From assembly GCA_964415545.1 (NCBI GenBank), contig CAYQAU010000003.1:82427-146426 (forward strand): a DNA stretch of 64,000 nt, read 5' to 3'. A model generated the notes under the pieces. The model was not told the DNA's origin and did not search any database. It worked only from the letters and a program-made list of their open reading frames with translations. Source of the DNA: an uncultured Elusimicrobium sp. (GTDB lineage: Bacteria > Elusimicrobiota > Elusimicrobia > Elusimicrobiales > Elusimicrobiaceae). Position numbers and translations under genes: made by a program. This document shows, in pieces, positions 1 to 64,000 of this stretch. Position 1 is the stretch's first letter. Each line of letters begins with the position of its first letter.

Positions 1-71
1 GGTTTGATGTTTGAGGCGGGCGTTAAAACCAGGATTAATATACTTTTAAATACGGTGTTTAAGGGGTAAAG

Positions 72-1412
72 ATGAAGAAATATCTTATATTAACTTTATG
101 TTTTTGCTTTAGCGGTGCGCTTTTTGGCGCAGAAGTAAAAACAATTACGCTTAAGCAATGCGAAGAATCGGCCCTTGCCTTCTCGCCCGAGCTTAAGCAA
201 AAGGCCGCGCTTAGGGACGCGGCTTACCACGCTTATGAGAGCAGCGGCTCGTCTTTATATCCGTCTTTAAGTTTGGACGCTAAAGGCGGCTGGGTTTCCC
301 AAGTGCCAAGCCTGCAAATAGGCCCGTTAAGCGCGGAGTTTGGGGATAACTGGAGTTACTTGGCAGGCCCCACAATAAACTATATTTTGTTTGATAACGG
401 CGGCCGCTCGGATATAAAACGCAGTATGCAAGCCGTATATTTTGCGAAAGAGAAAGATTATGATTTTGCAAGAAGGGCTGCCCTTTTAGACGTCCGCCGC
501 GCCTATTTTACCATCCAGCAGGACCTTGAGCGTATGTATTTTACCGACGGCCAGCTAAAAGTGGCGCAAAAGCAATTGGCCGATATTGAGGCCGCTTTTA
601 AAGCGGGCGCAAAAAGTAATATAGACGTTTATATGGCAAAAAAGCAAAAGCTGCGCGCGCAGGTAAATATCAGCGCGGCGCGCGGCGCGCTTGGCGCGCA
701 TTTGCGCGAGCTGTTCAGCCTTACCGGGGATGATTACGGCGTGGACGCAAGCTATCCTTTAGACTGGCGCGTAAAGCCTTATAAAGGCGAGCCCGAGCCA
801 AGCTCATTAATTAAAGCTGACGGCCTTGAGGCTGCGCTTGCAAATTTTAAAGACGCCCAAAATTACGGTTTTGATAAAGACCTGCCCGCCCTTGCTGCAT
901 TGGCGGATATGGCGGGTTATTATGAAAGTATAGCAAGCGGTATGATGGCCTCCTTATACCCTACGGTATCTTTAAACGCGGGCGCGTATTGGGAATACCC
1001 TAACGGCCCGATAAAGGAAGATGTTTTTAACGCAAAAGCGGGCGCAGCTTTAAAAATACCTTTGTTTGAAGGCGGCAAAAACCGCAAATCCGCGCAATCT
1101 AACAGGGCGCAGGCAAAAGCGGCCTTGTTTGAAAAGCAGGGTTTGGAGCAAAACTTATCAAAGCTTTTCTATTCATCAAAAAGTATGCTTTACGCGCTTT
1201 GGGTACAGGAAAAATTAACGCGAGATATGATAGCTGCAAGCAATAAAACCGCGCAGCTTACATACCAGGCTTATAAAGCGGGCTCGGTAACATTTTTAGA
1301 GGTGGATAACGCCAACCTGGCTTTACTTGAAAGCCAAATAGCTTTGGCCGATATTTTTGTACAGCGTCTAAACAGCTTAGCTGTAATGGAAAACTTGGGC
1401 AGGAGGATATAA
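72..1412 (+). CDS. TolC-family outer-membrane efflux channel (OEP family)
   Basis: 446-aa ORF with signal peptide (MKKYLILTLCFCFSGALFG) and an AAGGGG SD-like motif upstream. Two-repeat helical/beta composition is typical of OEP proteins. It is the first gene of an operon with a HlyD adaptor and ABC-2 transporter, and its stop overlaps the next start (TAATG). Confidence 0.75.
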   Translation: MKKYLILTLCFCFSGALFGAEVKTITLKQCEESALAFSPELKQKAALRDAAYHAYESSGSSLYPSLSLDAKGGWVSQVPSLQIGPLSAEFGDNWSYLAGPTINYILFDNGGRSDIKRSMQAVYFAKEKDYDFARRAALLDVRRAYFTIQQDLERMYFTDGQLKVAQKQLADIEAAFKAGAKSNIDVYMAKKQKLRAQVNISAARGALGAHLRELFSLTGDDYGVDASYPLDWRVKPYKGEPEPSSLIKADGLEAALANFKDAQNYGFDKDLPALAALADMAGYYESIASGMMASLYPTVSLNAGAYWEYPNGPIKEDVFNAKAGAALKIPLFEGGKNRKSAQSNRAQAKAALFEKQGLEQNLSKLFYSSKSMLYALWVQEKLTRDMIAASNKTAQLTYQAYKAGSVTFLEVDNANLALLESQIALADIFVQRLNSLAVMENLGRRI

Positions 1413-2131
1413 TGAAAAAGTTTATTTTTATTGCTGTTATAATTTTACTTGCGCTGGTGGCTGTAAGCCTGCTCTTCTTTAAACATACGCCGTTTAATTA
1501 CAGCGGCGTTATGGAAGCGGTGGAGATTGATTTGCCCGCCAGAATTAATGATACCTTATCTGTAATAAATGTTGAGGAAGGCGCCGCCGTGCAAAAAGGC
1601 CAAATCCTGGCGGAGTTTGAGTGCAAAGAAGCCGCACTTAAAGCCGATATCGCCTACAAAGAATTTAAGCGCGCCGAAGAGCTGCTTAAGACTACGGCGG
1701 GCTCTAAAGAAAATTATGATTTTAAAAAGAATAATTATGATACCGCCGCTTTATATCAAAGCTGGTGCAAAATAATATCGCCAATAGACGGCAAAACGCT
1801 TTATAAATACTATGAACCGGGGGAGTTTGCCTCCGCAGGGCGTAAAGTTTTAACGGTGGCTGATTTAAGTAAAATTGACGCTTGGGTTTATGTGGAGCAT
1901 GATAAACTTGCCTCAATATCAACCGGTATGAAAGTTAAGGGCTACCTGCCTGAAGCGGATAAAACTTTTGAAGGCATAGTGTTAACCGTTAATGACGAGG
2001 CGGAGTTTACGCCCAAAAATGTGCAAACGCGCAGCGAAAGGCAGCGGCTTGTATACGGCGTAAAAACGCGTTTTGCCAATGACGCTGCTTTAACCTTAAA
2101 GCCAGGAATGACGCTTGAGGTAACTTTTTAA
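1412..2131 (+). CDS. HlyD-family periplasmic adaptor (short, YbhG-like)
   Basis: 239 aa with an N-terminal TM anchor. Barrel-sandwich motifs are present (VEEGAAVQKGQILAEF and ISPIDGK), plus a C-terminal AEFTPKNVQTRSERQRLVYGVK segment typical of YbhG-like adaptors. It sits between a TolC-like gene and ABC ATPase genes. Confidence 0.7.
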   Translation: MKKFIFIAVIILLALVAVSLLFFKHTPFNYSGVMEAVEIDLPARINDTLSVINVEEGAAVQKGQILAEFECKEAALKADIAYKEFKRAEELLKTTAGSKENYDFKKNNYDTAALYQSWCKIISPIDGKTLYKYYEPGEFASAGRKVLTVADLSKIDAWVYVEHDKLASISTGMKVKGYLPEADKTFEGIVLTVNDEAEFTPKNVQTRSERQRLVYGVKTRFANDAALTLKPGMTLEVTF

Positions 2132-2148
2132 GAGCTTCGGGGGGAGTT

Positions 2149-2871
2149 ATGCCTGCACTGGGCGCACAAGTAAAAAACCTTAGCAAATATATGGGCGCGG
2201 CATTGGCCTTAGATAATATCAACACTGTGTTTGAAGCAGGGCGAGTACACGGTATTATCGGGCCAAACGGCGCGGGTAAAACCACGCTTATGCGCCTTAT
2301 TGCGGGGCTTTTGCGCCCAAGTAAAGGGATAATTGAATATAAAGAAAACAGCGCAATTTTGCCGCCTTTAGAAGCAAAAACTTTTCTGGGCTATTTCCCG
2401 CAGGAGCCCAGCCTCTACCCCGATTTAAGCTGCCTTGAGCATATGCAGTTCTTCCGCGATTTATACGCTATAAAAGAAGCTGATTTTAAACAGCGCGCGG
2501 GCGAACTTTTTAGCGCCACGGGTATGGCAGCATTTAAGGATAGGGCGGCGGGCAAACTATCAGGCGGGATGTATAAAAAACTTGGTTTGATGTGCGTGCT
2601 TTTAAACCGCCCGCGCCTTTTGCTTTTAGATGAGCCTACCGTCGGGGTTGACCCTGTAAGCCGCCAGCAGCTTTGGGATTTGGTTTATAAATTTTCAGGC
2701 CCTGATATGACGGTAATCATCAATACCTCATATATGGACGAGGCGCAGCGCTGCTTTAAAGTACATGTGCTTGAAAGCGGGCGGCTTTTGGCCTCGGGCG
2801 CGCCGCTAAAACTTATGCGGGATTTTAAAGTAAATAATTTTGCGGATATATTTTTGAAAAATGACAAATGA
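2149..2871 (+). CDS. ABC transporter ATP-binding protein
   Basis: Walker A GPNGAGKTT, ABC signature LSGGMYKKL, Walker B LLLLDEPT. Confidence 0.9.
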   Translation: MPALGAQVKNLSKYMGAALALDNINTVFEAGRVHGIIGPNGAGKTTLMRLIAGLLRPSKGIIEYKENSAILPPLEAKTFLGYFPQEPSLYPDLSCLEHMQFFRDLYAIKEADFKQRAGELFSATGMAAFKDRAAGKLSGGMYKKLGLMCVLLNRPRLLLLDEPTVGVDPVSRQQLWDLVYKFSGPDMTVIINTSYMDEAQRCFKVHVLESGRLLASGAPLKLMRDFKVNNFADIFLKNDK

Positions 2872-3790
2872 AAATATAATAGAAGTCAAAGATTTAACGG
2901 TGGCCTTCGGCAATTTTAAAGCCGTGGACGGCATTTCCTTTGCCGTAAAGAAGGGGGAAATTTTTGGCTTCTTAGGCGCAAACGGAGCGGGCAAAACCAC
3001 CACTATCCGCACGATATGCGGGATACTTAACCCGACTTCAGGCCAAGTATTTGTTAACGGGGAGGATGTTTCACACTCCACGCAGCTGTTGAAACCGCAT
3101 ATCGGCTATATGTCCCAAAAATTTACCCTGTATCCCGATCTGACGGTTAAGGAAAATATGGATTTTGCGGGCAGCCTCTACAATCTCGCGCCTGATGAAA
3201 CTAAGGCGCGCAGCGAAAAGCTGTTTAAATTTATCGGCCTTAATAATGATTTTAAAGGGCAGGTAAAAAGTTTATCGGGCGGCGTAAAACAAATGGTTGC
3301 GCTTTGCGCTACTTTGCTTAATGAGCCCGACCTTATATTTTTAGACGAGCCCACCGCAGGCACCTCCCCCCAGACAAGGCGCGACTTTTGGCGGCTTATA
3401 GAGCTGCTTTCAAAACAGGGAAAGACCGTCTTTGTAACCACACATTATATGGACGAGGCTGAGTACTGTAACCGCATAGTTTTAATGGATAAAGGCCGCA
3501 TAGTTGCGATGGACAGCCCCGCAGGCCTTAAAAAAACTTTTTTTACCCAAAACCCGCTGGAACTTACTTTTATTAAGCAGGATATGCTTATGCAGGTTAA
3601 AGATGCTTTTGACGCTCTAAATATAGGCAATAGCGCGGTTTTTGGCGCCAACCTCAGGATTACGGCTGAAGACAAAAAAGACTTTGAGGATTTCGCACAA
3701 AATTATAAAGATATTTTTACTTACGGCGAAGTTGAGCCTACTTTGGACGACGTCTTCTTAAAAGCCATAGCGCGCGGGGGCAAAATATGA
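2861..3790 (+). CDS. ABC transporter ATP-binding protein (second ATPase of the operon)
   Basis: Walker A GANGAGKTT, signature LSGGVKQMV, Walker B LIFLDEPT. The start overlaps the upstream gene by 11 nt. Confidence 0.9.
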   Translation: MTNENIIEVKDLTVAFGNFKAVDGISFAVKKGEIFGFLGANGAGKTTTIRTICGILNPTSGQVFVNGEDVSHSTQLLKPHIGYMSQKFTLYPDLTVKENMDFAGSLYNLAPDETKARSEKLFKFIGLNNDFKGQVKSLSGGVKQMVALCATLLNEPDLIFLDEPTAGTSPQTRRDFWRLIELLSKQGKTVFVTTHYMDEAEYCNRIVLMDKGRIVAMDSPAGLKKTFFTQNPLELTFIKQDMLMQVKDAFDALNIGNSAVFGANLRITAEDKKDFEDFAQNYKDIFTYGEVEPTLDDVFLKAIARGGKI

Positions 3791-4935
3791 ATTTAAGGCG
3801 CATATATTCAATAGCCGTCAAAGAATACAAGCACATTTTGCGCGATCCTTTTACTCTGGCCGTTGCGCTTGTTCTGCCTTTGATATTTGTGTGGTTCTTC
3901 GGGTTTGTTATAGATTTGGATTATAAGCATATGCCGCTAAAGGTAAGGGATAATGACCAAAGCTCGCTGTCAAGAAGGTTCTTGTACGAAATTTCATCAT
4001 CAGGTTACTTTGACCTTTTGCCGCTTCATACACAGCTTGAGGCGCAGGCGGCTGTTGAAGATAATAACAGCGCAGGCGTTCTTATAATACAAAAAGGTTT
4101 TGGGCGTAATATTCTTAAGGGCGATATTACAAAACCCGCCAAAGCCCAGCTTTTGCTTGACGGCAGCGATAATGCGCGCGCCGCCATTATGCTTAATTAT
4201 ATGACGGGCATCGTCCAAAAATCCAATGCTGTTTTTGCAGGTTTGAACCAAGACGCGCCGCGCGAAGTTTTTGAGGCCGCCTCCCTTTTAAACGCCATAA
4301 GGACGCGCTTTTTATTTAATCCCGAGCTTAACAGCCGCTGGTTTATCGTGCCTGCTTTAAATACAATCATAATAGGGTTTTTAGCTATTATTTTAACTGC
4401 GCTTACCGTGGCAAAAGAGTGGGAAAACGGGTCAATGGAGCTTTTGCTCTCAACGCCTGTGCGGCCTTCGGAAATCGTAATAGGCAAACTGTTGCCTTAT
4501 CTGCTTTTGGCTTTTTTTGACATTTTGCTTGTCTTTGTTCTGGCTTTGCTTATTTTTAAGATACCGTTTGAAGGCAGCTTCATTTTGTATATGGCCGCCT
4601 GCGCCATTTATATAACGGGCGCGCTGGCTTTGGGGCTTGTAATATCCGTAGTAACGCGCGCGCAGCAAAGCGCGATACAGTTTGCTTTTGCCGTGGGGCT
4701 TTTGCCTTCTTTTATTTTTTCGGGCTTTATATTTCCTATAGAAAATATGCCGGCTTTCTTCAGGTATTTTACGATGCTGTTCCCGCAGCGGTGGTTTTTA
4801 AATATAAGCAGGAGCCTGTTTTTAAGCGACGCGGATTTAGCCGCGCTTAATATGGCCTTTGCGGGCATAACGGTGTTTGGCGCGGTGATGATAATAATAG
4901 CCGTCAAAAAATTTAAAACGGATGTGGAGCCTTAG
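3787..4935 (+). CDS. ABC-2 type transporter permease (YbhS/YbhR-like)
   Basis: 382 aa with one N-terminal TM helix, a large extracytoplasmic loop and a C-terminal cluster of TM helices. ATGA start/stop overlap with the upstream ATPase. Confidence 0.8.
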   Translation: MNLRRIYSIAVKEYKHILRDPFTLAVALVLPLIFVWFFGFVIDLDYKHMPLKVRDNDQSSLSRRFLYEISSSGYFDLLPLHTQLEAQAAVEDNNSAGVLIIQKGFGRNILKGDITKPAKAQLLLDGSDNARAAIMLNYMTGIVQKSNAVFAGLNQDAPREVFEAASLLNAIRTRFLFNPELNSRWFIVPALNTIIIGFLAIILTALTVAKEWENGSMELLLSTPVRPSEIVIGKLLPYLLLAFFDILLVFVLALLIFKIPFEGSFILYMAACAIYITGALALGLVISVVTRAQQSAIQFAFAVGLLPSFIFSGFIFPIENMPAFFRYFTMLFPQRWFLNISRSLFLSDADLAALNMAFAGITVFGAVMIIIAVKKFKTDVEP

Positions 4936-4937
4936 TT

Positions 4938-6047
4938 ATGAGACTTAGAACATTAGCGGGTTTTATTAAAAAAGAGTTCATCCAGATAATGCGCGACCCT
5001 AAGATGATAGTGGCCATATTCTTTATTCCCGTTATGCAGACGGTGATGTTTGGCCTTGCCCTTACAAGCGAGGTTAAGAATATAGAATTTATCGTGCTAT
5101 CTAAGCCTGATTCTGTTTCCAGGCAAATAACGCAAACCGCCTTAGCCTCGGGGTGGTTCAAAGAAGTCAAAGGCATTAACGGCGCGCAGGTTGAGGATCC
5201 TTCGCTTTTACTGCTGTCCCAAAAGGCGGAGGCTGTACTTATTGCGCCCAAAGAAGGCTTTGCCTATGCGCTTGAGCACGGGGATAAACCGATACAGCTT
5301 TTAGTTAATGCCATAAACGCGCAGCGCGCCCAACAGGTGGACGGCTATGTAAAACAAATTGTCGCGCGCGTGGCCGCAAAAAACGGCTACAATGCCGCCG
5401 CCTCTTTAATAGAATTGGATACCAGGGTTATGTTTAACCACTATATGGATACTACCGATTTTATGATACCCGCATTAATGGTAATGGCCACCTTCCTGGT
5501 TATGCTGGTGGTAAGCAGTATGGCTATTACTAAAGAGAAGGAAACAGGCACTATGGAAAAGCTTATCGCCTCGCCCGCAAGCGCGCAGGAGATTCTGCTG
5601 GGCAAAACCGTGCCCTATTTTATCATCGGTCTTATTATCATTTTTGCGATATTTGCAATAGGCGTATTCTGCTTTGGCGTACCGTTTAGGGGCAGCCTGT
5701 GGCAGATTTTAATTACGGGCGTGCTTTTGGTTATATCGGCATTATCTTTATCCACCTTGCTTTCAACTGTCGCTAAAACGCAGCAGCAGGCTATGATGGG
5801 CAGCGTGCTGATACTTATGCCGGCAATTTTGCTTTCAGGCGTATTTTTCCCCGTGGCAAATATCCCGCAGGCCTTCAGGTGGATGTGTTATTTCAACCCT
5901 TTGATGTACTGTGTCGTAAACTTCCGCAGCGCTATGCTTAAAGGCGGGGATTTGGCGCTGTTTTGGCAATACAGCTCTGTGCTCCTGCTGATGTGTATTA
6001 TTACCGCGGTTGTGGCTTACAAAAACTTTAAATCCAAATTAAATTGA
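4938..6047 (+). CDS. ABC-2 type transporter permease (paralogue)
   Basis: 369 aa with the same topology as the preceding permease. It starts 2 nt after the upstream stop. Confidence 0.8.
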   Translation: MRLRTLAGFIKKEFIQIMRDPKMIVAIFFIPVMQTVMFGLALTSEVKNIEFIVLSKPDSVSRQITQTALASGWFKEVKGINGAQVEDPSLLLLSQKAEAVLIAPKEGFAYALEHGDKPIQLLVNAINAQRAQQVDGYVKQIVARVAAKNGYNAAASLIELDTRVMFNHYMDTTDFMIPALMVMATFLVMLVVSSMAITKEKETGTMEKLIASPASAQEILLGKTVPYFIIGLIIIFAIFAIGVFCFGVPFRGSLWQILITGVLLVISALSLSTLLSTVAKTQQQAMMGSVLILMPAILLSGVFFPVANIPQAFRWMCYFNPLMYCVVNFRSAMLKGGDLALFWQYSSVLLLMCIITAVVAYKNFKSKLN

Positions 6048-6147
6048 GCTTTGCCGATAACCCTTTTTGCCCCCTTGCAATAATATATATTATTTATTAC
6101 GCTTAATGTATATTAGTTATATATATGCAACACGGGGGTAGTGGGAA

Positions 6148-6960
6148 ATGAAGATAAGACTATGCTGTGCAGTAATGTGTTTATTTATTTCCGCGGCGGC
6201 AAATGCGGGGATAATGGTTTTTCCCAAATATATATTTTTAGATGAGAAACATAAATCGGACAATGTATTTTTGGTAAATTCCGACGATAAAGAGGCGGCA
6301 AAATTCCGCTTCAGCCTTAAGGATTATAAGCAAAATCCTGACGGCAGCGTTACGGCGGGCGATGTAAAGAAGAACCCGCTTAACGCTGCTTTGCGTTTCA
6401 GCCCCAGGCGCAGCGATCTTGCGCCGCAAAAACAGCAGACCATAAAACTTTTGGTAAAAGACTTCAGCAAATTGCCCGTGGGCGACAGCGTAATCTACTT
6501 TGCTATAGCCAAAGTGCCTGCGCCGCAGGAAGTTGACAGCCAGACGCTTGATATCAAGGGCGTTAATATCAAACTTACTCCTATACACGAGGTGGCTTTA
6601 CCTGTAGTTGTGCGCAAGGGCGAGGTTAATGACAAGGGCTATCTGTCCGACATAAAACTTAAAGGCAATGATATTACTTTACGCCTCTACAGGGTTGCGG
6701 GCTCGTCTTTACCAAACGGCGTTGTGCGCGGCGATATATCTGTGTGGTATAAAGAGGAGCTTTTAGGTTTTGTTAAAGGCAAATATCTTTTGCCGCAAAC
6801 GCAGTATGCGGATGTAAGCATCAGCCTTAAAGACTTACAGAAGCTTAACAGCGGCAAAAAAGATATTAAGCCTGAACTTAAAATACTTTTTACTGAGTAT
6901 GAAGACGGCAACTCAATAAATACAAAGCGTATTTTTGATGAGAAACGGACCAAGCTGTAA
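6148..6960 (+). CDS. periplasmic pilus chaperone-like protein (PapD/CsuC-like)
   Basis: 270 aa with a signal peptide ending AANA and beta-rich composition. Its position directly upstream of an usher-sized OMP and SCPU pilins supports the call. The assignment rests mainly on context. Confidence 0.5.
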   Translation: MKIRLCCAVMCLFISAAANAGIMVFPKYIFLDEKHKSDNVFLVNSDDKEAAKFRFSLKDYKQNPDGSVTAGDVKKNPLNAALRFSPRRSDLAPQKQQTIKLLVKDFSKLPVGDSVIYFAIAKVPAPQEVDSQTLDIKGVNIKLTPIHEVALPVVVRKGEVNDKGYLSDIKLKGNDITLRLYRVAGSSLPNGVVRGDISVWYKEELLGFVKGKYLLPQTQYADVSISLKDLQKLNSGKKDIKPELKILFTEYEDGNSINTKRIFDEKRTKL

Positions 6961-9607
6961 AGCTTATTTTAAAACCGTATTCCTTACGCTTATTTTTACA
7001 TTTTTAGCTTTTAGCGCATTTGCAAAAGAATTACAGGAGGATAACCTCCTGGTCGCGGAAGTTTATATAGACAAAACAAATATCCACAGTATTTTGGAGG
7101 TTTTTGAACAGGATAATGTTTTGTACCTTCCGCTTCTTGAAACGCTTTCTTTATTGGGTATGGAGCTTAAGTACGCGCTGGATCCGCACTTGCTGCAAAA
7201 CCAGCTAAAGGAGCAAGATGTTATTTATGCCGAGGGGGATATAGCAAGCTACCAGGGTAATACCTATGTAGCGGCCCCTGTTTTGCAAAATCTTATAGGC
7301 GGTTTAATCTCCTTTGATAACTTTACGCAGCAGCTTAAGCTTAAATCTGCGGGCAAAAAATTCCCTCTGGAAGAGAAATGGGAAAGGGAAGACCGCGAAG
7401 AAGCCTTTGACGCGCGGCAGGCCTACGCCGATACTTTAGGCGGGGAAGTCATACGCGGGACAGATAAATTCCAACTACCTTTTGTTGACTTTAGCGGCGG
7501 CTACTTTTACAGGAAGGACAAAGGCGGCCCGACAGCCAGTTTTTGGGGCTCAAGCTTGCACGCTTTTGGTATTACAGGCTCGTGGGACAGCGAGCTTTAT
7601 TACTATGATATGAGTAATTATATACCCTCCTCCTTAACGCTTAAAACCTCAAAGTACAGCGAAGAGGGCAATATCTTGGGCATATTTAAGCAGGCCCAAA
7701 TCGGCGATATTTATACTACAACATCACCCGCTTCCGACGGTATTTTAAACGGCTACGGGTTTAGCTTCTCCACCTATGCAGACGATGCAATTTACGAAAA
7801 GCAGCTCAATATCCGTGATGTGCTGCCAAGCGGCTGGGAAGTGGAGCTTTATAGAAACGGCGAGCTTTTGGGATACCAGCGTAACACCCTTTCAGGTTAT
7901 TATGAGTTCCAAAACATAACATTGTATCCCGGGGAAAATAAATTTGTCCTTATCTTTTACGGGCCGCAGGGCCAGGTAAGGAAGCAGGAGCGCGTCTTAT
8001 ATTACGGCGGCAATTTATTAAATAAAGGGGAGCTTGGAATAAGAACTTACGCCGTCAATAAGAACAAAACAATTACGGGCCGCGGCGTAGATTACGGCAG
8101 CGCCTTTACGGGGTTAAGCGCGCTCTTCAGCGCAGCTTACGGCATAACGCAGAATATAACGGCCGATGCGGCCATAGTCCAAGAGCCTGTAACTTTTTAC
8201 GGCGCGCAGGACGTGAGGAAGGAAAACAAAACTTTTGCTTCGGGCGGGCTTTCTTTTATGGTCCACCCGCTTTATTTTAATATGGAGACTTTGTACGACT
8301 TTAAAGAGGGCGCGGCATCGCTTGACGCAAATATAGTAAGCAGTTTAGGCGGATTTTCTTTCAACCTGGATAATCAATATTTCGGGGAGACATTGACCTC
8401 CAAAAACGTGCGCAATGACAGGATTTTGAAGAATATGGCCTCAGCCGAAGTCCGCAAAACTTTGGATATTTTCGGGGCTTTTGAGATGCCTTTTACCTTC
8501 AGTTACCAAAACCTTATTGATAAAGATAATATTACGCAGGACGATTTTTACTTTACGGTCTATAAAGTTCTATGGGCTAATATATATACCGGTGTGGGTT
8601 ATAAAAATTCTGACAGTTTTAATAATTACAGGCAAGAGTTTCTGACTTTTTATTTATCAAAAATTTTTGGCCGCCATTCATTCCGTATGGACGGAGAATA
8701 CAATTTAAATTATGACAAAATATCTTATGTATCAGGTACTTTGCAGCTTTATGTGGCTAAGAATATGGATACAAATATACGCTATAACAGGCGCGCGGAT
8801 GATATAAGCAAATCAAAGTATACCGATATTTACAGCGGCGGTTTAAATTTTAAAACTAAAATAGGTTATTTTAATATTGACGCAGGTTATTACAGCAGTA
8901 AATCTACTTATGTTTCCGCAGGTTACTCTTTGTCATTCGGGTATGATATAAAAAATAAAGAATTCCTGCATACGCCCGATAAACTTTATAATACGGGTAT
9001 GGTTGCCGCTTCATCCTATAAAGATAAAAATAATAATAATATTTTTGATAAAGAGGATGAGCAACTTGACTCTAAACCTTTTACGATAAAGCCAGATGTA
9101 TATGGAGATAGGGTATTTTATTCCGCAAATAATTATAAGTATTTCCCTAATTTAAGGCGTTACTACCCCTACCAGGTAAGCTTAAATGTAAACGATGTAG
9201 AGGACGGCTTTTCACTATTAGACCAAAATAAACGCAAGCTTGTAATGGTGCGCCCGGGAGAGATTGTGCACATAGAATATCCGCTTAAAGACAGCGCGTT
9301 TATTGACGGCACGGCCTATTTCAGCGACGCTAAAAGCGGCAAACACGCGCCGTTTAGCGGCATAAGGCTTAATTTAGTTGACGTAAAAAATAAAACAGTT
9401 GTAGCCAGTACCGTCTCGGAATATGACGGCTACTATTCATTTGATAAAGTTCCTCTGGGTATTTACAGGGTATTGCCCGATTATAAGGCCTTGCACCTGC
9501 TTAAATACGATTTTGAAGAGTGTCAGTCCGTTAATCTGACAATGCCTGAGAAAGTTTATCAGTGCCCTTATACATTGTATAAGGACAAATACGCAGTACA
9601 AAATTAG
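6935..9607 (+). CDS. outer-membrane usher-like protein with C-terminal CarboxypepD_reg-like domain
   Basis: 890 aa with a signal peptide (FLAFSAFA) and an N-terminal segment LLVAEVYIDKTN...LYLPLLETLSLLGMEL resembling usher N-domains. It has a Y/F/G-rich beta-barrel composition. The C-terminal segment GIRLNLVDVKNKTVVASTVSEYDGYYSFDKVPLGIYRV is typical of carboxypeptidase-regulatory-like folds. Confidence 0.5.
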   Translation: MMRNGPSCKAYFKTVFLTLIFTFLAFSAFAKELQEDNLLVAEVYIDKTNIHSILEVFEQDNVLYLPLLETLSLLGMELKYALDPHLLQNQLKEQDVIYAEGDIASYQGNTYVAAPVLQNLIGGLISFDNFTQQLKLKSAGKKFPLEEKWEREDREEAFDARQAYADTLGGEVIRGTDKFQLPFVDFSGGYFYRKDKGGPTASFWGSSLHAFGITGSWDSELYYYDMSNYIPSSLTLKTSKYSEEGNILGIFKQAQIGDIYTTTSPASDGILNGYGFSFSTYADDAIYEKQLNIRDVLPSGWEVELYRNGELLGYQRNTLSGYYEFQNITLYPGENKFVLIFYGPQGQVRKQERVLYYGGNLLNKGELGIRTYAVNKNKTITGRGVDYGSAFTGLSALFSAAYGITQNITADAAIVQEPVTFYGAQDVRKENKTFASGGLSFMVHPLYFNMETLYDFKEGAASLDANIVSSLGGFSFNLDNQYFGETLTSKNVRNDRILKNMASAEVRKTLDIFGAFEMPFTFSYQNLIDKDNITQDDFYFTVYKVLWANIYTGVGYKNSDSFNNYRQEFLTFYLSKIFGRHSFRMDGEYNLNYDKISYVSGTLQLYVAKNMDTNIRYNRRADDISKSKYTDIYSGGLNFKTKIGYFNIDAGYYSSKSTYVSAGYSLSFGYDIKNKEFLHTPDKLYNTGMVAASSYKDKNNNNIFDKEDEQLDSKPFTIKPDVYGDRVFYSANNYKYFPNLRRYYPYQVSLNVNDVEDGFSLLDQNKRKLVMVRPGEIVHIEYPLKDSAFIDGTAYFSDAKSGKHAPFSGIRLNLVDVKNKTVVASTVSEYDGYYSFDKVPLGIYRVLPDYKALHLLKYDFEECQSVNLTMPEKVYQCPYTLYKDKYAVQN

Positions 9608-9615
9608 GAGGATGT

Positions 9616-10119
9616 ATGAAAAGAGTAATACTTACTATATTTGCGATGACATTGCTCAGCGCAAGTATATATGCCGTAAATACGGCAAGCAGTACAAGTA
9701 CTGTTGTGGTTATAACACCTATTGATGTTACCCATAATACAGGCAGCTTGAACTTTGGTACTATCGCGCCAAGTACTTCCAGTACGGGTACGGTTGTGGT
9801 TACGCCTGCGGGGGCTATAACATCAACAGGGGGTGTCTATCTTAAGGCATCAAGCGGGGAGACTGCAGATAGTTTTACAGTAACATCATCAACTGCGGGA
9901 ATAACTTTTACAGTGTCTTTCCCCGCTTCAATAACGCTTTCTAACGGAAGCGGCGGCACGATGACTGTGGGCACCTTTACTTATACTTGTACCCCATCAT
10001 GTACTACGGTTGCATCCCCGTCTACAATACCATTTACTGTAGGCGGTACATTATCCGTAGCGCAAAACCAGGCCACAGGCACATATACGGGCGCTTATAC
10101 TGTAACGCTGGTGTATTAA
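9616..10119 (+). CDS. SCPU (spore coat protein U)-domain pilin, Csu-type
   Basis: 167 aa with a signal peptide, T/S/G-rich composition, and a C-terminal GTYTGAYTVTLVY matching the SCPU C-terminal signature. Confidence 0.65.
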   Translation: MKRVILTIFAMTLLSASIYAVNTASSTSTVVVITPIDVTHNTGSLNFGTIAPSTSSTGTVVVTPAGAITSTGGVYLKASSGETADSFTVTSSTAGITFTVSFPASITLSNGSGGTMTVGTFTYTCTPSCTTVASPSTIPFTVGGTLSVAQNQATGTYTGAYTVTLVY

Positions 10120-11060
10120 TGTTTAGCAAAATAAGGCGTTTATTTTTGCTTATATTACTTACCTGCGCTTCGGGATACTATAATACCGCATATGCGGATG
10201 GTTCGCAGGTAAGTAATATCATACAGCTGGATTTTGGGGCGGTTGTAGCGGGAACTGTAGGCTTGGGGGCTACAGTTACCGTTACGCCGCAAGGCGTAGT
10301 TACAAGCAGCGGCGTGGTATCCCAAAGCGGTGGCCAAAATGGCAGTTTTACCGTTTCTGCAAGTGAAGGTTCCCAACAAATGTATGCCGCTGTAGCAAGC
10401 AGCGGAAGCCTTGGCGTTTCAATTTCCGGTTGTGGCAGCCTTTTAAGTTTAGTTACTATAAGTAATATAACGCTTGATTCAACGGGGCCCAAGACATCAC
10501 CGGGCGTATTTAATTATGGGGCTACGCTTTCTTTTACCAATGTCCTTAGCCTTACCTGTTTTGCGCAAGGCTGTACCAGTAATGCCTTCTATTATAACCA
10601 GGGCGCGCCTGCTAATAGCAGCAATAAGGACGGCACGGTGCAACTGTGTTTTAATGTTAACTTTTCGCCGCAGCCGCTTAACCTGACGCATACAAGCGGG
10701 CGGCAGCTAAACTTTGGCAGGGTATGTATGCCGCAAAGCGGCACGGGCTATGTAACTATCGCCACAGACGGCACTCGCAGCGTAAACAATATACCTTGCG
10801 CATTTGCTGCGGGCGCGGCCGACGCTTTTAGCGTTACAGGAACGGCAAACAGCATCTATAATGTTACTTTGCCTTCAAGCATCAATATAAATAACGGCGC
10901 TAATATCTTGACGGTGGATAGTTTTACGCCCTCCTGCTCGCGTTGCAGCTTAGACGCCACGGGCAATGGTTCTTTTACCGTGGGCGGCAGGGTAACTATT
11001 CCTGCGGGGGTAGCTACGGGCACTTATAGCGGGGCTTATACGGTATCTGTAATTTATTAA
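10119..11060 (+). CDS. two-domain SCPU protein (possible tip/adhesin subunit)
   Basis: I place the start at the ATG of the TAATG overlap (MFSKIRRLFLLILLTCASG signal peptide), not at the track start 9987. There are two SCPU-like halves, and the protein ends GTYSGAYTVSVIY. Confidence 0.6.
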   Translation: MFSKIRRLFLLILLTCASGYYNTAYADGSQVSNIIQLDFGAVVAGTVGLGATVTVTPQGVVTSSGVVSQSGGQNGSFTVSASEGSQQMYAAVASSGSLGVSISGCGSLLSLVTISNITLDSTGPKTSPGVFNYGATLSFTNVLSLTCFAQGCTSNAFYYNQGAPANSSNKDGTVQLCFNVNFSPQPLNLTHTSGRQLNFGRVCMPQSGTGYVTIATDGTRSVNNIPCAFAAGAADAFSVTGTANSIYNVTLPSSININNGANILTVDSFTPSCSRCSLDATGNGSFTVGGRVTIPAGVATGTYSGAYTVSVIY

Positions 11061-11093
11061 AAGGAGGGCCTGTTTTGTTTTGGGGAAAAAGAT

Positions 11094-11123
11094 AGGACAA
11101 ATCAAAAAATATTATCTTATAAT
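11094..11123 (+). promoter_or_regulatory. candidate sigma70-like promoter giving a leaderless or near-leaderless transcript
   Basis: AGGACA (11094-11099), an 18-nt spacer, then TATAAT (11118-11123). The ATG of the next gene is at 11130, 7 nt after the -10, and no SD is present. Confidence 0.3.
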
Positions 11124-11129
11124 GTTATT

Positions 11130-11603
11130 ATGAGAAAATATTTAAGCAGTAACAGCAAAGCCGCGGCAGTTCTATTGGTTTGTCTTTTAGCGGCAACACT
11201 CTCAGCTTGCGGCGGCGCGCCCAAAAAAGCGCCTGCCAATGACCTTATTTGCAAAAATGAAGCAAGCATAATTTTTTACTTTCAATACGGCTCCTCCGCT
11301 TTAGACTTAGAGACTAAAGAATCAGCAAAACAACTGGCGCAGAAAATGGCGTGCTATAAGGGCAAAGTCCGCCTTGAGGGCCATACTGATTCAAAAAGCA
11401 GCAGCGATTTTAATAAGAAGCTGGGCTTAAAACGCGCGGCGGCGGTTAAAGATTTTATAATAAGCCTTGGCATAGACCCATCCAGAATAGAAGTTATCAC
11501 TTACGGCAAAGAAAACCCTCTTGTTAAAGGCAGCGGGCCCGTGGCGGACGCTAAAAACAGATGTGTTGTAGTAGTTTTTGAAGGCTTAACAGCGAAACAA
11601 TAA
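11130..11603 (+). CDS. OmpA-family / Pal-like peptidoglycan-associated lipoprotein
   Basis: Lipobox LSAC. OmpA_C-like core: FQYGSSALD...VRLEGHTDSKSSSDFNKKLGLKRAAAVKDFIISLGI...ITYGKENPL. Confidence 0.8.
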   Translation: MRKYLSSNSKAAAVLLVCLLAATLSACGGAPKKAPANDLICKNEASIIFYFQYGSSALDLETKESAKQLAQKMACYKGKVRLEGHTDSKSSSDFNKKLGLKRAAAVKDFIISLGIDPSRIEVITYGKENPLVKGSGPVADAKNRCVVVVFEGLTAKQ

Positions 11604-11632
11604 GGCAAAATATAAATTAAAGGAAATTGCAG

Positions 11633-13300
11633 ATGGTATATAAAAGTATCAGCGCGGCTGTATTTATTTTTATTTTTTGTGCGTTTACCCCTTTGAACGC
11701 ACAGCTCAATAAGTTGCAAAGTGATATAAGCGAGCAGAAGAAGCGCGCCGAAATCGCTAAAGCGGAGGAAGCCGTAAAAACCGCCGAAAGCCAGGATAAA
11801 GCCATAAGCGCGGCAAAAGATAAAGCTTTAAAAGAAGTTAAAAAAGATAAAGAGCAGCCTAAAATAGTAATCCTTAATGAGATTAAGTTTTCACCCTCCG
11901 AAATCCTGCCCCGGCCCTTCCTTGACGGTATAAAAAAAGAATATATCGGCCGCCCTTTAAGCGCGCAGGATATTGATGATATCGTAAATAAAGTAAATAA
12001 TGAATACCTGCTTTTGGGCTATATAGCGGCGAAAGCTTATTTGCCCGAACAGGATATAACAGCGGGCGAGCTTACGGTCAGCCTTATGGAGGCTCGTATT
12101 CACGGCAGTAAAATCGTTGATAATAAAAGTACAAGCGCAAATTATATAAATAAACATATAAACCTTATAGACTGCGATATGATAAACGTTAATGATATCC
12201 AGCGGGATATACTGTATTTTAACGCTTCCAATGACGTTAAAGCGCGTGTGGCGCTGGAGCCGGGGCCCGTCTACGGCACTACCGATATCAATTTAATTAT
12301 TACGGAGCCCTCAAGATTATCTTTATCTGTTTTCAGCGATAATGCGGGCCAGGAGGAAACGGGGCTTGAACGTTATGGAGCCTACGCCGCCTTGCGCAGC
12401 ATTACGGGTTATAGGGACATCCTTACCTTTGGCGGTATGCTTTCAAGGGGGAGTGAAAGTTACTTCGGCTCCTATGAAATACCTGAGCCGCTTTTTAATA
12501 CAAGAGTGGGCATTGGTTTTGACTATTCCACAACGGAAATCATAAGCGGCCCGATGCGCCCGCTAAACGTTGACGGCCATTTTTATGACTACTATATATA
12601 TGTAAAGAAGCCGTTTTGGGTTACGGAAACGATGATAAGCAATGCCAATATAAGCTTTTCAGCCAAGAACGGCGCAAACTATGTTGACAGTTTTAGGACG
12701 CAGGATACCAAAACCGATATTGTAACCTTGTCGCTGGACAATATAAAAATCTTTAACGGCGGCTACTTCTTTAATATGCTCTCTGCGGGGCAAGGCGTAA
12801 AAGCTATAGAGGGCAAAAACAAATTTACAAGATTTAATTATTCGGGCGAGTTCCAAACGGCTGTTTGGGGCCCGCTTGCTTTTAATATTAAAGGTAAGGC
12901 GCAGGTAAGAGCGGGTAGTGATAATCTGCCTTCTTCCGAGCAATTCCAGGTAGGCGGAGTAAATACGGTGCGCGGATATACGGAAGGCATGCTGATTGCA
13001 GATGAAGGCTTTGACGTTATGAGCGAGCTCCAGCTTGATATTACGGCGCTTATGCCTAAATTTATAACTTACACGCGTTTCTACGGATTTTTTGACTATG
13101 GCCGCATCTATCCGTCGCAAAACACTATAGTCCCCGCAGATTATGATAAGGATATTTACAGCGCAGGCGGCGGTATAAGGCTTGGTCTTTTTGACAGGCT
13201 GGACGGCAACCTGACAGTAGCAAGAACTTTAAAAGAGCATCCTGCCTTTGGCAAAAATGAGACAAAAATACTTTTCTACGTTCAAGCCAGGATTTTTTAG
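11633..13300 (+). CDS. TpsB transporter (ShlB/FhaC/HecB family, POTRA + 16-strand barrel)
   Basis: About 555 aa with a signal peptide, a POTRA-like region and a beta-barrel ending in aromatic ...YVQARIF. It lies directly upstream of a TPS-domain exoprotein. I prefer the ATG at 11633, preceded by AGGA, over the track TTG at 11627. Confidence 0.8.
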   Translation: MVYKSISAAVFIFIFCAFTPLNAQLNKLQSDISEQKKRAEIAKAEEAVKTAESQDKAISAAKDKALKEVKKDKEQPKIVILNEIKFSPSEILPRPFLDGIKKEYIGRPLSAQDIDDIVNKVNNEYLLLGYIAAKAYLPEQDITAGELTVSLMEARIHGSKIVDNKSTSANYINKHINLIDCDMINVNDIQRDILYFNASNDVKARVALEPGPVYGTTDINLIITEPSRLSLSVFSDNAGQEETGLERYGAYAALRSITGYRDILTFGGMLSRGSESYFGSYEIPEPLFNTRVGIGFDYSTTEIISGPMRPLNVDGHFYDYYIYVKKPFWVTETMISNANISFSAKNGANYVDSFRTQDTKTDIVTLSLDNIKIFNGGYFFNMLSAGQGVKAIEGKNKFTRFNYSGEFQTAVWGPLAFNIKGKAQVRAGSDNLPSSEQFQVGGVNTVRGYTEGMLIADEGFDVMSELQLDITALMPKFITYTRFYGFFDYGRIYPSQNTIVPADYDKDIYSAGGGIRLGLFDRLDGNLTVARTLKEHPAFGKNETKILFYVQARIF

Positions 13301-13310
13301 GAGATAGAAA

Positions 13311-16300
13311 ATGTTTAAAAAAATAATATCACTTACATTAAGCTATACGCTTTTGTATTCAAGTGTTTTTGGCGCAATGATTACGCCTGACGGCAAGACA
13401 AATACCACAGTAAACGTTAACGGCAATGTGTCGGATGTTCATACCTCAACCGTCTCGGGCAATACGGGCTTTAACTCCTTTAATAATTTTGACGTCTACT
13501 CAGGCCACACGGCTAATCTTTATTTGCCCGACGGCACAAAAAACCTTATTAACCTTGTCCACGACAAAGCCAGCAATATAGACGGCGTGTTAAACGCCTA
13601 TAAAGACGGCAGGATAGGCGGCAATGTATTCTTTTTAAACCCTAACGGCATAGCCGTGGGCGCGGGCGGTATTATTAATGTGGGGGCGCTTACTTTGGCT
13701 ACTCCAACCAAAGAGTTTATGGATAATGTAATATCTGCCGACAGGCGCGTCTCCTCCCAGCTTACAAAGGCGATTTTGGCGGGCGATATGCCAATAAATC
13801 CGCTGGGTTTAATCTCCGTAAAAGGCAAAATTAACGCCGCTTACGGCGCGGGCCTTCACGGCGGCGATATAATTAACAGCGGCGATATAAGGACCAATTT
13901 TGAAATAGGCGATATTGTTAATATTGACGATAAAAACCTGCAAAGCGAAGTGCTTGTAAAAGACGGGCGCGTAATCATTACCGCTAAAAATAATTTTATA
14001 AATGAAGGTTCTATAATTGCAGACGGCGGCCCAAATAAAAATGCGGCTGATATTTCCGTCAATGCGGGCGGCGATATAGGGCTTAAGTCGGGCGTAATTT
14101 CAGCCTCGGGCGAAGGAGAAAACTCAAACGGCGGCAATATCCATTTGTGGGCCGAAGGGCAAAGCGTTTTTAACAATGGAGCGCAGCTTTTGGCTAAAGG
14201 CGGACAAAGCGGCGACGGCGGTTTTATAGAACTCAGCGCAAAAAAACTTGTAGATTTGGCGGGCGGCGTTTTTGACGCGTCATCCTCATTGGGCAAGATG
14301 GGAACGGTTTTTGTTGATCCTGAAGATATTATAATTTCGGAAGATTTTGCCTCATCGGGCGCAAATTATGTGATGGAGGCCGCAAATTCTATCACACTTA
14401 AAAACGGCAAAAAAGTTGTAACCTCAAAATCAGGCGCAAACTCGGGCAATGTATCACTTACGGCAAAAGATATTACTTTGGAGGATAATTCCGTTATAGA
14501 CGCCTCTGCCGAGGCGGGCAAAACAGCGGGTAATATAACTTTGACCGCTAAGGATATGTCTGACGGCTATATGGCCAAAACCAATGCCGCTTCAATAACA
14601 TTGGGGGAAAATGTAAGCCTTAAAGGCAATGATATAAGCCTTATCTCCAAAGCGGATAATACGCGCCTGTTTGATGATGACTCCACCGCGGCCAGCGTGG
14701 GCGAATTTACTATAGGCGAGCTTGGCGATACAACGCTTTTTGGCGGCGCGATTATCACTGATGTCAATTCATCAATCACTATAGGCAAAAACTCTAAGCT
14801 TGACGCAAAGGGTAATATAGATATAAACTCCACCGCTGCGGCTGACGGCAGTATGCGCGCCTTAGGAACTGGCGCGGCAGCCGTTTACGGGGAAAGTGAT
14901 GTAAATTCCAAAGTAGACGTTAAAGAAGGCGCAACTATAAGCGCGGGCGGTAATGTAAGTATTTCCTCTAAGGCGGATTCCTCTTTGGATGTATCTGCTA
15001 TGTCAGTTTCCACCGCCAACACGCCTGTGCCTGCCGACGGCGCGCTGGCCATAGGTAAGATGACTGTTGATAATAATGTAAACTTAGCCGCCGGTTCTTC
15101 GGTAAGCGGTAAGGATATTACAATAGACGCTACGACTGATAAAAATATGTCAGTCTCCTCCTTTTCAGGCGCTTTTGACGACGGCTATGCAGCAGCCTCC
15201 GTAACCTATAGCAAATCAAATGTAAATAATGGCGTTGATACAGCGGCAAACCTTAACTCCACAGGTACTACCAATATAAACTCCGCTATAAACAGTATAA
15301 AAAACAAGTCCTCCGCTTCTGCGGGTACGGGCACTTCAGCTATTGTCGGTGTTTTTTTAAAGGGTATGCATTTTGCGCATGATAAGATAGGTAGCTGGAT
15401 TAAGGGCAAAAATGTACAGACCAATAACCAAAGTAATGTAAAGGTAGGGCTTTCGGCCGCGCTTTCTTACAGCGACCAAAATAATACCTCAACAGCCAAA
15501 GCGGGCGGCAGTATTAAGTCAGACGGCGGCATTAATGTAAAATCTTCCATTATTGATGGGGAAGTACGCCAGGCGGCTAATGCGTCTGTTGATTCTAAGG
15601 CGGGCAAACACGAGAAGGAAAACGCGGCTGCGGGCTCTGTCGGCATAGCGTCTTTTAACAATAACTCCGCCGCCTATATCGCCGAAGGCGCGGTTGTAGA
15701 CGCCAAAGGCGCGATTAATGTTGATTCTTCAGTTTCGCTGCCGTTTGAAATTACCTGGCATAAAATAGAAGGAGTTGGCGACGTCATTGATAAAATAAAC
15801 GGTAATGGCGGCCTTCAAAACGGATTTTTTACCACCTGGGCTAAAAGCGATGTTTCTACAAATGAGGGGGAGGAGTTAGGCAAATTCGGCCTTGCAGGCG
15901 CGGTAAATATAGCGGATTTTAATTCCACAAGCAATGCTTATATAGCAAGCGGCGCAAAAATTAATGAGGCGGCCGCCTATAAAAGCGGCGCGCAGGATGT
16001 TAAGGTAACTTCAGGCGTAGATGTATCCACATTAAATATGGCGGGTATTTGGGGCATTACGGGTGCAGGCACAAAATCAAAGGTTGGCCTTGGCGGCTCT
16101 TACCAGCAGATAGCCTATAACAGCAATTCCTCCGCGCAGATACTTGGGGACGCTAAAGTTAACGCTAATAATTTGGAAGTTTCATCAGATATAGACCAGC
16201 GCAATATTTCTATAGCGGAAGCGGGCGGCAAGTCTGAAACCTTCGGCTTTGAGGGCGCGTTTGACTGGCTTAAATCTGATACAAACTCAACCGCTTCCGT

Positions 16301-19300
16301 CTCCAAAGACGCGCAAGTGGCTATAGAAGGCGAAGGGACGCAAAGCGATAAAGTTATCATCTCCGCCAAAGATAATATTGATATGTTTAATATAGCAGGC
16401 GGCGTAACAAAGACGCAAAACGTAGGTATAGGGGCCTCGGTTTCCATCAGTGATATTACAAGGAACACCAATGCTTTTATAGGCGATGCCTTTGACGCGG
16501 CAAACCCTGTTGTAAGAACGACGGACGGCTTTTTTAAGTCTGATAAAACAATAGATATTTCCGCGCAGAATACAGGCGATATTTATGCCTACTCTTTAGC
16601 GGGCGTAATTCAAAATGATAAAAAAGAGGGCGAGGCTGATTCAGATATCGGCTATGACCCTGAAGAAGGCGCAAGCCAGGCTAAAGGCGGGGGCGGGAAG
16701 TTCGGCGTAGGGATTTCAGGCGACGTAAGCTATAACAATATAGAAGGCGCAAGCAAAGCATATATCAACGGCGCGGATGTATATGCCGCCAAGGATTTAA
16801 GTATTTCCGCTAAAGACGATAGCTGGATAAACAGCGTAGCAGGCGCGGTAAGCCTGGTTTTGGGGAAGGGCACATCTGTCGGTTTTGCAGGGTCGGCTTC
16901 GACAAATTTTGTAAGGAATAATGCCGCGGCTTTTATTAATGACTCTTCTGTTTCAATGCTTAATACCACGGCCGTAGCTAAAGATATTGCAAACAATTTT
17001 ATCTCTACAGGCGGCGGTAAGCTTGAGCTTTCCTCATTAAGCGCGGCGGAAATTATAGCCGTAGCGGCCAGCGGGTCCCTAGCTAATCCGTCTTCTAAAG
17101 GCGGCGCATTGGCGGGCTCTGTTACCGTTAATGATGTGGAGAATACTTCTTCTTCATATATAAAAGGTTCAACTGTAGACTCTTCTGCTTCAAATTTGGC
17201 TGAGGCTTTGGGGCTTAGCGCAGTTGACAATTCCAAAATAGTCGCAGTAGCAGGCGCATTGGGCGCGGCGGGGACTGTGGGCATAGGTTCTTCCACGGGC
17301 GTTAACGAAATCTCAAATATTACAGAGGCTTATTTGGACGGCTCCTCCGTAACCACGGTAAATGATATAAAGCTTGACGCTCAAAATAACTCCACAATTA
17401 CTAATGTTGAAGGCACTGTGGGCGCGGCAAAAGACGGTATGGCTATTGCGGCAAGCGTTGCTGTTAATGAGATTGGCAACACAACTTCTTCCTATATCAA
17501 AGACGGCAGAACACAGAGCACGGGCGGCTCACTTTCCGTGGCGGCTAAAGACAGTTCAAATATGACGGCTGTCGCGGGCGAAATCAGCGGCGCGGGCAAA
17601 GCGGCTGTCGGCTCCTCAACAGCGGTAAGCACAATTGGCAATAAGGTATATGCTTATGCTGACGGCGCGGAAATTTTGGCGGAGCAAAACGCGGATTTTA
17701 AATCTGATTCAGCCTATATTCTTAAAACGGCGGCCGCAGGCGGCGCGGGTTCGCAATATGCTTCAATAACGGGCAGCGTGGCTGTTAATAATATAGATAC
17801 CTTAAGCAAAGCTTACGCAAAAGCCGCAGATATAAAGGCGCAGGGCTCGGCCGGCTTTAGCGCAAAATCAAAGAATGAAATTAATTTTTACGGCGGTACT
17901 ATTGACGGCGCGGCAGGTTTGGGGCTGGGCGGGACTGTGGTTGTAAATAATATATCGGACAAAGCCTACGCGCAAGTAAGCGACGGCAGCACCCTTAATA
18001 TTTACGGCAAGCATGCTTTAACAGGCGAAGAAAAAGGGCTTTTTATATTATCGGAAGTTGATGACGATATTAATACCTGGATGTTTAATCTGGCAGGCGG
18101 CGGCGTAGGCGTGGCCGCAAGCGTTGACGTAACAAATATTGACAATATTTCCGTTGCGGAAGTTTCAGGATCCTCCGTCAACCAAACCCCTGCGGCCTTG
18201 GGTACGGATTTATCGGGCCAAAATATAAAAGTTAATGCGGATAATACGGCTGATGTGGAAGTATACGGCGGCTCTATAGCAGGCGGCGGAACAGCGGGTA
18301 TAGGCGCGGTGGCCGATACCGTTATGTTTGATAATATCACTAAGGCGGGTATATCAGGTTCTGAGGTGTCAGCCGCAGGCGATATTGGCGTTAATACACA
18401 AAGTATTGAAAGATATAACAGTATTTTAATGAGCGGCGGCGGCGCGGCGACCGCAGGCATAGCGGGCAATGCGGTAACGGCCCTGTTTAATAATAACAAT
18501 AATGCCTATATCAAAAACAGCACTGTTAATAATAGCGGCAATACCACCGTTATGGCCAAAGATACCGTTGAGCTTGGCCGTAAGAACGGGCAGGATTTTG
18601 CAGTAGCGGTAGGCGCGCTTGCGGGCGGGGCTACGGCGGGTATAGGGGGCTCGGTACTTGTAAGCAGTATAAAGAATAAAACAAAAGCCGCAATTACGGA
18701 TTCCACTATAAACACGGGCAAAAGTTTGAAGGTAAGCGCGCAGGCCGCGCAGGATATAGTTTCCTATATACCTACGGCCTCTTTAAGCGGGCAGGCCGGC
18801 ATAGCGGCTTCCGTCGGCGTAAATACAATAGATTCTGAAACGGAAGCTTATATTGATGAAACCGCTTCAGGCTCCACCGTAATTAACGGTGATGCGGCTA
18901 AAGCTTCAAACGCGCAGGATGTAGAGGTATCTGCGCAGTCTTCCTCACGCATACAAAATACTATTGCCACAGTCGGCGCGGGCGTTACGGGTGTGGGCGT
19001 AGGGGCGGGTATCGGCGTATCTACCATTAACGGCAAAGTTTCATCGGGGATAGGCGCAGGCGCGCAGGTAAACGCTAAGCGCAATATAAAAGTGGAAAGC
19101 AAAAATACCAGAAAGGTAAATGATACCGCAATTTCAGGCGCGGCGGGTTTTTATGGCGCGGCAAACGGTTCTGTGCTGGTAACAAATATAGGCTCCAATT
19201 TAGACGGGGATTCAAAATCCGTTACCGACGGTATGCAAGGCACTTTAAATGAACACTTAAAGAGTAATGGCAAAATTACTAAAGAGACTTTCGGGCGCGG

Positions 19301-22300
19301 CGGGCTTTTGGACGATACCGCACAAAGCATGCAAACTTTTATAGCTGATGTTAATGACGTTTTTACCGATAAAGTTTTAGATGATAAAGGCACAAACGCT
19401 TTTATCGGCGCTAATGCAAGGGTGAGCGCAGGCAATAAGCTGGAAGTTTTGGCAAATGATATTGTTAAGACTGACCTCCTTGCGGGCGGCGCGGGTTTAG
19501 GCGGTTATTTAAGCGTAGGGGCCTCTGTGGCGATAGTTAATAATACGACTTCCACCAAAGCCTTTATCGGCGATAATGCCGAGCTTTCTTCCTTAAGCGA
19601 GCTTACTTTAAAAGCTAATTCCGAGGTACAAAACTCCGATATTAAAGCTTTTATAGGCCAAGGCAGTTTATATGCGGCTTTGGGCGCGGTTGTGGCTAAA
19701 GTAAACTCCAATAATAATACTTTGGCCTATCTGTCCGATTATGTAAAGATTACTGGTTCAGGCGCAATAAATATCAGCGCGCAGTCTAAAGCCAATATAC
19801 ACGCGCAGACAGTCGGCGTAGCCGCAGCGGGGCTGGTGGCCGCAGGCGCGTCAATAGCGGATGTGAATAAAGAGGGCAATACCTCAGCTTATACAGGGGA
19901 AGAGGCTACGGTAGAAAACTCCGCCTCGCTTAACCTTAAAGCTTCTTCCGACAGCGATATTACTGCGGAGGCAGAGGCGGGCAGCGGCGGTATAGTATCA
20001 GGCATCGGCGCGGAAGCGGACGCTTCTGTTAAGGACAAAGTTTCAGCTAAAATCGGCAAAAAGAATATAATTAAGACTTCCGGCAATGTAAGCGTGTTGA
20101 CGGAGGGGCAGGCCGCCTCAACCGCAAAAACTTACGGGGTTGACGTCGGCGGCTTGGCTGTAGGCGTTTCTTTGGCGGATAGTGAAATTAAGCTTGATAA
20201 TAAAGCTGAAATCGCGCGGGAAAGTGTAATTGACGCGGGTTCCGTTACAGTTGCGGCGGAGCAGAAAAAGGCTAAAACCTTAGTTGACGCTTTTGCTGCA
20301 AGCGGCGCTTTAATCGGCGGCGCGGGCGCGACGGCTACAAGCAAAGTCAGCGGCGATGTGCTTGCAAATATACATTCCAAAAATAATATTACGGCGCAAA
20401 ACGGTATTACGTTTAAATCTAAATCCAATACCGACCAAACCACAAAATCAACTTTTTACGGCGGGGCGGTAATATCTGCTGGCGTAAATAAGTCTGATGT
20501 GCTGTCAGATGTTGACGTCAAGACGCTGCTTAATGACGGCATTGACGCAAAAGGCTCTAAAATTGAAATATCTGCCGAAGGCTCCGATACTCTTTATGCT
20601 AAAGCGGTATCAGGCAGCGGCGGCGCGCTTTCCGCATCGGCGGCAATGGCCGATACCGCCAATACTTCCTCCTCAAAGGTGGAAATAGGCGCAAAGGAGG
20701 CGCAGGACGCTTCTGAAACTTTAAACAATAATATCACGGCTAAGGAAGTATACTTTACAGCCTCTAATACCACTAACCAGGATAGCGAGGTGGATTCCCG
20801 TAACGGCGGCATCATCCACGCGGGCGGCGCGGCGGCGAATAATACTTCTGAGCAAAGCGTTGCCATAGACCTTAAGGACAGGGCTTTGGGCTCAACAAAT
20901 ATCACTGCGTCCCACTTTAAGGCGGAGGCTTTAAACAACTACAATAAAAATTTGGTTGATGGGGCTAATGTCTATTCAGGCAGCGGCGGCGCGCTGGACG
21001 TACCTATAACGCAAAGCATTACCACAATAAATAATTATACTGACATAACCTTCGGCAACGGCAATAATGTTGCAACGGTTTCAGACGATGCTAATACAAG
21101 CAGCTTCCTTGTAAACGCTTTAAATAATATTAAAGCTGATGATAAGGTGCTCTTAAAGAGCGGCGGTTTAGTGGTTGTGCCTATAGTAACATCCCAAATA
21201 GCCAATAACAATAATAAGGCGCGCATTACAGTCAACAATGCAAACCTTACATCGGCCGATGATATGGTATTAAATACTAAGGCGGATGTTGATATAGCCG
21301 CCGGGGCAGATTTAAATATTTACGGCGGTATTTCTGTGGCGGCGGGCAAGAGCTTGGCTAAAACAGTAATCGGCAATGAGATAAACCTTAACTCTGGCGC
21401 AAAGCTTAAATCAGACGGGGACGTTTATTTTACCTTCTCCCAGCCTAAGACGCAGAGTAACAGCCCGTTTGATAATACGGGGCGCGCTTATATACGCGCT
21501 TCAGGCATTACCAATATATGGAATACCACGGCCTTGGCTTTTAATGCGGACTCCCAGGCTAAAGGCGATATTTTTGTAAACAATAATCTTAATATTAACG
21601 GCGGCTCGGTTGTAGAAAGTTCGCGCGACATAAGCGTAAACGGCGTTAAGGCCTTAATGTCGGCAACAGGTTTGCTGGATATGACAAGCCCGCTGGGTTC
21701 TTTGGCGGCCAGCGATAAAGCCACCAGCGTAGAAACGCAGGATACAACCAATGTCAAAGTTGACGGCGGCCTCTTTGCGGGCGTAAACAATAAGATTAAG
21801 CTTACCATCGGCGCAGACAGGACTGTTACCATTGACGGCGGTATTATGCCGGGCTATAAGATAAGCAAAGAACTTTTGTCAAATAATATTATTGATGAAA
21901 TTGAAAGGCTTAGGGTTTTAAAAGCGCAATACTCTGTTTCTGAAGTTTCAGCCGCGGCATACCAGGCGGAAATTAACAGGCTGGAAAGTGAGCTTGTCGC
22001 CCTGGGCCAGGTTGACTCCGACGGGCTTATTATGGGCGAAGTCCCCGTAGACATTATGGAATTTGATAATATAAGGGCCAATATGGGCGATATCAAAATT
22101 AATGCTGATAATATAACGGGCGTGGGCACGCTTTGTGCACCGGGTTCGGCTGAGGTCAGTATCCGTAATTACAGCGATTTGTTTTTGAGATTTAAAGATA
22201 TATCTATTGATAAAACTTCAACGGGCAGCATATACTATAACGGCGCGCTGGTTAAAACCGCGCAGGATATAGCAAATGCAAATATTACGCACAAAGAGCC

Positions 22301-25300
22301 TTCTTTAAGTGAAGTCAAATCAAGTAACGGGCTTGAAGGCAAAACGCCTTCTATAGATATTGTTTCAGATTATTCATACCAAAACCGCTCCCCCAATATT
22401 GAATTTTTGGGTGATGTTCTTAATGATAACGGCGATATTAATATCTATTCTTCAGGCAGTATACAGGCTAAAGGCAATATGCGCGCGCGCAATATCAATA
22501 TGGAAGCAAAAAAGAAGATAGTGCAGTCTTATGTATCAAACAGCTTCCTGCATGTGGCGGGCAATCCTTACGGGTACTGGGAGGATATTGCCTCCTCATC
22601 GGAAGCGGGGCAGACAAATACGACTGCCGGCGGGGAAGGCCGCGGCGGCGGTACCTCAATACTGGGCAATAATGTATTTTTAAGCGCGACATATCTTGAT
22701 ATTAACGGGCTTATCCAAAGCGGCACTAAAGACTTATATGTAGATATAGGTGATAGTTTTACGCTTTCAGGCAATGGCCTGACATTTGGCAGCATAGCTG
22801 ACGCGGTATCAGATTACTGGGTCCGCAAAAACAGGCATGAGGCCAATGTAAACGAGCTTTATGCAATAAACAGCAGCGGCAATATCGCGGCTTATTTTAA
22901 CGTGCTTGAAAACAGGATAGAAATTAAAGACGTTAAAGTTGACGGCGGCAAGCTGGAGCTTTTTGGCCATATCTTAAATACGGGCGGCAATGCCGGCGAG
23001 CTTAAGGTTTTAGACGGTTACGGCCGCATAAACGTAAACAATAATTCCGCCTATGAGCTTTTTGTAAACTCGCTTGACGCGGGCTCAAAGATAGAAGGCA
23101 CTATAAAGATTACCGATACCGCTAAGAAAGACGCCACGGGCGGCTTCCTTGAGACAATCTATAAAAGGATTGGCAATGACCTTGTAACAATGGACAGCAA
23201 TACGCGCGATGCAAACGGCAAAGCGTCTAATATAGTAAGTATTGTTTCAAACTCAAGGGAAACGGCTTATAACCCGCTTTCGGGCCAAAGGTATTATTGG
23301 AATACCGGCAAGGAAAAAATTAAAGAAACCACCTATAAAAAAGAGCAAAAAGAGTTTTGGGGTATGGACTTCCTTGTCCCCGACGACAGCTATACTCTTG
23401 CCGATACGCGCTACTTGCAGGACCATTCCTTATATGAGGGCGAGTTTGTTAAAACGGGCCAGGATACCTCAAACGCATATACCTATACTTTTGAGAATAA
23501 GGAGATTATCCTCTACGATAAAGACGGCAACCCCGTAACGGATGAACAAGGTAACCCCGTACCTTTTAAAACTTATGATAAACGCTGGTCAACAACCACA
23601 GGGTGGTGGATATTCTCCACCAAAACCAATCATCACGAGGTTAAGTATGAGGAAGGCCGCAAAGAAATCAATACCCACAGCATCAAGGCCGATTACCCCG
23701 TAAAAATAAGTTTTGACGGTTATGATACAAGCGCGCTGGATATTAACTCCTCAAAATCCAATATCATATTAAACGGCCTCATAAATAATTCCGTGGGCGA
23801 TGTTAATATAACCGCTTCAAACGGGGCGATTAAATCTAACAGCGCAGACGCTTATATCAAAGGCAAAAACATAAACCTTAACGCTAAAGACGGCATCGGC
23901 GGAGCAAATGCCGTTAATATTGAACTGACGGGCGGCGCGGTAAATGCGCTTAGCGCGGCGGGCGATATTAACCTTGCTTCTGTTATGGGCAGCGATTTGG
24001 CGTTTAAGAATATCAGCACGGGCGCGGGCAATGTTTTACTGAAGTCGGAACGCTCTTTACGCGGCGCGGATTCTTCCTCCTTAATTAAAGCTGACGGCGT
24101 TACATTAGATGCGGTTATGGGCTCAATTGGTACGCAAGACGCCGCGCTTAACACCGATACTAAACGCCTTAGCGCATCTGCGCAAGATGATATAAATATA
24201 AAGAATATCTCTTCTTCGGATTTAGGCGTCGGCTCCATAGAATCTAAAGGCGGCGATGTTATACTTGAAGCTAAAGGCGGGGTGTATGACGACAATAAAA
24301 ATGAAGTTATAGACCAGCGCAGCAAGGAAGAGCTGTTAAACGGCTGGAACGCGCTTGACCTTATGGACGAGGACGGCGCAGGCTGGACGGAAGACCAGCT
24401 TACCTACAGGATAGACGCAGCCAGCCTTGATAATAAAGTTAATACGCAGTATATGGTTGAGGACCCTAATATCAAGGGTAAAAATGTAACCGTAAAAGCA
24501 GGCGGCTCCATAGGGCAAGACAGCGGAAGCGAAACCTTTAATATCGGTGACTTTAAGAATTTAAGCGACGATAAAAAGCTGCTTATAGCATCAGCCGAGC
24601 GGGATAATATCGTCTTCTCCGAAGACGGGCAGACGCTCACCGTCCTTAAAAGGGAGGATTTTGATATCCACGCCGACAAAGTTAATCTTAACGCCAACGG
24701 CTTTATTTACCTTGGCGCGGAACAGGATATTAATGTTGGCGGCATTAATGCGGGCGCGGGCCATAATATAACAATTATGGGCGCAGGCGGCGTATATAAT
24801 GTGCTTGAAGATGACGGCGTAAATATAACAGGCAATAATCTTACCCTTGAAGCGGCTGACGGGGATATCGGCTCAGCCCAAAAGGCTTTGAACATTGCCT
24901 TGACGGGCAAAATAAACGCGCGTTCAGCGGGCGATATTTATTTGAAAACGCCTTCATCACTTGCCATAGATTATATCTTTGCGCAAGGCCGCGCTGATAT
25001 TGCGGCGCAGGGCGCGTTAAGCGATGCGCGCGGCGATGAACTGGTTAATATCCGCGCTCACGGTATTAATCTTAATGCAGGCTCCATAGGCGGCGCGGGC
25101 AATATGCTGGGCATTGTTGTGGAGCAAGGGGAGCAAGGCCTTAATACGCTTTTAGCCAATACGGTTGGGGACGCTAATATCCTTAACGCCGAGGCAAAAG
25201 CGCTTTATATTACAGGCATAACATCAGGCGGCAATATCAAGCTTGCAAGTAATGGCGGCGGTATTTTAAACGCAGGGGACGCAGCCCTTATTGATGCTGC

Positions 25301-26363
25301 GGGCGATATTAATCTTGCATGCAATAATTGTAATATCGGGCTGGAGCAAGATAAGCTTAACCTAAATGCGGGCGGCGATATTTTTGCGCAGGCCGCAGGT
25401 ATTTACGGCAATATTTTAAATGCGCATAATATTAACCTTGAAGCGGAAAATGATATTAATATATCGGCCTCGGAGTCCGAGCTTATATCAGCGACGGCGG
25501 GCGGCGATATATTGGTTGCTTCTTCAGGTTCGCAAAGCAATATCGGCGATATAACTGCGGGGCGTGATATTGATATTTATTCATCCGCCGCTGATTTGGT
25601 TTTAAAAGGCGCGGTTAAGGCGGAGAACGGAGCCGCCGTACTTGGCGGCGCGGCCTCAATATATTCTGCCGGCGGCGCATTTGTAAGGGCAAGGGATATT
25701 AACCTTACGGCGCTAAACGGCGCAATAGGCGCGGCGGATAATCCGCTTAGGGTTGAAGGTTCCGCAACGGGCCCTTCGTCCTTAAACGCAAAGGCTGACG
25801 GCGGTATTTATTTGACGGGTTTTGATAATGACTTAAAAGTTAATCAGCTTGCGTCTGTAAATAGCGATATTTCTATTATTACCGATAAAGATATCAAAGT
25901 TAATGATATGGGCGGGCTTGCCAATATCACGGCAAATAATATTACACTGCACTCCACAGACGGCAGCGTCGGCGCGCTTGATAATATGGTTACGGTTGAC
26001 GTCAATAATGAAGGCGGCCTTGTTAATGTTATCGGCGCAGACGGTATATATTTAAGGCAGTTAAGGCATACCTTTAATTCCGATTATATAAGGAACACAA
26101 GGTCTGGCGACGTTAATTTACAAGTTCCGTTTAATGATGTTAAAATTAAGGACGTCCAAAAGCAAGGCGCGTTTAATATAATGCTTACGGGCAATACGCA
26201 CGTAAATAATATTACGCTTTTTGAAAAGAATGTTAAAAAGGTGATAAGCGACGGCGTTTATAACCGCCGCCCTGCGGGCGATTTATCGGCAAAGCTTAAG
26301 ATATTTGATAATGAGCTGCCGCACGTAGGTTATGAGGACGAGCCTGCTAAGATGATGGAGTAA
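13311..26363 (+). CDS. giant TpsA exoprotein (filamentous haemagglutinin / FhaB-like adhesin), 4350 aa
   Basis: Signal peptide followed by a TPS secretion domain (FNNFDVYSGHTANLY ... NVFFLNPNGIAVG, with the NPNGI motif). Several kb of G/A/S/N/I-rich beta-helix repeats follow. The protein is paired with the TpsB gene. Confidence 0.9.
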   Translation: MFKKIISLTLSYTLLYSSVFGAMITPDGKTNTTVNVNGNVSDVHTSTVSGNTGFNSFNNFDVYSGHTANLYLPDGTKNLINLVHDKASNIDGVLNAYKDGRIGGNVFFLNPNGIAVGAGGIINVGALTLATPTKEFMDNVISADRRVSSQLTKAILAGDMPINPLGLISVKGKINAAYGAGLHGGDIINSGDIRTNFEIGDIVNIDDKNLQSEVLVKDGRVIITAKNNFINEGSIIADGGPNKNAADISVNAGGDIGLKSGVISASGEGENSNGGNIHLWAEGQSVFNNGAQLLAKGGQSGDGGFIELSAKKLVDLAGGVFDASSSLGKMGTVFVDPEDIIISEDFASSGANYVMEAANSITLKNGKKVVTSKSGANSGNVSLTAKDITLEDNSVIDASAEAGKTAGNITLTAKDMSDGYMAKTNAASITLGENVSLKGNDISLISKADNTRLFDDDSTAASVGEFTIGELGDTTLFGGAIITDVNSSITIGKNSKLDAKGNIDINSTAAADGSMRALGTGAAAVYGESDVNSKVDVKEGATISAGGNVSISSKADSSLDVSAMSVSTANTPVPADGALAIGKMTVDNNVNLAAGSSVSGKDITIDATTDKNMSVSSFSGAFDDGYAAASVTYSKSNVNNGVDTAANLNSTGTTNINSAINSIKNKSSASAGTGTSAIVGVFLKGMHFAHDKIGSWIKGKNVQTNNQSNVKVGLSAALSYSDQNNTSTAKAGGSIKSDGGINVKSSIIDGEVRQAANASVDSKAGKHEKENAAAGSVGIASFNNNSAAYIAEGAVVDAKGAINVDSSVSLPFEITWHKIEGVGDVIDKINGNGGLQNGFFTTWAKSDVSTNEGEELGKFGLAGAVNIADFNSTSNAYIASGAKINEAAAYKSGAQDVKVTSGVDVSTLNMAGIWGITGAGTKSKVGLGGSYQQIAYNSNSSAQILGDAKVNANNLEVSSDIDQRNISIAEAGGKSETFGFEGAFDWLKSDTNSTASVSKDAQVAIEGEGTQSDKVIISAKDNIDMFNIAGGVTKTQNVGIGASVSISDITRNTNAFIGDAFDAANPVVRTTDGFFKSDKTIDISAQNTGDIYAYSLAGVIQNDKKEGEADSDIGYDPEEGASQAKGGGGKFGVGISGDVSYNNIEGASKAYINGADVYAAKDLSISAKDDSWINSVAGAVSLVLGKGTSVGFAGSASTNFVRNNAAAFINDSSVSMLNTTAVAKDIANNFISTGGGKLELSSLSAAEIIAVAASGSLANPSSKGGALAGSVTVNDVENTSSSYIKGSTVDSSASNLAEALGLSAVDNSKIVAVAGALGAAGTVGIGSSTGVNEISNITEAYLDGSSVTTVNDIKLDAQNNSTITNVEGTVGAAKDGMAIAASVAVNEIGNTTSSYIKDGRTQSTGGSLSVAAKDSSNMTAVAGEISGAGKAAVGSSTAVSTIGNKVYAYADGAEILAEQNADFKSDSAYILKTAAAGGAGSQYASITGSVAVNNIDTLSKAYAKAADIKAQGSAGFSAKSKNEINFYGGTIDGAAGLGLGGTVVVNNISDKAYAQVSDGSTLNIYGKHALTGEEKGLFILSEVDDDINTWMFNLAGGGVGVAASVDVTNIDNISVAEVSGSSVNQTPAALGTDLSGQNIKVNADNTADVEVYGGSIAGGGTAGIGAVADTVMFDNITKAGISGSEVSAAGDIGVNTQSIERYNSILMSGGGAATAGIAGNAVTALFNNNNNAYIKNSTVNNSGNTTVMAKDTVELGRKNGQDFAVAVGALAGGATAGIGGSVLVSSIKNKTKAAITDSTINTGKSLKVSAQAAQDIVSYIPTASLSGQAGIAASVGVNTIDSETEAYIDETASGSTVINGDAAKASNAQDVEVSAQSSSRIQNTIATVGAGVTGVGVGAGIGVSTINGKVSSGIGAGAQVNAKRNIKVESKNTRKVNDTAISGAAGFYGAANGSVLVTNIGSNLDGDSKSVTDGMQGTLNEHLKSNGKITKETFGRGGLLDDTAQSMQTFIADVNDVFTDKVLDDKGTNAFIGANARVSAGNKLEVLANDIVKTDLLAGGAGLGGYLSVGASVAIVNNTTSTKAFIGDNAELSSLSELTLKANSEVQNSDIKAFIGQGSLYAALGAVVAKVNSNNNTLAYLSDYVKITGSGAINISAQSKANIHAQTVGVAAAGLVAAGASIADVNKEGNTSAYTGEEATVENSASLNLKASSDSDITAEAEAGSGGIVSGIGAEADASVKDKVSAKIGKKNIIKTSGNVSVLTEGQAASTAKTYGVDVGGLAVGVSLADSEIKLDNKAEIARESVIDAGSVTVAAEQKKAKTLVDAFAASGALIGGAGATATSKVSGDVLANIHSKNNITAQNGITFKSKSNTDQTTKSTFYGGAVISAGVNKSDVLSDVDVKTLLNDGIDAKGSKIEISAEGSDTLYAKAVSGSGGALSASAAMADTANTSSSKVEIGAKEAQDASETLNNNITAKEVYFTASNTTNQDSEVDSRNGGIIHAGGAAANNTSEQSVAIDLKDRALGSTNITASHFKAEALNNYNKNLVDGANVYSGSGGALDVPITQSITTINNYTDITFGNGNNVATVSDDANTSSFLVNALNNIKADDKVLLKSGGLVVVPIVTSQIANNNNKARITVNNANLTSADDMVLNTKADVDIAAGADLNIYGGISVAAGKSLAKTVIGNEINLNSGAKLKSDGDVYFTFSQPKTQSNSPFDNTGRAYIRASGITNIWNTTALAFNADSQAKGDIFVNNNLNINGGSVVESSRDISVNGVKALMSATGLLDMTSPLGSLAASDKATSVETQDTTNVKVDGGLFAGVNNKIKLTIGADRTVTIDGGIMPGYKISKELLSNNIIDEIERLRVLKAQYSVSEVSAAAYQAEINRLESELVALGQVDSDGLIMGEVPVDIMEFDNIRANMGDIKINADNITGVGTLCAPGSAEVSIRNYSDLFLRFKDISIDKTSTGSIYYNGALVKTAQDIANANITHKEPSLSEVKSSNGLEGKTPSIDIVSDYSYQNRSPNIEFLGDVLNDNGDINIYSSGSIQAKGNMRARNINMEAKKKIVQSYVSNSFLHVAGNPYGYWEDIASSSEAGQTNTTAGGEGRGGGTSILGNNVFLSATYLDINGLIQSGTKDLYVDIGDSFTLSGNGLTFGSIADAVSDYWVRKNRHEANVNELYAINSSGNIAAYFNVLENRIEIKDVKVDGGKLELFGHILNTGGNAGELKVLDGYGRINVNNNSAYELFVNSLDAGSKIEGTIKITDTAKKDATGGFLETIYKRIGNDLVTMDSNTRDANGKASNIVSIVSNSRETAYNPLSGQRYYWNTGKEKIKETTYKKEQKEFWGMDFLVPDDSYTLADTRYLQDHSLYEGEFVKTGQDTSNAYTYTFENKEIILYDKDGNPVTDEQGNPVPFKTYDKRWSTTTGWWIFSTKTNHHEVKYEEGRKEINTHSIKADYPVKISFDGYDTSALDINSSKSNIILNGLINNSVGDVNITASNGAIKSNSADAYIKGKNINLNAKDGIGGANAVNIELTGGAVNALSAAGDINLASVMGSDLAFKNISTGAGNVLLKSERSLRGADSSSLIKADGVTLDAVMGSIGTQDAALNTDTKRLSASAQDDINIKNISSSDLGVGSIESKGGDVILEAKGGVYDDNKNEVIDQRSKEELLNGWNALDLMDEDGAGWTEDQLTYRIDAASLDNKVNTQYMVEDPNIKGKNVTVKAGGSIGQDSGSETFNIGDFKNLSDDKKLLIASAERDNIVFSEDGQTLTVLKREDFDIHADKVNLNANGFIYLGAEQDINVGGINAGAGHNITIMGAGGVYNVLEDDGVNITGNNLTLEAADGDIGSAQKALNIALTGKINARSAGDIYLKTPSSLAIDYIFAQGRADIAAQGALSDARGDELVNIRAHGINLNAGSIGGAGNMLGIVVEQGEQGLNTLLANTVGDANILNAEAKALYITGITSGGNIKLASNGGGILNAGDAALIDAAGDINLACNNCNIGLEQDKLNLNAGGDIFAQAAGIYGNILNAHNINLEAENDINISASESELISATAGGDILVASSGSQSNIGDITAGRDIDIYSSAADLVLKGAVKAENGAAVLGGAASIYSAGGAFVRARDINLTALNGAIGAADNPLRVEGSATGPSSLNAKADGGIYLTGFDNDLKVNQLASVNSDISIITDKDIKVNDMGGLANITANNITLHSTDGSVGALDNMVTVDVNNEGGLVNVIGADGIYLRQLRHTFNSDYIRNTRSGDVNLQVPFNDVKIKDVQKQGAFNIMLTGNTHVNNITLFEKNVKKVISDGVYNRRPAGDLSAKLKIFDNELPHVGYEDEPAKMME

Positions 26364-26383
26364 AACGCTGTTTAAGTTTTTAA

Positions 26384-26411
26384 AAGGGCCCGGATAAAGG
26401 GCCCTTTTTTT
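26384..26411 (+). terminator. intrinsic terminator after tpsA
   Basis: GGGCCC-ggataaa-GGGCCC hairpin (26386-26404) followed by T7 (26405-26411). Confidence 0.75.
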
Positions 26412-26459
26412 GCCGCTTTTGGCGTAAAGTATTATAATAATACAGAAGAGGATTATTAT

Positions 26460-27536
26460 ATGCAACAAATTATTAATACAAAAAGAGTTGTGTGGCTTGA
26501 TATTTTGCGCGTGCTTTCCGCCTTGGCGATTGTTTTTATACATACTTCAACCGCTGTTATTGAAAATTTAGAGTATGGGTCTTTCAATTGGTTCAGCGCG
26601 GACGCTTATCTGGCTTTTGCCAGGTACGCGGTCCCCGTTTTTGTTATGATAAGCGGCGTGTTTTTCCTTTCGCCCGACAAAGATATAAATATCAAAAATA
26701 TATATACAAAATATATCTTCAGGATGCTGACGGCGCTGCTTGGCTGGGCTTTGATACGCACGCTTGTAATCAGCGTTGGCTTAGGCGCGCAGCCCGCAGA
26801 TAAATGGGCGTGCGCGTTTTATACATCAATAAAAATGTTTTGGTTTTTGCCTATGATTATAGGCCTGTATGCCGTTACGCCGTTTTTGCGCCCGCTTACT
26901 GCGCTTAAAAATAAAGCTTTGCTTGAGTATTTTATAATTCTAAGCTTCTTCCTTGCGCTTTGTTTACCGGTCGCTGCGGGCATTATTCAGGCGTATTTTC
27001 CCAAAACTGTGCTGTTGGCTGATTTTACTACGCTTATAAAAATACCTATGTTTATCTTCGGCGCGCATTTTGTGTTTGGTTACTATGCCTATAATTATGA
27101 CTTAAGCCGTAAGCTAAAAACTTCTATCTACGCCGCGGCCGTTATATCAGGTTTGCTTATGGCGGCGGGAACTTATGCTTTTTGGGGGGATAAAGCTTCA
27201 AAAATATTCTTCTATTCTATGCACGGGGCAAGCCTTTCGCCTCTGGCATTCCTTTTAGGCGCGGGCGTATTTGTGTTTTGTAAAGACTTCTTGGGCACAA
27301 TAAAGTTTGGGGACAAAGCTGTCCGTCTTATTGAGCAACTTGCCTACTACAGCTTGGGCGTTTACCTTCTACATATTATTATTGTGGAGGTTTTGGCGCA
27401 TTACGGGCTGTTTAAGTATTTGGATTTTTGCGGGCTCATCATTATCCCGCTTGCCGCGTGCGCAATATTTTTGGCGGCTAATCTGATTATAGCTTTACTG
27501 TATAAAATAAAACTGTTCAGGAAGTACTGCCTGTAA
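26460..27536 (+). CDS. acyltransferase family 3 integral membrane protein
   Basis: 358 aa with about 10 TM helices. The N-terminal WLDILRVLSALAIVFIH is typical of Acyl_transf_3 (OafA-like). Confidence 0.75.
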   Translation: MQQIINTKRVVWLDILRVLSALAIVFIHTSTAVIENLEYGSFNWFSADAYLAFARYAVPVFVMISGVFFLSPDKDINIKNIYTKYIFRMLTALLGWALIRTLVISVGLGAQPADKWACAFYTSIKMFWFLPMIIGLYAVTPFLRPLTALKNKALLEYFIILSFFLALCLPVAAGIIQAYFPKTVLLADFTTLIKIPMFIFGAHFVFGYYAYNYDLSRKLKTSIYAAAVISGLLMAAGTYAFWGDKASKIFFYSMHGASLSPLAFLLGAGVFVFCKDFLGTIKFGDKAVRLIEQLAYYSLGVYLLHIIIVEVLAHYGLFKYLDFCGLIIIPLAACAIFLAANLIIALLYKIKLFRKYCL

Positions 27537-27607
27537 TTGCTATTGTGCAAATTTCAGATAAAAGTAAAAGGCGCATAGCGTATTATTAAGTTTTTTGGCT
27601 TGCAGGT

Positions 27608-27636
27608 TTGTAAATGCGGGGGATGTTTGTTATAAT
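27608..27636 (+). promoter_or_regulatory. sigma70-like promoter upstream of kamA
   Basis: TTGTAA (27608-27613), a 17-nt spacer, then TATAAT (27631-27636). This would give a leader of roughly 110 nt before the ATG at 27753. Confidence 0.45.
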
Positions 27637-27752
27637 AAAAAAATACATCCTCTGCCTAATTTTACGCGCCCGCCGTGGTGTCAATACAAAAAATCTAAAT
27701 TATCCCCCCCAATTGGCATATTTAAATTTTGCAGAATTTCAGGAGGCCCCCT

Positions 27753-29069
27753 ATGGATAAACCCGTTACAAATAAGATAAGGCGTATTGCCGCCAAAATT
27801 TCGCCTACAGAGAATCCTGCGTGCTGGTATGACTGGCGTTGGCAGGTAAAAAATACTATTAAGGATATCGCTTCTTTTGAAAGTATTACAGGCATCAAAT
27901 TTACGGAAGAAGAAAGGGCGCAGCTGCAAAAAACTATTGCTAAATTTCCGCTTTCAATTACGCCTTACTATATCACTAAAATAAATGTCGCAGATTATAA
28001 GAATGACCCTGTTTTTAAACAGGCATTCCCAAACCCGAGCGAGCTTACTATAACCAAAGCCGATATGGAGGACCCGCTTTACGAGGACGCCGATAGCCCC
28101 GTCAGCGGCATTACGCACCGTTATCCCGACAGGGCCTTATTCCATATCAGCAATAAATGCGCTATGTACTGCCGCCATTGCACCCGCAAACGCAAGGTTG
28201 GCGATATTGATTTGACGCCCACAAAAGAAGAAATTTTAAAAGGTATAGAATATATCCGCAATAATTCTGTGATAAGGGATGTTCTGCTTTCAGGCGGGGA
28301 CCCTTTTATGCTAAGCGATGAGTTTTTAGATTGGATATTAACTGAAATAAAGGCTATCAAACATATTGAGGTTGTGCGTATAGGGACCAGGGTTCCCGTC
28401 GTACTGCCTTACCGCGTAACGGATAATCTGGTAAAGGTGCTTAAAAAGCATTCCCCGCTTTGGATAAACACGCATTTTAACCACCCGCGTGAGCTTACCG
28501 GGGATTCCATAGCGGCATTGGATAAACTTTCAGACGCAGGCATCCCGCTGGGCAATCAGTCTGTGCTGTTGGCGGGTGTCAATGACTGCGTGCATATAAT
28601 GAAAAAGCTTGTCAGGAAGCTTGTACAAAACCGCGTGCGCCCATACTATTTGTACCAGTGTGATTTGAGTATGGGGCTTTCACACTTCAGGACGCCGGTA
28701 GGCAAGGGGATTGAGATTATTGAGGGCCTGCGTGGCCATACCAGCGGTTTTGCCGTACCGATGTTTGTTATAGATGCGCCCGGCGGCGGCGGTAAAATAC
28801 CAGTAATGCCTAATTATGTTATTTCCCGCTCGGCAAATAAAATAGTATTGCGTAATTTTGAAGGTATTATAACCTCTTACCAGGAGCCTGATAATTACCA
28901 AAATAAAAACTGTGATATGGATTGCGCAAACTGCAGTTTAACGCTGGCTATGGAAGCGCCCGAGGAAGTTGATGCCGTAGGCATAAAAAAACTGCTGGAT
29001 GATTCTAATGATTCCATATCAATAATCCCTAAAGATATGGAGCGTATGGAGTCCAGAAACAATGAGTGA
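27753..29069 (+). CDS. kamA: lysine 2,3-aminomutase (radical SAM, KamA/AblA)
   Basis: The start is set at the ATG preceded by AGGAGG (27741-27746). Radical SAM motif [11 protein letters not shown] and the KamA family blocks LLSGGDP, RIGTR, HFNHPRE, NQSVLL and YYLYQCD are present. Confidence 0.9.
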
Positions 29070-29898
29070 TACGCTTGAATTTTTTGGCCAATCTGTTTTG
29101 CAGCACGGTAAAGAGAGCGACCGCGTTTACCTGATGAAGCTTGATAAAAAAGACTTCCCCGCAGTTTTGGGATATATTAATGAACTTGCGCAGCGGGAAG
29201 GGTACTCTAAAATTATCGCAAAGGTGCACGGCGCGCTGGAGGCGGAGTTTATAAAAGACGGATACCGCCGTGAAGCTTTTATAAAAAGCTTTTATTGCGG
29301 GCGGGAGGATTGTTGCCTTATGGCCAAATATCCCTTTGAAGGCAGAGCTCTGACTCCACCTGTGCCAAACGCGAGGGAAACCGCTGCTTTTTATAAAACA
29401 TTTACTGCCGCTGCGCCGCCAAAAGAGATTGCGCCCGCTTTTAATATAAGGGCTTTGGCGCAGGCGGATATTCCTGTAATTACAGGGATTTATAAGAAGG
29501 TTTTTGACACATACCCCTTCCCCGTTTTTGAGGGTGGGTATATCGCCAAAACCATGAGGGAGGATGTAGACTACTTTGGTATTTTTGACGGCGGTATTTT
29601 GGCGGCAATCTGCTCGGCGGAGATGGACCGCCAAAATCAAAATGCGGAGATGACGGACTTTGCCGCCCTGCCGCAGTACAGGGGTAAAAGTTTGTCTTAT
29701 TTCCTGCTAAAAGCGGCGGAGGAATCCGCAGCGGCAAAAGGTATAAAAACTTTTTATACCATAGCAAGGCATAAGAATACGGGCGTAAATATTGTATTTG
29801 CAAAAAGCGGCTATAAATTTGGCGGGCTGCTGGGTAATAATACAAACATTTGCGGCGGGATAGAGAGTATGAATGTGTGGTTTAAAAAATTGTATTAA
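29062..29898 (+). CDS. ablB: GNAT acetyltransferase, putative beta-lysine N6-acetyltransferase
   Basis: 278 aa with an 8-nt overlap with kamA. The C-terminal GNAT core reads [20 protein letters not shown]...AKSGYKFGG. The kamA-adjacent arrangement matches the ablAB pair. Confidence 0.7.
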
Positions 29899-29974
29899 AT
29901 GTTTGGGTGTATTGACTTGGAGCGCCCTCCAGGGTGTAAAATAAGTATATACGCTTTGGCGGGGGAGAGATAAG

Positions 29975-31060
29975 ATGACTAAATTTCTTTTTGCTTTATT
30001 TATTATTTTTTTAATACTTTTCTTTTTGGCGCAGCCGGGTAAGAATTTGGATCAAAAGCGGATAGATTCTTCCCCAAACTTTAAGGAAGGCAAAGCGCAA
30101 AACTATAAAACTACGCCGATTATGACCGGCAAAGACGGCAAAACAAGCGCTATACTTAAATTATTTTCTGACGAACACAAACCGCAAAAACCTGTGCCCC
30201 ATATTAAAACGGATTTGCATAAACTTGATATTAATGAAGAAGTTTTAATATGGTTTGGCCATTCCTCAATGCTTGTGCAGAGCGGCGGTAAAAGGATATT
30301 GGCGGACCCTGTTTTATCTGAAGCGGCATCCCCCGTATCATTTTTTAATAAACCGTTTAAAGGTACTGATATATACCAAGCTGCCGATATACCCGAGATA
30401 GATTACCTGATTATAACGCATGACCATTATGACCACCTAAGCAAAAAAACGCTGCAGGGTATCCGCCAGAAAGTCAAAAAAGTAATAACGCCGCTTGGCG
30501 TAGGCAGATATTTAAAGAGCTGGGGCTATCCGGAAGATAAAATTGCTGAACTTGACTGGGACGAAAGCTATGACCTCGGTAACGGGTTTAAGATATATGC
30601 TTTGCCTGCGCGGCACTTTTCAGGCAGGGGGATAATGAGCCGGTATTCAACGCTTTGGGCTTCATTCCTGCTTGAAACGCCAAAGCATAAAATCTTTTTT
30701 AGCGGGGATTCCGGCTACGGGGAACATTTTAAGGATATCGGGCAGCGCTTTGGGGATATAGACCTGGCGTTTATGGAAAGCGGGCAGTATGACTTACGGT
30801 GGAAGTATATACATATGCTGCCGCAGGAGACCGTGCAGGCCACAGAGGATATCAAGGCAAAATATATGATGCCGGTACATAATTCCAAATACAAATTATC
30901 GGAACACGATTGGAACGAGCCCCTTAAACAGATAACTAAAAATATAGAGGGGAAAGATATTATTTTAATGATGCCGCTAATCGGGGCGAAAATACCGCTG
31001 TGGAACGCCGATTATAAATACAGCCGATGGTGGGAAGAAGACATTATTTTGTGTAGATAA
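29975..31060 (+). CDS. MBL-fold metallo-hydrolase with N-terminal membrane anchor
   Basis: HxHxDH motif (ITHDHYDHL) and an N-terminal hydrophobic helix. This is the last gene of the higher-GC segment. Confidence 0.75.
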   Translation: MTKFLFALFIIFLILFFLAQPGKNLDQKRIDSSPNFKEGKAQNYKTTPIMTGKDGKTSAILKLFSDEHKPQKPVPHIKTDLHKLDINEEVLIWFGHSSMLVQSGGKRILADPVLSEAASPVSFFNKPFKGTDIYQAADIPEIDYLIITHDHYDHLSKKTLQGIRQKVKKVITPLGVGRYLKSWGYPEDKIAELDWDESYDLGNGFKIYALPARHFSGRGIMSRYSTLWASFLLETPKHKIFFSGDSGYGEHFKDIGQRFGDIDLAFMESGQYDLRWKYIHMLPQETVQATEDIKAKYMMPVHNSKYKLSEHDWNEPLKQITKNIEGKDIILMMPLIGAKIPLWNADYKYSRWWEEDIILCR

Positions 31061-31286
31061 GATAAAGCCAGTATCCCAAACACAAGGTGATTATATGTTG
31101 TTTTCAGTTGGGCGGAAAAAGTCTATATTCTCCCTGATATCGGTGAAATTATAGCTTGTTAGTGCCTGTCTTATGCCTAAAGACGCCTTTTTATTGCCTT
31201 GATTAGAGGGTTTTTAAAAGATATATTGTTGACTTTAGGTTGCTGTTGTTAATTGAGATAAGCTGTTTTATTAACTTGATGTAAGT

Positions 31287-33479
31287 TTATTCGTTGATAA
31301 GTATATTGATTAGATCTAACGTATTATCAACATCAATAAAATTGTTGGCGAATTCCAATATTTTTAGATTTTCTGATAAAAAACGAGTGTATTTTTCTTC
31401 CGGTTTTATTGGGAATTTGCTAGCTAGTTCTAAACCTGATGGCGGATTGGCAATTAGTGACTCAAAACGCTTTTTTATTTCTTCACTATTTGTGTTTTTA
31501 AAAATTATTCCTATTCCTACATTTTCAGCATCTTCAAAATATGTGTAATACTTAGCTAAACCCCATAAGGTAGTGTTTATTTTAGAGCTTGTCCAGGTAA
31601 ACAATATAACATCTGCTCCATTTGTTATAAAAGTATTGTCTGCAATATTCAGTTCTTTGGCTAAGCATCTGGCTTCGGAAAGCATTTCTTTTGCTTTAGT
31701 GTCTAAATAGGCTGGTATGTGGCCAGAAATTAAAATTTCTTTCATCTTGTGTCTTATGTTTTCATGGACATCACTTCCAAGTTCGGACTCATATCTAAGT
31801 AGATTTCTGCCTCTTGCCGGTTCTACCAGTAATTCTTTTTGCTCTGGATATATCTCAACAATTTCCCATCGTTTTGCCGCTAAAACTAAAAAACTACCAA
31901 CGTTTAGTGCAGCATTTATGCTTACTTTACCTATTGAGCGGCCATTGTGGATGACATTCATTTCTTCCGGCACTTTAAAAGCAGAATAAAAGTCATAAAA
32001 ACGTACAGTTTTCTCGCCTTTTAATCCTAAAATCAAGTCGCCTTCAGGGGTTTGTTCTATAATATCTTCTCGCCCCAACGATTTTAAGACATCTAAGAAT
32101 ACAGACTTATCTATATGCCTGAATGCGCCTTTTTCTATAATGATATTGAAGAGCTCTTTGGTATTGATCCCGCCTTTTTCAGCTATAACGCTCATAATCT
32201 GGTGCATCATAGTAGATAAATTCATTTTGTTTGAAGAGAGCGGCTCGTACCAGCCTTCCAGCATTAATTCAAATGCGGCAATGGTTTGAAGCAACTCCGG
32301 GAACAAATTGGCAGTAATATTTGATTTGTCTTTGGGGGTATTTTCTTCCACAAAAGCAATTAAAGTTGATGAGGTGCCGTCTCTGCGCCCGCTGCGGCCT
32401 ATTCTTTGCGCTAAAGAGCTTACGGACCACGGGCAACCTATTTGGCCCACCAGCTCCACATTTCCAACGTCAATGCCAAGTTCCAGCGTGCTGGAGCAAA
32501 AAGTAGCTGCCGGCATATTTGATTTTAGCGCTTCTTCGGTTGATTCTCTTTCAATACGTGATAAAGACCCATGATGAATTCTAAATAGATTAGGCGCTTT
32601 TTTCCTTTCTAATAGGCGTGCGGTAAAATCCGCATAATCTTCAAGCCTTGTTTTATTATCGGCAAAAATTAAAGCTGTTTTACCGTAAAATTTGGCTATG
32701 ATATCTTCTGCCAGGTCCTGACTCTTTTTTGTGAATAAATCTCCTTCAGACTCTTCACTTTCTTTATCGTCAAGCGGTTTCAAATACCCTTTTAATAAAA
32801 GCTGTATATTTTTTGCATCTGAGCCTTTGATAATTTCAACATTTTCCGGACTATCTGCGGTAAGCCAGGCAGAGGGGGAATAAATGTCCTCCCCAAAAGT
32901 AGCTGAAAGGCCTATTTTAACAACATCTTTTTTTGTTATTCTCAAAACCCTTGAAAGCAGGCTTTGCAAGTGGATGCCCCTTTCTGTATTCATAAAAGCG
33001 TGCATTTCATCAATGACAATAGAAGAAAGATTTTTAAATAGGTCATTAAGTTGAGATGAACGATTTATAAATAAGGATTCTAGGGATTCCGGGGTTATTA
33101 GAAGTATGCCGGAAGGTTGCTTTATTAAATTTTTCTTCTTCTCTTGCCCGACATCTCCATGCCACTTATGAACCGGGATATCACTTAGCTCGCAAAGTTC
33201 TTCCAAACGCCTAAATTGGTCATTTATCAATGCTTTTAAAGGGCCGATGTAGAGGGCTTGGATACCTTTTTCTTCTAAATTATCTGATATTTTTGATATT
33301 ATTGGTAGGAAAGCCGCCTCGGTTTTGCCACCGGCAGTTCTGGCTGAAATTATTATATTTTTCTTTCCATCCATTACTGCGTTAATAGCTTTAACCTGAA
33401 TACCTCGCAGTTGTGTCCAGTTCATTTTATATAACTGTTTTTGTATGTTTGGCGATAAACGGTTAAAGGCTGTGGGCAT
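31287..33479 (-). CDS. sngC: Shango SngC-like DEAD/DEAH (Lhr-like) helicase
   Basis: Motif I ARTAGGKTEA, motif II VIDEMH, motif III LSAT, and motif VI QRIGRSGRR. I place the start at ATG 33479, 1 nt after the sngB stop, rather than at the TTG at 33533. Confidence 0.75.
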   Translation of the reverse strand: MPTAFNRLSPNIQKQLYKMNWTQLRGIQVKAINAVMDGKKNIIISARTAGGKTEAAFLPIISKISDNLEEKGIQALYIGPLKALINDQFRRLEELCELSDIPVHKWHGDVGQEKKKNLIKQPSGILLITPESLESLFINRSSQLNDLFKNLSSIVIDEMHAFMNTERGIHLQSLLSRVLRITKKDVVKIGLSATFGEDIYSPSAWLTADSPENVEIIKGSDAKNIQLLLKGYLKPLDDKESEESEGDLFTKKSQDLAEDIIAKFYGKTALIFADNKTRLEDYADFTARLLERKKAPNLFRIHHGSLSRIERESTEEALKSNMPAATFCSSTLELGIDVGNVELVGQIGCPWSVSSLAQRIGRSGRRDGTSSTLIAFVEENTPKDKSNITANLFPELLQTIAAFELMLEGWYEPLSSNKMNLSTMMHQIMSVIAEKGGINTKELFNIIIEKGAFRHIDKSVFLDVLKSLGREDIIEQTPEGDLILGLKGEKTVRFYDFYSAFKVPEEMNVIHNGRSIGKVSINAALNVGSFLVLAAKRWEIVEIYPEQKELLVEPARGRNLLRYESELGSDVHENIRHKMKEILISGHIPAYLDTKAKEMLSEARCLAKELNIADNTFITNGADVILFTWTSSKINTTLWGLAKYYTYFEDAENVGIGIIFKNTNSEEIKKRFESLIANPPSGLELASKFPIKPEEKYTRFLSENLKILEFANNFIDVDNTLDLINILINE

Positions 33480-33480
33480 A

Positions 33481-34791
33481 TTATAATTTGAAGGATACAA
33501 GTTCTTCGTCTTGCGCGGCAGCCGGTTCTTCAAAAATTTCTTCTTTTGTTTGCTCTACTTCTATAGAACCAAGAAGGTCGGTCCATTGAGTACGGGGGTT
33601 TTGTTCTAATACGGAAAGGAACCCGATAAAGCTTTTTGTGGCATCTCTTGGGGTTTGGTAGAAAGATGCGCCAAGCCTGCAAGCACAATGTTTCATGAAT
33701 TCTTCTAGGGCGGTATCAGGAACTAGATATTTTGTTTCATCTCCACCGGCGAAAACTCTTCTAATATTAAAAAGAAGGATATACAAGTCTTCCGGACTAA
33801 GGTTTTCAAGTCTTATTACTGGAGAAGAGAAATCTTTTAAATTACCTATAGCGAAAGTATTGTCTGAAAGGCGCGTGGCTAATGCTTCATAACTTGCCAT
33901 ACCTCTGCGCTTATCATCTAGGAAACTGTCAGTACCGGCAAAGATAAAGCCTATATTTGATACATTACCCTGCAAACAATCGTTAACTATTCTCAAAATC
34001 ATCTCATAATTGGCATTTCTGGATATTGTGTTATTTAATCTGTGTGATAATACGCCCATTTCGTCCAAGCATACTATCATGCCTTTATATCCGGCTAAAG
34101 TTACAAATTTGGCCAATAATTTGAGGTAATTATATATGCTACTGTCATCAATTATACTGCGGACATCCAAATCTTGCCTGGCTTCTGTTTTTGTTGTGTA
34201 TTCTGCCCTAAGCCAGCGCAAAGCATTTGCCAGAAGAAGATCGTCGCCTTTTTGGAATCCTTCATAGTATTTGCCCAAAACGAAAGCAAAGTCATATCCA
34301 CTTACTAAATCCTGTAATGGTTTTAATTCTTCATGAATAGCAGTATTCATATTTTTAGATGAATTTTCTGATTTTAATTTATATTCAAGATTTGAAATCC
34401 AGTTTTCAATAATACTTTGCAATGCGCCACCTTCAGGTTTTGCTTTTGTTGCCATATTAATCATAAGTTCAGTAAACAATGCTCTGGCTTGGCCAGAGGT
34501 GGCTTGCAATCTTCTGTCAATAGTAATGTCAGCAGATACCACAACCATCTTTTTTTCCATGGCTAAGATTTTGGATAAATTTAAGAAAAAACTTTTACCT
34601 GCGCCAAAACGACCGATAATAAAACGGACAAAAGAACTGCCGTATATCACTCTGTCAAAATCTTCCAGTATGGAGGAGACCTCATCTTTTCTTCCAACTT
34701 GTATGTGCTGTAAACCTATTTTGGGGACAACTCCGGCTCTTAAAGATTGTAAAATTGCGTCTCGCTCTCTTCTCTTTATAACTGTACTCAT
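33481..34791 (-). CDS. sngB: Shango SngB-like ATPase (DUF2791 / BrxD-like)
   Basis: The N-terminal RERDAILQSLRAGVVPKIGLQHIQVGRKDE resembles the BrxD/DUF2791 signature. Walker A GRFGAGKS and Walker B MIVCLDEMG are present. ATGA overlap with sngA. Confidence 0.75.
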   Translation of the reverse strand: MSTVIKRRERDAILQSLRAGVVPKIGLQHIQVGRKDEVSSILEDFDRVIYGSSFVRFIIGRFGAGKSFFLNLSKILAMEKKMVVVSADITIDRRLQATSGQARALFTELMINMATKAKPEGGALQSIIENWISNLEYKLKSENSSKNMNTAIHEELKPLQDLVSGYDFAFVLGKYYEGFQKGDDLLLANALRWLRAEYTTKTEARQDLDVRSIIDDSSIYNYLKLLAKFVTLAGYKGMIVCLDEMGVLSHRLNNTISRNANYEMILRIVNDCLQGNVSNIGFIFAGTDSFLDDKRRGMASYEALATRLSDNTFAIGNLKDFSSPVIRLENLSPEDLYILLFNIRRVFAGGDETKYLVPDTALEEFMKHCACRLGASFYQTPRDATKSFIGFLSVLEQNPRTQWTDLLGSIEVEQTKEEIFEEPAAAQDEELVSFKL

Positions 34792-37040
34792 TTGATTTTC
34801 TCCGCTAAGTCTATATTTATAATATATGAATCTTCTTCATGGATAATAAAATCTCCCAGAATTTCATCTGACCATGTGTTAATGGCTTCTATGGTCCCGG
34901 CGGGCATTAAAGAATGTTCTCTAATCAAAGAGTTAAAAGCATCCTTAGTCCATTCATTTTCTTTAATTAAGGTTAATAAAATGGCATGATATCTTTCATC
35001 TAAATCTGATAGTGGGTTGTTTTCCTCATTGGAGACTGCATTTTCCGAAGGAACTTCCTGTTCTACTGCAGCAGGCATAACCTCTGCATCCACATCTATA
35101 TTCTCTGATAGAACCTCAGTTAAAATTTTTGATACTTCTTGTGTTTCACAATGAATTTGCTTAATTTTTTCATAATTTAAAGGTGTAATAGCTGTTGATG
35201 CCATGGCTTCTTTTCTTATTGCTTCAGGGAAGTCTTTTTCTCCTATGCCGATAAATTCAACAGGATTTTCTTTTGCCTCTCTCATTTCAAAAAGCAGCCT
35301 GTAAAGTTTATATTCCTCAATGCCAAGAGTTTTGAAGAGCGTTTGTAAGGCTTTTAATTCTTCTTTATCTAATGAATTGTCTGCTATCATTACACCTACA
35401 ATCATAGCTGCCAATTCTTCTTTTTGGGGCATTGTCAGCTTGGTTTTAAGCTTGCTTACAATTTTTATAGAAGGTGGGTTTAAAAGAAAAATTTCCTTAT
35501 ATGCTTCTAATCTTTTTTTATTTTCTTCATTCATATTAAATTTTTTATCCAGTGCTTCCGCTATATAGTTAGTCTCAGTTTCATCTATTTCTCGATTCAC
35601 AGCTGCAACAGCCATGGAAAGAGCCAAAAAGCGCACCGCAGTCATGTATTCTGCTCCTAAAGACTTTGTAATCTTTAAAGGCTTGCCTTTATAAAAACAT
35701 AAATAATCGTCTATGGTATAGGTGTTGCCGGTAATTCTTATATCGGGAACGGTTAAATATCCAACTTCTTCAGCATTTTGAACAATTTCCAAACTTTCTT
35801 TTTTGGTTAATTTCACATTTTTTATTTCTATATCCAAACCTTCAATAACACTTCCGGCTTTTATTATAGAAAAGTCTTCTTTATGAATGGCGGTATTCAT
35901 AATATCAACCCATTTATCCATATCAGGATGTTGAACTGAGGCTCTTAGGGCTGGGGGAAGTTTTTTATAAGCCTCTTTTGCAGAGAGGTCTTTTCCTTTG
36001 GATAATGTCCTGCTTAGCGGAGTTAATTCCTCTATACAGTCCTCCCATATCTTTATTAAAGGCTTAAAAGTTAGTTGCGAAATTTCGATTATAGGTATGG
36101 AAACAGCTTTTTCTTTTACAATGTAACTGGGAGTGGCCGCGTGATAATGTTTATATCTTTTTGATTTATTTGCTTTTAACTCCAGACCTTGCGGAAACTT
36201 CTCTTCAAATTTTTTGAAAAATAGTTTTTTGAAGTTTTCTCCTACTCTTTCCACCACAACACTTTTCTTAAATGTATAGTCTGACTTGGCATAGAGATAG
36301 GCAAGCTCTTTATTTAAAGGTTTTTGTTGTTTTGCCAATTGTGAAAGTATTATTGGAAATAGAGTAAATGCAATACGATTATGTTTTAAAATATCATCTA
36401 TGTTTACTTCTATAGAATCACGCGCTACTATGTAAGCAAGGAGCTCTGAAGCATAATTTTGAAAAGAACCGGAGGAACTGTATATATTTAAAAGTCTAAG
36501 CAATTCCGATACTATTAATTCAGAATCTTTCTTTTCTACAATAGCCCGTCTTTCCAATCCGTAGAAATATATAAAAACATACCCCATTTCTTCCACAGGA
36601 TCTTGCTTGCCATAGTGCAGCCAAGTAAGATATTTTGCCCGCTGATTTGAGGATAATTCGGAATACTCCGGCCAATATCCGATGCGTTCCTTTGTTGCCA
36701 TATCAGCTGAACCTACAGGCAAGGATGTGTTTATACAAGATGGTTCAGATGATTTTGAGTTGGAATAGTATGTTAAAGGGGATGATATTTCATAACTTTT
36801 TACTTTTATCTTTTCACCTTCTGCGGCCCATTTAATGTTGCCTTCACTTTCTCTTTCATACGGTTGGCCATTAACACTAAAAGATATCCTTATGGGAACA
36901 TCCTTGACGTTAACTCTTTTTTGTTGTGTTTGTTCAGGTTCAAACCAGCTGGCCACCCATTTGCAAAATCTAATGAATAGCCATATCGGCAAACCAACCA
37001 CTATTGCCATCCCAAGCAAAACGGATATAATGTCAGCCAT
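34788..37040 (-). CDS. sngA: Shango SngA-like TerB-N / TerB / TerB-C domain protein with N-terminal TM helix
   Basis: 750 aa with a TM helix at the N-terminus. TerB-N-like block: YWPEYSELSSNQRAKYLTWL...YVFIYFYGLERR. Central TerB-like acidic helices: EIDETETNYIAEAL and ADNSLDKEELKALQTLF. The TerB-C-like end reads LDERYHAILLTLI...MPAGTIEAINTWSDEILGDFII. Confidence 0.7.
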   Translation of the reverse strand: MADIISVLLGMAIVVGLPIWLFIRFCKWVASWFEPEQTQQKRVNVKDVPIRISFSVNGQPYERESEGNIKWAAEGEKIKVKSYEISSPLTYYSNSKSSEPSCINTSLPVGSADMATKERIGYWPEYSELSSNQRAKYLTWLHYGKQDPVEEMGYVFIYFYGLERRAIVEKKDSELIVSELLRLLNIYSSSGSFQNYASELLAYIVARDSIEVNIDDILKHNRIAFTLFPIILSQLAKQQKPLNKELAYLYAKSDYTFKKSVVVERVGENFKKLFFKKFEEKFPQGLELKANKSKRYKHYHAATPSYIVKEKAVSIPIIEISQLTFKPLIKIWEDCIEELTPLSRTLSKGKDLSAKEAYKKLPPALRASVQHPDMDKWVDIMNTAIHKEDFSIIKAGSVIEGLDIEIKNVKLTKKESLEIVQNAEEVGYLTVPDIRITGNTYTIDDYLCFYKGKPLKITKSLGAEYMTAVRFLALSMAVAAVNREIDETETNYIAEALDKKFNMNEENKKRLEAYKEIFLLNPPSIKIVSKLKTKLTMPQKEELAAMIVGVMIADNSLDKEELKALQTLFKTLGIEEYKLYRLLFEMREAKENPVEFIGIGEKDFPEAIRKEAMASTAITPLNYEKIKQIHCETQEVSKILTEVLSENIDVDAEVMPAAVEQEVPSENAVSNEENNPLSDLDERYHAILLTLIKENEWTKDAFNSLIREHSLMPAGTIEAINTWSDEILGDFIIHEEDSYIINIDLAEKIK

Positions 37041-37308
37041 TTTAAGTCTCCGTAAATCTTATATAAAATAATTATATCACTTATAAAAATATTCGTATAT
37101 TAAGAGTTTTCCTTTATAAATATTTTTGCCAATCTAACCATTCTCTTTTATATCAATGAAAGCCATAGTACAATTAAATTGTTAAATCTATGCTTTTGGC
37201 GGTGTATCGTAAGTGATACGGATGATATTATTTAACTATAAATAGGATATTATATATAATCAAGTATAGCACTATTTGATTATCTAATAATTAACCGGGA
37301 TAAAATTG

Positions 37309-40300
37309 ATGGAAGACAGCCTGATCAAAAAACTTGAAGAGCGGATAAAGAATTGGAAGCAATCTCTCTTAGATATGAGCAAACGCAATAGGCTATTATG
37401 GTATAGGCCATATCAGGCCGGCACTCTCATTCTTTCGGAAAGTATATTTGATAATGCGTGCAACCCTAAAGAACTAATTAAACGCTTGATAACTGATAGC
37501 GCCACGATATCTTTTTCCGCCGAGTTACCTGTTTTACCTGATAAGCCTGATGAACAAGACCCGGATTTTGAATCAAGCAAAATAGCCTATGAGGCTAAAA
37601 AAAAGCTTTTTGATAAAATTAAAACTCGCAACAAAATACTAGAAAATATCCGCAGGACAATTAATAGGGAAAATGATGAAAAAGGCCTTCATATCGGATA
37701 TATTGCTGTCGGCTTTTTGAAGTGGTATGAACGTGAAGATGTTAATACGGAAATAAAGTCGCCACTTATTATGGTGCCTATTCTCTTGGAGCAAGAGAGC
37801 CGTATATCTCCATATTGTATTAGGTTGAACCCCGATGAAGAAATAACAATCAACCCAGTTATTCAAAAAAAATTTGAAGCAGATTTTAACTTGATTTTAG
37901 GCAATAGTGAATATGACTATGCTAATATAGATGATATTTTTGTAAAGATTAATAATGTAATATCAGGTCAAAAAAACTGGGCAGTATTAGAAAATATAAC
38001 ACTTGATACATTTAATTTCCAAAATTTAGCAATTTGGAATGATTTGGATAAAAATATAGATCTTCTTAAAGATAGCACATTTGGGAAATTACTGGTAGGG
38101 GAATCACCTAGAAACTTGGGCCTTGTATATAGTGACAATATAGATCTTAAAGCAATAAAAAGCCAAGATAATCTGTGCGTTTTAGAAACAGACTCTTCAC
38201 AGGTTGAGGCAATGTGCCGTGCTCGCAATGGCGAAAGTTTTGTAATTCAGGGACCGCCTGGTACTGGAAAAAGTCAAACAATTGCCAACATTATTGCCCA
38301 GCAACTCTACCTTGGGAAAAAAGTCTTATTCGTATCTGAAAAACAGGCTGCACTTGATGTCGTTTATCATAAATTATGTCAGGCTGATTTAGCTGATTTC
38401 TGTCTTATTATGCATAATTCTAAGCAGAAGAAATCAGATATTAGGGCGCAAATACAGCATTCATTGGATTTAGCGCAAAACAAACAAAAAGTATCAGAGA
38501 ATGCCTTGAAGGTATATTGCCAGGTTGATACATATCTAAAAAAACTAAATCTATATGACGAAAGCCTTCATGAGAGACATCAAGGCGGAAAGTCTCCATA
38601 TCTAATTATGGCGGAGATTGCCAAACTCAACGATTTGCCACTTATCTCTTTTCATATGCCGGATGGTTTTAACTGGAATTCTGACTATACAGATCTATTT
38701 GACGCAGTTCAAAATTATGGTTTGTCATTTGTAACAGATACACATCATTTTAAAAATGATTGCTGGCAAGATTATATTTTAGATTTTTCCTCCTCTACGC
38801 AACGTGAAGTTAAGGATATATTATGTAGGGAAACTTTAGAATCTTTAACAAGGGCTGCTAAAAAAATAGAAGAACGATATGATGATCAAATCATTTTAAC
38901 GTATATTAAAATACTAGAAAAAATTCCTTTTAAACAAGCTAATACTGATGAGCTTAAAGCAAAAAGGAAAAATATCAATAATATTATTAAAACAATAGCT
39001 TTATTATCTGAAGATATTGCCAATAATAATTTAAAAAGGCGAGAAGAAATTGATAAAAATAAAACGCATGTCTCTGAAAAAGCGCAACAGATTGATTCAC
39101 TAAAACTAGAGGTAAAAGAACATTTTAAAGATTCTTTTTTCACTTTGCCTGATTGTGAGGATATTTATAAAATATTGACCCATAAATTTAACTCTTTTTT
39201 TTCTAGATTCCGTGGTGAGTATAGACAAATTATTCACAAGTTGGATCAATTCACAACGTTTAAATTGAAGTATGCTGACTATGTCATAAATTTAAATAAA
39301 CTAATAGATATTCAAAAGGACTATGCTGATATTGAGGCCATTAATTCAAATTTTAAACAGAATATTTCTCAAATTGATGCTGAAAATGAAAAGCTTAATA
39401 AAAAAATTGAGTATGCTAATGAAAATTTAATTAAAGAAAAGACTTTTGTTTTACAAAAGGTAAAAGAATCATTATCAGCTATTGAAAAACTATTTTCTAA
39501 CTTGGATTTTGATAGGATGCAGGAATATCAAAACTATGTAAGTGCAAGGAATATCATGCTTTGTACTTACAATCTGAATTCATTCATAGAAAAAATTGAA
39601 GATTTAGGACAAAAATTTAAAGCTGACGAAATATTAAATCTATTTAAAAAACGCATATTCTTATTGTATCTGGAACAAACAGAATTTGGAAAGCAATATT
39701 ATAATTACAGCCGAGAACAACACGATAAGGATATAGATACTTTTAGAGAGTATGATAAGCAATCTTTTGAAGTTACACAAGCAAAGATTCGCTGTGATTT
39801 GATATCTAGGCTGCCAAATATTTCTGGTTTTTTAAATGATAAATCAAATGACGAAATTAAGATGCTTAAGCGTGAGCTAAAAAAGAAATCAAGACTCATG
39901 CCTACTAGGGAATTGATTAAAAAATTGCCATCAACTATTCCTTTATTAAAGCCTTGTATGATGATGTCTCCTTTGACGGTATCATCTTATTTTAGTACTA
40001 ATCAGGATTGGAAGTTTGATATAGTGATTTTTGATGAGGCCTCACAAATTAAACCTGAATATGCTATCCCGGCAATTGTACGAGGGAGACAACTTGTTGT
40101 AGCAGGTGACGCTAAGCAGATGCCTCCTTCTAGGTTTTTTGATGTCAGTTCCTATGAGGATGATGAGGGATATGAAGATTCAAATGAAATATATTTAAGT
40201 GATTTGGAATCTATATTAGATGAGATGTCATCCATATTGCCGAATATATCTCTAAACTGGCACTACCGTAGTAAGGATGAAAAACTTATCGCTTTTTCAA

Positions 40301-41274
40301 ATCAAAAATTTTATGACGATAAATTGCGTACTTTCCCTTCAACTTCGCCAAATACTCCTGGTCTTGGCGTTAATTTTATGTATTGTAAAGACGGTGTTTG
40401 GGAAGGCGGCAAAGGAAACAATGCTGAAGCGGAAAATGTTGCCCATATAATTTTCCAGCATATTAAAGACCAACCGAATATAACACTTGGTGTTATTGCC
40501 TTTGGAAAAGCACAAGAAAATGCGATATTAGAAGCTGTTAATAAGCTGCGGGATATGCATCCCGAGTTGGAAAACTTCTTTGATGAAGGAAAATCCGAAC
40601 CATTCTTTATTAAAAATCTAGAAAATGTTCAAGGCGATGAGCGCGATAGAATTATTTTATCCTGCGGGTATGGCAAAGATGCTAAGGGGACATTTGCGAT
40701 GCGTTTTGGTCCTCTAGCTTCATCTGGAGGCGAAAGACGACTAAATGTAGCAATTTCGCGTGCAAAATGTCAGATGACTGTTGTCTCCTCTTTTAGATCA
40801 ATGGATATTAGAGATGTGGAAGGCAATCAAAACCGTAAAATCTTACGTGATTTTCTTTATTATGCTGAAAATGGTACTTTTTTACTTACAGATAAAAGTG
40901 AAAACCAAAATTCTGCCCGATATACACCATATTTTGATTCTAAATTTGAGGAGGATGTTTACACTTTCCTTATCCAAAAAGGATACAAATTGCGTACTCA
41001 GCATGGTGTATCTAAATATAAAATTGATATGGTTGTTTTACATCCTAAAATCAAGGATGTCTTTGTGCTGGCGATTGAATGTGATGGCGCTGCGTATCAC
41101 AGCAGTCGCACAGCACGAGATAGGGATATATTGCGTCAAAATATTCTAGAGAAAATGGGCTGGAAATTTTATAGAATCTGGTCCACAAGCTGGATCTACG
41201 AAAATAAGTCTGAAAAAGAGAAGTTGTTGCAAGCAGTAGATCGCGCCATCAAAGACAATATGGCATCATGCTAG
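37309..41274 (+). CDS. DUF4011-type SF1 (Upf1/DNA2-like) helicase fused to a C-terminal Vsr-fold (DUF559-like) PD-(D/E)xK nuclease
   Basis: N-terminal LLDMSKRNRLLWYRP (DUF4011-like). Walker A GPPGTGKSQT and Walker B VIFDEASQ. Helicase C-terminal blocks: LNWHYRSKDEKLIAFSNQKFY, VQGDERDRIILS and GERRLNVAISRAKCQMTVV. The C-terminal nuclease-like region reads KYKIDMVVLH...VLAIECDGAAYHSSRTARDRDILRQNILEKMGWKFYRIW. Confidence 0.8.
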   Translation: MEDSLIKKLEERIKNWKQSLLDMSKRNRLLWYRPYQAGTLILSESIFDNACNPKELIKRLITDSATISFSAELPVLPDKPDEQDPDFESSKIAYEAKKKLFDKIKTRNKILENIRRTINRENDEKGLHIGYIAVGFLKWYEREDVNTEIKSPLIMVPILLEQESRISPYCIRLNPDEEITINPVIQKKFEADFNLILGNSEYDYANIDDIFVKINNVISGQKNWAVLENITLDTFNFQNLAIWNDLDKNIDLLKDSTFGKLLVGESPRNLGLVYSDNIDLKAIKSQDNLCVLETDSSQVEAMCRARNGESFVIQGPPGTGKSQTIANIIAQQLYLGKKVLFVSEKQAALDVVYHKLCQADLADFCLIMHNSKQKKSDIRAQIQHSLDLAQNKQKVSENALKVYCQVDTYLKKLNLYDESLHERHQGGKSPYLIMAEIAKLNDLPLISFHMPDGFNWNSDYTDLFDAVQNYGLSFVTDTHHFKNDCWQDYILDFSSSTQREVKDILCRETLESLTRAAKKIEERYDDQIILTYIKILEKIPFKQANTDELKAKRKNINNIIKTIALLSEDIANNNLKRREEIDKNKTHVSEKAQQIDSLKLEVKEHFKDSFFTLPDCEDIYKILTHKFNSFFSRFRGEYRQIIHKLDQFTTFKLKYADYVINLNKLIDIQKDYADIEAINSNFKQNISQIDAENEKLNKKIEYANENLIKEKTFVLQKVKESLSAIEKLFSNLDFDRMQEYQNYVSARNIMLCTYNLNSFIEKIEDLGQKFKADEILNLFKKRIFLLYLEQTEFGKQYYNYSREQHDKDIDTFREYDKQSFEVTQAKIRCDLISRLPNISGFLNDKSNDEIKMLKRELKKKSRLMPTRELIKKLPSTIPLLKPCMMMSPLTVSSYFSTNQDWKFDIVIFDEASQIKPEYAIPAIVRGRQLVVAGDAKQMPPSRFFDVSSYEDDEGYEDSNEIYLSDLESILDEMSSILPNISLNWHYRSKDEKLIAFSNQKFYDDKLRTFPSTSPNTPGLGVNFMYCKDGVWEGGKGNNAEAENVAHIIFQHIKDQPNITLGVIAFGKAQENAILEAVNKLRDMHPELENFFDEGKSEPFFIKNLENVQGDERDRIILSCGYGKDAKGTFAMRFGPLASSGGERRLNVAISRAKCQMTVVSSFRSMDIRDVEGNQNRKILRDFLYYAENGTFLLTDKSENQNSARYTPYFDSKFEEDVYTFLIQKGYKLRTQHGVSKYKIDMVVLHPKIKDVFVLAIECDGAAYHSSRTARDRDILRQNILEKMGWKFYRIWSTSWIYENKSEKEKLLQAVDRAIKDNMASC

Positions 41275-41514
41275 AATAAAATAATTGTGATTAAAATATG
41301 CCTAATCAAGATACTGCCGATATATAAGCCAGAAGTTATTTAGGGGAGAATTATATTAATATCTCTTTTTATTGCTAGTTCTATTATTTGAATAAAGATC
41401 AAGATTGTATCCAGTGCGTTTACTGAATTCTTTTGCGGTATTTTTTTATGCAATTACATTATTTGCTCCTTTTGAGAATACATCTAGCTGTAATTATATC
41501 AAGTAGTGATATCT

Positions 41515-41616
41515 GCGAGTTAGCGAAGATAGAGCCTTAGCCTGAAAAGGCTCATATTGCTGTGTAACTATAGCTTCATAAACTCGTGACTCTGAAAATC
41601 ACCGATGAGAACTCGC
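41515..41616 (+). ncRNA. candidate structured RNA (three-way junction) in a 570-nt ORF-free gap
   Basis: P1 is GCGAGTT (41515-21) paired with AACTCGC (41610-16), 7 bp. P2 is GAAGATAG (41525-32) paired with CTAT-ag-CTTC (41568-77), 8 bp. P3 is CTCGTGA (41583-89) paired with TCAC-cgat-GAG (41599-609). Two hairpin loops both contain CTGAAAA. The strand is uncertain. Confidence 0.25.
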
Positions 41617-41885
41617 GCACCACACAAGTAAAAAAGTATATTCGTTGGAATGTGCTTTTAAAATGGTGCTTTCAACAGTAATCAAACTTATATCCCCAGG
41701 ACTAATGCCACTCGTCGGAGGAGTTTTTAAATTTTACATTCTACTATGCACATTTAGCCTTACTTTGCGCAGCAAGTCAACGTTATTTTAAAGTCTTTTC
41801 CCTTACCAGTAAATGCAAAACTTATTTACTTTTTACTCTTTTTTTGTGTAAAATACTTATAAATAGAGTAAAAGGGGTGAGCAAC

Positions 41886-42908
41886 ATGAAACGTTTAAAA
41901 GAGCTGCGTGAGGCATTTAATTTGACTCAACAGGGTTTGGCGGAAAAACTCAAAACAAGTCAGCAGGCAATTGCACGCTGGGAAAACGGAAAGAGTGAGC
42001 CAAGTCTGTCTGCACTTAAGGACCTTGCATTGTTTTTTGGCACCAGCGTAGATGAATTGTTAAACTACGTAGCAACTGGGAAAAAGATTGCTACAAAACA
42101 TCGTTCTTTTTCAAAAGAGGAGTTTGATGGCTTTTGGGGACATATAGGTCTAAAAATAGCAGGTAAGCCATCATTATGGTTTCCTATTACGGAAGGTACC
42201 ATGAACGATATTTATAATAAAATCAAAAATATGAATATGGAAAATGAATGGCTGATGTTCGAAACCCTTGCTAATAAGTTTGTAGCTTGTAGGCCGGAAG
42301 GAGTTGAGAGGCTTATATTGCTTGATGATGATGCTGATCATCCGCAAGACGATTGGGAGATCACTTTACCATATAGCGGCTTGTCATTGGAGATTTATAG
42401 AGCATTTGAAGTATTGGAAGATGAACTTAGCCTTGAAGAGTGGGAAAAAATGCGTGAAATTATATCCAAATCTAAGAAAAAAGATAATCTAACAGATGCT
42501 GATATAAAATATTGGAAGGAAGTTGTTAAGAAAACAGTTCCTCTTTTTGAAGGGAAAACATCAGAGGAGTTTGTAAGTAGGGTGGTGGAGGAGTTTGCTA
42601 AATACTCACTATATGAATGGGAAAAATATTATCAAGCTATGCTTGCCATTAATGTTTATCGTGAGGATGGATCTGTGGAGGATTTTCTAAGCGAATCAGA
42701 AGATATAGATAATCTTATTTTTACCCTAGATAATTTAGAATTTGAAAACTTAAAGTTCATTAATTTTACACGCTATGAGAGCCCTGTCTTCATGCCCCTA
42801 TCAAAAATAAGTGTTATAACTATCCCATATACAGAGGTGCTCAAAGCGGAGAAAGAAGCGCAAGAAGAGTGCGATAAAGATTTTGATTCAGCGACAGAAT
42901 TAAAATAG
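41886..42908 (+). CDS. XRE-family HTH protein with a large uncharacterised C-terminal domain
   Basis: The start is at the ATG preceded by AAAGGGG. HTH_3 motif: LTQQGLAEKLKTSQQAIARWENGKSEPSLSALKDLALFFGTSVDELL. The remaining roughly 270 aa are acidic with no motif I recognise. Confidence 0.7.
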   Translation: MKRLKELREAFNLTQQGLAEKLKTSQQAIARWENGKSEPSLSALKDLALFFGTSVDELLNYVATGKKIATKHRSFSKEEFDGFWGHIGLKIAGKPSLWFPITEGTMNDIYNKIKNMNMENEWLMFETLANKFVACRPEGVERLILLDDDADHPQDDWEITLPYSGLSLEIYRAFEVLEDELSLEEWEKMREIISKSKKKDNLTDADIKYWKEVVKKTVPLFEGKTSEEFVSRVVEEFAKYSLYEWEKYYQAMLAINVYREDGSVEDFLSESEDIDNLIFTLDNLEFENLKFINFTRYESPVFMPLSKISVITIPYTEVLKAEKEAQEECDKDFDSATELK

Positions 42909-43631
42909 AGTATCGGGTTTTAATATTGCAGGATATTCCTGGCAGATTTGGCCTTGCAGGAGTTTACCGCTATTATGTTTGTTAAACCCGCTCCATTGTT
43001 CAAAAAAGAATGGAACGTTTTGTGTTTTACACTGCTCTCTTATATCCAAAACCCATTCTTCCAGCATTGGCCTAGCATAACGCCCGCTCTCTCCACCCAC
43101 AATTGCCCAATCTATGCCGGATAACTTAAGATCGGGGATAGAGGAAATTAATGGTTCCAGAGATAGAAATCTGGTTTTAGCTCCACATTTTTTTAGTAAA
43201 TCAATTCTGTCTGTATATTTATCGCTTTCTATAGTAACACCCATTATAATATTGGGAGACCAGGACACTTCTTTATTTAATTCAAATAGGCGTTCCGGAC
43301 GTTTTGTCAGTACCAGAAACTTGTGCCAATGAGCTCTATTCATTACATCAAAAACTTTTAAAATAAATTCTTTGGAAATTTGTTCATGTAAAAGGTCACT
43401 CATAGAACAAACAAAAATGGTTTTTGTTTTCTTCCATTTAAGCGGAATAGAAAGAGAATCAGGATGTTCTGTAACTTTAAATCCATTTTTATATTGTGCT
43501 GTACCAAGCATTTTAAGCCTATGCGCCATACGCTCTGCATAACAATTTTTACAACCGTCAGATTTTTTGCTACAGCCGGTTACAGGGTTCCAGGTGGCTT
43601 CAGTCCAACCTATTTTAGATTTGCTTGCCAT
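42900..43631 (-). CDS. DUF5131 (phage Gp37/Gp68 family) protein
   Basis: The N-terminal IGWTEATWNPVTGCSKKSDGCKNCYA is characteristic of the Gp37/Gp68 family. The 3' end overlaps the convergent XRE gene by 9 nt. Confidence 0.7.
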   Translation of the reverse strand: MASKSKIGWTEATWNPVTGCSKKSDGCKNCYAERMAHRLKMLGTAQYKNGFKVTEHPDSLSIPLKWKKTKTIFVCSMSDLLHEQISKEFILKVFDVMNRAHWHKFLVLTKRPERLFELNKEVSWSPNIIMGVTIESDKYTDRIDLLKKCGAKTRFLSLEPLISSIPDLKLSGIDWAIVGGESGRYARPMLEEWVLDIREQCKTQNVPFFFEQWSGFNKHNSGKLLQGQICQEYPAILKPDTLF

Positions 43632-43653
43632 AAAGTAATTTTATTATTAACTA

Positions 43654-43785
43654 TTAAATTATATGTTTTTTAAATTTTATAAATTTTTCTTTAGCATAAC
43701 GTGGAGAACTTTCAATAGCCGTATTAACTTTGTCGGGTATTATTATACCCAATATCAATAATATAATTAAGAATTCTGTAGTCAT
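43654..43785 (-). CDS. possible 43-aa small membrane peptide upstream of DUF5131
   Basis: Own translation: MTTEFLIILLILGIIIPDKVNTAIESSPRYAKEKFIKFKKHII, with one hydrophobic helix. It ends 22 nt before the DUF5131 start. There is no good SD at the usual distance. Confidence 0.2.
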   Translation of the reverse strand: MTTEFLIILLILGIIIPDKVNTAIESSPRYAKEKFIKFKKHII

Positions 43786-44028
43786 GATCAATTCAAATAA
43801 AATATCTCCTTTTGCATATAATTTATTACTAGAAAAATGAATATATTGGTTCCTTGTATTAACAATTAATTTCGAAATATTTTTAAAATCATTAATGGAT
43901 ATTTTTTACAAGAGTACTGCGGTAAAGATGTTATATATATCACTAAATCGGCTATTTAATGGCAGTTCGGCAATATATCCCAACCTTGATTTTAACCCTT
44001 CAGACTGCTCTTTTGTTAAGGGATATTT

Positions 44029-44445
44029 TTAAATTTCTTCTCTGATTTCCTTTTGTATGTTTTTCCAGATGTTTTTATCTATAAAGTATTTGTTATAAAA
44101 ACATTGATGCAGAACTTCTAAGACTTGAACATAAAACAATAAAGTTGGAATGTCGAGCGTTACATGATTGCTCGGGCCGTCTTCAAATTCATGTGGGTAC
44201 CTATATAAAAACAGTGATATAATATCTTTCTGAAGGAGGCAGTTTTCTAATATTTCAGACATATTTGTAACGAAAAAATGGAAGCTTAGCGCTAGATGGG
44301 GTTGCTTTAAATAACTTGGTAAAGTCTTATAGCACTTCTCTTTTTTAAATATAAGATCTATTTTCCTATTGTTTTTAAATCCTACACAAGAATAAATATA
44401 AAAAGGTTCATGTATTGTAAACATGATTTTAAGTAATTCTAGCAT
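44029..44445 (-). CDS. hypothetical protein (138 aa)
   Basis: ORF only, with no recognisable motif. It is in the same frame as the upstream ORF and separated from it by two TAA codons. Confidence 0.35.
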   Translation of the reverse strand: MLELLKIMFTIHEPFYIYSCVGFKNNRKIDLIFKKEKCYKTLPSYLKQPHLALSFHFFVTNMSEILENCLLQKDIISLFLYRYPHEFEDGPSNHVTLDIPTLLFYVQVLEVLHQCFYNKYFIDKNIWKNIQKEIREEI

Positions 44446-44463
44446 TGGGGGTATAACTTAAGT

Positions 44464-44829
44464 TTAAATATATATAAAATTTTTTCCTTTCGGGAATATT
44501 CTTATATGAGTTTTCTTAAAATAGTCACTTGGGGAGCATCCTGGCGGTAGAAATGCTTTTTTGTATCTTCTTTTGCCTATTTTAAACCAAGTGCCCTCAA
44601 TTTTGAGATCAATACCTGAGATACTAAAAAGTGAATTTTTAAATTTCTTATATGCGGTTGCAATGTCTTCTTTTGATTTTATGAAGTCACCTGACCACTC
44701 ATCAAGTCTATCTAATTCAATAAGAATAGAATCAAAAAGTATATCAGAGGAACTATTGAAGTGTTCCCCTCTAAATAAAAACTTTGAAAAGCTAATTCTC
44801 TCCACTCTGTCGCCTCTTGTATTTTGCAT
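44464..44829 (-). CDS. hypothetical protein (121 aa from first ATG; the open frame continues upstream to about 45042 without a canonical start)
   Basis: ORF only. About 71 further sense codons lie upstream of the first ATG, so the gene is possibly 5'-truncated. Confidence 0.35.
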   Translation of the reverse strand: MQNTRGDRVERISFSKFLFRGEHFNSSSDILFDSILIELDRLDEWSGDFIKSKEDIATAYKKFKNSLFSISGIDLKIEGTWFKIGKRRYKKAFLPPGCSPSDYFKKTHIRIFPKGKNFIYI

Positions 44830-45168
44830 TGGAGAAAGGTCAATAAAAGTTAATTTTTCTTTTGTTTTATCAACGGTGGCGTGAACTATAGGGTAATTTT
44901 GATTTGACGAAGATTTTTTCGTGTAAAGGGCGGGGTAATACCATGTTATACAATCTAGTTTTCCAAATTTAAATTCTTTATAATCATTTTCCCAAAATTT
45001 GATTTTTAAAAATTTTTTGCCATATATAACAATAATAAACTTTCAAAGACGAATCAATTCAGATATATTTTTGTGTATCCTTCAATAATATATTACAACT
45101 TTATTTTATTGGTATATACTTATTCTGATTTTGGGGAAAAGAGCTATTAAGTTGTTATTGCCTCTTCA

Positions 45169-45495
45169 GTGTTTATAGATAAGGCAGCTTATCTTATTAA
45201 AGATGGTGTGTCTGAGCTAATAATCTATATAAGTATAGCGGACTTTATTAAGTTTTTGCATAGCTATAGTGTTGATGATTATTATAATGAAAAATTAATT
45301 TCTTGTGATAATATATGTATCAGTAAAGATAAAAATCAGATAATTATCAGGACGGAATTCGTTATAGATAATATGACAAAAAACAGATCTGTCCATGGCC
45401 CGCTTAAAAATGCTCTAACCATAAGGGAAATAAATGAGGGCTTAGCTCTGAGCTGGAAGTATATGAAAGTTTTGGCGCAGGGTAAAAAGATTTAG
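45169..45495 (+). CDS. hypothetical protein (108 aa, GTG start)
   Basis: ORF only, with no motif recognised. Confidence 0.25.
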   Translation: MFIDKAAYLIKDGVSELIIYISIADFIKFLHSYSVDDYYNEKLISCDNICISKDKNQIIIRTEFVIDNMTKNRSVHGPLKNALTIREINEGLALSWKYMKVLAQGKKI

Positions 45496-45685
45496 AAAAA
45501 GAAACAGGCTAAAACCATCGCACAATACAAAGATATATAAAGCTATCCTACCTATCTCCCAATATAGTCTATGATATCTTTGAAAATAAAAATCCTAAAA
45601 ACCTGCGTCTAAAAGAACTTCTCACAATAGCCTCTTACGAAAACTTTAAAGAGCAGGAAGCAGTTTGGGCTGCTAGAGAATAGGT

Positions 45686-46561
45686 TTATTCACAGAAGCT
45701 ATTTTCTCCTGGATGACACCAATGAGGAATGTTTGCTTCTATATATTTATTAAAATTACCCTCAATTAATACCTTATCATCAATCCCATCACCGTAAAAT
45801 GTATCTATAATTATTTCATTAAGAAACCAATCCCCAAATATTGCATCACAGTGTGGACAGCCAAAAGATAAATACGAGCTATCAACTGTTTTACTGTGTC
45901 TCTCTTTTATTGTTCCTATATTTATATGTTTTCCTTCTTTTGAATTTATATATTCATTTACCTTAGCTAATACTTCCGGCGCAAATATCAACTTATCGGA
46001 GGACCACATCGCATCATGCTCAAATATTTCAGCATTACATGGGGAAATAAACCCGCCGATATAATAAATATAGTACTCAAAACCACATTTCCAGCATTCT
46101 TGCTTGATAAATCTAATTTCTGCTTTAGGCAGTCTAAGTATTTTACAAAAGCTAATTTTCTTTTGAAGGAAATCTTTAATGAAAGTATCAAGTGGGAGGC
46201 ACTTCCTTTCTTTGAGGGATACATGGATTTTTCCGTTGATATTATTTAGTTTGAATAAAGGAAGATCCTTTAATTCTCCTTTTAATTTTGCAGGTTCTTT
46301 TTCAAACAGCCAGCAAGCAACAATTCCATCTCGATGGTATTTTTCCTGTCTTTCCAATGTTTTCTTTAAAGATTGTCTGCTGGTTTGAACTTCAAAGGCG
46401 TAGTTGATGTCATTGGCAGTTACAAAAACATCGGCCCGCCAGCCTTTGCCTCGATATTCTTCTTTAGTTCTAAACCCCAATGCTTCACAGATATCTAATA
46501 TTTGTACTTTTATCCTATCATGTGAAATTGGAGTTTTATTTTCTTCTTTTAAATTGTTCAT
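45686..46561 (-). CDS. PD-(D/E)xK nuclease-fold protein (CoiA-like core) with C-terminal Cys-rich zinc-ribbon region
   Basis: AAGGAG SD. The N-terminal ...GWRADVFV...YAFEVQTSRQS... fits a D...ExQ/K nuclease core. The C-terminal half has CWKCG ... CPHCDAIFGDW ... HWCHPG cysteine/histidine pairs. Confidence 0.5.
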   Translation of the reverse strand: MNNLKEENKTPISHDRIKVQILDICEALGFRTKEEYRGKGWRADVFVTANDINYAFEVQTSRQSLKKTLERQEKYHRDGIVACWLFEKEPAKLKGELKDLPLFKLNNINGKIHVSLKERKCLPLDTFIKDFLQKKISFCKILRLPKAEIRFIKQECWKCGFEYYIYYIGGFISPCNAEIFEHDAMWSSDKLIFAPEVLAKVNEYINSKEGKHINIGTIKERHSKTVDSSYLSFGCPHCDAIFGDWFLNEIIIDTFYGDGIDDKVLIEGNFNKYIEANIPHWCHPGENSFCE

Positions 46562-46710
46562 AAGAAAAACTCCTTAGACTATAGTGTAACTTGATTGTGA
46601 AGGATTGTAAATATCCCTGTATTTAAATAAGATATCTAAACACTTTAAAAACAGAGAAGCGGAGTGGAACTTGATATAATTTTAGTAAATATTTACAAAG
46701 GAGATAGGCT

Positions 46711-47325
46711 ATGGGAAATATTTGGGAAATGGTTGGTGGTATTATGATTAGTTTCGGGGGAGCAGGAGCTATAGTTTTAGTAATTATAAAATTTAGTTCT
46801 AATATCATTATAGATAAACTTTCAAAAAAATACCAACATTTACTGGATGAGAAGTTGGAAGCACATAAATTCGTGTTGGATAAGAAAAATTTTATAAGTA
46901 AAATTCGTTTTGATGCGGAATTTGCAATATATAAATCTCTGTCTGGAAAGGTTTTAGATATGGTGTTCAAAGGAAATGCTCTTTACCCTGCATTGGATAA
47001 TCTGCCTGTAGATAAAGAAGAGTTAAAAAATATGTATGTAGATCGCTTAAAAGAAGCTGTTGATTCCTATAATATCGCTAATAGAGAAATACAAGCAAAT
47101 GCTCCATTTATTCCTAAGGAAATATATCCGAAGTTTACTGTTTTAAGAGACTCATGTTTAAATCGTATATCGTTATTTCGTACATATGTTATTATTGCCC
47201 CAGAAAATGACTATTATAAGGAAAGAGATAAGATATATGGTCTTAATGATTCAATAGATATGCAGCAAGAAAGCTTAATAAATGGTCTTAGAGAATATCT
47301 TTCTAACCTAGAAGTTTTAGGTTAG
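46711..47325 (+). CDS. single-pass membrane protein of unknown function (204 aa)
   Basis: AAAGGAGA SD, an N-terminal TM helix (MVGGIMISFGGAGAIVLVIIKF), then a helical soluble domain. It is divergent from the nuclease gene. Confidence 0.5.
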   Translation: MGNIWEMVGGIMISFGGAGAIVLVIIKFSSNIIIDKLSKKYQHLLDEKLEAHKFVLDKKNFISKIRFDAEFAIYKSLSGKVLDMVFKGNALYPALDNLPVDKEELKNMYVDRLKEAVDSYNIANREIQANAPFIPKEIYPKFTVLRDSCLNRISLFRTYVIIAPENDYYKERDKIYGLNDSIDMQQESLINGLREYLSNLEVLG

Positions 47326-47880
47326 CAGCGATACCTGGAAACAGGGCATTGTATAGATTGCCTATAAAAAGGCCATATTTGCCCATTATATTGATCTATA
47401 CAAGAATGGCAACGGGCAAAATACCAAAACTCTCGTCGTACAATTTATTTAAAAATACAAAAGGAGCACACTTTTAAGTGTGCCCCTTTAAAATGGTGCG
47501 GTAGAAAATACCGACCGCCAATAGCTTATAAGACAGTGACTATTGCGGGTGGCGAGATTACCCTGCTAACAGGCCAAAAACAGGCTAAAAACACAGATTT
47601 GAGCTACTATTTTGCTGATTGATGTGTCTTTCCCAAATTCGATTCCTGTTAGGCGCACCTAGCCTGTTTTGTAGGTTTTATATGTCTATATATGGCACTT
47701 TTGGTTTTTGGGAGTAGAATGGGTGGTGGAAATCCTGAAATCCCTGATATTCCCGCATTTTACAGGGAAATCCATTAAAAATGTGCTTTTTTAGCCATTT
47801 TCACGGGTTTTTAGATGGATTTTCCCCAATACAAACTGCCTGAGACATCTAAAATTCCCTAAGCCTCACAACAGGGAATA

Positions 47881-48453
47881 TCAGTGAATGTTATTTTTTA
47901 TTTGAAAGCTATCTGCTTCACTCTCAGGATCTATCTCAATCCAATCTCCATTTTTATCTCGGATCATTTTGTGTTTTACAACATCATCGTTGCTTATAAT
48001 ATCTATTAATTCAATAAGTTTAGATACAGAAATGTGCCAAACTTTTTCGTTTCTTGTTTTATCGCTATTAATAAAAATACCTGTTGGAATATTTCTATCA
48101 AAATGAAAATCAAATACCCAACTATGTATTATGGAATTACATAGGGTGTTTAGGTCCATATTTGCTTTTGAGGGGTTATCTATATCATAATATTTTTCAA
48201 TTTCATGTCTATCTAAGTGTGTTATATTGCCTTTTTTGTTTTTATAAACTAAAACCGGGATATTTGTATTTCTAATATGATAGGAGAGTTTTTTTGATTC
48301 TTTAAGTTTTCTAATCACATATGCAGAAATAAATATTTCTTTCTCTAAACGTGCGAGGCTGAGCTCACTCCAACGGGTTTGAATAGAATATTTTTTCAAT
48401 ATTTTAGAAATTCTAAATAACTCTCTTTTGTAAATCCAGGATTCATATATCAT
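47881..48453 (-). CDS. hypothetical protein (about 190 aa)
   Basis: The start is set at ATG 48453, preceded by GAGGA. No motif is recognised. It is divergent from the Pif1-like gene. Confidence 0.45.
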   Translation of the reverse strand: MIYESWIYKRELFRISKILKKYSIQTRWSELSLARLEKEIFISAYVIRKLKESKKLSYHIRNTNIPVLVYKNKKGNITHLDRHEIEKYYDIDNPSKANMDLNTLCNSIIHSWVFDFHFDRNIPTGIFINSDKTRNEKVWHISVSKLIELIDIISNDDVVKHKMIRDKNGDWIEIDPESEADSFQIKNNIH

Positions 48454-48532
48454 AGTAACATCCTCTATGATGAAAATATAGTACAAATTTAGTATCTTAT
48501 TCCTATATAATACAAGAAAAAGGGGTATATAA

Positions 48533-50035
48533 ATGGGCGTTATTATTTTTATTCTAATTATTATTGGTATAGCTTGCTATTTGGCTTTTAAAGATTCCTC
48601 TAATACTTCTACAAATTATCCTGTAACTGAACCCAGTCAGCCATCGTCACAGAAAACAGTTAAACAAGAAACAGCCTCATCCCAAGTAGAGATAACCCCA
48701 GAATTTTTAGAGGCATTAAATCTTATAAGTCAAGGTAAAAATGTTTTTATACATGGTAAACCAGGAACTGGTAAATCTACTTTCATTAGAAGGTTAAAAA
48801 CCTATTGCGATGAAAAAGCGCATTTGAATGGCAAAATGGTCATTTCTGCGCCCACAGGTATTGCTGCTATGAATGCTAAGGGGCAGATTTTACATTCTAT
48901 GCTGTGGTTAGACCCGAAAGATATTCATAAGCCTTTGACTGAGAGAACTTTGTTTAATTTGCAGCGGCGAACATTTGCTGTTGGAGTTATTGTTATCGAT
49001 GAGGTTGCTATGATTCGTGCTGATATGTTGGATGCTGTTAATGCGCGTTTGCAACAAATATTTGAAAATAAAAATCCTTTTGGTGGGAAACAAGCAATAT
49101 TTGTTGGTGATTTATATCAGCTTGACCCCGTTGTTGATGAGGATTCAGAGCTAGCGCAAGATGCCTATTTTATGTCCAAGTACGGTTCAGAACAGGCCTT
49201 TTTGTTTAATTCTCCAGTTTTTGAACAACTAGGGTTTAACCATGTGTTTTTTACGAAGATTTTTAGACAAAAAGATCAAGATTTCATTAGTAACTTAGAT
49301 TTTGTCAGAATAGGGAAGTATCCTGAGATATATTCTGCCTTGCAGTATTTCAATCGCCAGCTTGTTGATGACCGTCCTGAAAATATTCTTTCTTTATGTG
49401 CAAAGAAAAAAGATGCAGAGCAGATAAATATGGAGCAATTAAATCTACTTCCTGGAAAGGAGTATATTTGTCAGGCTGTAATAAGAGATGATAATAAAAA
49501 ATATTGGAGCAAAAAGAAGGAGTTCCCGGCTCCATTGGCTTTAAAATTGAAAGTTGGCGCAGTTGTTCTGATTCTTAAAAACGATGAAAGCAGTAGTAAA
49601 AGATGGGCAAACGGCAGTATTGGCACCATAACAAAAATCAGAGAATATGACGGAATAATAGGTGAGATAGAAGTGAAATTGGATCACTATTATGTTCCGG
49701 TTACAATTCAACGAGATGCTTGGTACAAAATTAAAATGGATGAAAAGGGGAACCAGGTAGAAGATAAAGAGGTTTTCTTTAAACAATTTCCGCTACAGCT
49801 TGCGTGGGCCTGTACAATACATAAGGCGCAGGGACTCACGTTAGATAAGGCCTATATAGATATTGGTAACGGCGCGTTTAGCGCAGGGCAAACATATGTC
49901 GCATTGAGCAGAATTCGTTCTGTGCAAGGATTATTTTTAAAGAAAACTTTAACGCCGAGAGATATTATTATTGATAATTCGGTAAAAGAATTTTTTGAGA
50001 AGATTAATAAATACTCTTTACAGGCAATAGATTAG
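48533..50035 (+). CDS. Pif1/RecD-family SF1B helicase with N-terminal transmembrane anchor
   Basis: TM helix GVIIFILIIIGIACYLAF, then an S/T/Q linker. Walker A GKPGTGKST and Walker B VIVIDEVAM. The C-terminal LAWACTIHKAQGLTLDKAYI and YVALSRIRS blocks are typical of Pif1/RecD. Confidence 0.75.
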   Translation: MGVIIFILIIIGIACYLAFKDSSNTSTNYPVTEPSQPSSQKTVKQETASSQVEITPEFLEALNLISQGKNVFIHGKPGTGKSTFIRRLKTYCDEKAHLNGKMVISAPTGIAAMNAKGQILHSMLWLDPKDIHKPLTERTLFNLQRRTFAVGVIVIDEVAMIRADMLDAVNARLQQIFENKNPFGGKQAIFVGDLYQLDPVVDEDSELAQDAYFMSKYGSEQAFLFNSPVFEQLGFNHVFFTKIFRQKDQDFISNLDFVRIGKYPEIYSALQYFNRQLVDDRPENILSLCAKKKDAEQINMEQLNLLPGKEYICQAVIRDDNKKYWSKKKEFPAPLALKLKVGAVVLILKNDESSSKRWANGSIGTITKIREYDGIIGEIEVKLDHYYVPVTIQRDAWYKIKMDEKGNQVEDKEVFFKQFPLQLAWACTIHKAQGLTLDKAYIDIGNGAFSAGQTYVALSRIRSVQGLFLKKTLTPRDIIIDNSVKEFFEKINKYSLQAID

Positions 50036-50043
50036 AGGTTATT

Positions 50044-51903
50044 ATGCATATTAGTCAAATAAAAATAGAGAACTTCAGAATATTTAAAAAATTAGAGCTA
50101 AAACTTAATAAAGGTTTAAATGTCTTTGTGGGGGAAAATAATTCAGGAAAGACTGCTATTTTAGATGCTATAAAATACGTTTTAGATACTAATTCTACAG
50201 AGTATTTGAATATCGATAGAGAAAACGATTTCCATGTAGATGCAAATGGGGGGATATCTAATACTTTTTCAATAAAATTAACTTTTTCTGAATTAAATAG
50301 AAGTAATGAAGCAACTTTTTTACAGTATTTAACTTATGAAGAAGTAGGGGATAAGCTTGAGCCTAAATTATATCTGACTTTAACGTGTAATAAAGAAGAT
50401 GAGGGGCGTAAAGGATATATTCGCAGGCATGTTAAAACAGGAACGGAAGGGGATGGAAAAGAATTAGAGGCTACTGTAAAAGAACTTTTAGAGGTAACAT
50501 ATTTAAAACCATTAAGGGATGCTGAGGTAGAGCTTAAAGCTGGAAGAGCCTCTCGTTTAGCTAAGATTTTAGAAGGATATATAGACCTTCCAAAAGAGAA
50601 ATTTGAGGATAACAACTTTGATTTATTTCAAAAAATAGATCAATTTCATGAGGAAATGGGGAAAAAGATTGACACAATAAAGGGTGAAGATCAAGCAATA
50701 TCTACTAAAATCAAAGAAGGATATTTGAATAATTTAGTGCTAGGTGGAGAAAAAGATATTAATTTGGGCCTTAAGACTAAAGATAATAAGACAAAATATC
50801 GTGATATATTGTCTAAATTAAATTTGGAATATAACGATAAGAGGGGAAAGCAAGGTCTTGGATATCAAAATATTTTATTTATGGCAGTTGAGATGCTGTT
50901 GTTAGAAGGAGAACTCTATAACTATGCTCCAATCATGCTAATAGAAGAACCAGAGGCGCATTTGCACCCCCAACTGCAAATAAAACTTCTTGATTTTATC
51001 TCAAAGCATGAAAAAGAAAATCTTCAGATATTTATGACCACGCATAGCCCTAATCTGGCATCAAAAGTTAATATTGAAAATTTATATTTGTGTTTAGCGC
51101 AGGGGATATATTCTTTAAGAGCAGAGGAGACAATGCTAGATAAAGAAGATTATGTTTTTTTAGAGAAATTCTTGGATGTCACAAAAGCAGATCTATTTTT
51201 TGCAAAAGGGCTTGTTTTGGTAGAGGGAGTTTCTGAGCAGTTATTATTTCCAAAAGTAGCTAAACTATTGTCATTAGATATATCTAAGAAAGGGATTTCT
51301 ATTGTCAATGTTGGTAGCACGGCATATGGGAGATTTGTAAAGATATTCAAAAGGCGAGATGGAGCCGATATTCCAATACCCATTGCTTATGTAACTGATT
51401 TGGATATAATTAACTATTTTCAAGAAGGGGATGTGAAGTCTTCCTTAGTAGAAGAGAAAAGAAACTCAAAGTTGAATTTAAATTCAAAATATCATCAAGG
51501 GTTTGTTTCCAAATACAGAACATTAGAAGTGGACTTAATTCATAAGAATAAAGAAAAAGTTTGTCAGTCTATGAGAAGATTTATAACTCCTCGAGAAGAG
51601 TATGAAAACGGAAGTGTAAAAAATCTTTTTGATTATATTAATGATAGTAAGCACAAATCTCATTTAGCGTACCATCTTATTAACTTGGATCTGCGTAAGG
51701 CTGCTGAAGTCCAATGTTTTTTAAATGGCAAATCTGATAAAAGTGAATTTGAAAATCTTGTTTTCTCTTTAGGCTTGTTGAATTCTCATTCTTGGACACC
51801 AGAGCAAAGGAGTATAGCAGAAAATATTCTTCTTTTGAGAATAGATGATATTCCAGAGTATATTAGCAATGCAATATCTTTTGTGGATAACAATATAGCA
51901 TGA
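50044..51903 (+). CDS. gajA: OLD-family ATPase-TOPRIM nuclease, Gabija GajA-like
   Basis: The N-terminal ISQIKIENFRIFKKLEL...VGENNSGKTAILDAI is an ABC-type Walker A. Walker B / D-loop: MLIEEPEAHLHPQ. TOPRIM-like LVLVEGVSEQLLFP and YVTDLD. It is followed by a UvrD-like gene with an ATGA overlap. Confidence 0.7.
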   Translation: MHISQIKIENFRIFKKLELKLNKGLNVFVGENNSGKTAILDAIKYVLDTNSTEYLNIDRENDFHVDANGGISNTFSIKLTFSELNRSNEATFLQYLTYEEVGDKLEPKLYLTLTCNKEDEGRKGYIRRHVKTGTEGDGKELEATVKELLEVTYLKPLRDAEVELKAGRASRLAKILEGYIDLPKEKFEDNNFDLFQKIDQFHEEMGKKIDTIKGEDQAISTKIKEGYLNNLVLGGEKDINLGLKTKDNKTKYRDILSKLNLEYNDKRGKQGLGYQNILFMAVEMLLLEGELYNYAPIMLIEEPEAHLHPQLQIKLLDFISKHEKENLQIFMTTHSPNLASKVNIENLYLCLAQGIYSLRAEETMLDKEDYVFLEKFLDVTKADLFFAKGLVLVEGVSEQLLFPKVAKLLSLDISKKGISIVNVGSTAYGRFVKIFKRRDGADIPIPIAYVTDLDIINYFQEGDVKSSLVEEKRNSKLNLNSKYHQGFVSKYRTLEVDLIHKNKEKVCQSMRRFITPREEYENGSVKNLFDYINDSKHKSHLAYHLINLDLRKAAEVQCFLNGKSDKSEFENLVFSLGLLNSHSWTPEQRSIAENILLLRIDDIPEYISNAISFVDNNIA

Positions 51904-53735
51904 CTACTTTGAATGAATTAATATTTATTACTGATAATGATATTGACTCCTTGCTGTCAGTATATAACGATAAATATCCCGAAGAATCCAAGGGTTTTTG
52001 TACATTAAGAAAATCAATTATAAAAAATTTGGATACTAAAGATTTTCACGCCGTTGCTGGCAGTGGAAAAACAACTTTATTAGCATTTAAAATAGCTCTA
52101 ATTCTTAATAAATGGCCGTATAAAAGCAGGGGTATTTGTATACTATCTCATACTAACGTTGCCAAAGATATCATAATCAAAGAATTGAAAAATATAAATC
52201 CACACTATTCTTTGGAAAAATTTCCCCATTTTATTGGAACAATACAACAATTCGTGGATTCATATTTGGCCATCCCATATATAGACAGTCTTGTTTCTAA
52301 AGTGAAATATATAGATAGTGAACAGTATTGGAATAGATTTAAAAACATGTTTGGTTTTTGGGAGTCTCCTCAAGTAATAACTAGATTTAGAACGCTTTTT
52401 GATTTTGTATCCTATCTTAAGGGAAATACTGCAAATGAATATTGTGCTCGTTTAAAGTTGGTTAATATTGATGCAAAAAGAAATGCAACAAGTTTTTTTA
52501 ATTCAAAAAAAACTCTTGTATCTAAAATTGAGACAACTCTATTATCTGAAGGGGTGTTTACATATGAAAATATGTTTGATTATGCTCATAAGTTTATAGA
52601 AAAACATCCCAGTATTATTGAAGTATTGCGACATAAATTTCCCTTGATAATAGTAGATGAAGCCCAGGATACTAATAAAAGACAACACTATATATTAGAA
52701 GAATGTTTTGCCAATTCAGATAATAATATTTTTCAACGAATTGGGGATCCGGATCAGGCTATATATGATTTTGATAAAGAGGATGATATAAGCGAAGAAA
52801 TGTTCTCTAGAGCGGATAATAATCAAAAAATCACCGAGAGTTATCGATTTTGTAAAAAAATTGCTGAAGAAACAAGCAGATATTCTCTTTCTTCAACAGA
52901 TGTTATTAGCAATATCGATCGTAATGAGATTGAGGAAATATCGTTTGATACCTCATCATCATCATCAGATGTTATAGAGAAATTTATAACTCTTTTATGT
53001 GAGAATCGGGACAAGTTACCTGAAAATCCTATTATTAAAATTATTGGTGCTCAGGGAGATAACCCTACAGATGGAGCGTTAGATATTCAATCATATATTC
53101 CAGCATTTAATAAAAAAATTAAAAAAAACAAATTTCGAACTTCCAATATCTTTCAAGCATTAGAATATTTACATAAAAATATAGTCGGCAATTTTGCAAA
53201 TAACTATGAACTGATTATTGATTGTATTGCACGATCTTCTACTATCGATACCAAAAGACTTTCTCGTATGGAATTTATAGCTTTTTTGAATAAAACCTCA
53301 CAGCTAGATATTCTAAATAAGATGATTTTTGCTTGGTTAAATCTTTATACTCCGATATCCAAAGCAAAAGTTGAAGAAGATTTATCTTTACTCTTGGGTA
53401 TAACTTTTAACTATGAGATACTTTGCGACTCAAAATACAAAGAAGAAGCTCCTAACGTATCATCATATATAAATATTAATGGAACACAGATTCCCATTGT
53501 AAATAATCTTTTTAAATATGATAATTTGACTTTTTATATTGATACTATACATGGAGTAAAAGGTGAAACTCATGATGCTACATTGGTTTTAGCTACAAAA
53601 GATGGAACGACCTCCACAGACATACAAACATTACGTGGTAAAAAAAAGAAAAACACGCATAAGCCTCAATGGAAAAAATTATATGTTGCCATGAGTCGCC
53701 CCAGACATATATTGGCAATAGCAGTTCCTAAATAG
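51900..53735 (+). CDS. gajB: UvrD-like SF1A helicase, Gabija GajB-like
   Basis: Walker A AVAGSGKTTLL and Walker B LIIVDEAQDTN. C-terminal blocks: DTIHGVKGETHDATLV and LYVAMSRPRHIL. Confidence 0.7.
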   Translation: MTTLNELIFITDNDIDSLLSVYNDKYPEESKGFCTLRKSIIKNLDTKDFHAVAGSGKTTLLAFKIALILNKWPYKSRGICILSHTNVAKDIIIKELKNINPHYSLEKFPHFIGTIQQFVDSYLAIPYIDSLVSKVKYIDSEQYWNRFKNMFGFWESPQVITRFRTLFDFVSYLKGNTANEYCARLKLVNIDAKRNATSFFNSKKTLVSKIETTLLSEGVFTYENMFDYAHKFIEKHPSIIEVLRHKFPLIIVDEAQDTNKRQHYILEECFANSDNNIFQRIGDPDQAIYDFDKEDDISEEMFSRADNNQKITESYRFCKKIAEETSRYSLSSTDVISNIDRNEIEEISFDTSSSSSDVIEKFITLLCENRDKLPENPIIKIIGAQGDNPTDGALDIQSYIPAFNKKIKKNKFRTSNIFQALEYLHKNIVGNFANNYELIIDCIARSSTIDTKRLSRMEFIAFLNKTSQLDILNKMIFAWLNLYTPISKAKVEEDLSLLLGITFNYEILCDSKYKEEAPNVSSYININGTQIPIVNNLFKYDNLTFYIDTIHGVKGETHDATLVLATKDGTTSTDIQTLRGKKKKNTHKPQWKKLYVAMSRPRHILAIAVPK

Positions 53736-53737
53736 TG

Positions 53738-54673
53738 TCAGACAGATCTTAAAGCCTTGTTGAGTAAAGTTTTCACTTCTTCCTTTAGTTTTTTTGGTTG
53801 CAAAATACTTATATATGGTACCCATTGCATGATTATTTGGATGGCTTCGCGAGGGTTGGATACATAGCTTTCTATAGTTAAAGATCCATCTTTCCATTCT
53901 TTGGTTATCTTTTGAAGTGGAAAAATTTCCTTTACCTTAAAGTAGTGGGCTATTTCGGGTAATACTTTAACCACTACTTTTATATCTTTTTTCTCGTCAA
54001 ATCAGATGTTTGGGCTTTGATCCAATAATTTGCATATGTCTTTAGTCATTTTAAAAGTTTTATTGGTTGCGGCGGCTTCTAAAATATTATCCAAACGAAA
54101 TTTTCTCATTTTACTGCCAATACAGTTTGTTCTTAGCCCTAATAAATACCAAAAACCATCATAATTTATAATCTTTAAAGGGCGAAGTTGATAGGATAAT
54201 TTCTTAGTAGGGGCATGGGTTAAAGTCATGTTAATCCAGGTATTTGTTTCTATTCCTCGTTCTAAAACTTTTGTTACTGCGGTTTCCTCATATTTAAGGC
54301 CCTTTGGCATTTTTATGTAAAAGGGGGAATCGGCATTCGTATTAAATATCTTGTTTTTAAGGCTTTGGAAGGAGCTATCAAAGCGCGCGCCCAATGGCTT
54401 AACAATATCGGACATTAGCACAAGCATAGACGCTTCCTCATCAGAAAGCTTCACTTTTTTTAGGGAAAATCCATCATAAAATCTTAACTGCCCAGGTTTT
54501 TCGTTAAAGAGGGGGAACCCGGCATCCTCTATAGTCCTAATATCGCGCTGTATTGTGCGGACGGAGACATCTAGCTCCCTTGCTACATCGGCAACTATCA
54601 AGCTGCCGTCAGATAGTATATTTAGCAGGCGCACTATTCTTGTTAATCGTTTAAAATCGTGTTCTTTTTTCAT
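53738..54673 (-). pseudogene. WYL-domain transcriptional regulator (HTH-WYL-WCX, YafY/BrxR/CapW-like) interrupted by one in-frame TGA
   Basis: The N-terminal HTH reads RLTRIVRLLNIL...VADVARELDVSVRTIQRDIRTIEDAGFPL. The central WYL-like block reads YQLRPLKIINYDGFWYLLG. The 223-aa ORF stops at TGA 54002-54004. The same frame continues into the 78-aa ORF (53738-53974), which carries the WCX-like end (WVPYISILQPKKLKEEV). Confidence 0.7.
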
Positions 54674-54696
54674 ATTTACATCATAACAAATAATGC

Positions 54697-54712
54697 CGAC
54701 AAATTTATGTCG
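54697..54712. promoter_or_regulatory. palindromic operator candidate CGACA-N6-TGTCG (site 1)
   Basis: CGACAaatttaTGTCG, located 24-39 nt upstream of the WYL regulator ATG (54673, minus strand). The half-sites are identical to those of site 2. Confidence 0.45.
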
Positions 54713-54763
54713 CTATTATTTAATGGGTTTTATTACCAAAGTAACACCCTTAAAAGTGTTGCG

Positions 54764-54891
54764 TCATATCTGAAAAAGAGATATGAGGATTCGAAACCAA
54801 GGTGATAGCCAATTTTCTGACTCGTAAGAGTCAGGAGGCGGCATATCATTTAGAGCGTTTCGAATCCCTCAAAAATGATTGCCGCTTTTTT
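54764..54891 (+). ncRNA. structured RNA / transcription-attenuator-like element
   Basis: A small hairpin spans 54764-54786. A long imperfect hairpin spans 54785-54870. Within it, P1 has 13 bp with one bulge, P2 has 10 bp including two G-U pairs, and P3 is CTGACTC-gtaa-GAGTCAG. An alternative stem pairs GCGGCATATCATT (54838-50) with AATGATTGCCGC (54874-85) and is followed by T6 (54886-91). It shares nt 54840-50 with P2. Confidence 0.4.
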
Positions 54892-54927
54892 ATTGGCTAT
54901 TTACACATAAATAATAATTTGTTTGTG

Positions 54928-54943
54928 CGACAAGAGGTTGTCG
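54928..54943. promoter_or_regulatory. palindromic operator candidate CGACA-N6-TGTCG (site 2)
   Basis: CGACAagaggtTGTCG, located 60-75 nt upstream of the lipoprotein ATG (55003). Confidence 0.45.
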
Positions 54944-55002
54944 TTATCAAATATTAGAATAAATTAGGCTATATGCTATAAATATAAACTTAGGAGGAAG
55001 GA

Positions 55003-55998
55003 ATGAAGAAATATATACCATTACTACTTACGCTGGTTCTTTGTGGATGCTCCGTTATTAATACTCAACTTTTGGGGAAGTGCCCATGCAATAATGCCAG
55101 AAACTATATGGATAATGTATCAACATTGCAAAGCAATATCGAGAAATATATAGGTGTTTTGCCACCTATATGCGAGGATATAAAAAGGCAAATTAATACC
55201 GATACCCCAGATATAAATGCCCTTTTGAACTACTTAAAAGTAGATAAAACAACGGGCACCAAGGCCGCTTTGGCTAAATATGAACAGTTACGCGCCTGCG
55301 CTAATGTATACAATAGAATTGTTGAAAGCCAGAAGGATATTGAAGCGTCTAAAAAAGATTATTATGAGAAGCAACAAGATCTTCTTTGTCCGACAGGCTG
55401 CTTCATTGCAATGAACATTGATAAAACTAAAAACGTATTCTTTGATTTTAAGGAGTTATATGATGCCTATTTGGTAAAAATTAATTCTCCGCTTGCAGTT
55501 AAAAATCCTAAATTGGAAATTGATAGGTTTTCCACCTTGGCAACAATGCTTTTTAACTATTATTATGATAAGGAGGCTGCTATCTTTAAATCTAAAACCG
55601 GCGGTTTAAATTTATGCGCGGGAAGTGTGTCGGATTTTATGCTTACCACCACTAAAAAATCGCCTATTATATATAGCAATAGTAAATACACGTATTTTTT
55701 ATCGGTTCTATCAACAGGCTATAATGGTGTTTTGGTGTCAGATTCATCAAATGCGCCCTATAATATGTTTGATAAGATGATATTTGTGTATACAAAGGAT
55801 AAATACGCAACAAGTAGTCCGCTTAAATCCGGCTATTATAGTTACCGGGGCATATATGATTACACTACCGTTATGGGGTATCTAAACTCAGTACATTCCT
55901 TTAAGGCGGTTGATATTAATAAACTCCTGGGAAGTTTACTTTTTTATAAGTATAAATATGAAATATCGCAAGAATGGTTTGGCCGAGGGTGGCGATAG
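55003..55998 (+). CDS. lipoprotein of unknown function (331 aa)
   Basis: AGGAGG SD and a lipobox LVLCGCS. The mature part is Cys- and Tyr-rich with no motif recognised. Confidence 0.65.
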   Translation: MKKYIPLLLTLVLCGCSVINTQLLGKCPCNNARNYMDNVSTLQSNIEKYIGVLPPICEDIKRQINTDTPDINALLNYLKVDKTTGTKAALAKYEQLRACANVYNRIVESQKDIEASKKDYYEKQQDLLCPTGCFIAMNIDKTKNVFFDFKELYDAYLVKINSPLAVKNPKLEIDRFSTLATMLFNYYYDKEAAIFKSKTGGLNLCAGSVSDFMLTTTKKSPIIYSNSKYTYFLSVLSTGYNGVLVSDSSNAPYNMFDKMIFVYTKDKYATSSPLKSGYYSYRGIYDYTTVMGYLNSVHSFKAVDINKLLGSLLFYKYKYEISQEWFGRGWR

Positions 55999-56006
55999 TT
56001 TTAACG

Positions 56007-56038
56007 CTTGACTTACTGCTTTATGTAAGCGTAAATAT
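56007..56038 (+). repeat. promoter-like island motif, copy A (diverged)
   Basis: CTTGACTTactgctttatgTAAGCGTAAATAT. It shares CTTGACTTACTG with copy D. It lies 9 nt after the lipoprotein stop and 37 nt before the ATG at 56075. Confidence 0.5.
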
Positions 56039-56074
56039 CTTTAGTTGGTAAATTAGATGAAAGGAGGATAAGTT

Positions 56075-56638
56075 ATGGCAATGCTGAGTGAGGAAGTTGT
56101 TGAGGAATGGTTAAATAGGCGGGGTTTTTTTACTATAAGAGGGATAAAAGTTGGTCTTAATGAAATTGATCTTCTTGCTATTAAAAAAACGGATACAGGA
56201 GTGGATGCCTGGCATGTTGAGGTCCAAGTTTCTATAAATCCAGTAGCTTTTATAAGCAAAACCAGAAGAGCAGATAGGGCCTTTGGGATTGGGGCCAATA
56301 GTGCAAGGGCTAGGACTAGAGAGGTTCTTGCTGAGTGTGTGGAAGAGTTTGTTAATAAAAAGTTTAACGGAGATGATATAAAAAAAGTCAGGAACAAACT
56401 CTGGTCAGGCGATTGGAAATATTTTATGGCTTTAGGCAATGTCAAAGATGATAGGGAACCGGTCCTGATAAAGGCCGCGGGAGTAGGTGTGTTTTTTATT
56501 AAAGATATAATAAAAGCTTTGGGAGAAAACAAAAATAATGATTTCGTTATTACAAAAGCAACAGGTGGGGATTTAGTGGATTTAGTTTTGATTAAAGATA
56601 AACTTGAGGATACATCAGAACTATGCTTAAACAAATAA
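56075..56638 (+). CDS. YraN-like PD-(D/E)xK nuclease-fold protein (187 aa)
   Basis: AGGAGG SD. The N-terminal EEVVEEWLNRRGFFTIRG...NEIDLLAIKK...WHVEVQVS matches the E...EID...EVx pattern of the YraN/UPF0102-type endonuclease fold. Confidence 0.5.
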   Translation: MAMLSEEVVEEWLNRRGFFTIRGIKVGLNEIDLLAIKKTDTGVDAWHVEVQVSINPVAFISKTRRADRAFGIGANSARARTREVLAECVEEFVNKKFNGDDIKKVRNKLWSGDWKYFMALGNVKDDREPVLIKAAGVGVFFIKDIIKALGENKNNDFVITKATGGDLVDLVLIKDKLEDTSELCLNK

Positions 56639-56710
56639 GGAAAGGCAAAAATAAATATTTTTGATGCGCTTGGGTGGCAGCTTACGGCTATAGAAATATT
56701 TTTGCTTTGC

Positions 56711-57902
56711 ATGGTTTGTGCCAGCCATATCTGCGCCGAGATGTTTGATGAGACTAAAGCAAAATCCACCCTAATATTGACGATACTTAAAGGTAATATA
56801 GGCACGCTTGAGGAAGTCAATATACTGCTAAATAAAAAGCAGTCTAAATTATTTAAGAAAAATATTCTTCTAGACAAAACCAGCTCCATACATGCATCCC
56901 CGGGTTTGCTTGGCATGTTCTCATCGGATAAAGATGATTATAAAAGCAAAATTATTGAATACAGCCCCTCAAGCTTATATGAGGAGCTAAGCAAATATGT
57001 CCGTGGGCACGAAGGCGCCAAACAGCAATTTTGTATAGGTGTTTTTGAGCATCTTGTGCGCTGCCACGCCATGAAGCGCAAAAAAATAAAAATAAAAAAG
57101 AACAATATTTTAATAGCCGGGCCAACAGGCAAAGGAAAAACTTATATGTGCCAATGCATGTCAAGGATACTCAGCATGCCAATGCTTACTTTTGATGCCA
57201 CGCAATATAGCGAAACGGGCTATATCGGCATGAGCGCAAGTGATATTATTTCAGATACCTACCAGGCAGTCGGCGGCGAGGGTGGTAAGCTAAAACCCTG
57301 CATTATTTTTATAGATGGAATTGATAAGCTAGCCTCTCGCCCAGGTCGCTATGGTGAGACGAAGGGGGTTGTTGTTCAACGCGAACTTTTAAAAATAATA
57401 GAAGGCGAGGGTTGTGTTCTAAACGATTCTATGAGTCGCGACAGAGCATATTTTGATGTCTCCAATGTTTTATTTGTTGTGGCAGGCGCATTTAGCGGGA
57501 TAGAGAAGCAAAAAATCCACTAGCAGCGTAAATATCGGTTTTATAGCGAAGGAGGAGGCTGCGCCGCTGCCACCACTAAACGCGCAGGATTTGGCTATTT
57601 ACGGCCTTATCCCAGAGTTTGTTGGTCGCTTTGGGTATTTGATAGAGTTTGAGGCGTTATCCGAGGCAGATCTTAAAGATATATTACTTGACTCAGAAGA
57701 AAGTATTATAAGTAACTATAAACAGTTGTTTGAAATTTGCGGGGACTCCTTTGCATTGCCAGAAGATCAAATTGAAAAACTGGTGGAGGCTGCCTATAGA
57801 AGCGGCACTGGTGCGCGTGGCCTAAACAATGCGGTAAACAGCCTTATAAAAGAGAGGATGTTTAAAATGTCTTTCAAGCCGAGGCAAACGGCGAAACGGT
57901 AA
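56711..57902 (+). pseudogene. ClpX-paralogue AAA+ unfoldase, broken by a +1 A insertion in an A6 tract
   Basis: Part 1 (to 57523): GAKQQ..., Walker A GPTGKGKT, pore loop ETGYIGMS, Walker B IIFIDGIDK and VVAGAF. Part 2 uses the other frame, open from 57504 (track ORF 57591-57902): NIGFIA (IGF-like), LIPEFVGRF and TGARGL. Removing one A from 57510-57515 joins the two parts. The start codon is uncertain (ATG 56711, or later Met codons). Confidence 0.75.
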
Positions 57903-57931
57903 ATAAAAGATTAAAAACAAATGGAGAAACT

Positions 57932-58771
57932 ATGAGACATAAAGGCGAACTATCTTTAGCTAAGGCATATATGCCTGAATATATTGAATCATTAAAAATT
58001 AGATCCAAAATCCTGCGTGCGACCGGTGTCGCAATAGGATATGGCGATATAGCCTTGCCACCCGGCAGTTTAACTATTTTGGGCGGGCGCACAGGGCACG
58101 GTAAAACAAGTTTGGCTATTAATATTATTAAAAAAGTTTGTATTGAGGACAATCAGCCGGCGGCTTATTTTTCATTGCAATTTGGCTATAATGAGGTTTT
58201 AAATAAACTTGTGAACTGTATGCCCGGGGAAGATATCGACGATAAGCTGCCTAATTTGCTGGAGCAAGAAACGGTAAAGAGTTCTATCGAAAAAATTGAA
58301 GCTGCGCCGTTTTATTTGGATACCTCTTCTGTGTTATCGGCTGAAAGTATAGTAAATAAAGTTTCTGGGATAGAAAAAGTCTCGCTTATCATTGTTGATC
58401 ATATGGAACTACTACAGCACAGGCAAAATATTAAAGCGTTTGAGGGTATCGCCAATACACTTAAACAACTTGCCCAAAAGCTAGATGTAGCTGTATTGAT
58501 GTTTTGTAATTTACCTATGGTTTATGTGGATAAAATAGAGGAGTGCCGCCCTTGTCTAAATGATTTTAAGAATTTTGGCGACTTGGAAAGGTATGCAGAT
58601 ATAATGGGTTTTATTTATCGCCCAAAATTTTCCAGAGAAGATTCCAAAAGCCTGCATGTGGAGGGATTACTTTCCATCTGCAAAAACAAATTTACCCGTC
58701 CCGTTGATATTGATTTGCAGTTTGATGCAAAACGTATGTTATTTCAAGAGATAAAACCCAATCAAAAATAG
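57932..58771 (+). CDS. DnaB C-terminal (RecA-fold) domain paralogue lacking the DnaB N-terminal domain
   Basis: GGAG SD. Walker A GGRTGHGKTS. Other blocks, with the DnaB equivalent in brackets: FSLQF (FSLEM), IIVDHMELL (DYLQL) and RPCLNDFKNFGDLERYADIMGFIYR (RPxxSDLRESGxIEQDAD). Confidence 0.65.
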   Translation: MRHKGELSLAKAYMPEYIESLKIRSKILRATGVAIGYGDIALPPGSLTILGGRTGHGKTSLAINIIKKVCIEDNQPAAYFSLQFGYNEVLNKLVNCMPGEDIDDKLPNLLEQETVKSSIEKIEAAPFYLDTSSVLSAESIVNKVSGIEKVSLIIVDHMELLQHRQNIKAFEGIANTLKQLAQKLDVAVLMFCNLPMVYVDKIEECRPCLNDFKNFGDLERYADIMGFIYRPKFSREDSKSLHVEGLLSICKNKFTRPVDIDLQFDAKRMLFQEIKPNQK

Positions 58772-58772
58772 A

Positions 58773-58808
58773 CTTGACTTGCCTCCCTATACTAAGCGGT
58801 AATATATA
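58773..58808 (+). repeat. promoter-like island motif, copy B
   Basis: CTTGACTTgcctccctatacTAAGCGGTAATATATA. It begins 2 nt after the DnaB-like stop and lies 30 nt before the ATG at 58838. Confidence 0.55.
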
Positions 58809-58837
58809 CGCGCACATATTTGGCTCAAGGAGGCAGT

Positions 58838-59201
58838 ATGAAAAAGAAACAACCTAAACTAAGAGTATTAAAAAGTATACCAAAAGGCTTTCCCAAGGAT
58901 ATTCGGGCATCTCCTGTTGAAAAGACCGTCGCATGCAAGGCTATAAAGGTTACAAAAAAGCCTGCAGAGGGTGTTTTTAGGGCAAATAAAGGCACTCAAC
59001 GCGATTCGCGCTTGCCTGCGCAGGGAAACAATTATAACCCGCAAATATAAAGGCGAAGAGTTACAAATAAAAGTGGTTGAAAACGGCTTTGAATACAAGG
59101 GGGAGATTTTTAAGAGTATCTCAGCTCGGGCTGTTCACATAGTAGGCGCATCCATCAGCGGTTATGTATTTTTCAAACTGACAGGTGGTAAAAATGACTA
59201 A
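58838..59201 (+). pseudogene. DUF2924-like protein broken by a +1 A insertion in an A5 tract
   Basis: AAGGAGG SD plus ATG 58838 (MKKKQPKLRVLK). After the A5 run (58870-58874) the other frame reads VYQKAFPRIFGH...RKYKGEELQIKVVENGFEYKGEIFKSISARAVHIVGASISGYVFFKL. This parallels the intact DUF2924 protein at 62077 (VYKGKEYKAIVLEDGTFKLHDKIYKTLSAVANEISGKHLSGPDFFNL). Confidence 0.55.
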
Positions 59202-59372
59202 AGAAGAAAAGTTTATCCTCTACAGTCTTTTGCTGCACAAGAAGGCGTTTGAGAAGATAATGCGAACTTTAAATGGGTAATTTGTTCAATATAGACTGAG
59301 ATGATGTATATTAAGAAACATTTATTAGACGATGTCATTTATTCATATGAATTGATTTGTTAAAATTGCTAT

Positions 59373-59804
59373 ATGGATACATTAACAAAAAAGCAACGAT
59401 CACAAACAATGCGCGCAATCAAATCCAGCGGTAGCAAAATAGAGATCATGCTATCAAAGGCCTTGTGGCAAAAGGGATATCGCTATCGTAAAAACTGTAA
59501 AAACATTCTAGGAAAGCCTGATATAGCGTTTAGAAAAGACAAAATAGCAATATTTTGCGATAGTGAGTTTTGGCATGGCAAAAAGTTGAGAAAAAATCCT
59601 AACTACATAGATTCAAATAAAAAATATTGGATTGAGAAGATTGAGGGAAATATTAAAAGAGATAGGATAGTTAATAGATCTCTTAAAAAGAACGGATGGC
59701 TTGTGCTCCGTTTTTGGGGTAATGATATAGAAAAAAATATTGATAAATGCGTTGTTAAGATTGCAAAGGCCATAAATTCTAGACGTAACAAAAATAACTT
59801 TTAA
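59373..59804 (+). CDS. vsr: very-short-patch repair endonuclease
   Basis: The motifs KKQRSQTMRAIKSSGSKIEIML...GYRYRKN...GKPDIAF...IAIFCDSEFWHG are the canonical Vsr motifs. Confidence 0.9.
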   Translation: MDTLTKKQRSQTMRAIKSSGSKIEIMLSKALWQKGYRYRKNCKNILGKPDIAFRKDKIAIFCDSEFWHGKKLRKNPNYIDSNKKYWIEKIEGNIKRDRIVNRSLKKNGWLVLRFWGNDIEKNIDKCVVKIAKAINSRRNKNNF

Positions 59805-59859
59805 TTCTTCTTTTTATTTAATACAATAAGTGTAATAAACTTCACATTTTATACTTTAT

Positions 59860-60996
59860 ATGAAAAACATGTTAAAAAGCATACGAAAGGCTAATAAAAT
59901 AACCCAAAACGATTTGGCTGATCAAATCAATGTTACCCGCAAAACTATTATTTCTATAGAAAACGGTGATACTAATCCATCCATAGATCTTGCATACCGT
60001 ATATCAAATGCATTAAAATTACCTGTAGATCATATCTTTTTAAACGACGTGGCGAACCCTCGGAAAAATAAAGTAAAGCAACAAATCAAGTTTATTGATT
60101 TGTTTTGTGGGATAGGCGGGTTCCATTTTGCTGCAAAGAGATATTTTTTAGAAAACGAGTTTAACTATGAATGCTTGTTAAGTTCGGATATAGATGAGTT
60201 CGCGTGTAAAAGTTATAGCGCTAATTTCGGAAAATATCCACAAGGGGATATTACAAAAATCCCAACTGATAAAATACCAGATCATGACATCTTGTTTGCT
60301 GGCTTTCCATGTCAGGCTTTCAGTATTATAGGTTTGGGAAAGGGATTTGAAGACACAAGGGGAACTTTATTTTTTGAGATAGCCCGTATATTAGCCGCCA
60401 AAAAACCAAAAGCTTTTGTGCTGGAAAATGTTAAGAGGTTGGTCTCCCATGACGGTGGTCAGACATTTAGAAAAATTATGACAACCTTAAAAGAACTAGG
60501 ATATTTTGTGGACTATAAGGTTTTAAATGCTTTGGACTATGGCCTTCCTCAAAAAAGGGAAAGAGTGATAATAGTTGGGGCACTGCAACCGTTTGATATG
60601 AAATGGCCCAAAAAAATTGTAAATGGGAAAACTCTTGAGGATATTTTGGAAAAAAAGGTTTCTCCTAAATATTTTGCTTCACGCTCAATTGTTGATAAAA
60701 GGAAATCTGCACATAAGAGCCTGTATACCCCTTCCATTTGGCATGAGAACAAAAGCGGTAACATTTCTTCATATCCTTATTCATGCGCTTTACGCGCCGG
60801 TGCGTCCTATAACTACCTTTTGGTAAATGGCGAGAGGCGTTTGACGCCAAGGGAAATGCTTCGCCTTCAAGGCTTCCCTGATAACTTTAAAATTGTACTA
60901 GAGGACTCTCATATCCGCAAACAGGCTGGCAACGCCGTGCCTGTGGATATGATCTATGAAGTGTTGAAGAGTTTTATCCCCGCTGTATTTAACTAA
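59860..60996 (+). CDS. DNA (cytosine-5) methyltransferase with N-terminal XRE-type HTH
   Basis: HTH ITQNDLADQINVTRKTIISIENGDTNPS. Motif I FIDLFCGIGGF, motif IV GFPCQAFS, motif VI ENVKRL, motif VIII QKRERV, and motif X QAGNAVPV. Confidence 0.9.
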   Translation: MKNMLKSIRKANKITQNDLADQINVTRKTIISIENGDTNPSIDLAYRISNALKLPVDHIFLNDVANPRKNKVKQQIKFIDLFCGIGGFHFAAKRYFLENEFNYECLLSSDIDEFACKSYSANFGKYPQGDITKIPTDKIPDHDILFAGFPCQAFSIIGLGKGFEDTRGTLFFEIARILAAKKPKAFVLENVKRLVSHDGGQTFRKIMTTLKELGYFVDYKVLNALDYGLPQKRERVIIVGALQPFDMKWPKKIVNGKTLEDILEKKVSPKYFASRSIVDKRKSAHKSLYTPSIWHENKSGNISSYPYSCALRAGASYNYLLVNGERRLTPREMLRLQGFPDNFKIVLEDSHIRKQAGNAVPVDMIYEVLKSFIPAVFN

Positions 60997-61058
60997 TCAT
61001 TGTCATTTTTCTTAAAAACCAGTAGAATTAATGTAATTAGTTCTATTGAGTGAGAGAC

Positions 61059-61796
61059 ATGACAAAACTTGAACCTAAGTTAAGAACCGTGCAGAAAGTT
61101 AAGCCGCCTTTTGATCTAAATAAATTCCCCAAGGATTTTATATCCAATCTAGGGAAGGAGTTGGTATACCTAGCAGCTACAAAACCATCTTGCGATCTCC
61201 AAGGTAATGAATGGGAAGAAATATTTGCCCATTGTATAGGTGCAGAATGGAAGCCTTCTAACGTAGGCTTAGATGATGTTGTTTTGGGCCCGTGTTGTTG
61301 GGGAGCGAAAACAGTTAAAGCTTCGTCTAATCTAAAAAATCAGAAAAGAGTTCGTTTAATATCCGGGAGAAATTCACCTAAATATTCTTTTGGCGATTCC
61401 AATTATCTGTCTGCTGATACCAACTCCCTCGGGGCGCAAATTCTTTCCATTTGGAACGAGCGTGTGTCCGCGGTAAAAAAGGAATTTAAGTTTGTTAGAA
61501 CGGTTGTTCTAATTAAAGGTAAAAATTTTGAGGAATTTGCCATTTTTGAGTTTGATACTCAAAGATATGATCCAGAGTTGTATAGTTGGAAATGGAATAA
61601 ACAAGAGAATCTCGAAGGATATGATTCTTCCGGCAAACATTGTTTTACTTGGCAGCCGCATGGATCTCAATTCACTATAGTTGAGGATATTCCCTCGGAT
61701 GCTTTATATATTTCAATTAAGAAGCCTGCGCCTCTTGAGAAAAAGGCTGTGCTAAGGGCTGTAAACTACGATGACAGTTGGATTAAAATAGATTAA
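61059..61796 (+). CDS. putative type II restriction endonuclease partner of the C5-MTase
   Basis: About 245-aa ORF immediately downstream of the methyltransferase, with no family motif I can name. The assignment is by position in the vsr-M-R arrangement. I prefer ATG 61059 over the track GTG 61050. Confidence 0.5.
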   Translation: MTKLEPKLRTVQKVKPPFDLNKFPKDFISNLGKELVYLAATKPSCDLQGNEWEEIFAHCIGAEWKPSNVGLDDVVLGPCCWGAKTVKASSNLKNQKRVRLISGRNSPKYSFGDSNYLSADTNSLGAQILSIWNERVSAVKKEFKFVRTVVLIKGKNFEEFAIFEFDTQRYDPELYSWKWNKQENLEGYDSSGKHCFTWQPHGSQFTIVEDIPSDALYISIKKPAPLEKKAVLRAVNYDDSWIKID

Positions 61797-61815
61797 ATTT
61801 GTTTTTATAAAGTCT

Positions 61816-61851
61816 GAAAAGCCCCATATTCTTAAGAATATGGGGCTTTTC
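61816..61851. terminator. bidirectional intrinsic terminator
   Basis: Perfect 36-nt palindrome GAAAAGCCCCATATTCTT/AAGAATATGGGGCTTTTC with a GC core and flanking A/T runs. Confidence 0.75.
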
Positions 61852-61852
61852 A

Positions 61853-61890
61853 CTTGACTTCTCTCCCGACAGTAAGCGGTAATGTGTATA
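61853..61890 (+). repeat. promoter-like island motif, copy C
   Basis: CTTGACTTctctcccgacagTAAGCGGTAATGTGTATA. The final A is the A of the ATG at 61890. Confidence 0.55.
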
Positions 61891-62087
61891 TGAAAAGAAT
61901 TCCACCAATAGAAAAAAGGTTTAAAAAGGGGTTATCTGGTAATCCCTATGGCAGGCCGCGCATACTTGAGCGCGATATTTTTGAAATTATGATTGAACTT
62001 TTAAAGCTGTTTTTAAGATATAAAAATAAAGATCGTGATGTTGCCAACAAACTATTAAAAATAAAGGAGGCTTTAAATGAGAAATAA
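61890..62087 (+). CDS. DUF5681-like small protein
   Basis: MKRIPPIEKRFKKGLSGNPYGRP matches the F-KG-SGNP-GRP signature of DUF5681. It overlaps the next gene by 11 nt. Confidence 0.5.
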   Translation: MKRIPPIEKRFKKGLSGNPYGRPRILERDIFEIMIELLKLFLRYKNKDRDVANKLLKIKEALNEK

Positions 62088-62514
62088 ATGTTATCTACCT
62101 TCAAGCATGGAGGAGTTGAAAGAGTTGTCACAAGAGCAACTGGAGTTTTATTGGAAGATATTCTACCTAATACCATTTAGAAATAAAAAGGCGGCACTAC
62201 GCCCACTATGGTATTCAATCCAATGCGAACGTTTTAATATTAAGTTAGAGGATAAACATATCAGACGTCTTACCAGATACGCTAAGAATCCCGAGAAATA
62301 TATAGAAAAAGCCAATAAAAATAAATATGCGCTAACAGCTGGCACGGAACTACTTAAGGTATACAAGGGCAAAGAATATAAGGCTATAGTTTTGGAAGAT
62401 GGTACTTTTAAGCTTCATGACAAAATATATAAAACCTTATCTGCTGTAGCTAATGAGATATCAGGTAAACATCTTAGCGGCCCCGACTTCTTTAATCTTA
62501 ATGGGAAAGTTTAA
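62077..62514 (+). CDS. DUF2924 family protein
   Basis: AAGGAGG SD. The C-terminal LKVYKGKEYKAIVLEDGTFKLHDKIYKTLSAVANEISGKHLSGPDFFNL fits the DUF2924 pattern. This family is usually found next to large serine recombinases. Confidence 0.6.
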   Translation: MRNKCYLPSSMEELKELSQEQLEFYWKIFYLIPFRNKKAALRPLWYSIQCERFNIKLEDKHIRRLTRYAKNPEKYIEKANKNKYALTAGTELLKVYKGKEYKAIVLEDGTFKLHDKIYKTLSAVANEISGKHLSGPDFFNLNGKV

Positions 62515-63428
62515 TTTGCAGCAGGATGCCATCCGCTTCCTTGTTGTATCAATTCATTAGTCCATGCTAGTAATAGGCATAATCCCTTGTTTTTAACACC
62601 CCACTTCCGTCTTCCACCACTTGTGCCATATCCCGTAGCAAATCCTTCCATATTTTCCAAGTAATAATCCATAAAACCTTTGTATAGGGGTGTAGAATTT
62701 GTAAACCATGATAGATCCATATCATCACCTATGCGTTGCTTGAGAAAATTGAATATTGTGCCTTTTTCCAAATGATCCACTATTTCATCTGGTGTAATAT
62801 TATCATATTTACCTGTATCAATTACGTGATTGATTTCAAGTATAAGCAGCGTGAGGGCATGCAGATTGAACAAGGGGAATTCTCTTATTCCTTCAATGGT
62901 TTTTGAAAGTTGTTCGGTCAAAATAACATATTTTAATGCATATTCAAAATCTTTTACCTCTCCTGGGTAATGCACTATTTGATTTCTGATAATTTGTAGT
63001 TGATCCAAGAGACGTCTTGTTTTTGGTGGTAATCCACCAGATAACAGGAGGATATTTAGCGCGTTACCTTGTTTAAGGTCTTTTGATTCGGGGTGTTCTT
63101 TGGGAAATATTTTTTGTAATTTTTTAAATGTAATCACTTCCAGATTTTGCCATGAAGCAACTATGGCCTTGGCGGGATCCTCACAAACTTTAGTTTTTAA
63201 ACTCTCTATTTCTTTACCTGAAAGGGTAGGCATACCTTCCCTCTTGCCTTCTTCTTCTGCTTTGAGAATTTCGTTTTTAAAATGTATTTCCCAATCCTTA
63301 TATTTGGCTGATGCAATAGATGAAATTAGGGACGAAAGCTGCTTCTTAAATAGAAATAAAAAAGATAAAAGCACTCCAGGCCACACAAGCGACCCTGATA
63401 ATGCGGCGATAAAAGTTTTCCAATCCAT
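62511..63428 (-). CDS. membrane-anchored HEPN-like protein (DUF4145-like R-x4-H motif)
   Basis: The start is set at ATG 63428, preceded by AGGAG. TM helix FIAALSGSLVWPGVLLSFLFLF. The central LLDQLQIIRNQIVHY contains an RNxxxH motif. Confidence 0.5.
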   Translation of the reverse strand: MDWKTFIAALSGSLVWPGVLLSFLFLFKKQLSSLISSIASAKYKDWEIHFKNEILKAEEEGKREGMPTLSGKEIESLKTKVCEDPAKAIVASWQNLEVITFKKLQKIFPKEHPESKDLKQGNALNILLLSGGLPPKTRRLLDQLQIIRNQIVHYPGEVKDFEYALKYVILTEQLSKTIEGIREFPLFNLHALTLLILEINHVIDTGKYDNITPDEIVDHLEKGTIFNFLKQRIGDDMDLSWFTNSTPLYKGFMDYYLENMEGFATGYGTSGGRRKWGVKNKGLCLLLAWTNELIQQGSGWHPAAN

Positions 63429-63445
63429 ATCTTCTCCTAAAAACA

Positions 63446-63482
63446 CTTGACTTACTGTGCTTACTAAGCGGTAATGTGTATA
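63446..63482 (+). repeat. promoter-like island motif, copy D
   Basis: CTTGACTTactgtgcttacTAAGCGGTAATGTGTATA. It lies 29 nt before the recombinase ATG. The 18-mer TAAGCGGTAATGTGTATA is identical to copy C. Confidence 0.55.
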
Positions 63483-63510
63483 GGGTTATTATAATAAAAA
63501 AGGTATCAAT

Positions 63511-64000
63511 ATGCAGAAGATAAATTGTGCGATATATGTAAGAAAGTCTACAGAGCATGGGTTGGAGCTAGAGTTTAATTCGCTCCATAATCAAGAGGAG
63601 GCCTGCAAGGCTTATGTGGCTAGCCAAACCTTTAATGGATGGGGGTATTATAAAACTTATTCAGATGGTGGAATAAGCGGTGGGACGATGGCACGACCAG
63701 GGCTTAAGAAAATGCTTGAAGACATAAGAGACGGAAATGTGAACATGGTTGTGGTTTATAAGGTGGATAGGCTTTCGCGTTCTATAGTGGACTTCCATAA
63801 AATGATTCAAGAATTGGAGAAATATCAATGTAATTTTGTATCGGTAACCCAAGCATTTGATACAAGTAATTCTATGGGGAAACTGACTCTTAATATGCTT
63901 TTATCCTTTGCACAGTTTGAGAGGGAGGTGGGAAGTGAGCGTGTGCGTGATAAAATTGCTGCCACAAAGGCCAAAGGCTTGTGGGTTGGCGGATCACCTC
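63511..64000 (+). CDS. large serine recombinase, N-terminal resolvase domain (partial, runs off window)
   Basis: Own translation: MQKINCAIYVRKSTEHGLE...SGGTMARPGLKKMLEDIRDGNVNMVVVYKVDRLSRS...FVSVTQAFDTSNSMGKLTLNMLLSFAQFEREVGSERVRDKI. This contains the catalytic YxRxS, DRLSR and E-R motifs. The ORF is not in the track because no stop codon lies within the window. Confidence 0.85.
   Translation, partial: MQKINCAIYVRKSTEHGLELEFNSLHNQEEACKAYVASQTFNGWGYYKTYSDGGISGGTMARPGLKKMLEDIRDGNVNMVVVYKVDRLSRSIVDFHKMIQELEKYQCNFVSVTQAFDTSNSMGKLTLNMLLSFAQFEREVGSERVRDKIAATKAKGLWVGGSP

Follow-up and report, generated by a model that had tools for sequence, protein, structure and literature searches.

The five-gene block at positions 53738-58771 of the 64 kb stretch of DNA analysed here (hereafter the window) is best explained as an inactivated copy of a conserved, undescribed WYL regulon, residing on a phage-derived serine-recombinase island with defence cargo (Gabija, Vsr/Dcm). 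We give this reading a probability of roughly 0.55. Judging from its sequence, the copy itself is probably a mutated, dead version of a gene set without prior description.

Gene content and state of the block

By Pfam and NCBIfam profiles, an AlphaFold2 model of the nuclease with Foldseek, and the lipobox of the lipoprotein, all five genes lie at the positions and belong to the families given in a preliminary description: a WYL regulator, a lipoprotein, a PD-(D/E)xK nuclease, a ClpX-like AAA+ protein and a protein reduced to the DnaB C-terminal domain. The proposed location between a Gabija-like pair and a restriction-modification module was also borne out, GajA (4.8e-159) and GajB (5.8e-117) lying upstream of the block and Vsr and HTH-Dcm genes downstream.

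Only the lipoprotein, nuclease and DnaB-like ORFs are still intact. The regulator gene (minus strand, 54673..53738) is a pseudogene, in which an in-frame TGA at 54002-54004 parts the HTH and WYL domains (54673..54002; Pfam HTH_11, 2.8e-07; WYL, 2.9e-06) from the WCX domain (53974..53738; 1.9e-10), both parts sharing one frame. Its product is 65% identical over 308 aa to the regulator of the related locus L003, where a Trp aligns with the stop, corresponding to a TGG to TGA change ahead of the WCX domain. The regulator had been assigned to the BrxR/CapW type; the HTH-WYL-WCX architecture agrees with this assignment, but among solved structures the regulator is closest in sequence to generic WYL or DeoR-type proteins, matched weakly (E about 4e-3), and none of these nearest WYL proteins carries a BrxR or CapW label.

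The ClpX-like gene (plus strand, 56639..57902, previously placed at 56711-57902) is likewise a pseudogene, truncated at its 5' end and interrupted by a +1 frameshift at an A6 run (57509-57514). From the first codon behind the nuclease stop its frame is homologous to P0122, entering the alignment near P0122 residue 56-62, so that about 60 N-terminal codons are missing and no Shine-Dalgarno sequence precedes the frame. A GAA to GGA change at 57317-57319 converts the Walker-B Glu to Gly, giving IDGIDK where 26 of 26 relatives have IDE[IV]DK. This substitution and the TGG to TGA change are atypical of homopolymer errors. Operator, start codon and Walker-B glutamate have all been lost. In the window copy, stop codon, truncation, Walker-B change and frameshift leave the regulator and the ClpX-like gene non-functional; for the frameshift and the stop codon, an assembly error is in principle conceivable.

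The lipoprotein (plus strand, 55003-55998) is predicted from a signal peptide and an LCGC lipobox (N-terminus MKKYIPLLLTLVLCGCS), the latter shared by its L003 counterpart (51% identity). It had no match in Pfam, NCBIfam, PADLOC or PHROG and is restricted to the sub-lineage formed by the window and L003. The small nuclease (plus strand, 56075-56638) had no Pfam match; its AlphaFold2 model (pLDDT 87) retrieved SfsA, AF1548, Cdn1, Upx, NucS and MspJI as top Foldseek matches in the PDB, all of the PD-(D/E)xK fold. It had been called YraN-like, a label we dropped because the YraN Pfam family was unmatched and YraN structures were not among the Foldseek matches. The family is large, with over 1000 homologues of around 45% identity and with E6, D32, E49 and Q51 invariant, and the window protein is not homologous to the PDDEXK_5 nuclease that occupies the equivalent slot in relatives.

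Putative operator palindromes and gene linkage in related loci

A putative WYL operator occurs twice in the window, against 0.02 matches expected: box 1 (CGACAAATTTATGTCG, 54697..54712) lies 24 bp upstream of the regulator start codon, at a position conserved in L003, and box 2 (CGACAAGAGGTTGTCG, 54928..54943) lies 60 bp upstream of the lipoprotein gene. The genes and domains of the divergent four-gene run described earlier are all present, but the four genes do not form one simple divergent operon: the putative operator precedes solely the regulator and lipoprotein genes, and a conserved promoter-like motif separates the lipoprotein and nuclease genes.

In L003, four boxes (0.01 expected) precede the DnaB-like gene, the regulator, the nuclease operon and the ClpX-like gene, the counterpart of box 2 standing before a Zn-ribbon/PDDEXK_5/lipoprotein operon. 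Boxes were also found upstream of the nuclease and ClpX-like genes in L002. In L004, L142, L155, L157, L134 and L011 they stand 25-126 bp before ClpX-like, metallophosphoesterase, c7 and DnaB-like genes, and in L130, L152 and L156 near genes of these same four kinds. In intact loci the sequence GACA-N6-TGTC recurs 25-110 bp before the regulator gene and before those for the ClpX-like, DnaB-like and nuclease proteins, and 34 such boxes were counted in 200 kb of family loci versus 18 in 2.03 Mb of controls, a 19-fold enrichment (Poisson P about 2e-31). No box was found in L005, L141, L144 or L145, which are ClpX-like loci with WYL neighbours. From their placement, we infer that the (C)GACA-N6-TGTC(G) palindromes are binding sites of the HTH-WYL-WCX repressor.

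This arrangement resembles that of BrxR, a known repressor that acts through inverted-repeat binding (PMC9122601). Like BrxR/CapW repressors, the regulator is encoded in a defence island, beside or divergent from its presumed targets, with inverted-repeat boxes at its own and the target promoters; unlike them, its targets would be ClpX-like and DnaB-CTD-like paralogues and no known defence system, and in the window it is cut off by a stop codon.

Could the five genes be unrelated cargo, adjacent by chance in a mosaic island? The nuclease allows for this: its homologues in other islands are solitary, in contexts without ClpX-like and DnaB-like genes, so that of its proposed membership in a combined system the fold stands but the linkage is not supported. 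The window and L003 also differ in gene order, and the nuclease/ClpX-like/DnaB-like unit of the window has no operator box. However, of 26 subfamily loci, 11 have a WYL homologue near the ClpX-like gene and 5 have a DnaB_C-only gene, whereas 0 of 120 control ClpX loci have either; these frequencies are rough, because a pore-loop sequence motif was used to gather the family loci and many of the contigs are short, and the family itself supplied the sequences for the WYL and DnaB HMMs. Five further loci that differ widely in G+C content (L003, L004, L142, L156 and L011) carry regulator, ClpX-like and DnaB-CTD genes together, with the regulator's palindrome also preceding each partner gene. The linkage of the three genes suggested by the preliminary description is therefore upheld, and the synteny in other genomes whose absence would have spoken against it is present. 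With a common putative operator before every partner gene in intact loci, chance juxtaposition is already disfavoured for these three genes, and for the block as a whole we consider it very improbable.

The ClpX-like and DnaB-like proteins

The window ClpX-like protein best matches ClpX in NCBIfam (1.7e-64) and keeps an IGF loop as well as a pore loop of sequence GYIG. Its clade shares with the ClpX of ClpXP an AAA+ module with Walker A/B motifs, a GYVG-type pore-1 loop and an IGF ClpP-docking loop, followed by a C-terminal small domain. In contrast to ClpX, the clade has no C4 zinc-binding domain (absent from the window protein as well) and a shorter pore-2/RKH region; a neighbour-joining tree places it apart from canonical ClpX, and it scores under the equivalog cut-off (218 bits against 359 for the window protein). 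The zinc finger is replaced by a helical N-domain of 90-250 residues without a Pfam family, possibly a winged helix, for which a search of 1.84 billion representatives returned no matches outside the clade.

It had been suggested that the two paralogues mimic host ClpX and DnaB and act as sensors or decoys. For the ClpX-like protein this is not what the relatives suggest: they keep Walker A and B and the GY[IVM]G pore-1 loop, nearly all sequences examined have an IGF loop too, so that they appear to be working unfoldases. This IGF loop, and the fact that in L128 and L132 clpP immediately precedes the ClpX-like gene, suggest that the protein couples to ClpP.

The DnaB-like protein fares differently. 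Its ORF (plus strand, 57932-58771) is intact, encodes a DnaB_C RecA-like domain (PF03796, 1e-31) and is 36% identical to its L003 homologue. As in DnaB and in stand-alone RecA-fold helicases such as IncQ RepA, Walker A and the Walker-B Asp are retained, but the DnaB N-terminal domain is absent by Pfam, PDB DnaB chains match through their C-terminal domain only, and the score is 99 bits against DnaB cut-offs of 385. Alignment with RSF1010 RepA was poor. The catalytic Glu is Gln in the window protein (FSLQF) and is replaced in five of six DnaB-like proteins (Q, Q, E, D, G, D); none of the six has kept the H3 Gln, and L003 has also lost the Walker-A Lys. Lacking two conserved catalytic residues of DnaB, these proteins are unlikely replicative helicases and, on sequence grounds, probably not helicases at all. 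Of the mimic or decoy idea, the DnaB-like half is retained, degenerate catalytic residues being expected of a mimic or adaptor, but the ClpX-like half is not.

Island context and possible function

The promoter-like motif (TTGACTT-N13-TAAGCG...) is specific to the element and present in four window copies. The first (plus strand, 56003..56044) aligns, with its ribosome-binding site, to the stretch that precedes the L003 Zn-ribbon/PDDEXK_5 genes; the second marks the block boundary (plus strand, 58772..59201) and is followed by a frameshifted DUF2924 (RAMA-like) gene (58820-59201). The integration module of the same island (plus strand, 61852..64000) comprises the motif, DUF5681, DUF2924, a 311-aa minus-strand ORF, the motif again and a large serine recombinase (Pfam Resolvase) that starts at 63511 and continues beyond the window end. 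Gene order in this module is the same as in L003, whose recombinase is 79% identical; corresponding values are 75% and 55% for two DUF2924 genes, 58% for DUF5681 and 45% for the ClpX-like protein. The island further carries BrxC/D, TerB, helicase genes and a DUF4011 helicase-nuclease.

The island that holds the module in the window, L002 and L003 is phage-derived and encodes a serine recombinase and DUF2924 proteins; L002 and L003 additionally hold a large terminase (phrog_38, 1e-106). DUF2924 beside a recombinase is reported from Wolbachia WO-type prophage regions (PMC10299305), which the island resembles in the placement of DUF2924 directly upstream of the serine recombinase and, in its relatives, in the ParB-methyltransferase and large terminase; it differs in being filled with defence cargo and in showing no genes for capsid, portal or tail, as far as the fetched stretches of L002 and L003 and the window extend.

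These features lend themselves to another reading, in which the WYL protein is the master repressor of a mobile island, comparable to prophage CI or satellite Stl, and the ClpX-like, DnaB-like, nuclease, ParB-methyltransferase, DUF5681 and terminase genes form an induction, replication and packaging programme. ParB_N-methyltransferase, DUF5681 and genuine large terminase genes stand right beside the ClpX-like gene, on its strand, in L002 and L003, and this interleaving fits an element life cycle as well as it fits defence. DUF2924 is common to all three copies, DUF5681 and the serine recombinase to the window and L003, and the promoter-like motif stands ahead of boxed and unboxed units alike; the WO-type adjacency points the same way. 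Against this, L004, L142, L156 and L011 carry the triad with no recombinase or terminase visible in the fetched flanks, the window block has no primase or initiator gene, and the DnaB-like proteins have lost the catalytic Glu and H3 Gln of a replicative helicase. The replication module offered earlier as an alternative was half right about the context, a phage-derived recombinase island, but is weakened on function, and we regard a life-cycle role as rather unlikely.

PafBC and DriD are WYL regulators that govern DNA-damage responses independent of RecA, and they sense ssDNA. The block could derive from a cellular damage or stress regulon, sometimes captured by islands, in which a WYL sensor induces spare replication, division and proteolysis paralogues with no specific link to phages. 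As with PafBC/DriD, dispersed promoters share a common box, and a PafB/PafC-like pair is present in one family locus; such a pair of WYL genes (HTH_PafC) is divergent from the ClpX-like gene in L005, L006 and L160, two of which are the same contig. In L011, boxes precede DnaB-like, IetA-like AAA (with a DnaA-AAA-only gene behind it in the same orientation), FtsA-like and ClpX-like genes, and the generic WYL/DeoR-type structures nearest to the regulator, none of them BrxR, agree with such an origin. However, the targets differ from those of PafBC/DriD, and the window, L003 and L004 copies sit among Gabija or UvrD-like helicase, McrBC and restriction-modification genes. The clade is also island-borne, patchy and rare (two close homologues of the window protein in a search of 5.8 billion proteins), which fits accessory genes better than core stress genes. 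A captured stress regulon therefore seems improbable to us.

The earlier statement that no named system is known to combine these genes agrees with the searches: PADLOC gave only weak AAA-type matches and has no model for the WYL, ClpX-like and DnaB-CTD combination, and a WYL regulator paired with a ClpX-like or DnaB-like gene was not found in the literature searched. With ietAS, Dodola DolB and BREX BrxL the module shares an AAA+ ATPase in a defence-island setting, but the PADLOC matches of the ClpX-like protein are weak and partial (E 1e-4 to 1e-7) and the module has no partner protease gene. IetA-like AAA genes recur as neighbours in seven loci, and other partners include metallophosphoesterase, PAD_porph, DnaA-AAA-only, FtsA-like and PEP-utilising enzyme genes; given this variation, the unit may be a general regulon with no fixed composition.

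Under the preferred reading of a conserved WYL regulon, the HTH-WYL-WCX repressor of intact loci would sit at palindromes before its own gene, the ClpX-like unfoldase gene and the DnaB-CTD-only gene and, in the window/L003 sub-lineage, would also govern the PD-(D/E)xK nuclease/lipoprotein operon. By analogy with known systems, a ligand arising from phage infection or DNA damage might bind the WYL domain and relieve repression, after which a ClpX-like hexamer on host ClpP would unfold or degrade a dedicated target. The catalytically degenerate DnaB-like protein could serve as a replisome adaptor, bait or poison subunit, and replication would halt in the phage, the host or both. The block is, on this view of the regulon, a candidate new WYL-controlled module, inactivated in the window.

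Gene order, island context and decay of the block

The five-gene order and the domains given in the preliminary description were borne out by the ORF map and domain scans. The WYL regulator gene (54673..53738, minus strand) encodes HTH_11 (E = 2.8e-07), WYL (2.9e-06) and WCX (1.9e-10) domains. On the plus strand lie genes for a predicted lipoprotein with a conserved LCGC lipobox (55003-55998), a 187-aa nuclease that found no family match in the domain scans (56075-56638), a ClpX-like AAA+ protein with a +1 frameshift in an A6 run (57509-57514) and a DnaB_C-only protein (57932-58771; PF03796, 1e-31). The block had been placed between a Gabija-like pair and a restriction-modification module. The upstream pair proved to be a full, adjacent GajA/GajB set with overlapping genes (50044-53735; 4.8e-159 and 5.8e-117); what was found of the module downstream is Vsr and HTH-Dcm, preceded by a frameshifted DUF2924 gene and followed by a 248-aa ORF, DUF5681, DUF2924 and a serine recombinase gene running off the window. 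DUF2924 in part matches the RAMA DNA-binding domain (Pfam RAMA, 4.6e-06), as reported before (PMC11342252), and in Wolbachia WO regions it is found next to a recombinase (PMC10299305).

At roughly 31 kb the G+C content of the window falls from ~45% to ~33%, and the low-G+C stretch contains BrxC/D, TerB, helicase and other defence-type genes. Its left edge is formed by a minus-strand operon (31287-37040), a defence-type triad of a TerB_N/TerB/TerB_C protein, a BrxC/BrxD-family ATPase (PF10923, 5.5e-139) and a DEAD/Lhr-like helicase. Next come a 1322-aa protein (37306-41274) with DUF4011, AAA_11/AAA_12 (Upf1-like helicase) and C-terminal MTES_1575/DUF559 nuclease domains, an HTH_3 protein and a DUF5131 gene. 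A short minus-strand ORF (44464-44829) matches the ApeA N-terminal domain (5.9e-07) and probably represents a partial ApeA-type defence gene. The higher-G+C chromosomal part holds one 4350-aa ORF (13311-26363) and, just ahead of the G+C drop at the island edge, genes for lysine 2,3-aminomutase AblA (6.8e-222) and beta-lysine N-acetyltransferase AblB (3e-86), which together make the osmolyte N-epsilon-acetyl-beta-lysine (27729-29898). Gram-negative-type TolC and HlyD genes are present in the source of the window.

The block carries several lesions. The in-frame TGA of the regulator gene (54002-54004), between WYL and WCX, aligns with a Trp of the intact, 65%-identical orthologue in L003, one of the two closest island relatives. 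Recoding of TGA (genetic codes 4 or 25) was ruled out as an explanation: the window holds many long table-11 ORFs (one of 4350 aa) and the orthologue has a Trp codon at this place. The ClpX-like frame directly adjoins the nuclease ORF in the same reading frame, and its homology to P0122, one of its two closest homologues (65% identity, 480 aa), extends as far as the nuclease TAA; it thus lacks a start codon, any ribosome-binding site and ~60 codons of the N-terminus. Besides the truncation and the frameshift, its Walker B motif reads IDGIDK (Glu to Gly), where 26 of 26 relatives examined have IDE[IV]DK, so that a functional AAA+ protein is to be expected of the intact relatives and not of the window gene. 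The adjoining DUF2924 gene is frameshifted too. Two of the lesions are substitutions and therefore not typical homopolymer sequencing errors. From its sequence, the window block is probably a decayed copy, a relic.

Nearly all window genes have orthologues in L003: regulator (65% identity), lipoprotein (51%), ClpX-like (45%), DnaB-like (36%), two DUF2924 (75% and 55%), DUF5681 (58%) and recombinase (79%). Other genes of L003 encode a UvrD/GajB-like helicase and type I restriction-modification, and its lipoprotein gene is followed by an assembly gap. The genes of P0122 and of the second close homologue, P0123, both adjoin a ParB_N-methyltransferase, DUF5681, a genuine large terminase (phrog_38, 1e-106) and DUF2924. 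Given the L003 orthologues and the terminase and methyltransferase neighbours of the relatives, the window island appears to be a reduced relative of a phage-derived serine-recombinase element, without the methyltransferase-terminase segment. The terminase and methyltransferase neighbours in L003 and in L002, the other close island relative, would also fit genes that serve a life-cycle programme of the island itself, a reading we hold to be rather unlikely. A second large serine recombinase is represented by a C-terminal remnant (45169-45671), 52-66% identical to residues 378-553 of the L003 recombinase, which suggests tandem accretion of two related islands, the left one eroded.

Properties of the encoded proteins

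Only two close homologues of the window ClpX-like protein, P0122 and P0123, were found among 5.8 billion clusters. A wider clade was obtained by scanning metagenome contigs with a degenerate pore-loop pattern, D-A-x-Q-[YF]-[ST]-E-[ST]-G-Y-[IVM]-G, which gave 33 loci; the family set comprises 26 loci (motif-scan loci, loci fetched earlier by protein, and L011), with proteins mostly of 430-630 aa. Alignment-driven scans of genome and viral contigs returned only canonical or phage ClpX (~30-35% identity), except for L011, a true family member, and tblastn against plasmid and phage collections returned only canonical ClpX (<=35% identity). Single-protein locus searches found nothing related to the ClpX-like protein in viral contigs or to the lipoprotein in genome contigs.

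In a neighbour-joining tree, the ClpX-like proteins fall outside the canonical ClpX clade, and the window protein scores below the equivalog cut-offs (218 vs 359 bits for NF003745, 189 vs 371 for TIGR00382). The C4 zinc-binding domain, present in 10/10 canonical ClpX compared, is missing: none of 27 subfamily members has a PF06689 (zf-C4_ClpX) match or CxxC pairs. The ClpX-like proteins examined instead have an extended N-terminal region, which in the AlphaFold2 model of P0122 (mean pLDDT 72.5) is a helical domain ending in a helix-helix-helix-strand-strand unit (~residues 94-150), compatible, at moderate confidence only, with a winged helix. This N-domain had no Pfam match and, searched alone against 1.84 billion representatives, matched only the window's own product. 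Walker A and B, the GY[IVM]G pore loop and the IGF-type loop are retained in the family; the window protein has GYIG and IGF, 25/26 relatives have GY[IVM]G and nearly all an IGF-type tripeptide. Judging by these motifs, intact relatives appear to have all that a working unfoldase needs, together with a ClpP-docking IGF loop. In two loci (L128 and L132) clpP itself adjoins the ClpX-like gene. The complete motifs, the IGF loop and the adjacent clpP favour an active ClpP partner, and argue against the earlier idea that the ClpX paralogue is a decoy of host ClpX.

In the DnaB-like protein of the window, only PF03796 was found; the DnaB N-terminal domain (PF00772) is absent, PDB DnaB chains align over their C-terminal halves only, and the window protein reaches 99 bits against a TIGR00665 cut-off of 385. 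It reads FSLQF and CNLPM where DnaB has FSLEM and SQLNR, whose Glu and H3 Gln we take to be catalytic in view of the DnaB and T7 gp4 structures. Both are also lost in L003, with variants in L004, L142, L156 and L011: the six proteins have Q, Q, E, D, G and D at the FSLEM Glu, and all six lack the H3 Gln. Walker A is retained in five of the six, the L003 protein being without the Walker-A Lys. Given what is generally known of DnaB-family enzymology, these residues make a processive replicative helicase unlikely, and would fit an ATP-binding scaffold, adaptor or poison subunit. An IncQ RepA-like helicase was considered and rejected on poor alignment and missing catalytic residues. A word-based homologue search with the DnaB-like protein returned only two distant full-length DnaB proteins.

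The nuclease belongs to a family of >1000 homologues (~45% identity) with invariant E6, D32, E49 and Q51, of which D32 and E49-V-Q51 are the positions of a D...E-x-K-type motif. Its AlphaFold2 model (pLDDT 87) matched PD-(D/E)xK proteins of the PDB, namely SfsA, AF1548, Cdn1, Upx, NucS and MspJI, with Foldseek probabilities of 0.99-1.0. The modelled restriction-endonuclease-like fold and the aligned acidic residues thus place it in the PD-(D/E)xK superfamily, as the preliminary description had it; the likeness to YraN did not hold, since no Pfam or NCBIfam profile, YraN/UPF0102 included, matched at E<=0.01 and the best structural matches were SfsA, AF1548 and NucS. Nor did the expected co-occurrence extend to the nuclease: in three unrelated contexts examined, family members are solitary, with toxin-antitoxin, GmrSD or type I restriction genes around them and no ClpX-like or DnaB-like neighbour. 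The window nuclease has no homology to the L003 PDDEXK_5 protein (hhalign), and the promoter-like motif and ribosome-binding site before it align best with the copy before the L003 Zn-ribbon/PDDEXK_5 genes. We therefore infer that it sits in a "nuclease slot" by non-orthologous replacement.

Putative operators and recurrent neighbours

The regulator-lipoprotein intergenic regions of the window and L003 align at two palindromes, CGACA-N6-TGTCG. These are exactly the two such sites in the window, where 0.02 are expected. L003 has four, which precede the regulator, ClpX-like and DnaB-like genes and the Zn-ribbon/PDDEXK_5/lipoprotein operon at distances of 25 to 100 bp, and L002 has two, before the PDDEXK_5 and ClpX-like genes. 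The relaxed box, GACA-N6-TGTC, precedes the ClpX-like gene in eight further loci (L004, L142, L155, L157, L134, L130, L156 and L011), a metallophosphoesterase gene in L142 and L155, the neighbour gene c7 in L004 and L155, the DnaB-like gene in L142 and L011 and the DnaB-like-containing operon in L156. Overall, 34 boxes occur in 200 kb of family loci and 18 in 2.03 Mb of controls (19-fold enriched, Poisson P ~2e-31). By analogy to BrxR, which represses through inverted repeats located at its own promoter and at promoters downstream (PMC9122601), the boxes would be operators of the regulator, with the ClpX-like and DnaB-like genes as its conserved targets. In the window, the ClpX-like gene has lost its own box along with its 5' end, and the unit made up of the nuclease gene, the ClpX-like remnant and the DnaB-like gene is preceded by the promoter-like motif, with no operator box.

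This motif is a second conserved element of ~35 bp, TTGACTT-N13-TAAGCGGTAAT(G/A)TGTAT, with four copies in the window (56003-56044, 58772-58808, 61852-61888 and 63442-63483; motif at 56008, 58774, 61854 and 63447), four in L003 (971, 3732, 11896 and 20113) and three in L002 (5943, 7068 and 8684). It lies ahead of most transcription units of the island family, the recombinase gene included. Its spacing does not fit a standard sigma-70 promoter, and a scan of the block for sigma-70 and terminator consensus was not above shuffled expectation. The element may be an element-specific promoter, a binding site of the DUF2924/RAMA protein or a recombination hotspot for cassette shuffling.

The regulator had been described as of BrxR/CapW type. 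All three domains of that architecture were detected, in the window copy with the TGA between WYL and WCX. Close kinship was not found by phmmer against the PDB, where only weak matches appeared (E ~4e-3); the chains matched bear the labels 'WYL domain-containing protein' and 'DeoR-family regulator'. HTH-WYL-WCX genes adjoin the ClpX-like gene, divergently or co-directionally, in L004, L005/L160, L130, L141, L144, L145 and L152, and lie nearby in L003, L142, L156 and L011. DnaB_C-only genes neighbour it in L003, L004, L142, L156 and L011, an IetA-like AAA gene in seven loci, a metallophosphoesterase in six and ClpP in L128 and L132. With HMMs built from the family members themselves, a WYL homologue was detected in 11/26 and a DnaB_C-only protein in 5/26 family loci, chosen by sequence motif and many of them short, and both in 0/120 control loci. 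The controls, from the alignment-driven scans, surround canonical or phage ClpX genes and average twice the length of the family loci. The suspected co-occurrence of ClpX-like, DnaB-CTD and WYL genes was thus upheld, and chance adjacency of the block genes seems very improbable.

In six loci on 25-26% G+C contigs (L004, L142, L147, L155, L157 and L158), the ClpX-like gene always adjoins the metallophosphoesterase, in varying orientation, and PAD_porph (agmatine-deiminase-like), RhuM-Fic and two other proteins are often close by. In L003, a GajB-like UvrD helicase gene (1-937) is followed directly by a box and the DnaB-like gene (1015-1886); the window GajB gene adjoins the regulator gene, and in L004 a large UvrD-like helicase lies upstream of the DnaB-like gene. 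A recurrent link of UvrD-type helicases to the WYL/ClpX-like/DnaB-like module is possible.

In L011 (Elusimicrobia MAG CAIPTO010000070.1, 2441-13212), boxes precede DnaB_C-like, IetA-like AAA, WYL, ClpX-like and FtsA-like genes, and the IetA-like gene is followed on the same strand by a gene for the DnaA ATPase domain only. The set has the look of a regulon made up of shadow paralogues of proteins for replication, division and proteolysis. A captured stress regulon of PafBC/DriD type, which we consider improbable, would be favoured by the DnaA-AAA-only and FtsA-like genes, as they belong to or adjoin units with a box, and by a PafBC-like pair in L005.

A candidate WYL regulon

The reading we favour, with a probability of about 0.55, takes the block for a copy, now dead, of a conserved WYL regulon with three core members: regulator, ClpX-like unfoldase and DnaB-like protein. 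The PD-(D/E)xK nuclease and the lipoprotein are best read as lineage-specific additions. By analogy, the WYL regulator would be relieved by a signal, the ClpX-like protein would then unfold a target or degrade it with ClpP, and the DnaB-like partner would act as adaptor or replisome bait.

More tentatively, the family may be a rare but widespread, undescribed inducible system, in which a WYL sensor-repressor frees a dedicated ClpX paralogue that docks on ClpP, together with a DnaB look-alike that has lost catalysis. When a phage infects, the two would attack the replisome, or some other essential machine, or shut it down; variable housekeeping paralogues (DnaA-AAA, FtsA-like, IetA-like AAA) would join the same operator. 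If true, the module would represent a new class in defence or abortive infection, made of shadow copies of core cell machinery. The earlier statement that no named system combines these genes stands: PADLOC 2.0 gave no significant full-length match to the core proteins, only weak partial AAA/P-loop matches (DolB 4.9e-06, IetA 1.9e-05, mad8 7.7e-05), and none to the lipoprotein or nuclease, and literature searches found nothing relevant that pairs WYL with ClpX, ClpX-like with anti-phage, or DnaB-like with WYL and defence.

For the genome of the window the message is practical: the copy is a relic, and annotation should not present it as functional. Defence islands, those with BREX and CBASS among them, are known to be switched by WYL repressors. 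Of these repressors, about half adjoin genes of unknown role (PMC9122601), and one such neighbourhood now has a concrete shape: a conserved putative operator, a ClpX paralogue expected to have kept ClpP docking and equipped with a new predicted substrate-recognition domain, and a DnaB-domain protein from which two conserved helicase catalytic residues are gone. Should the module serve defence or element control, it would tie regulated proteolysis directly to the control of replication in phage attack, and would offer a natural adaptor-swapped ClpX for study.
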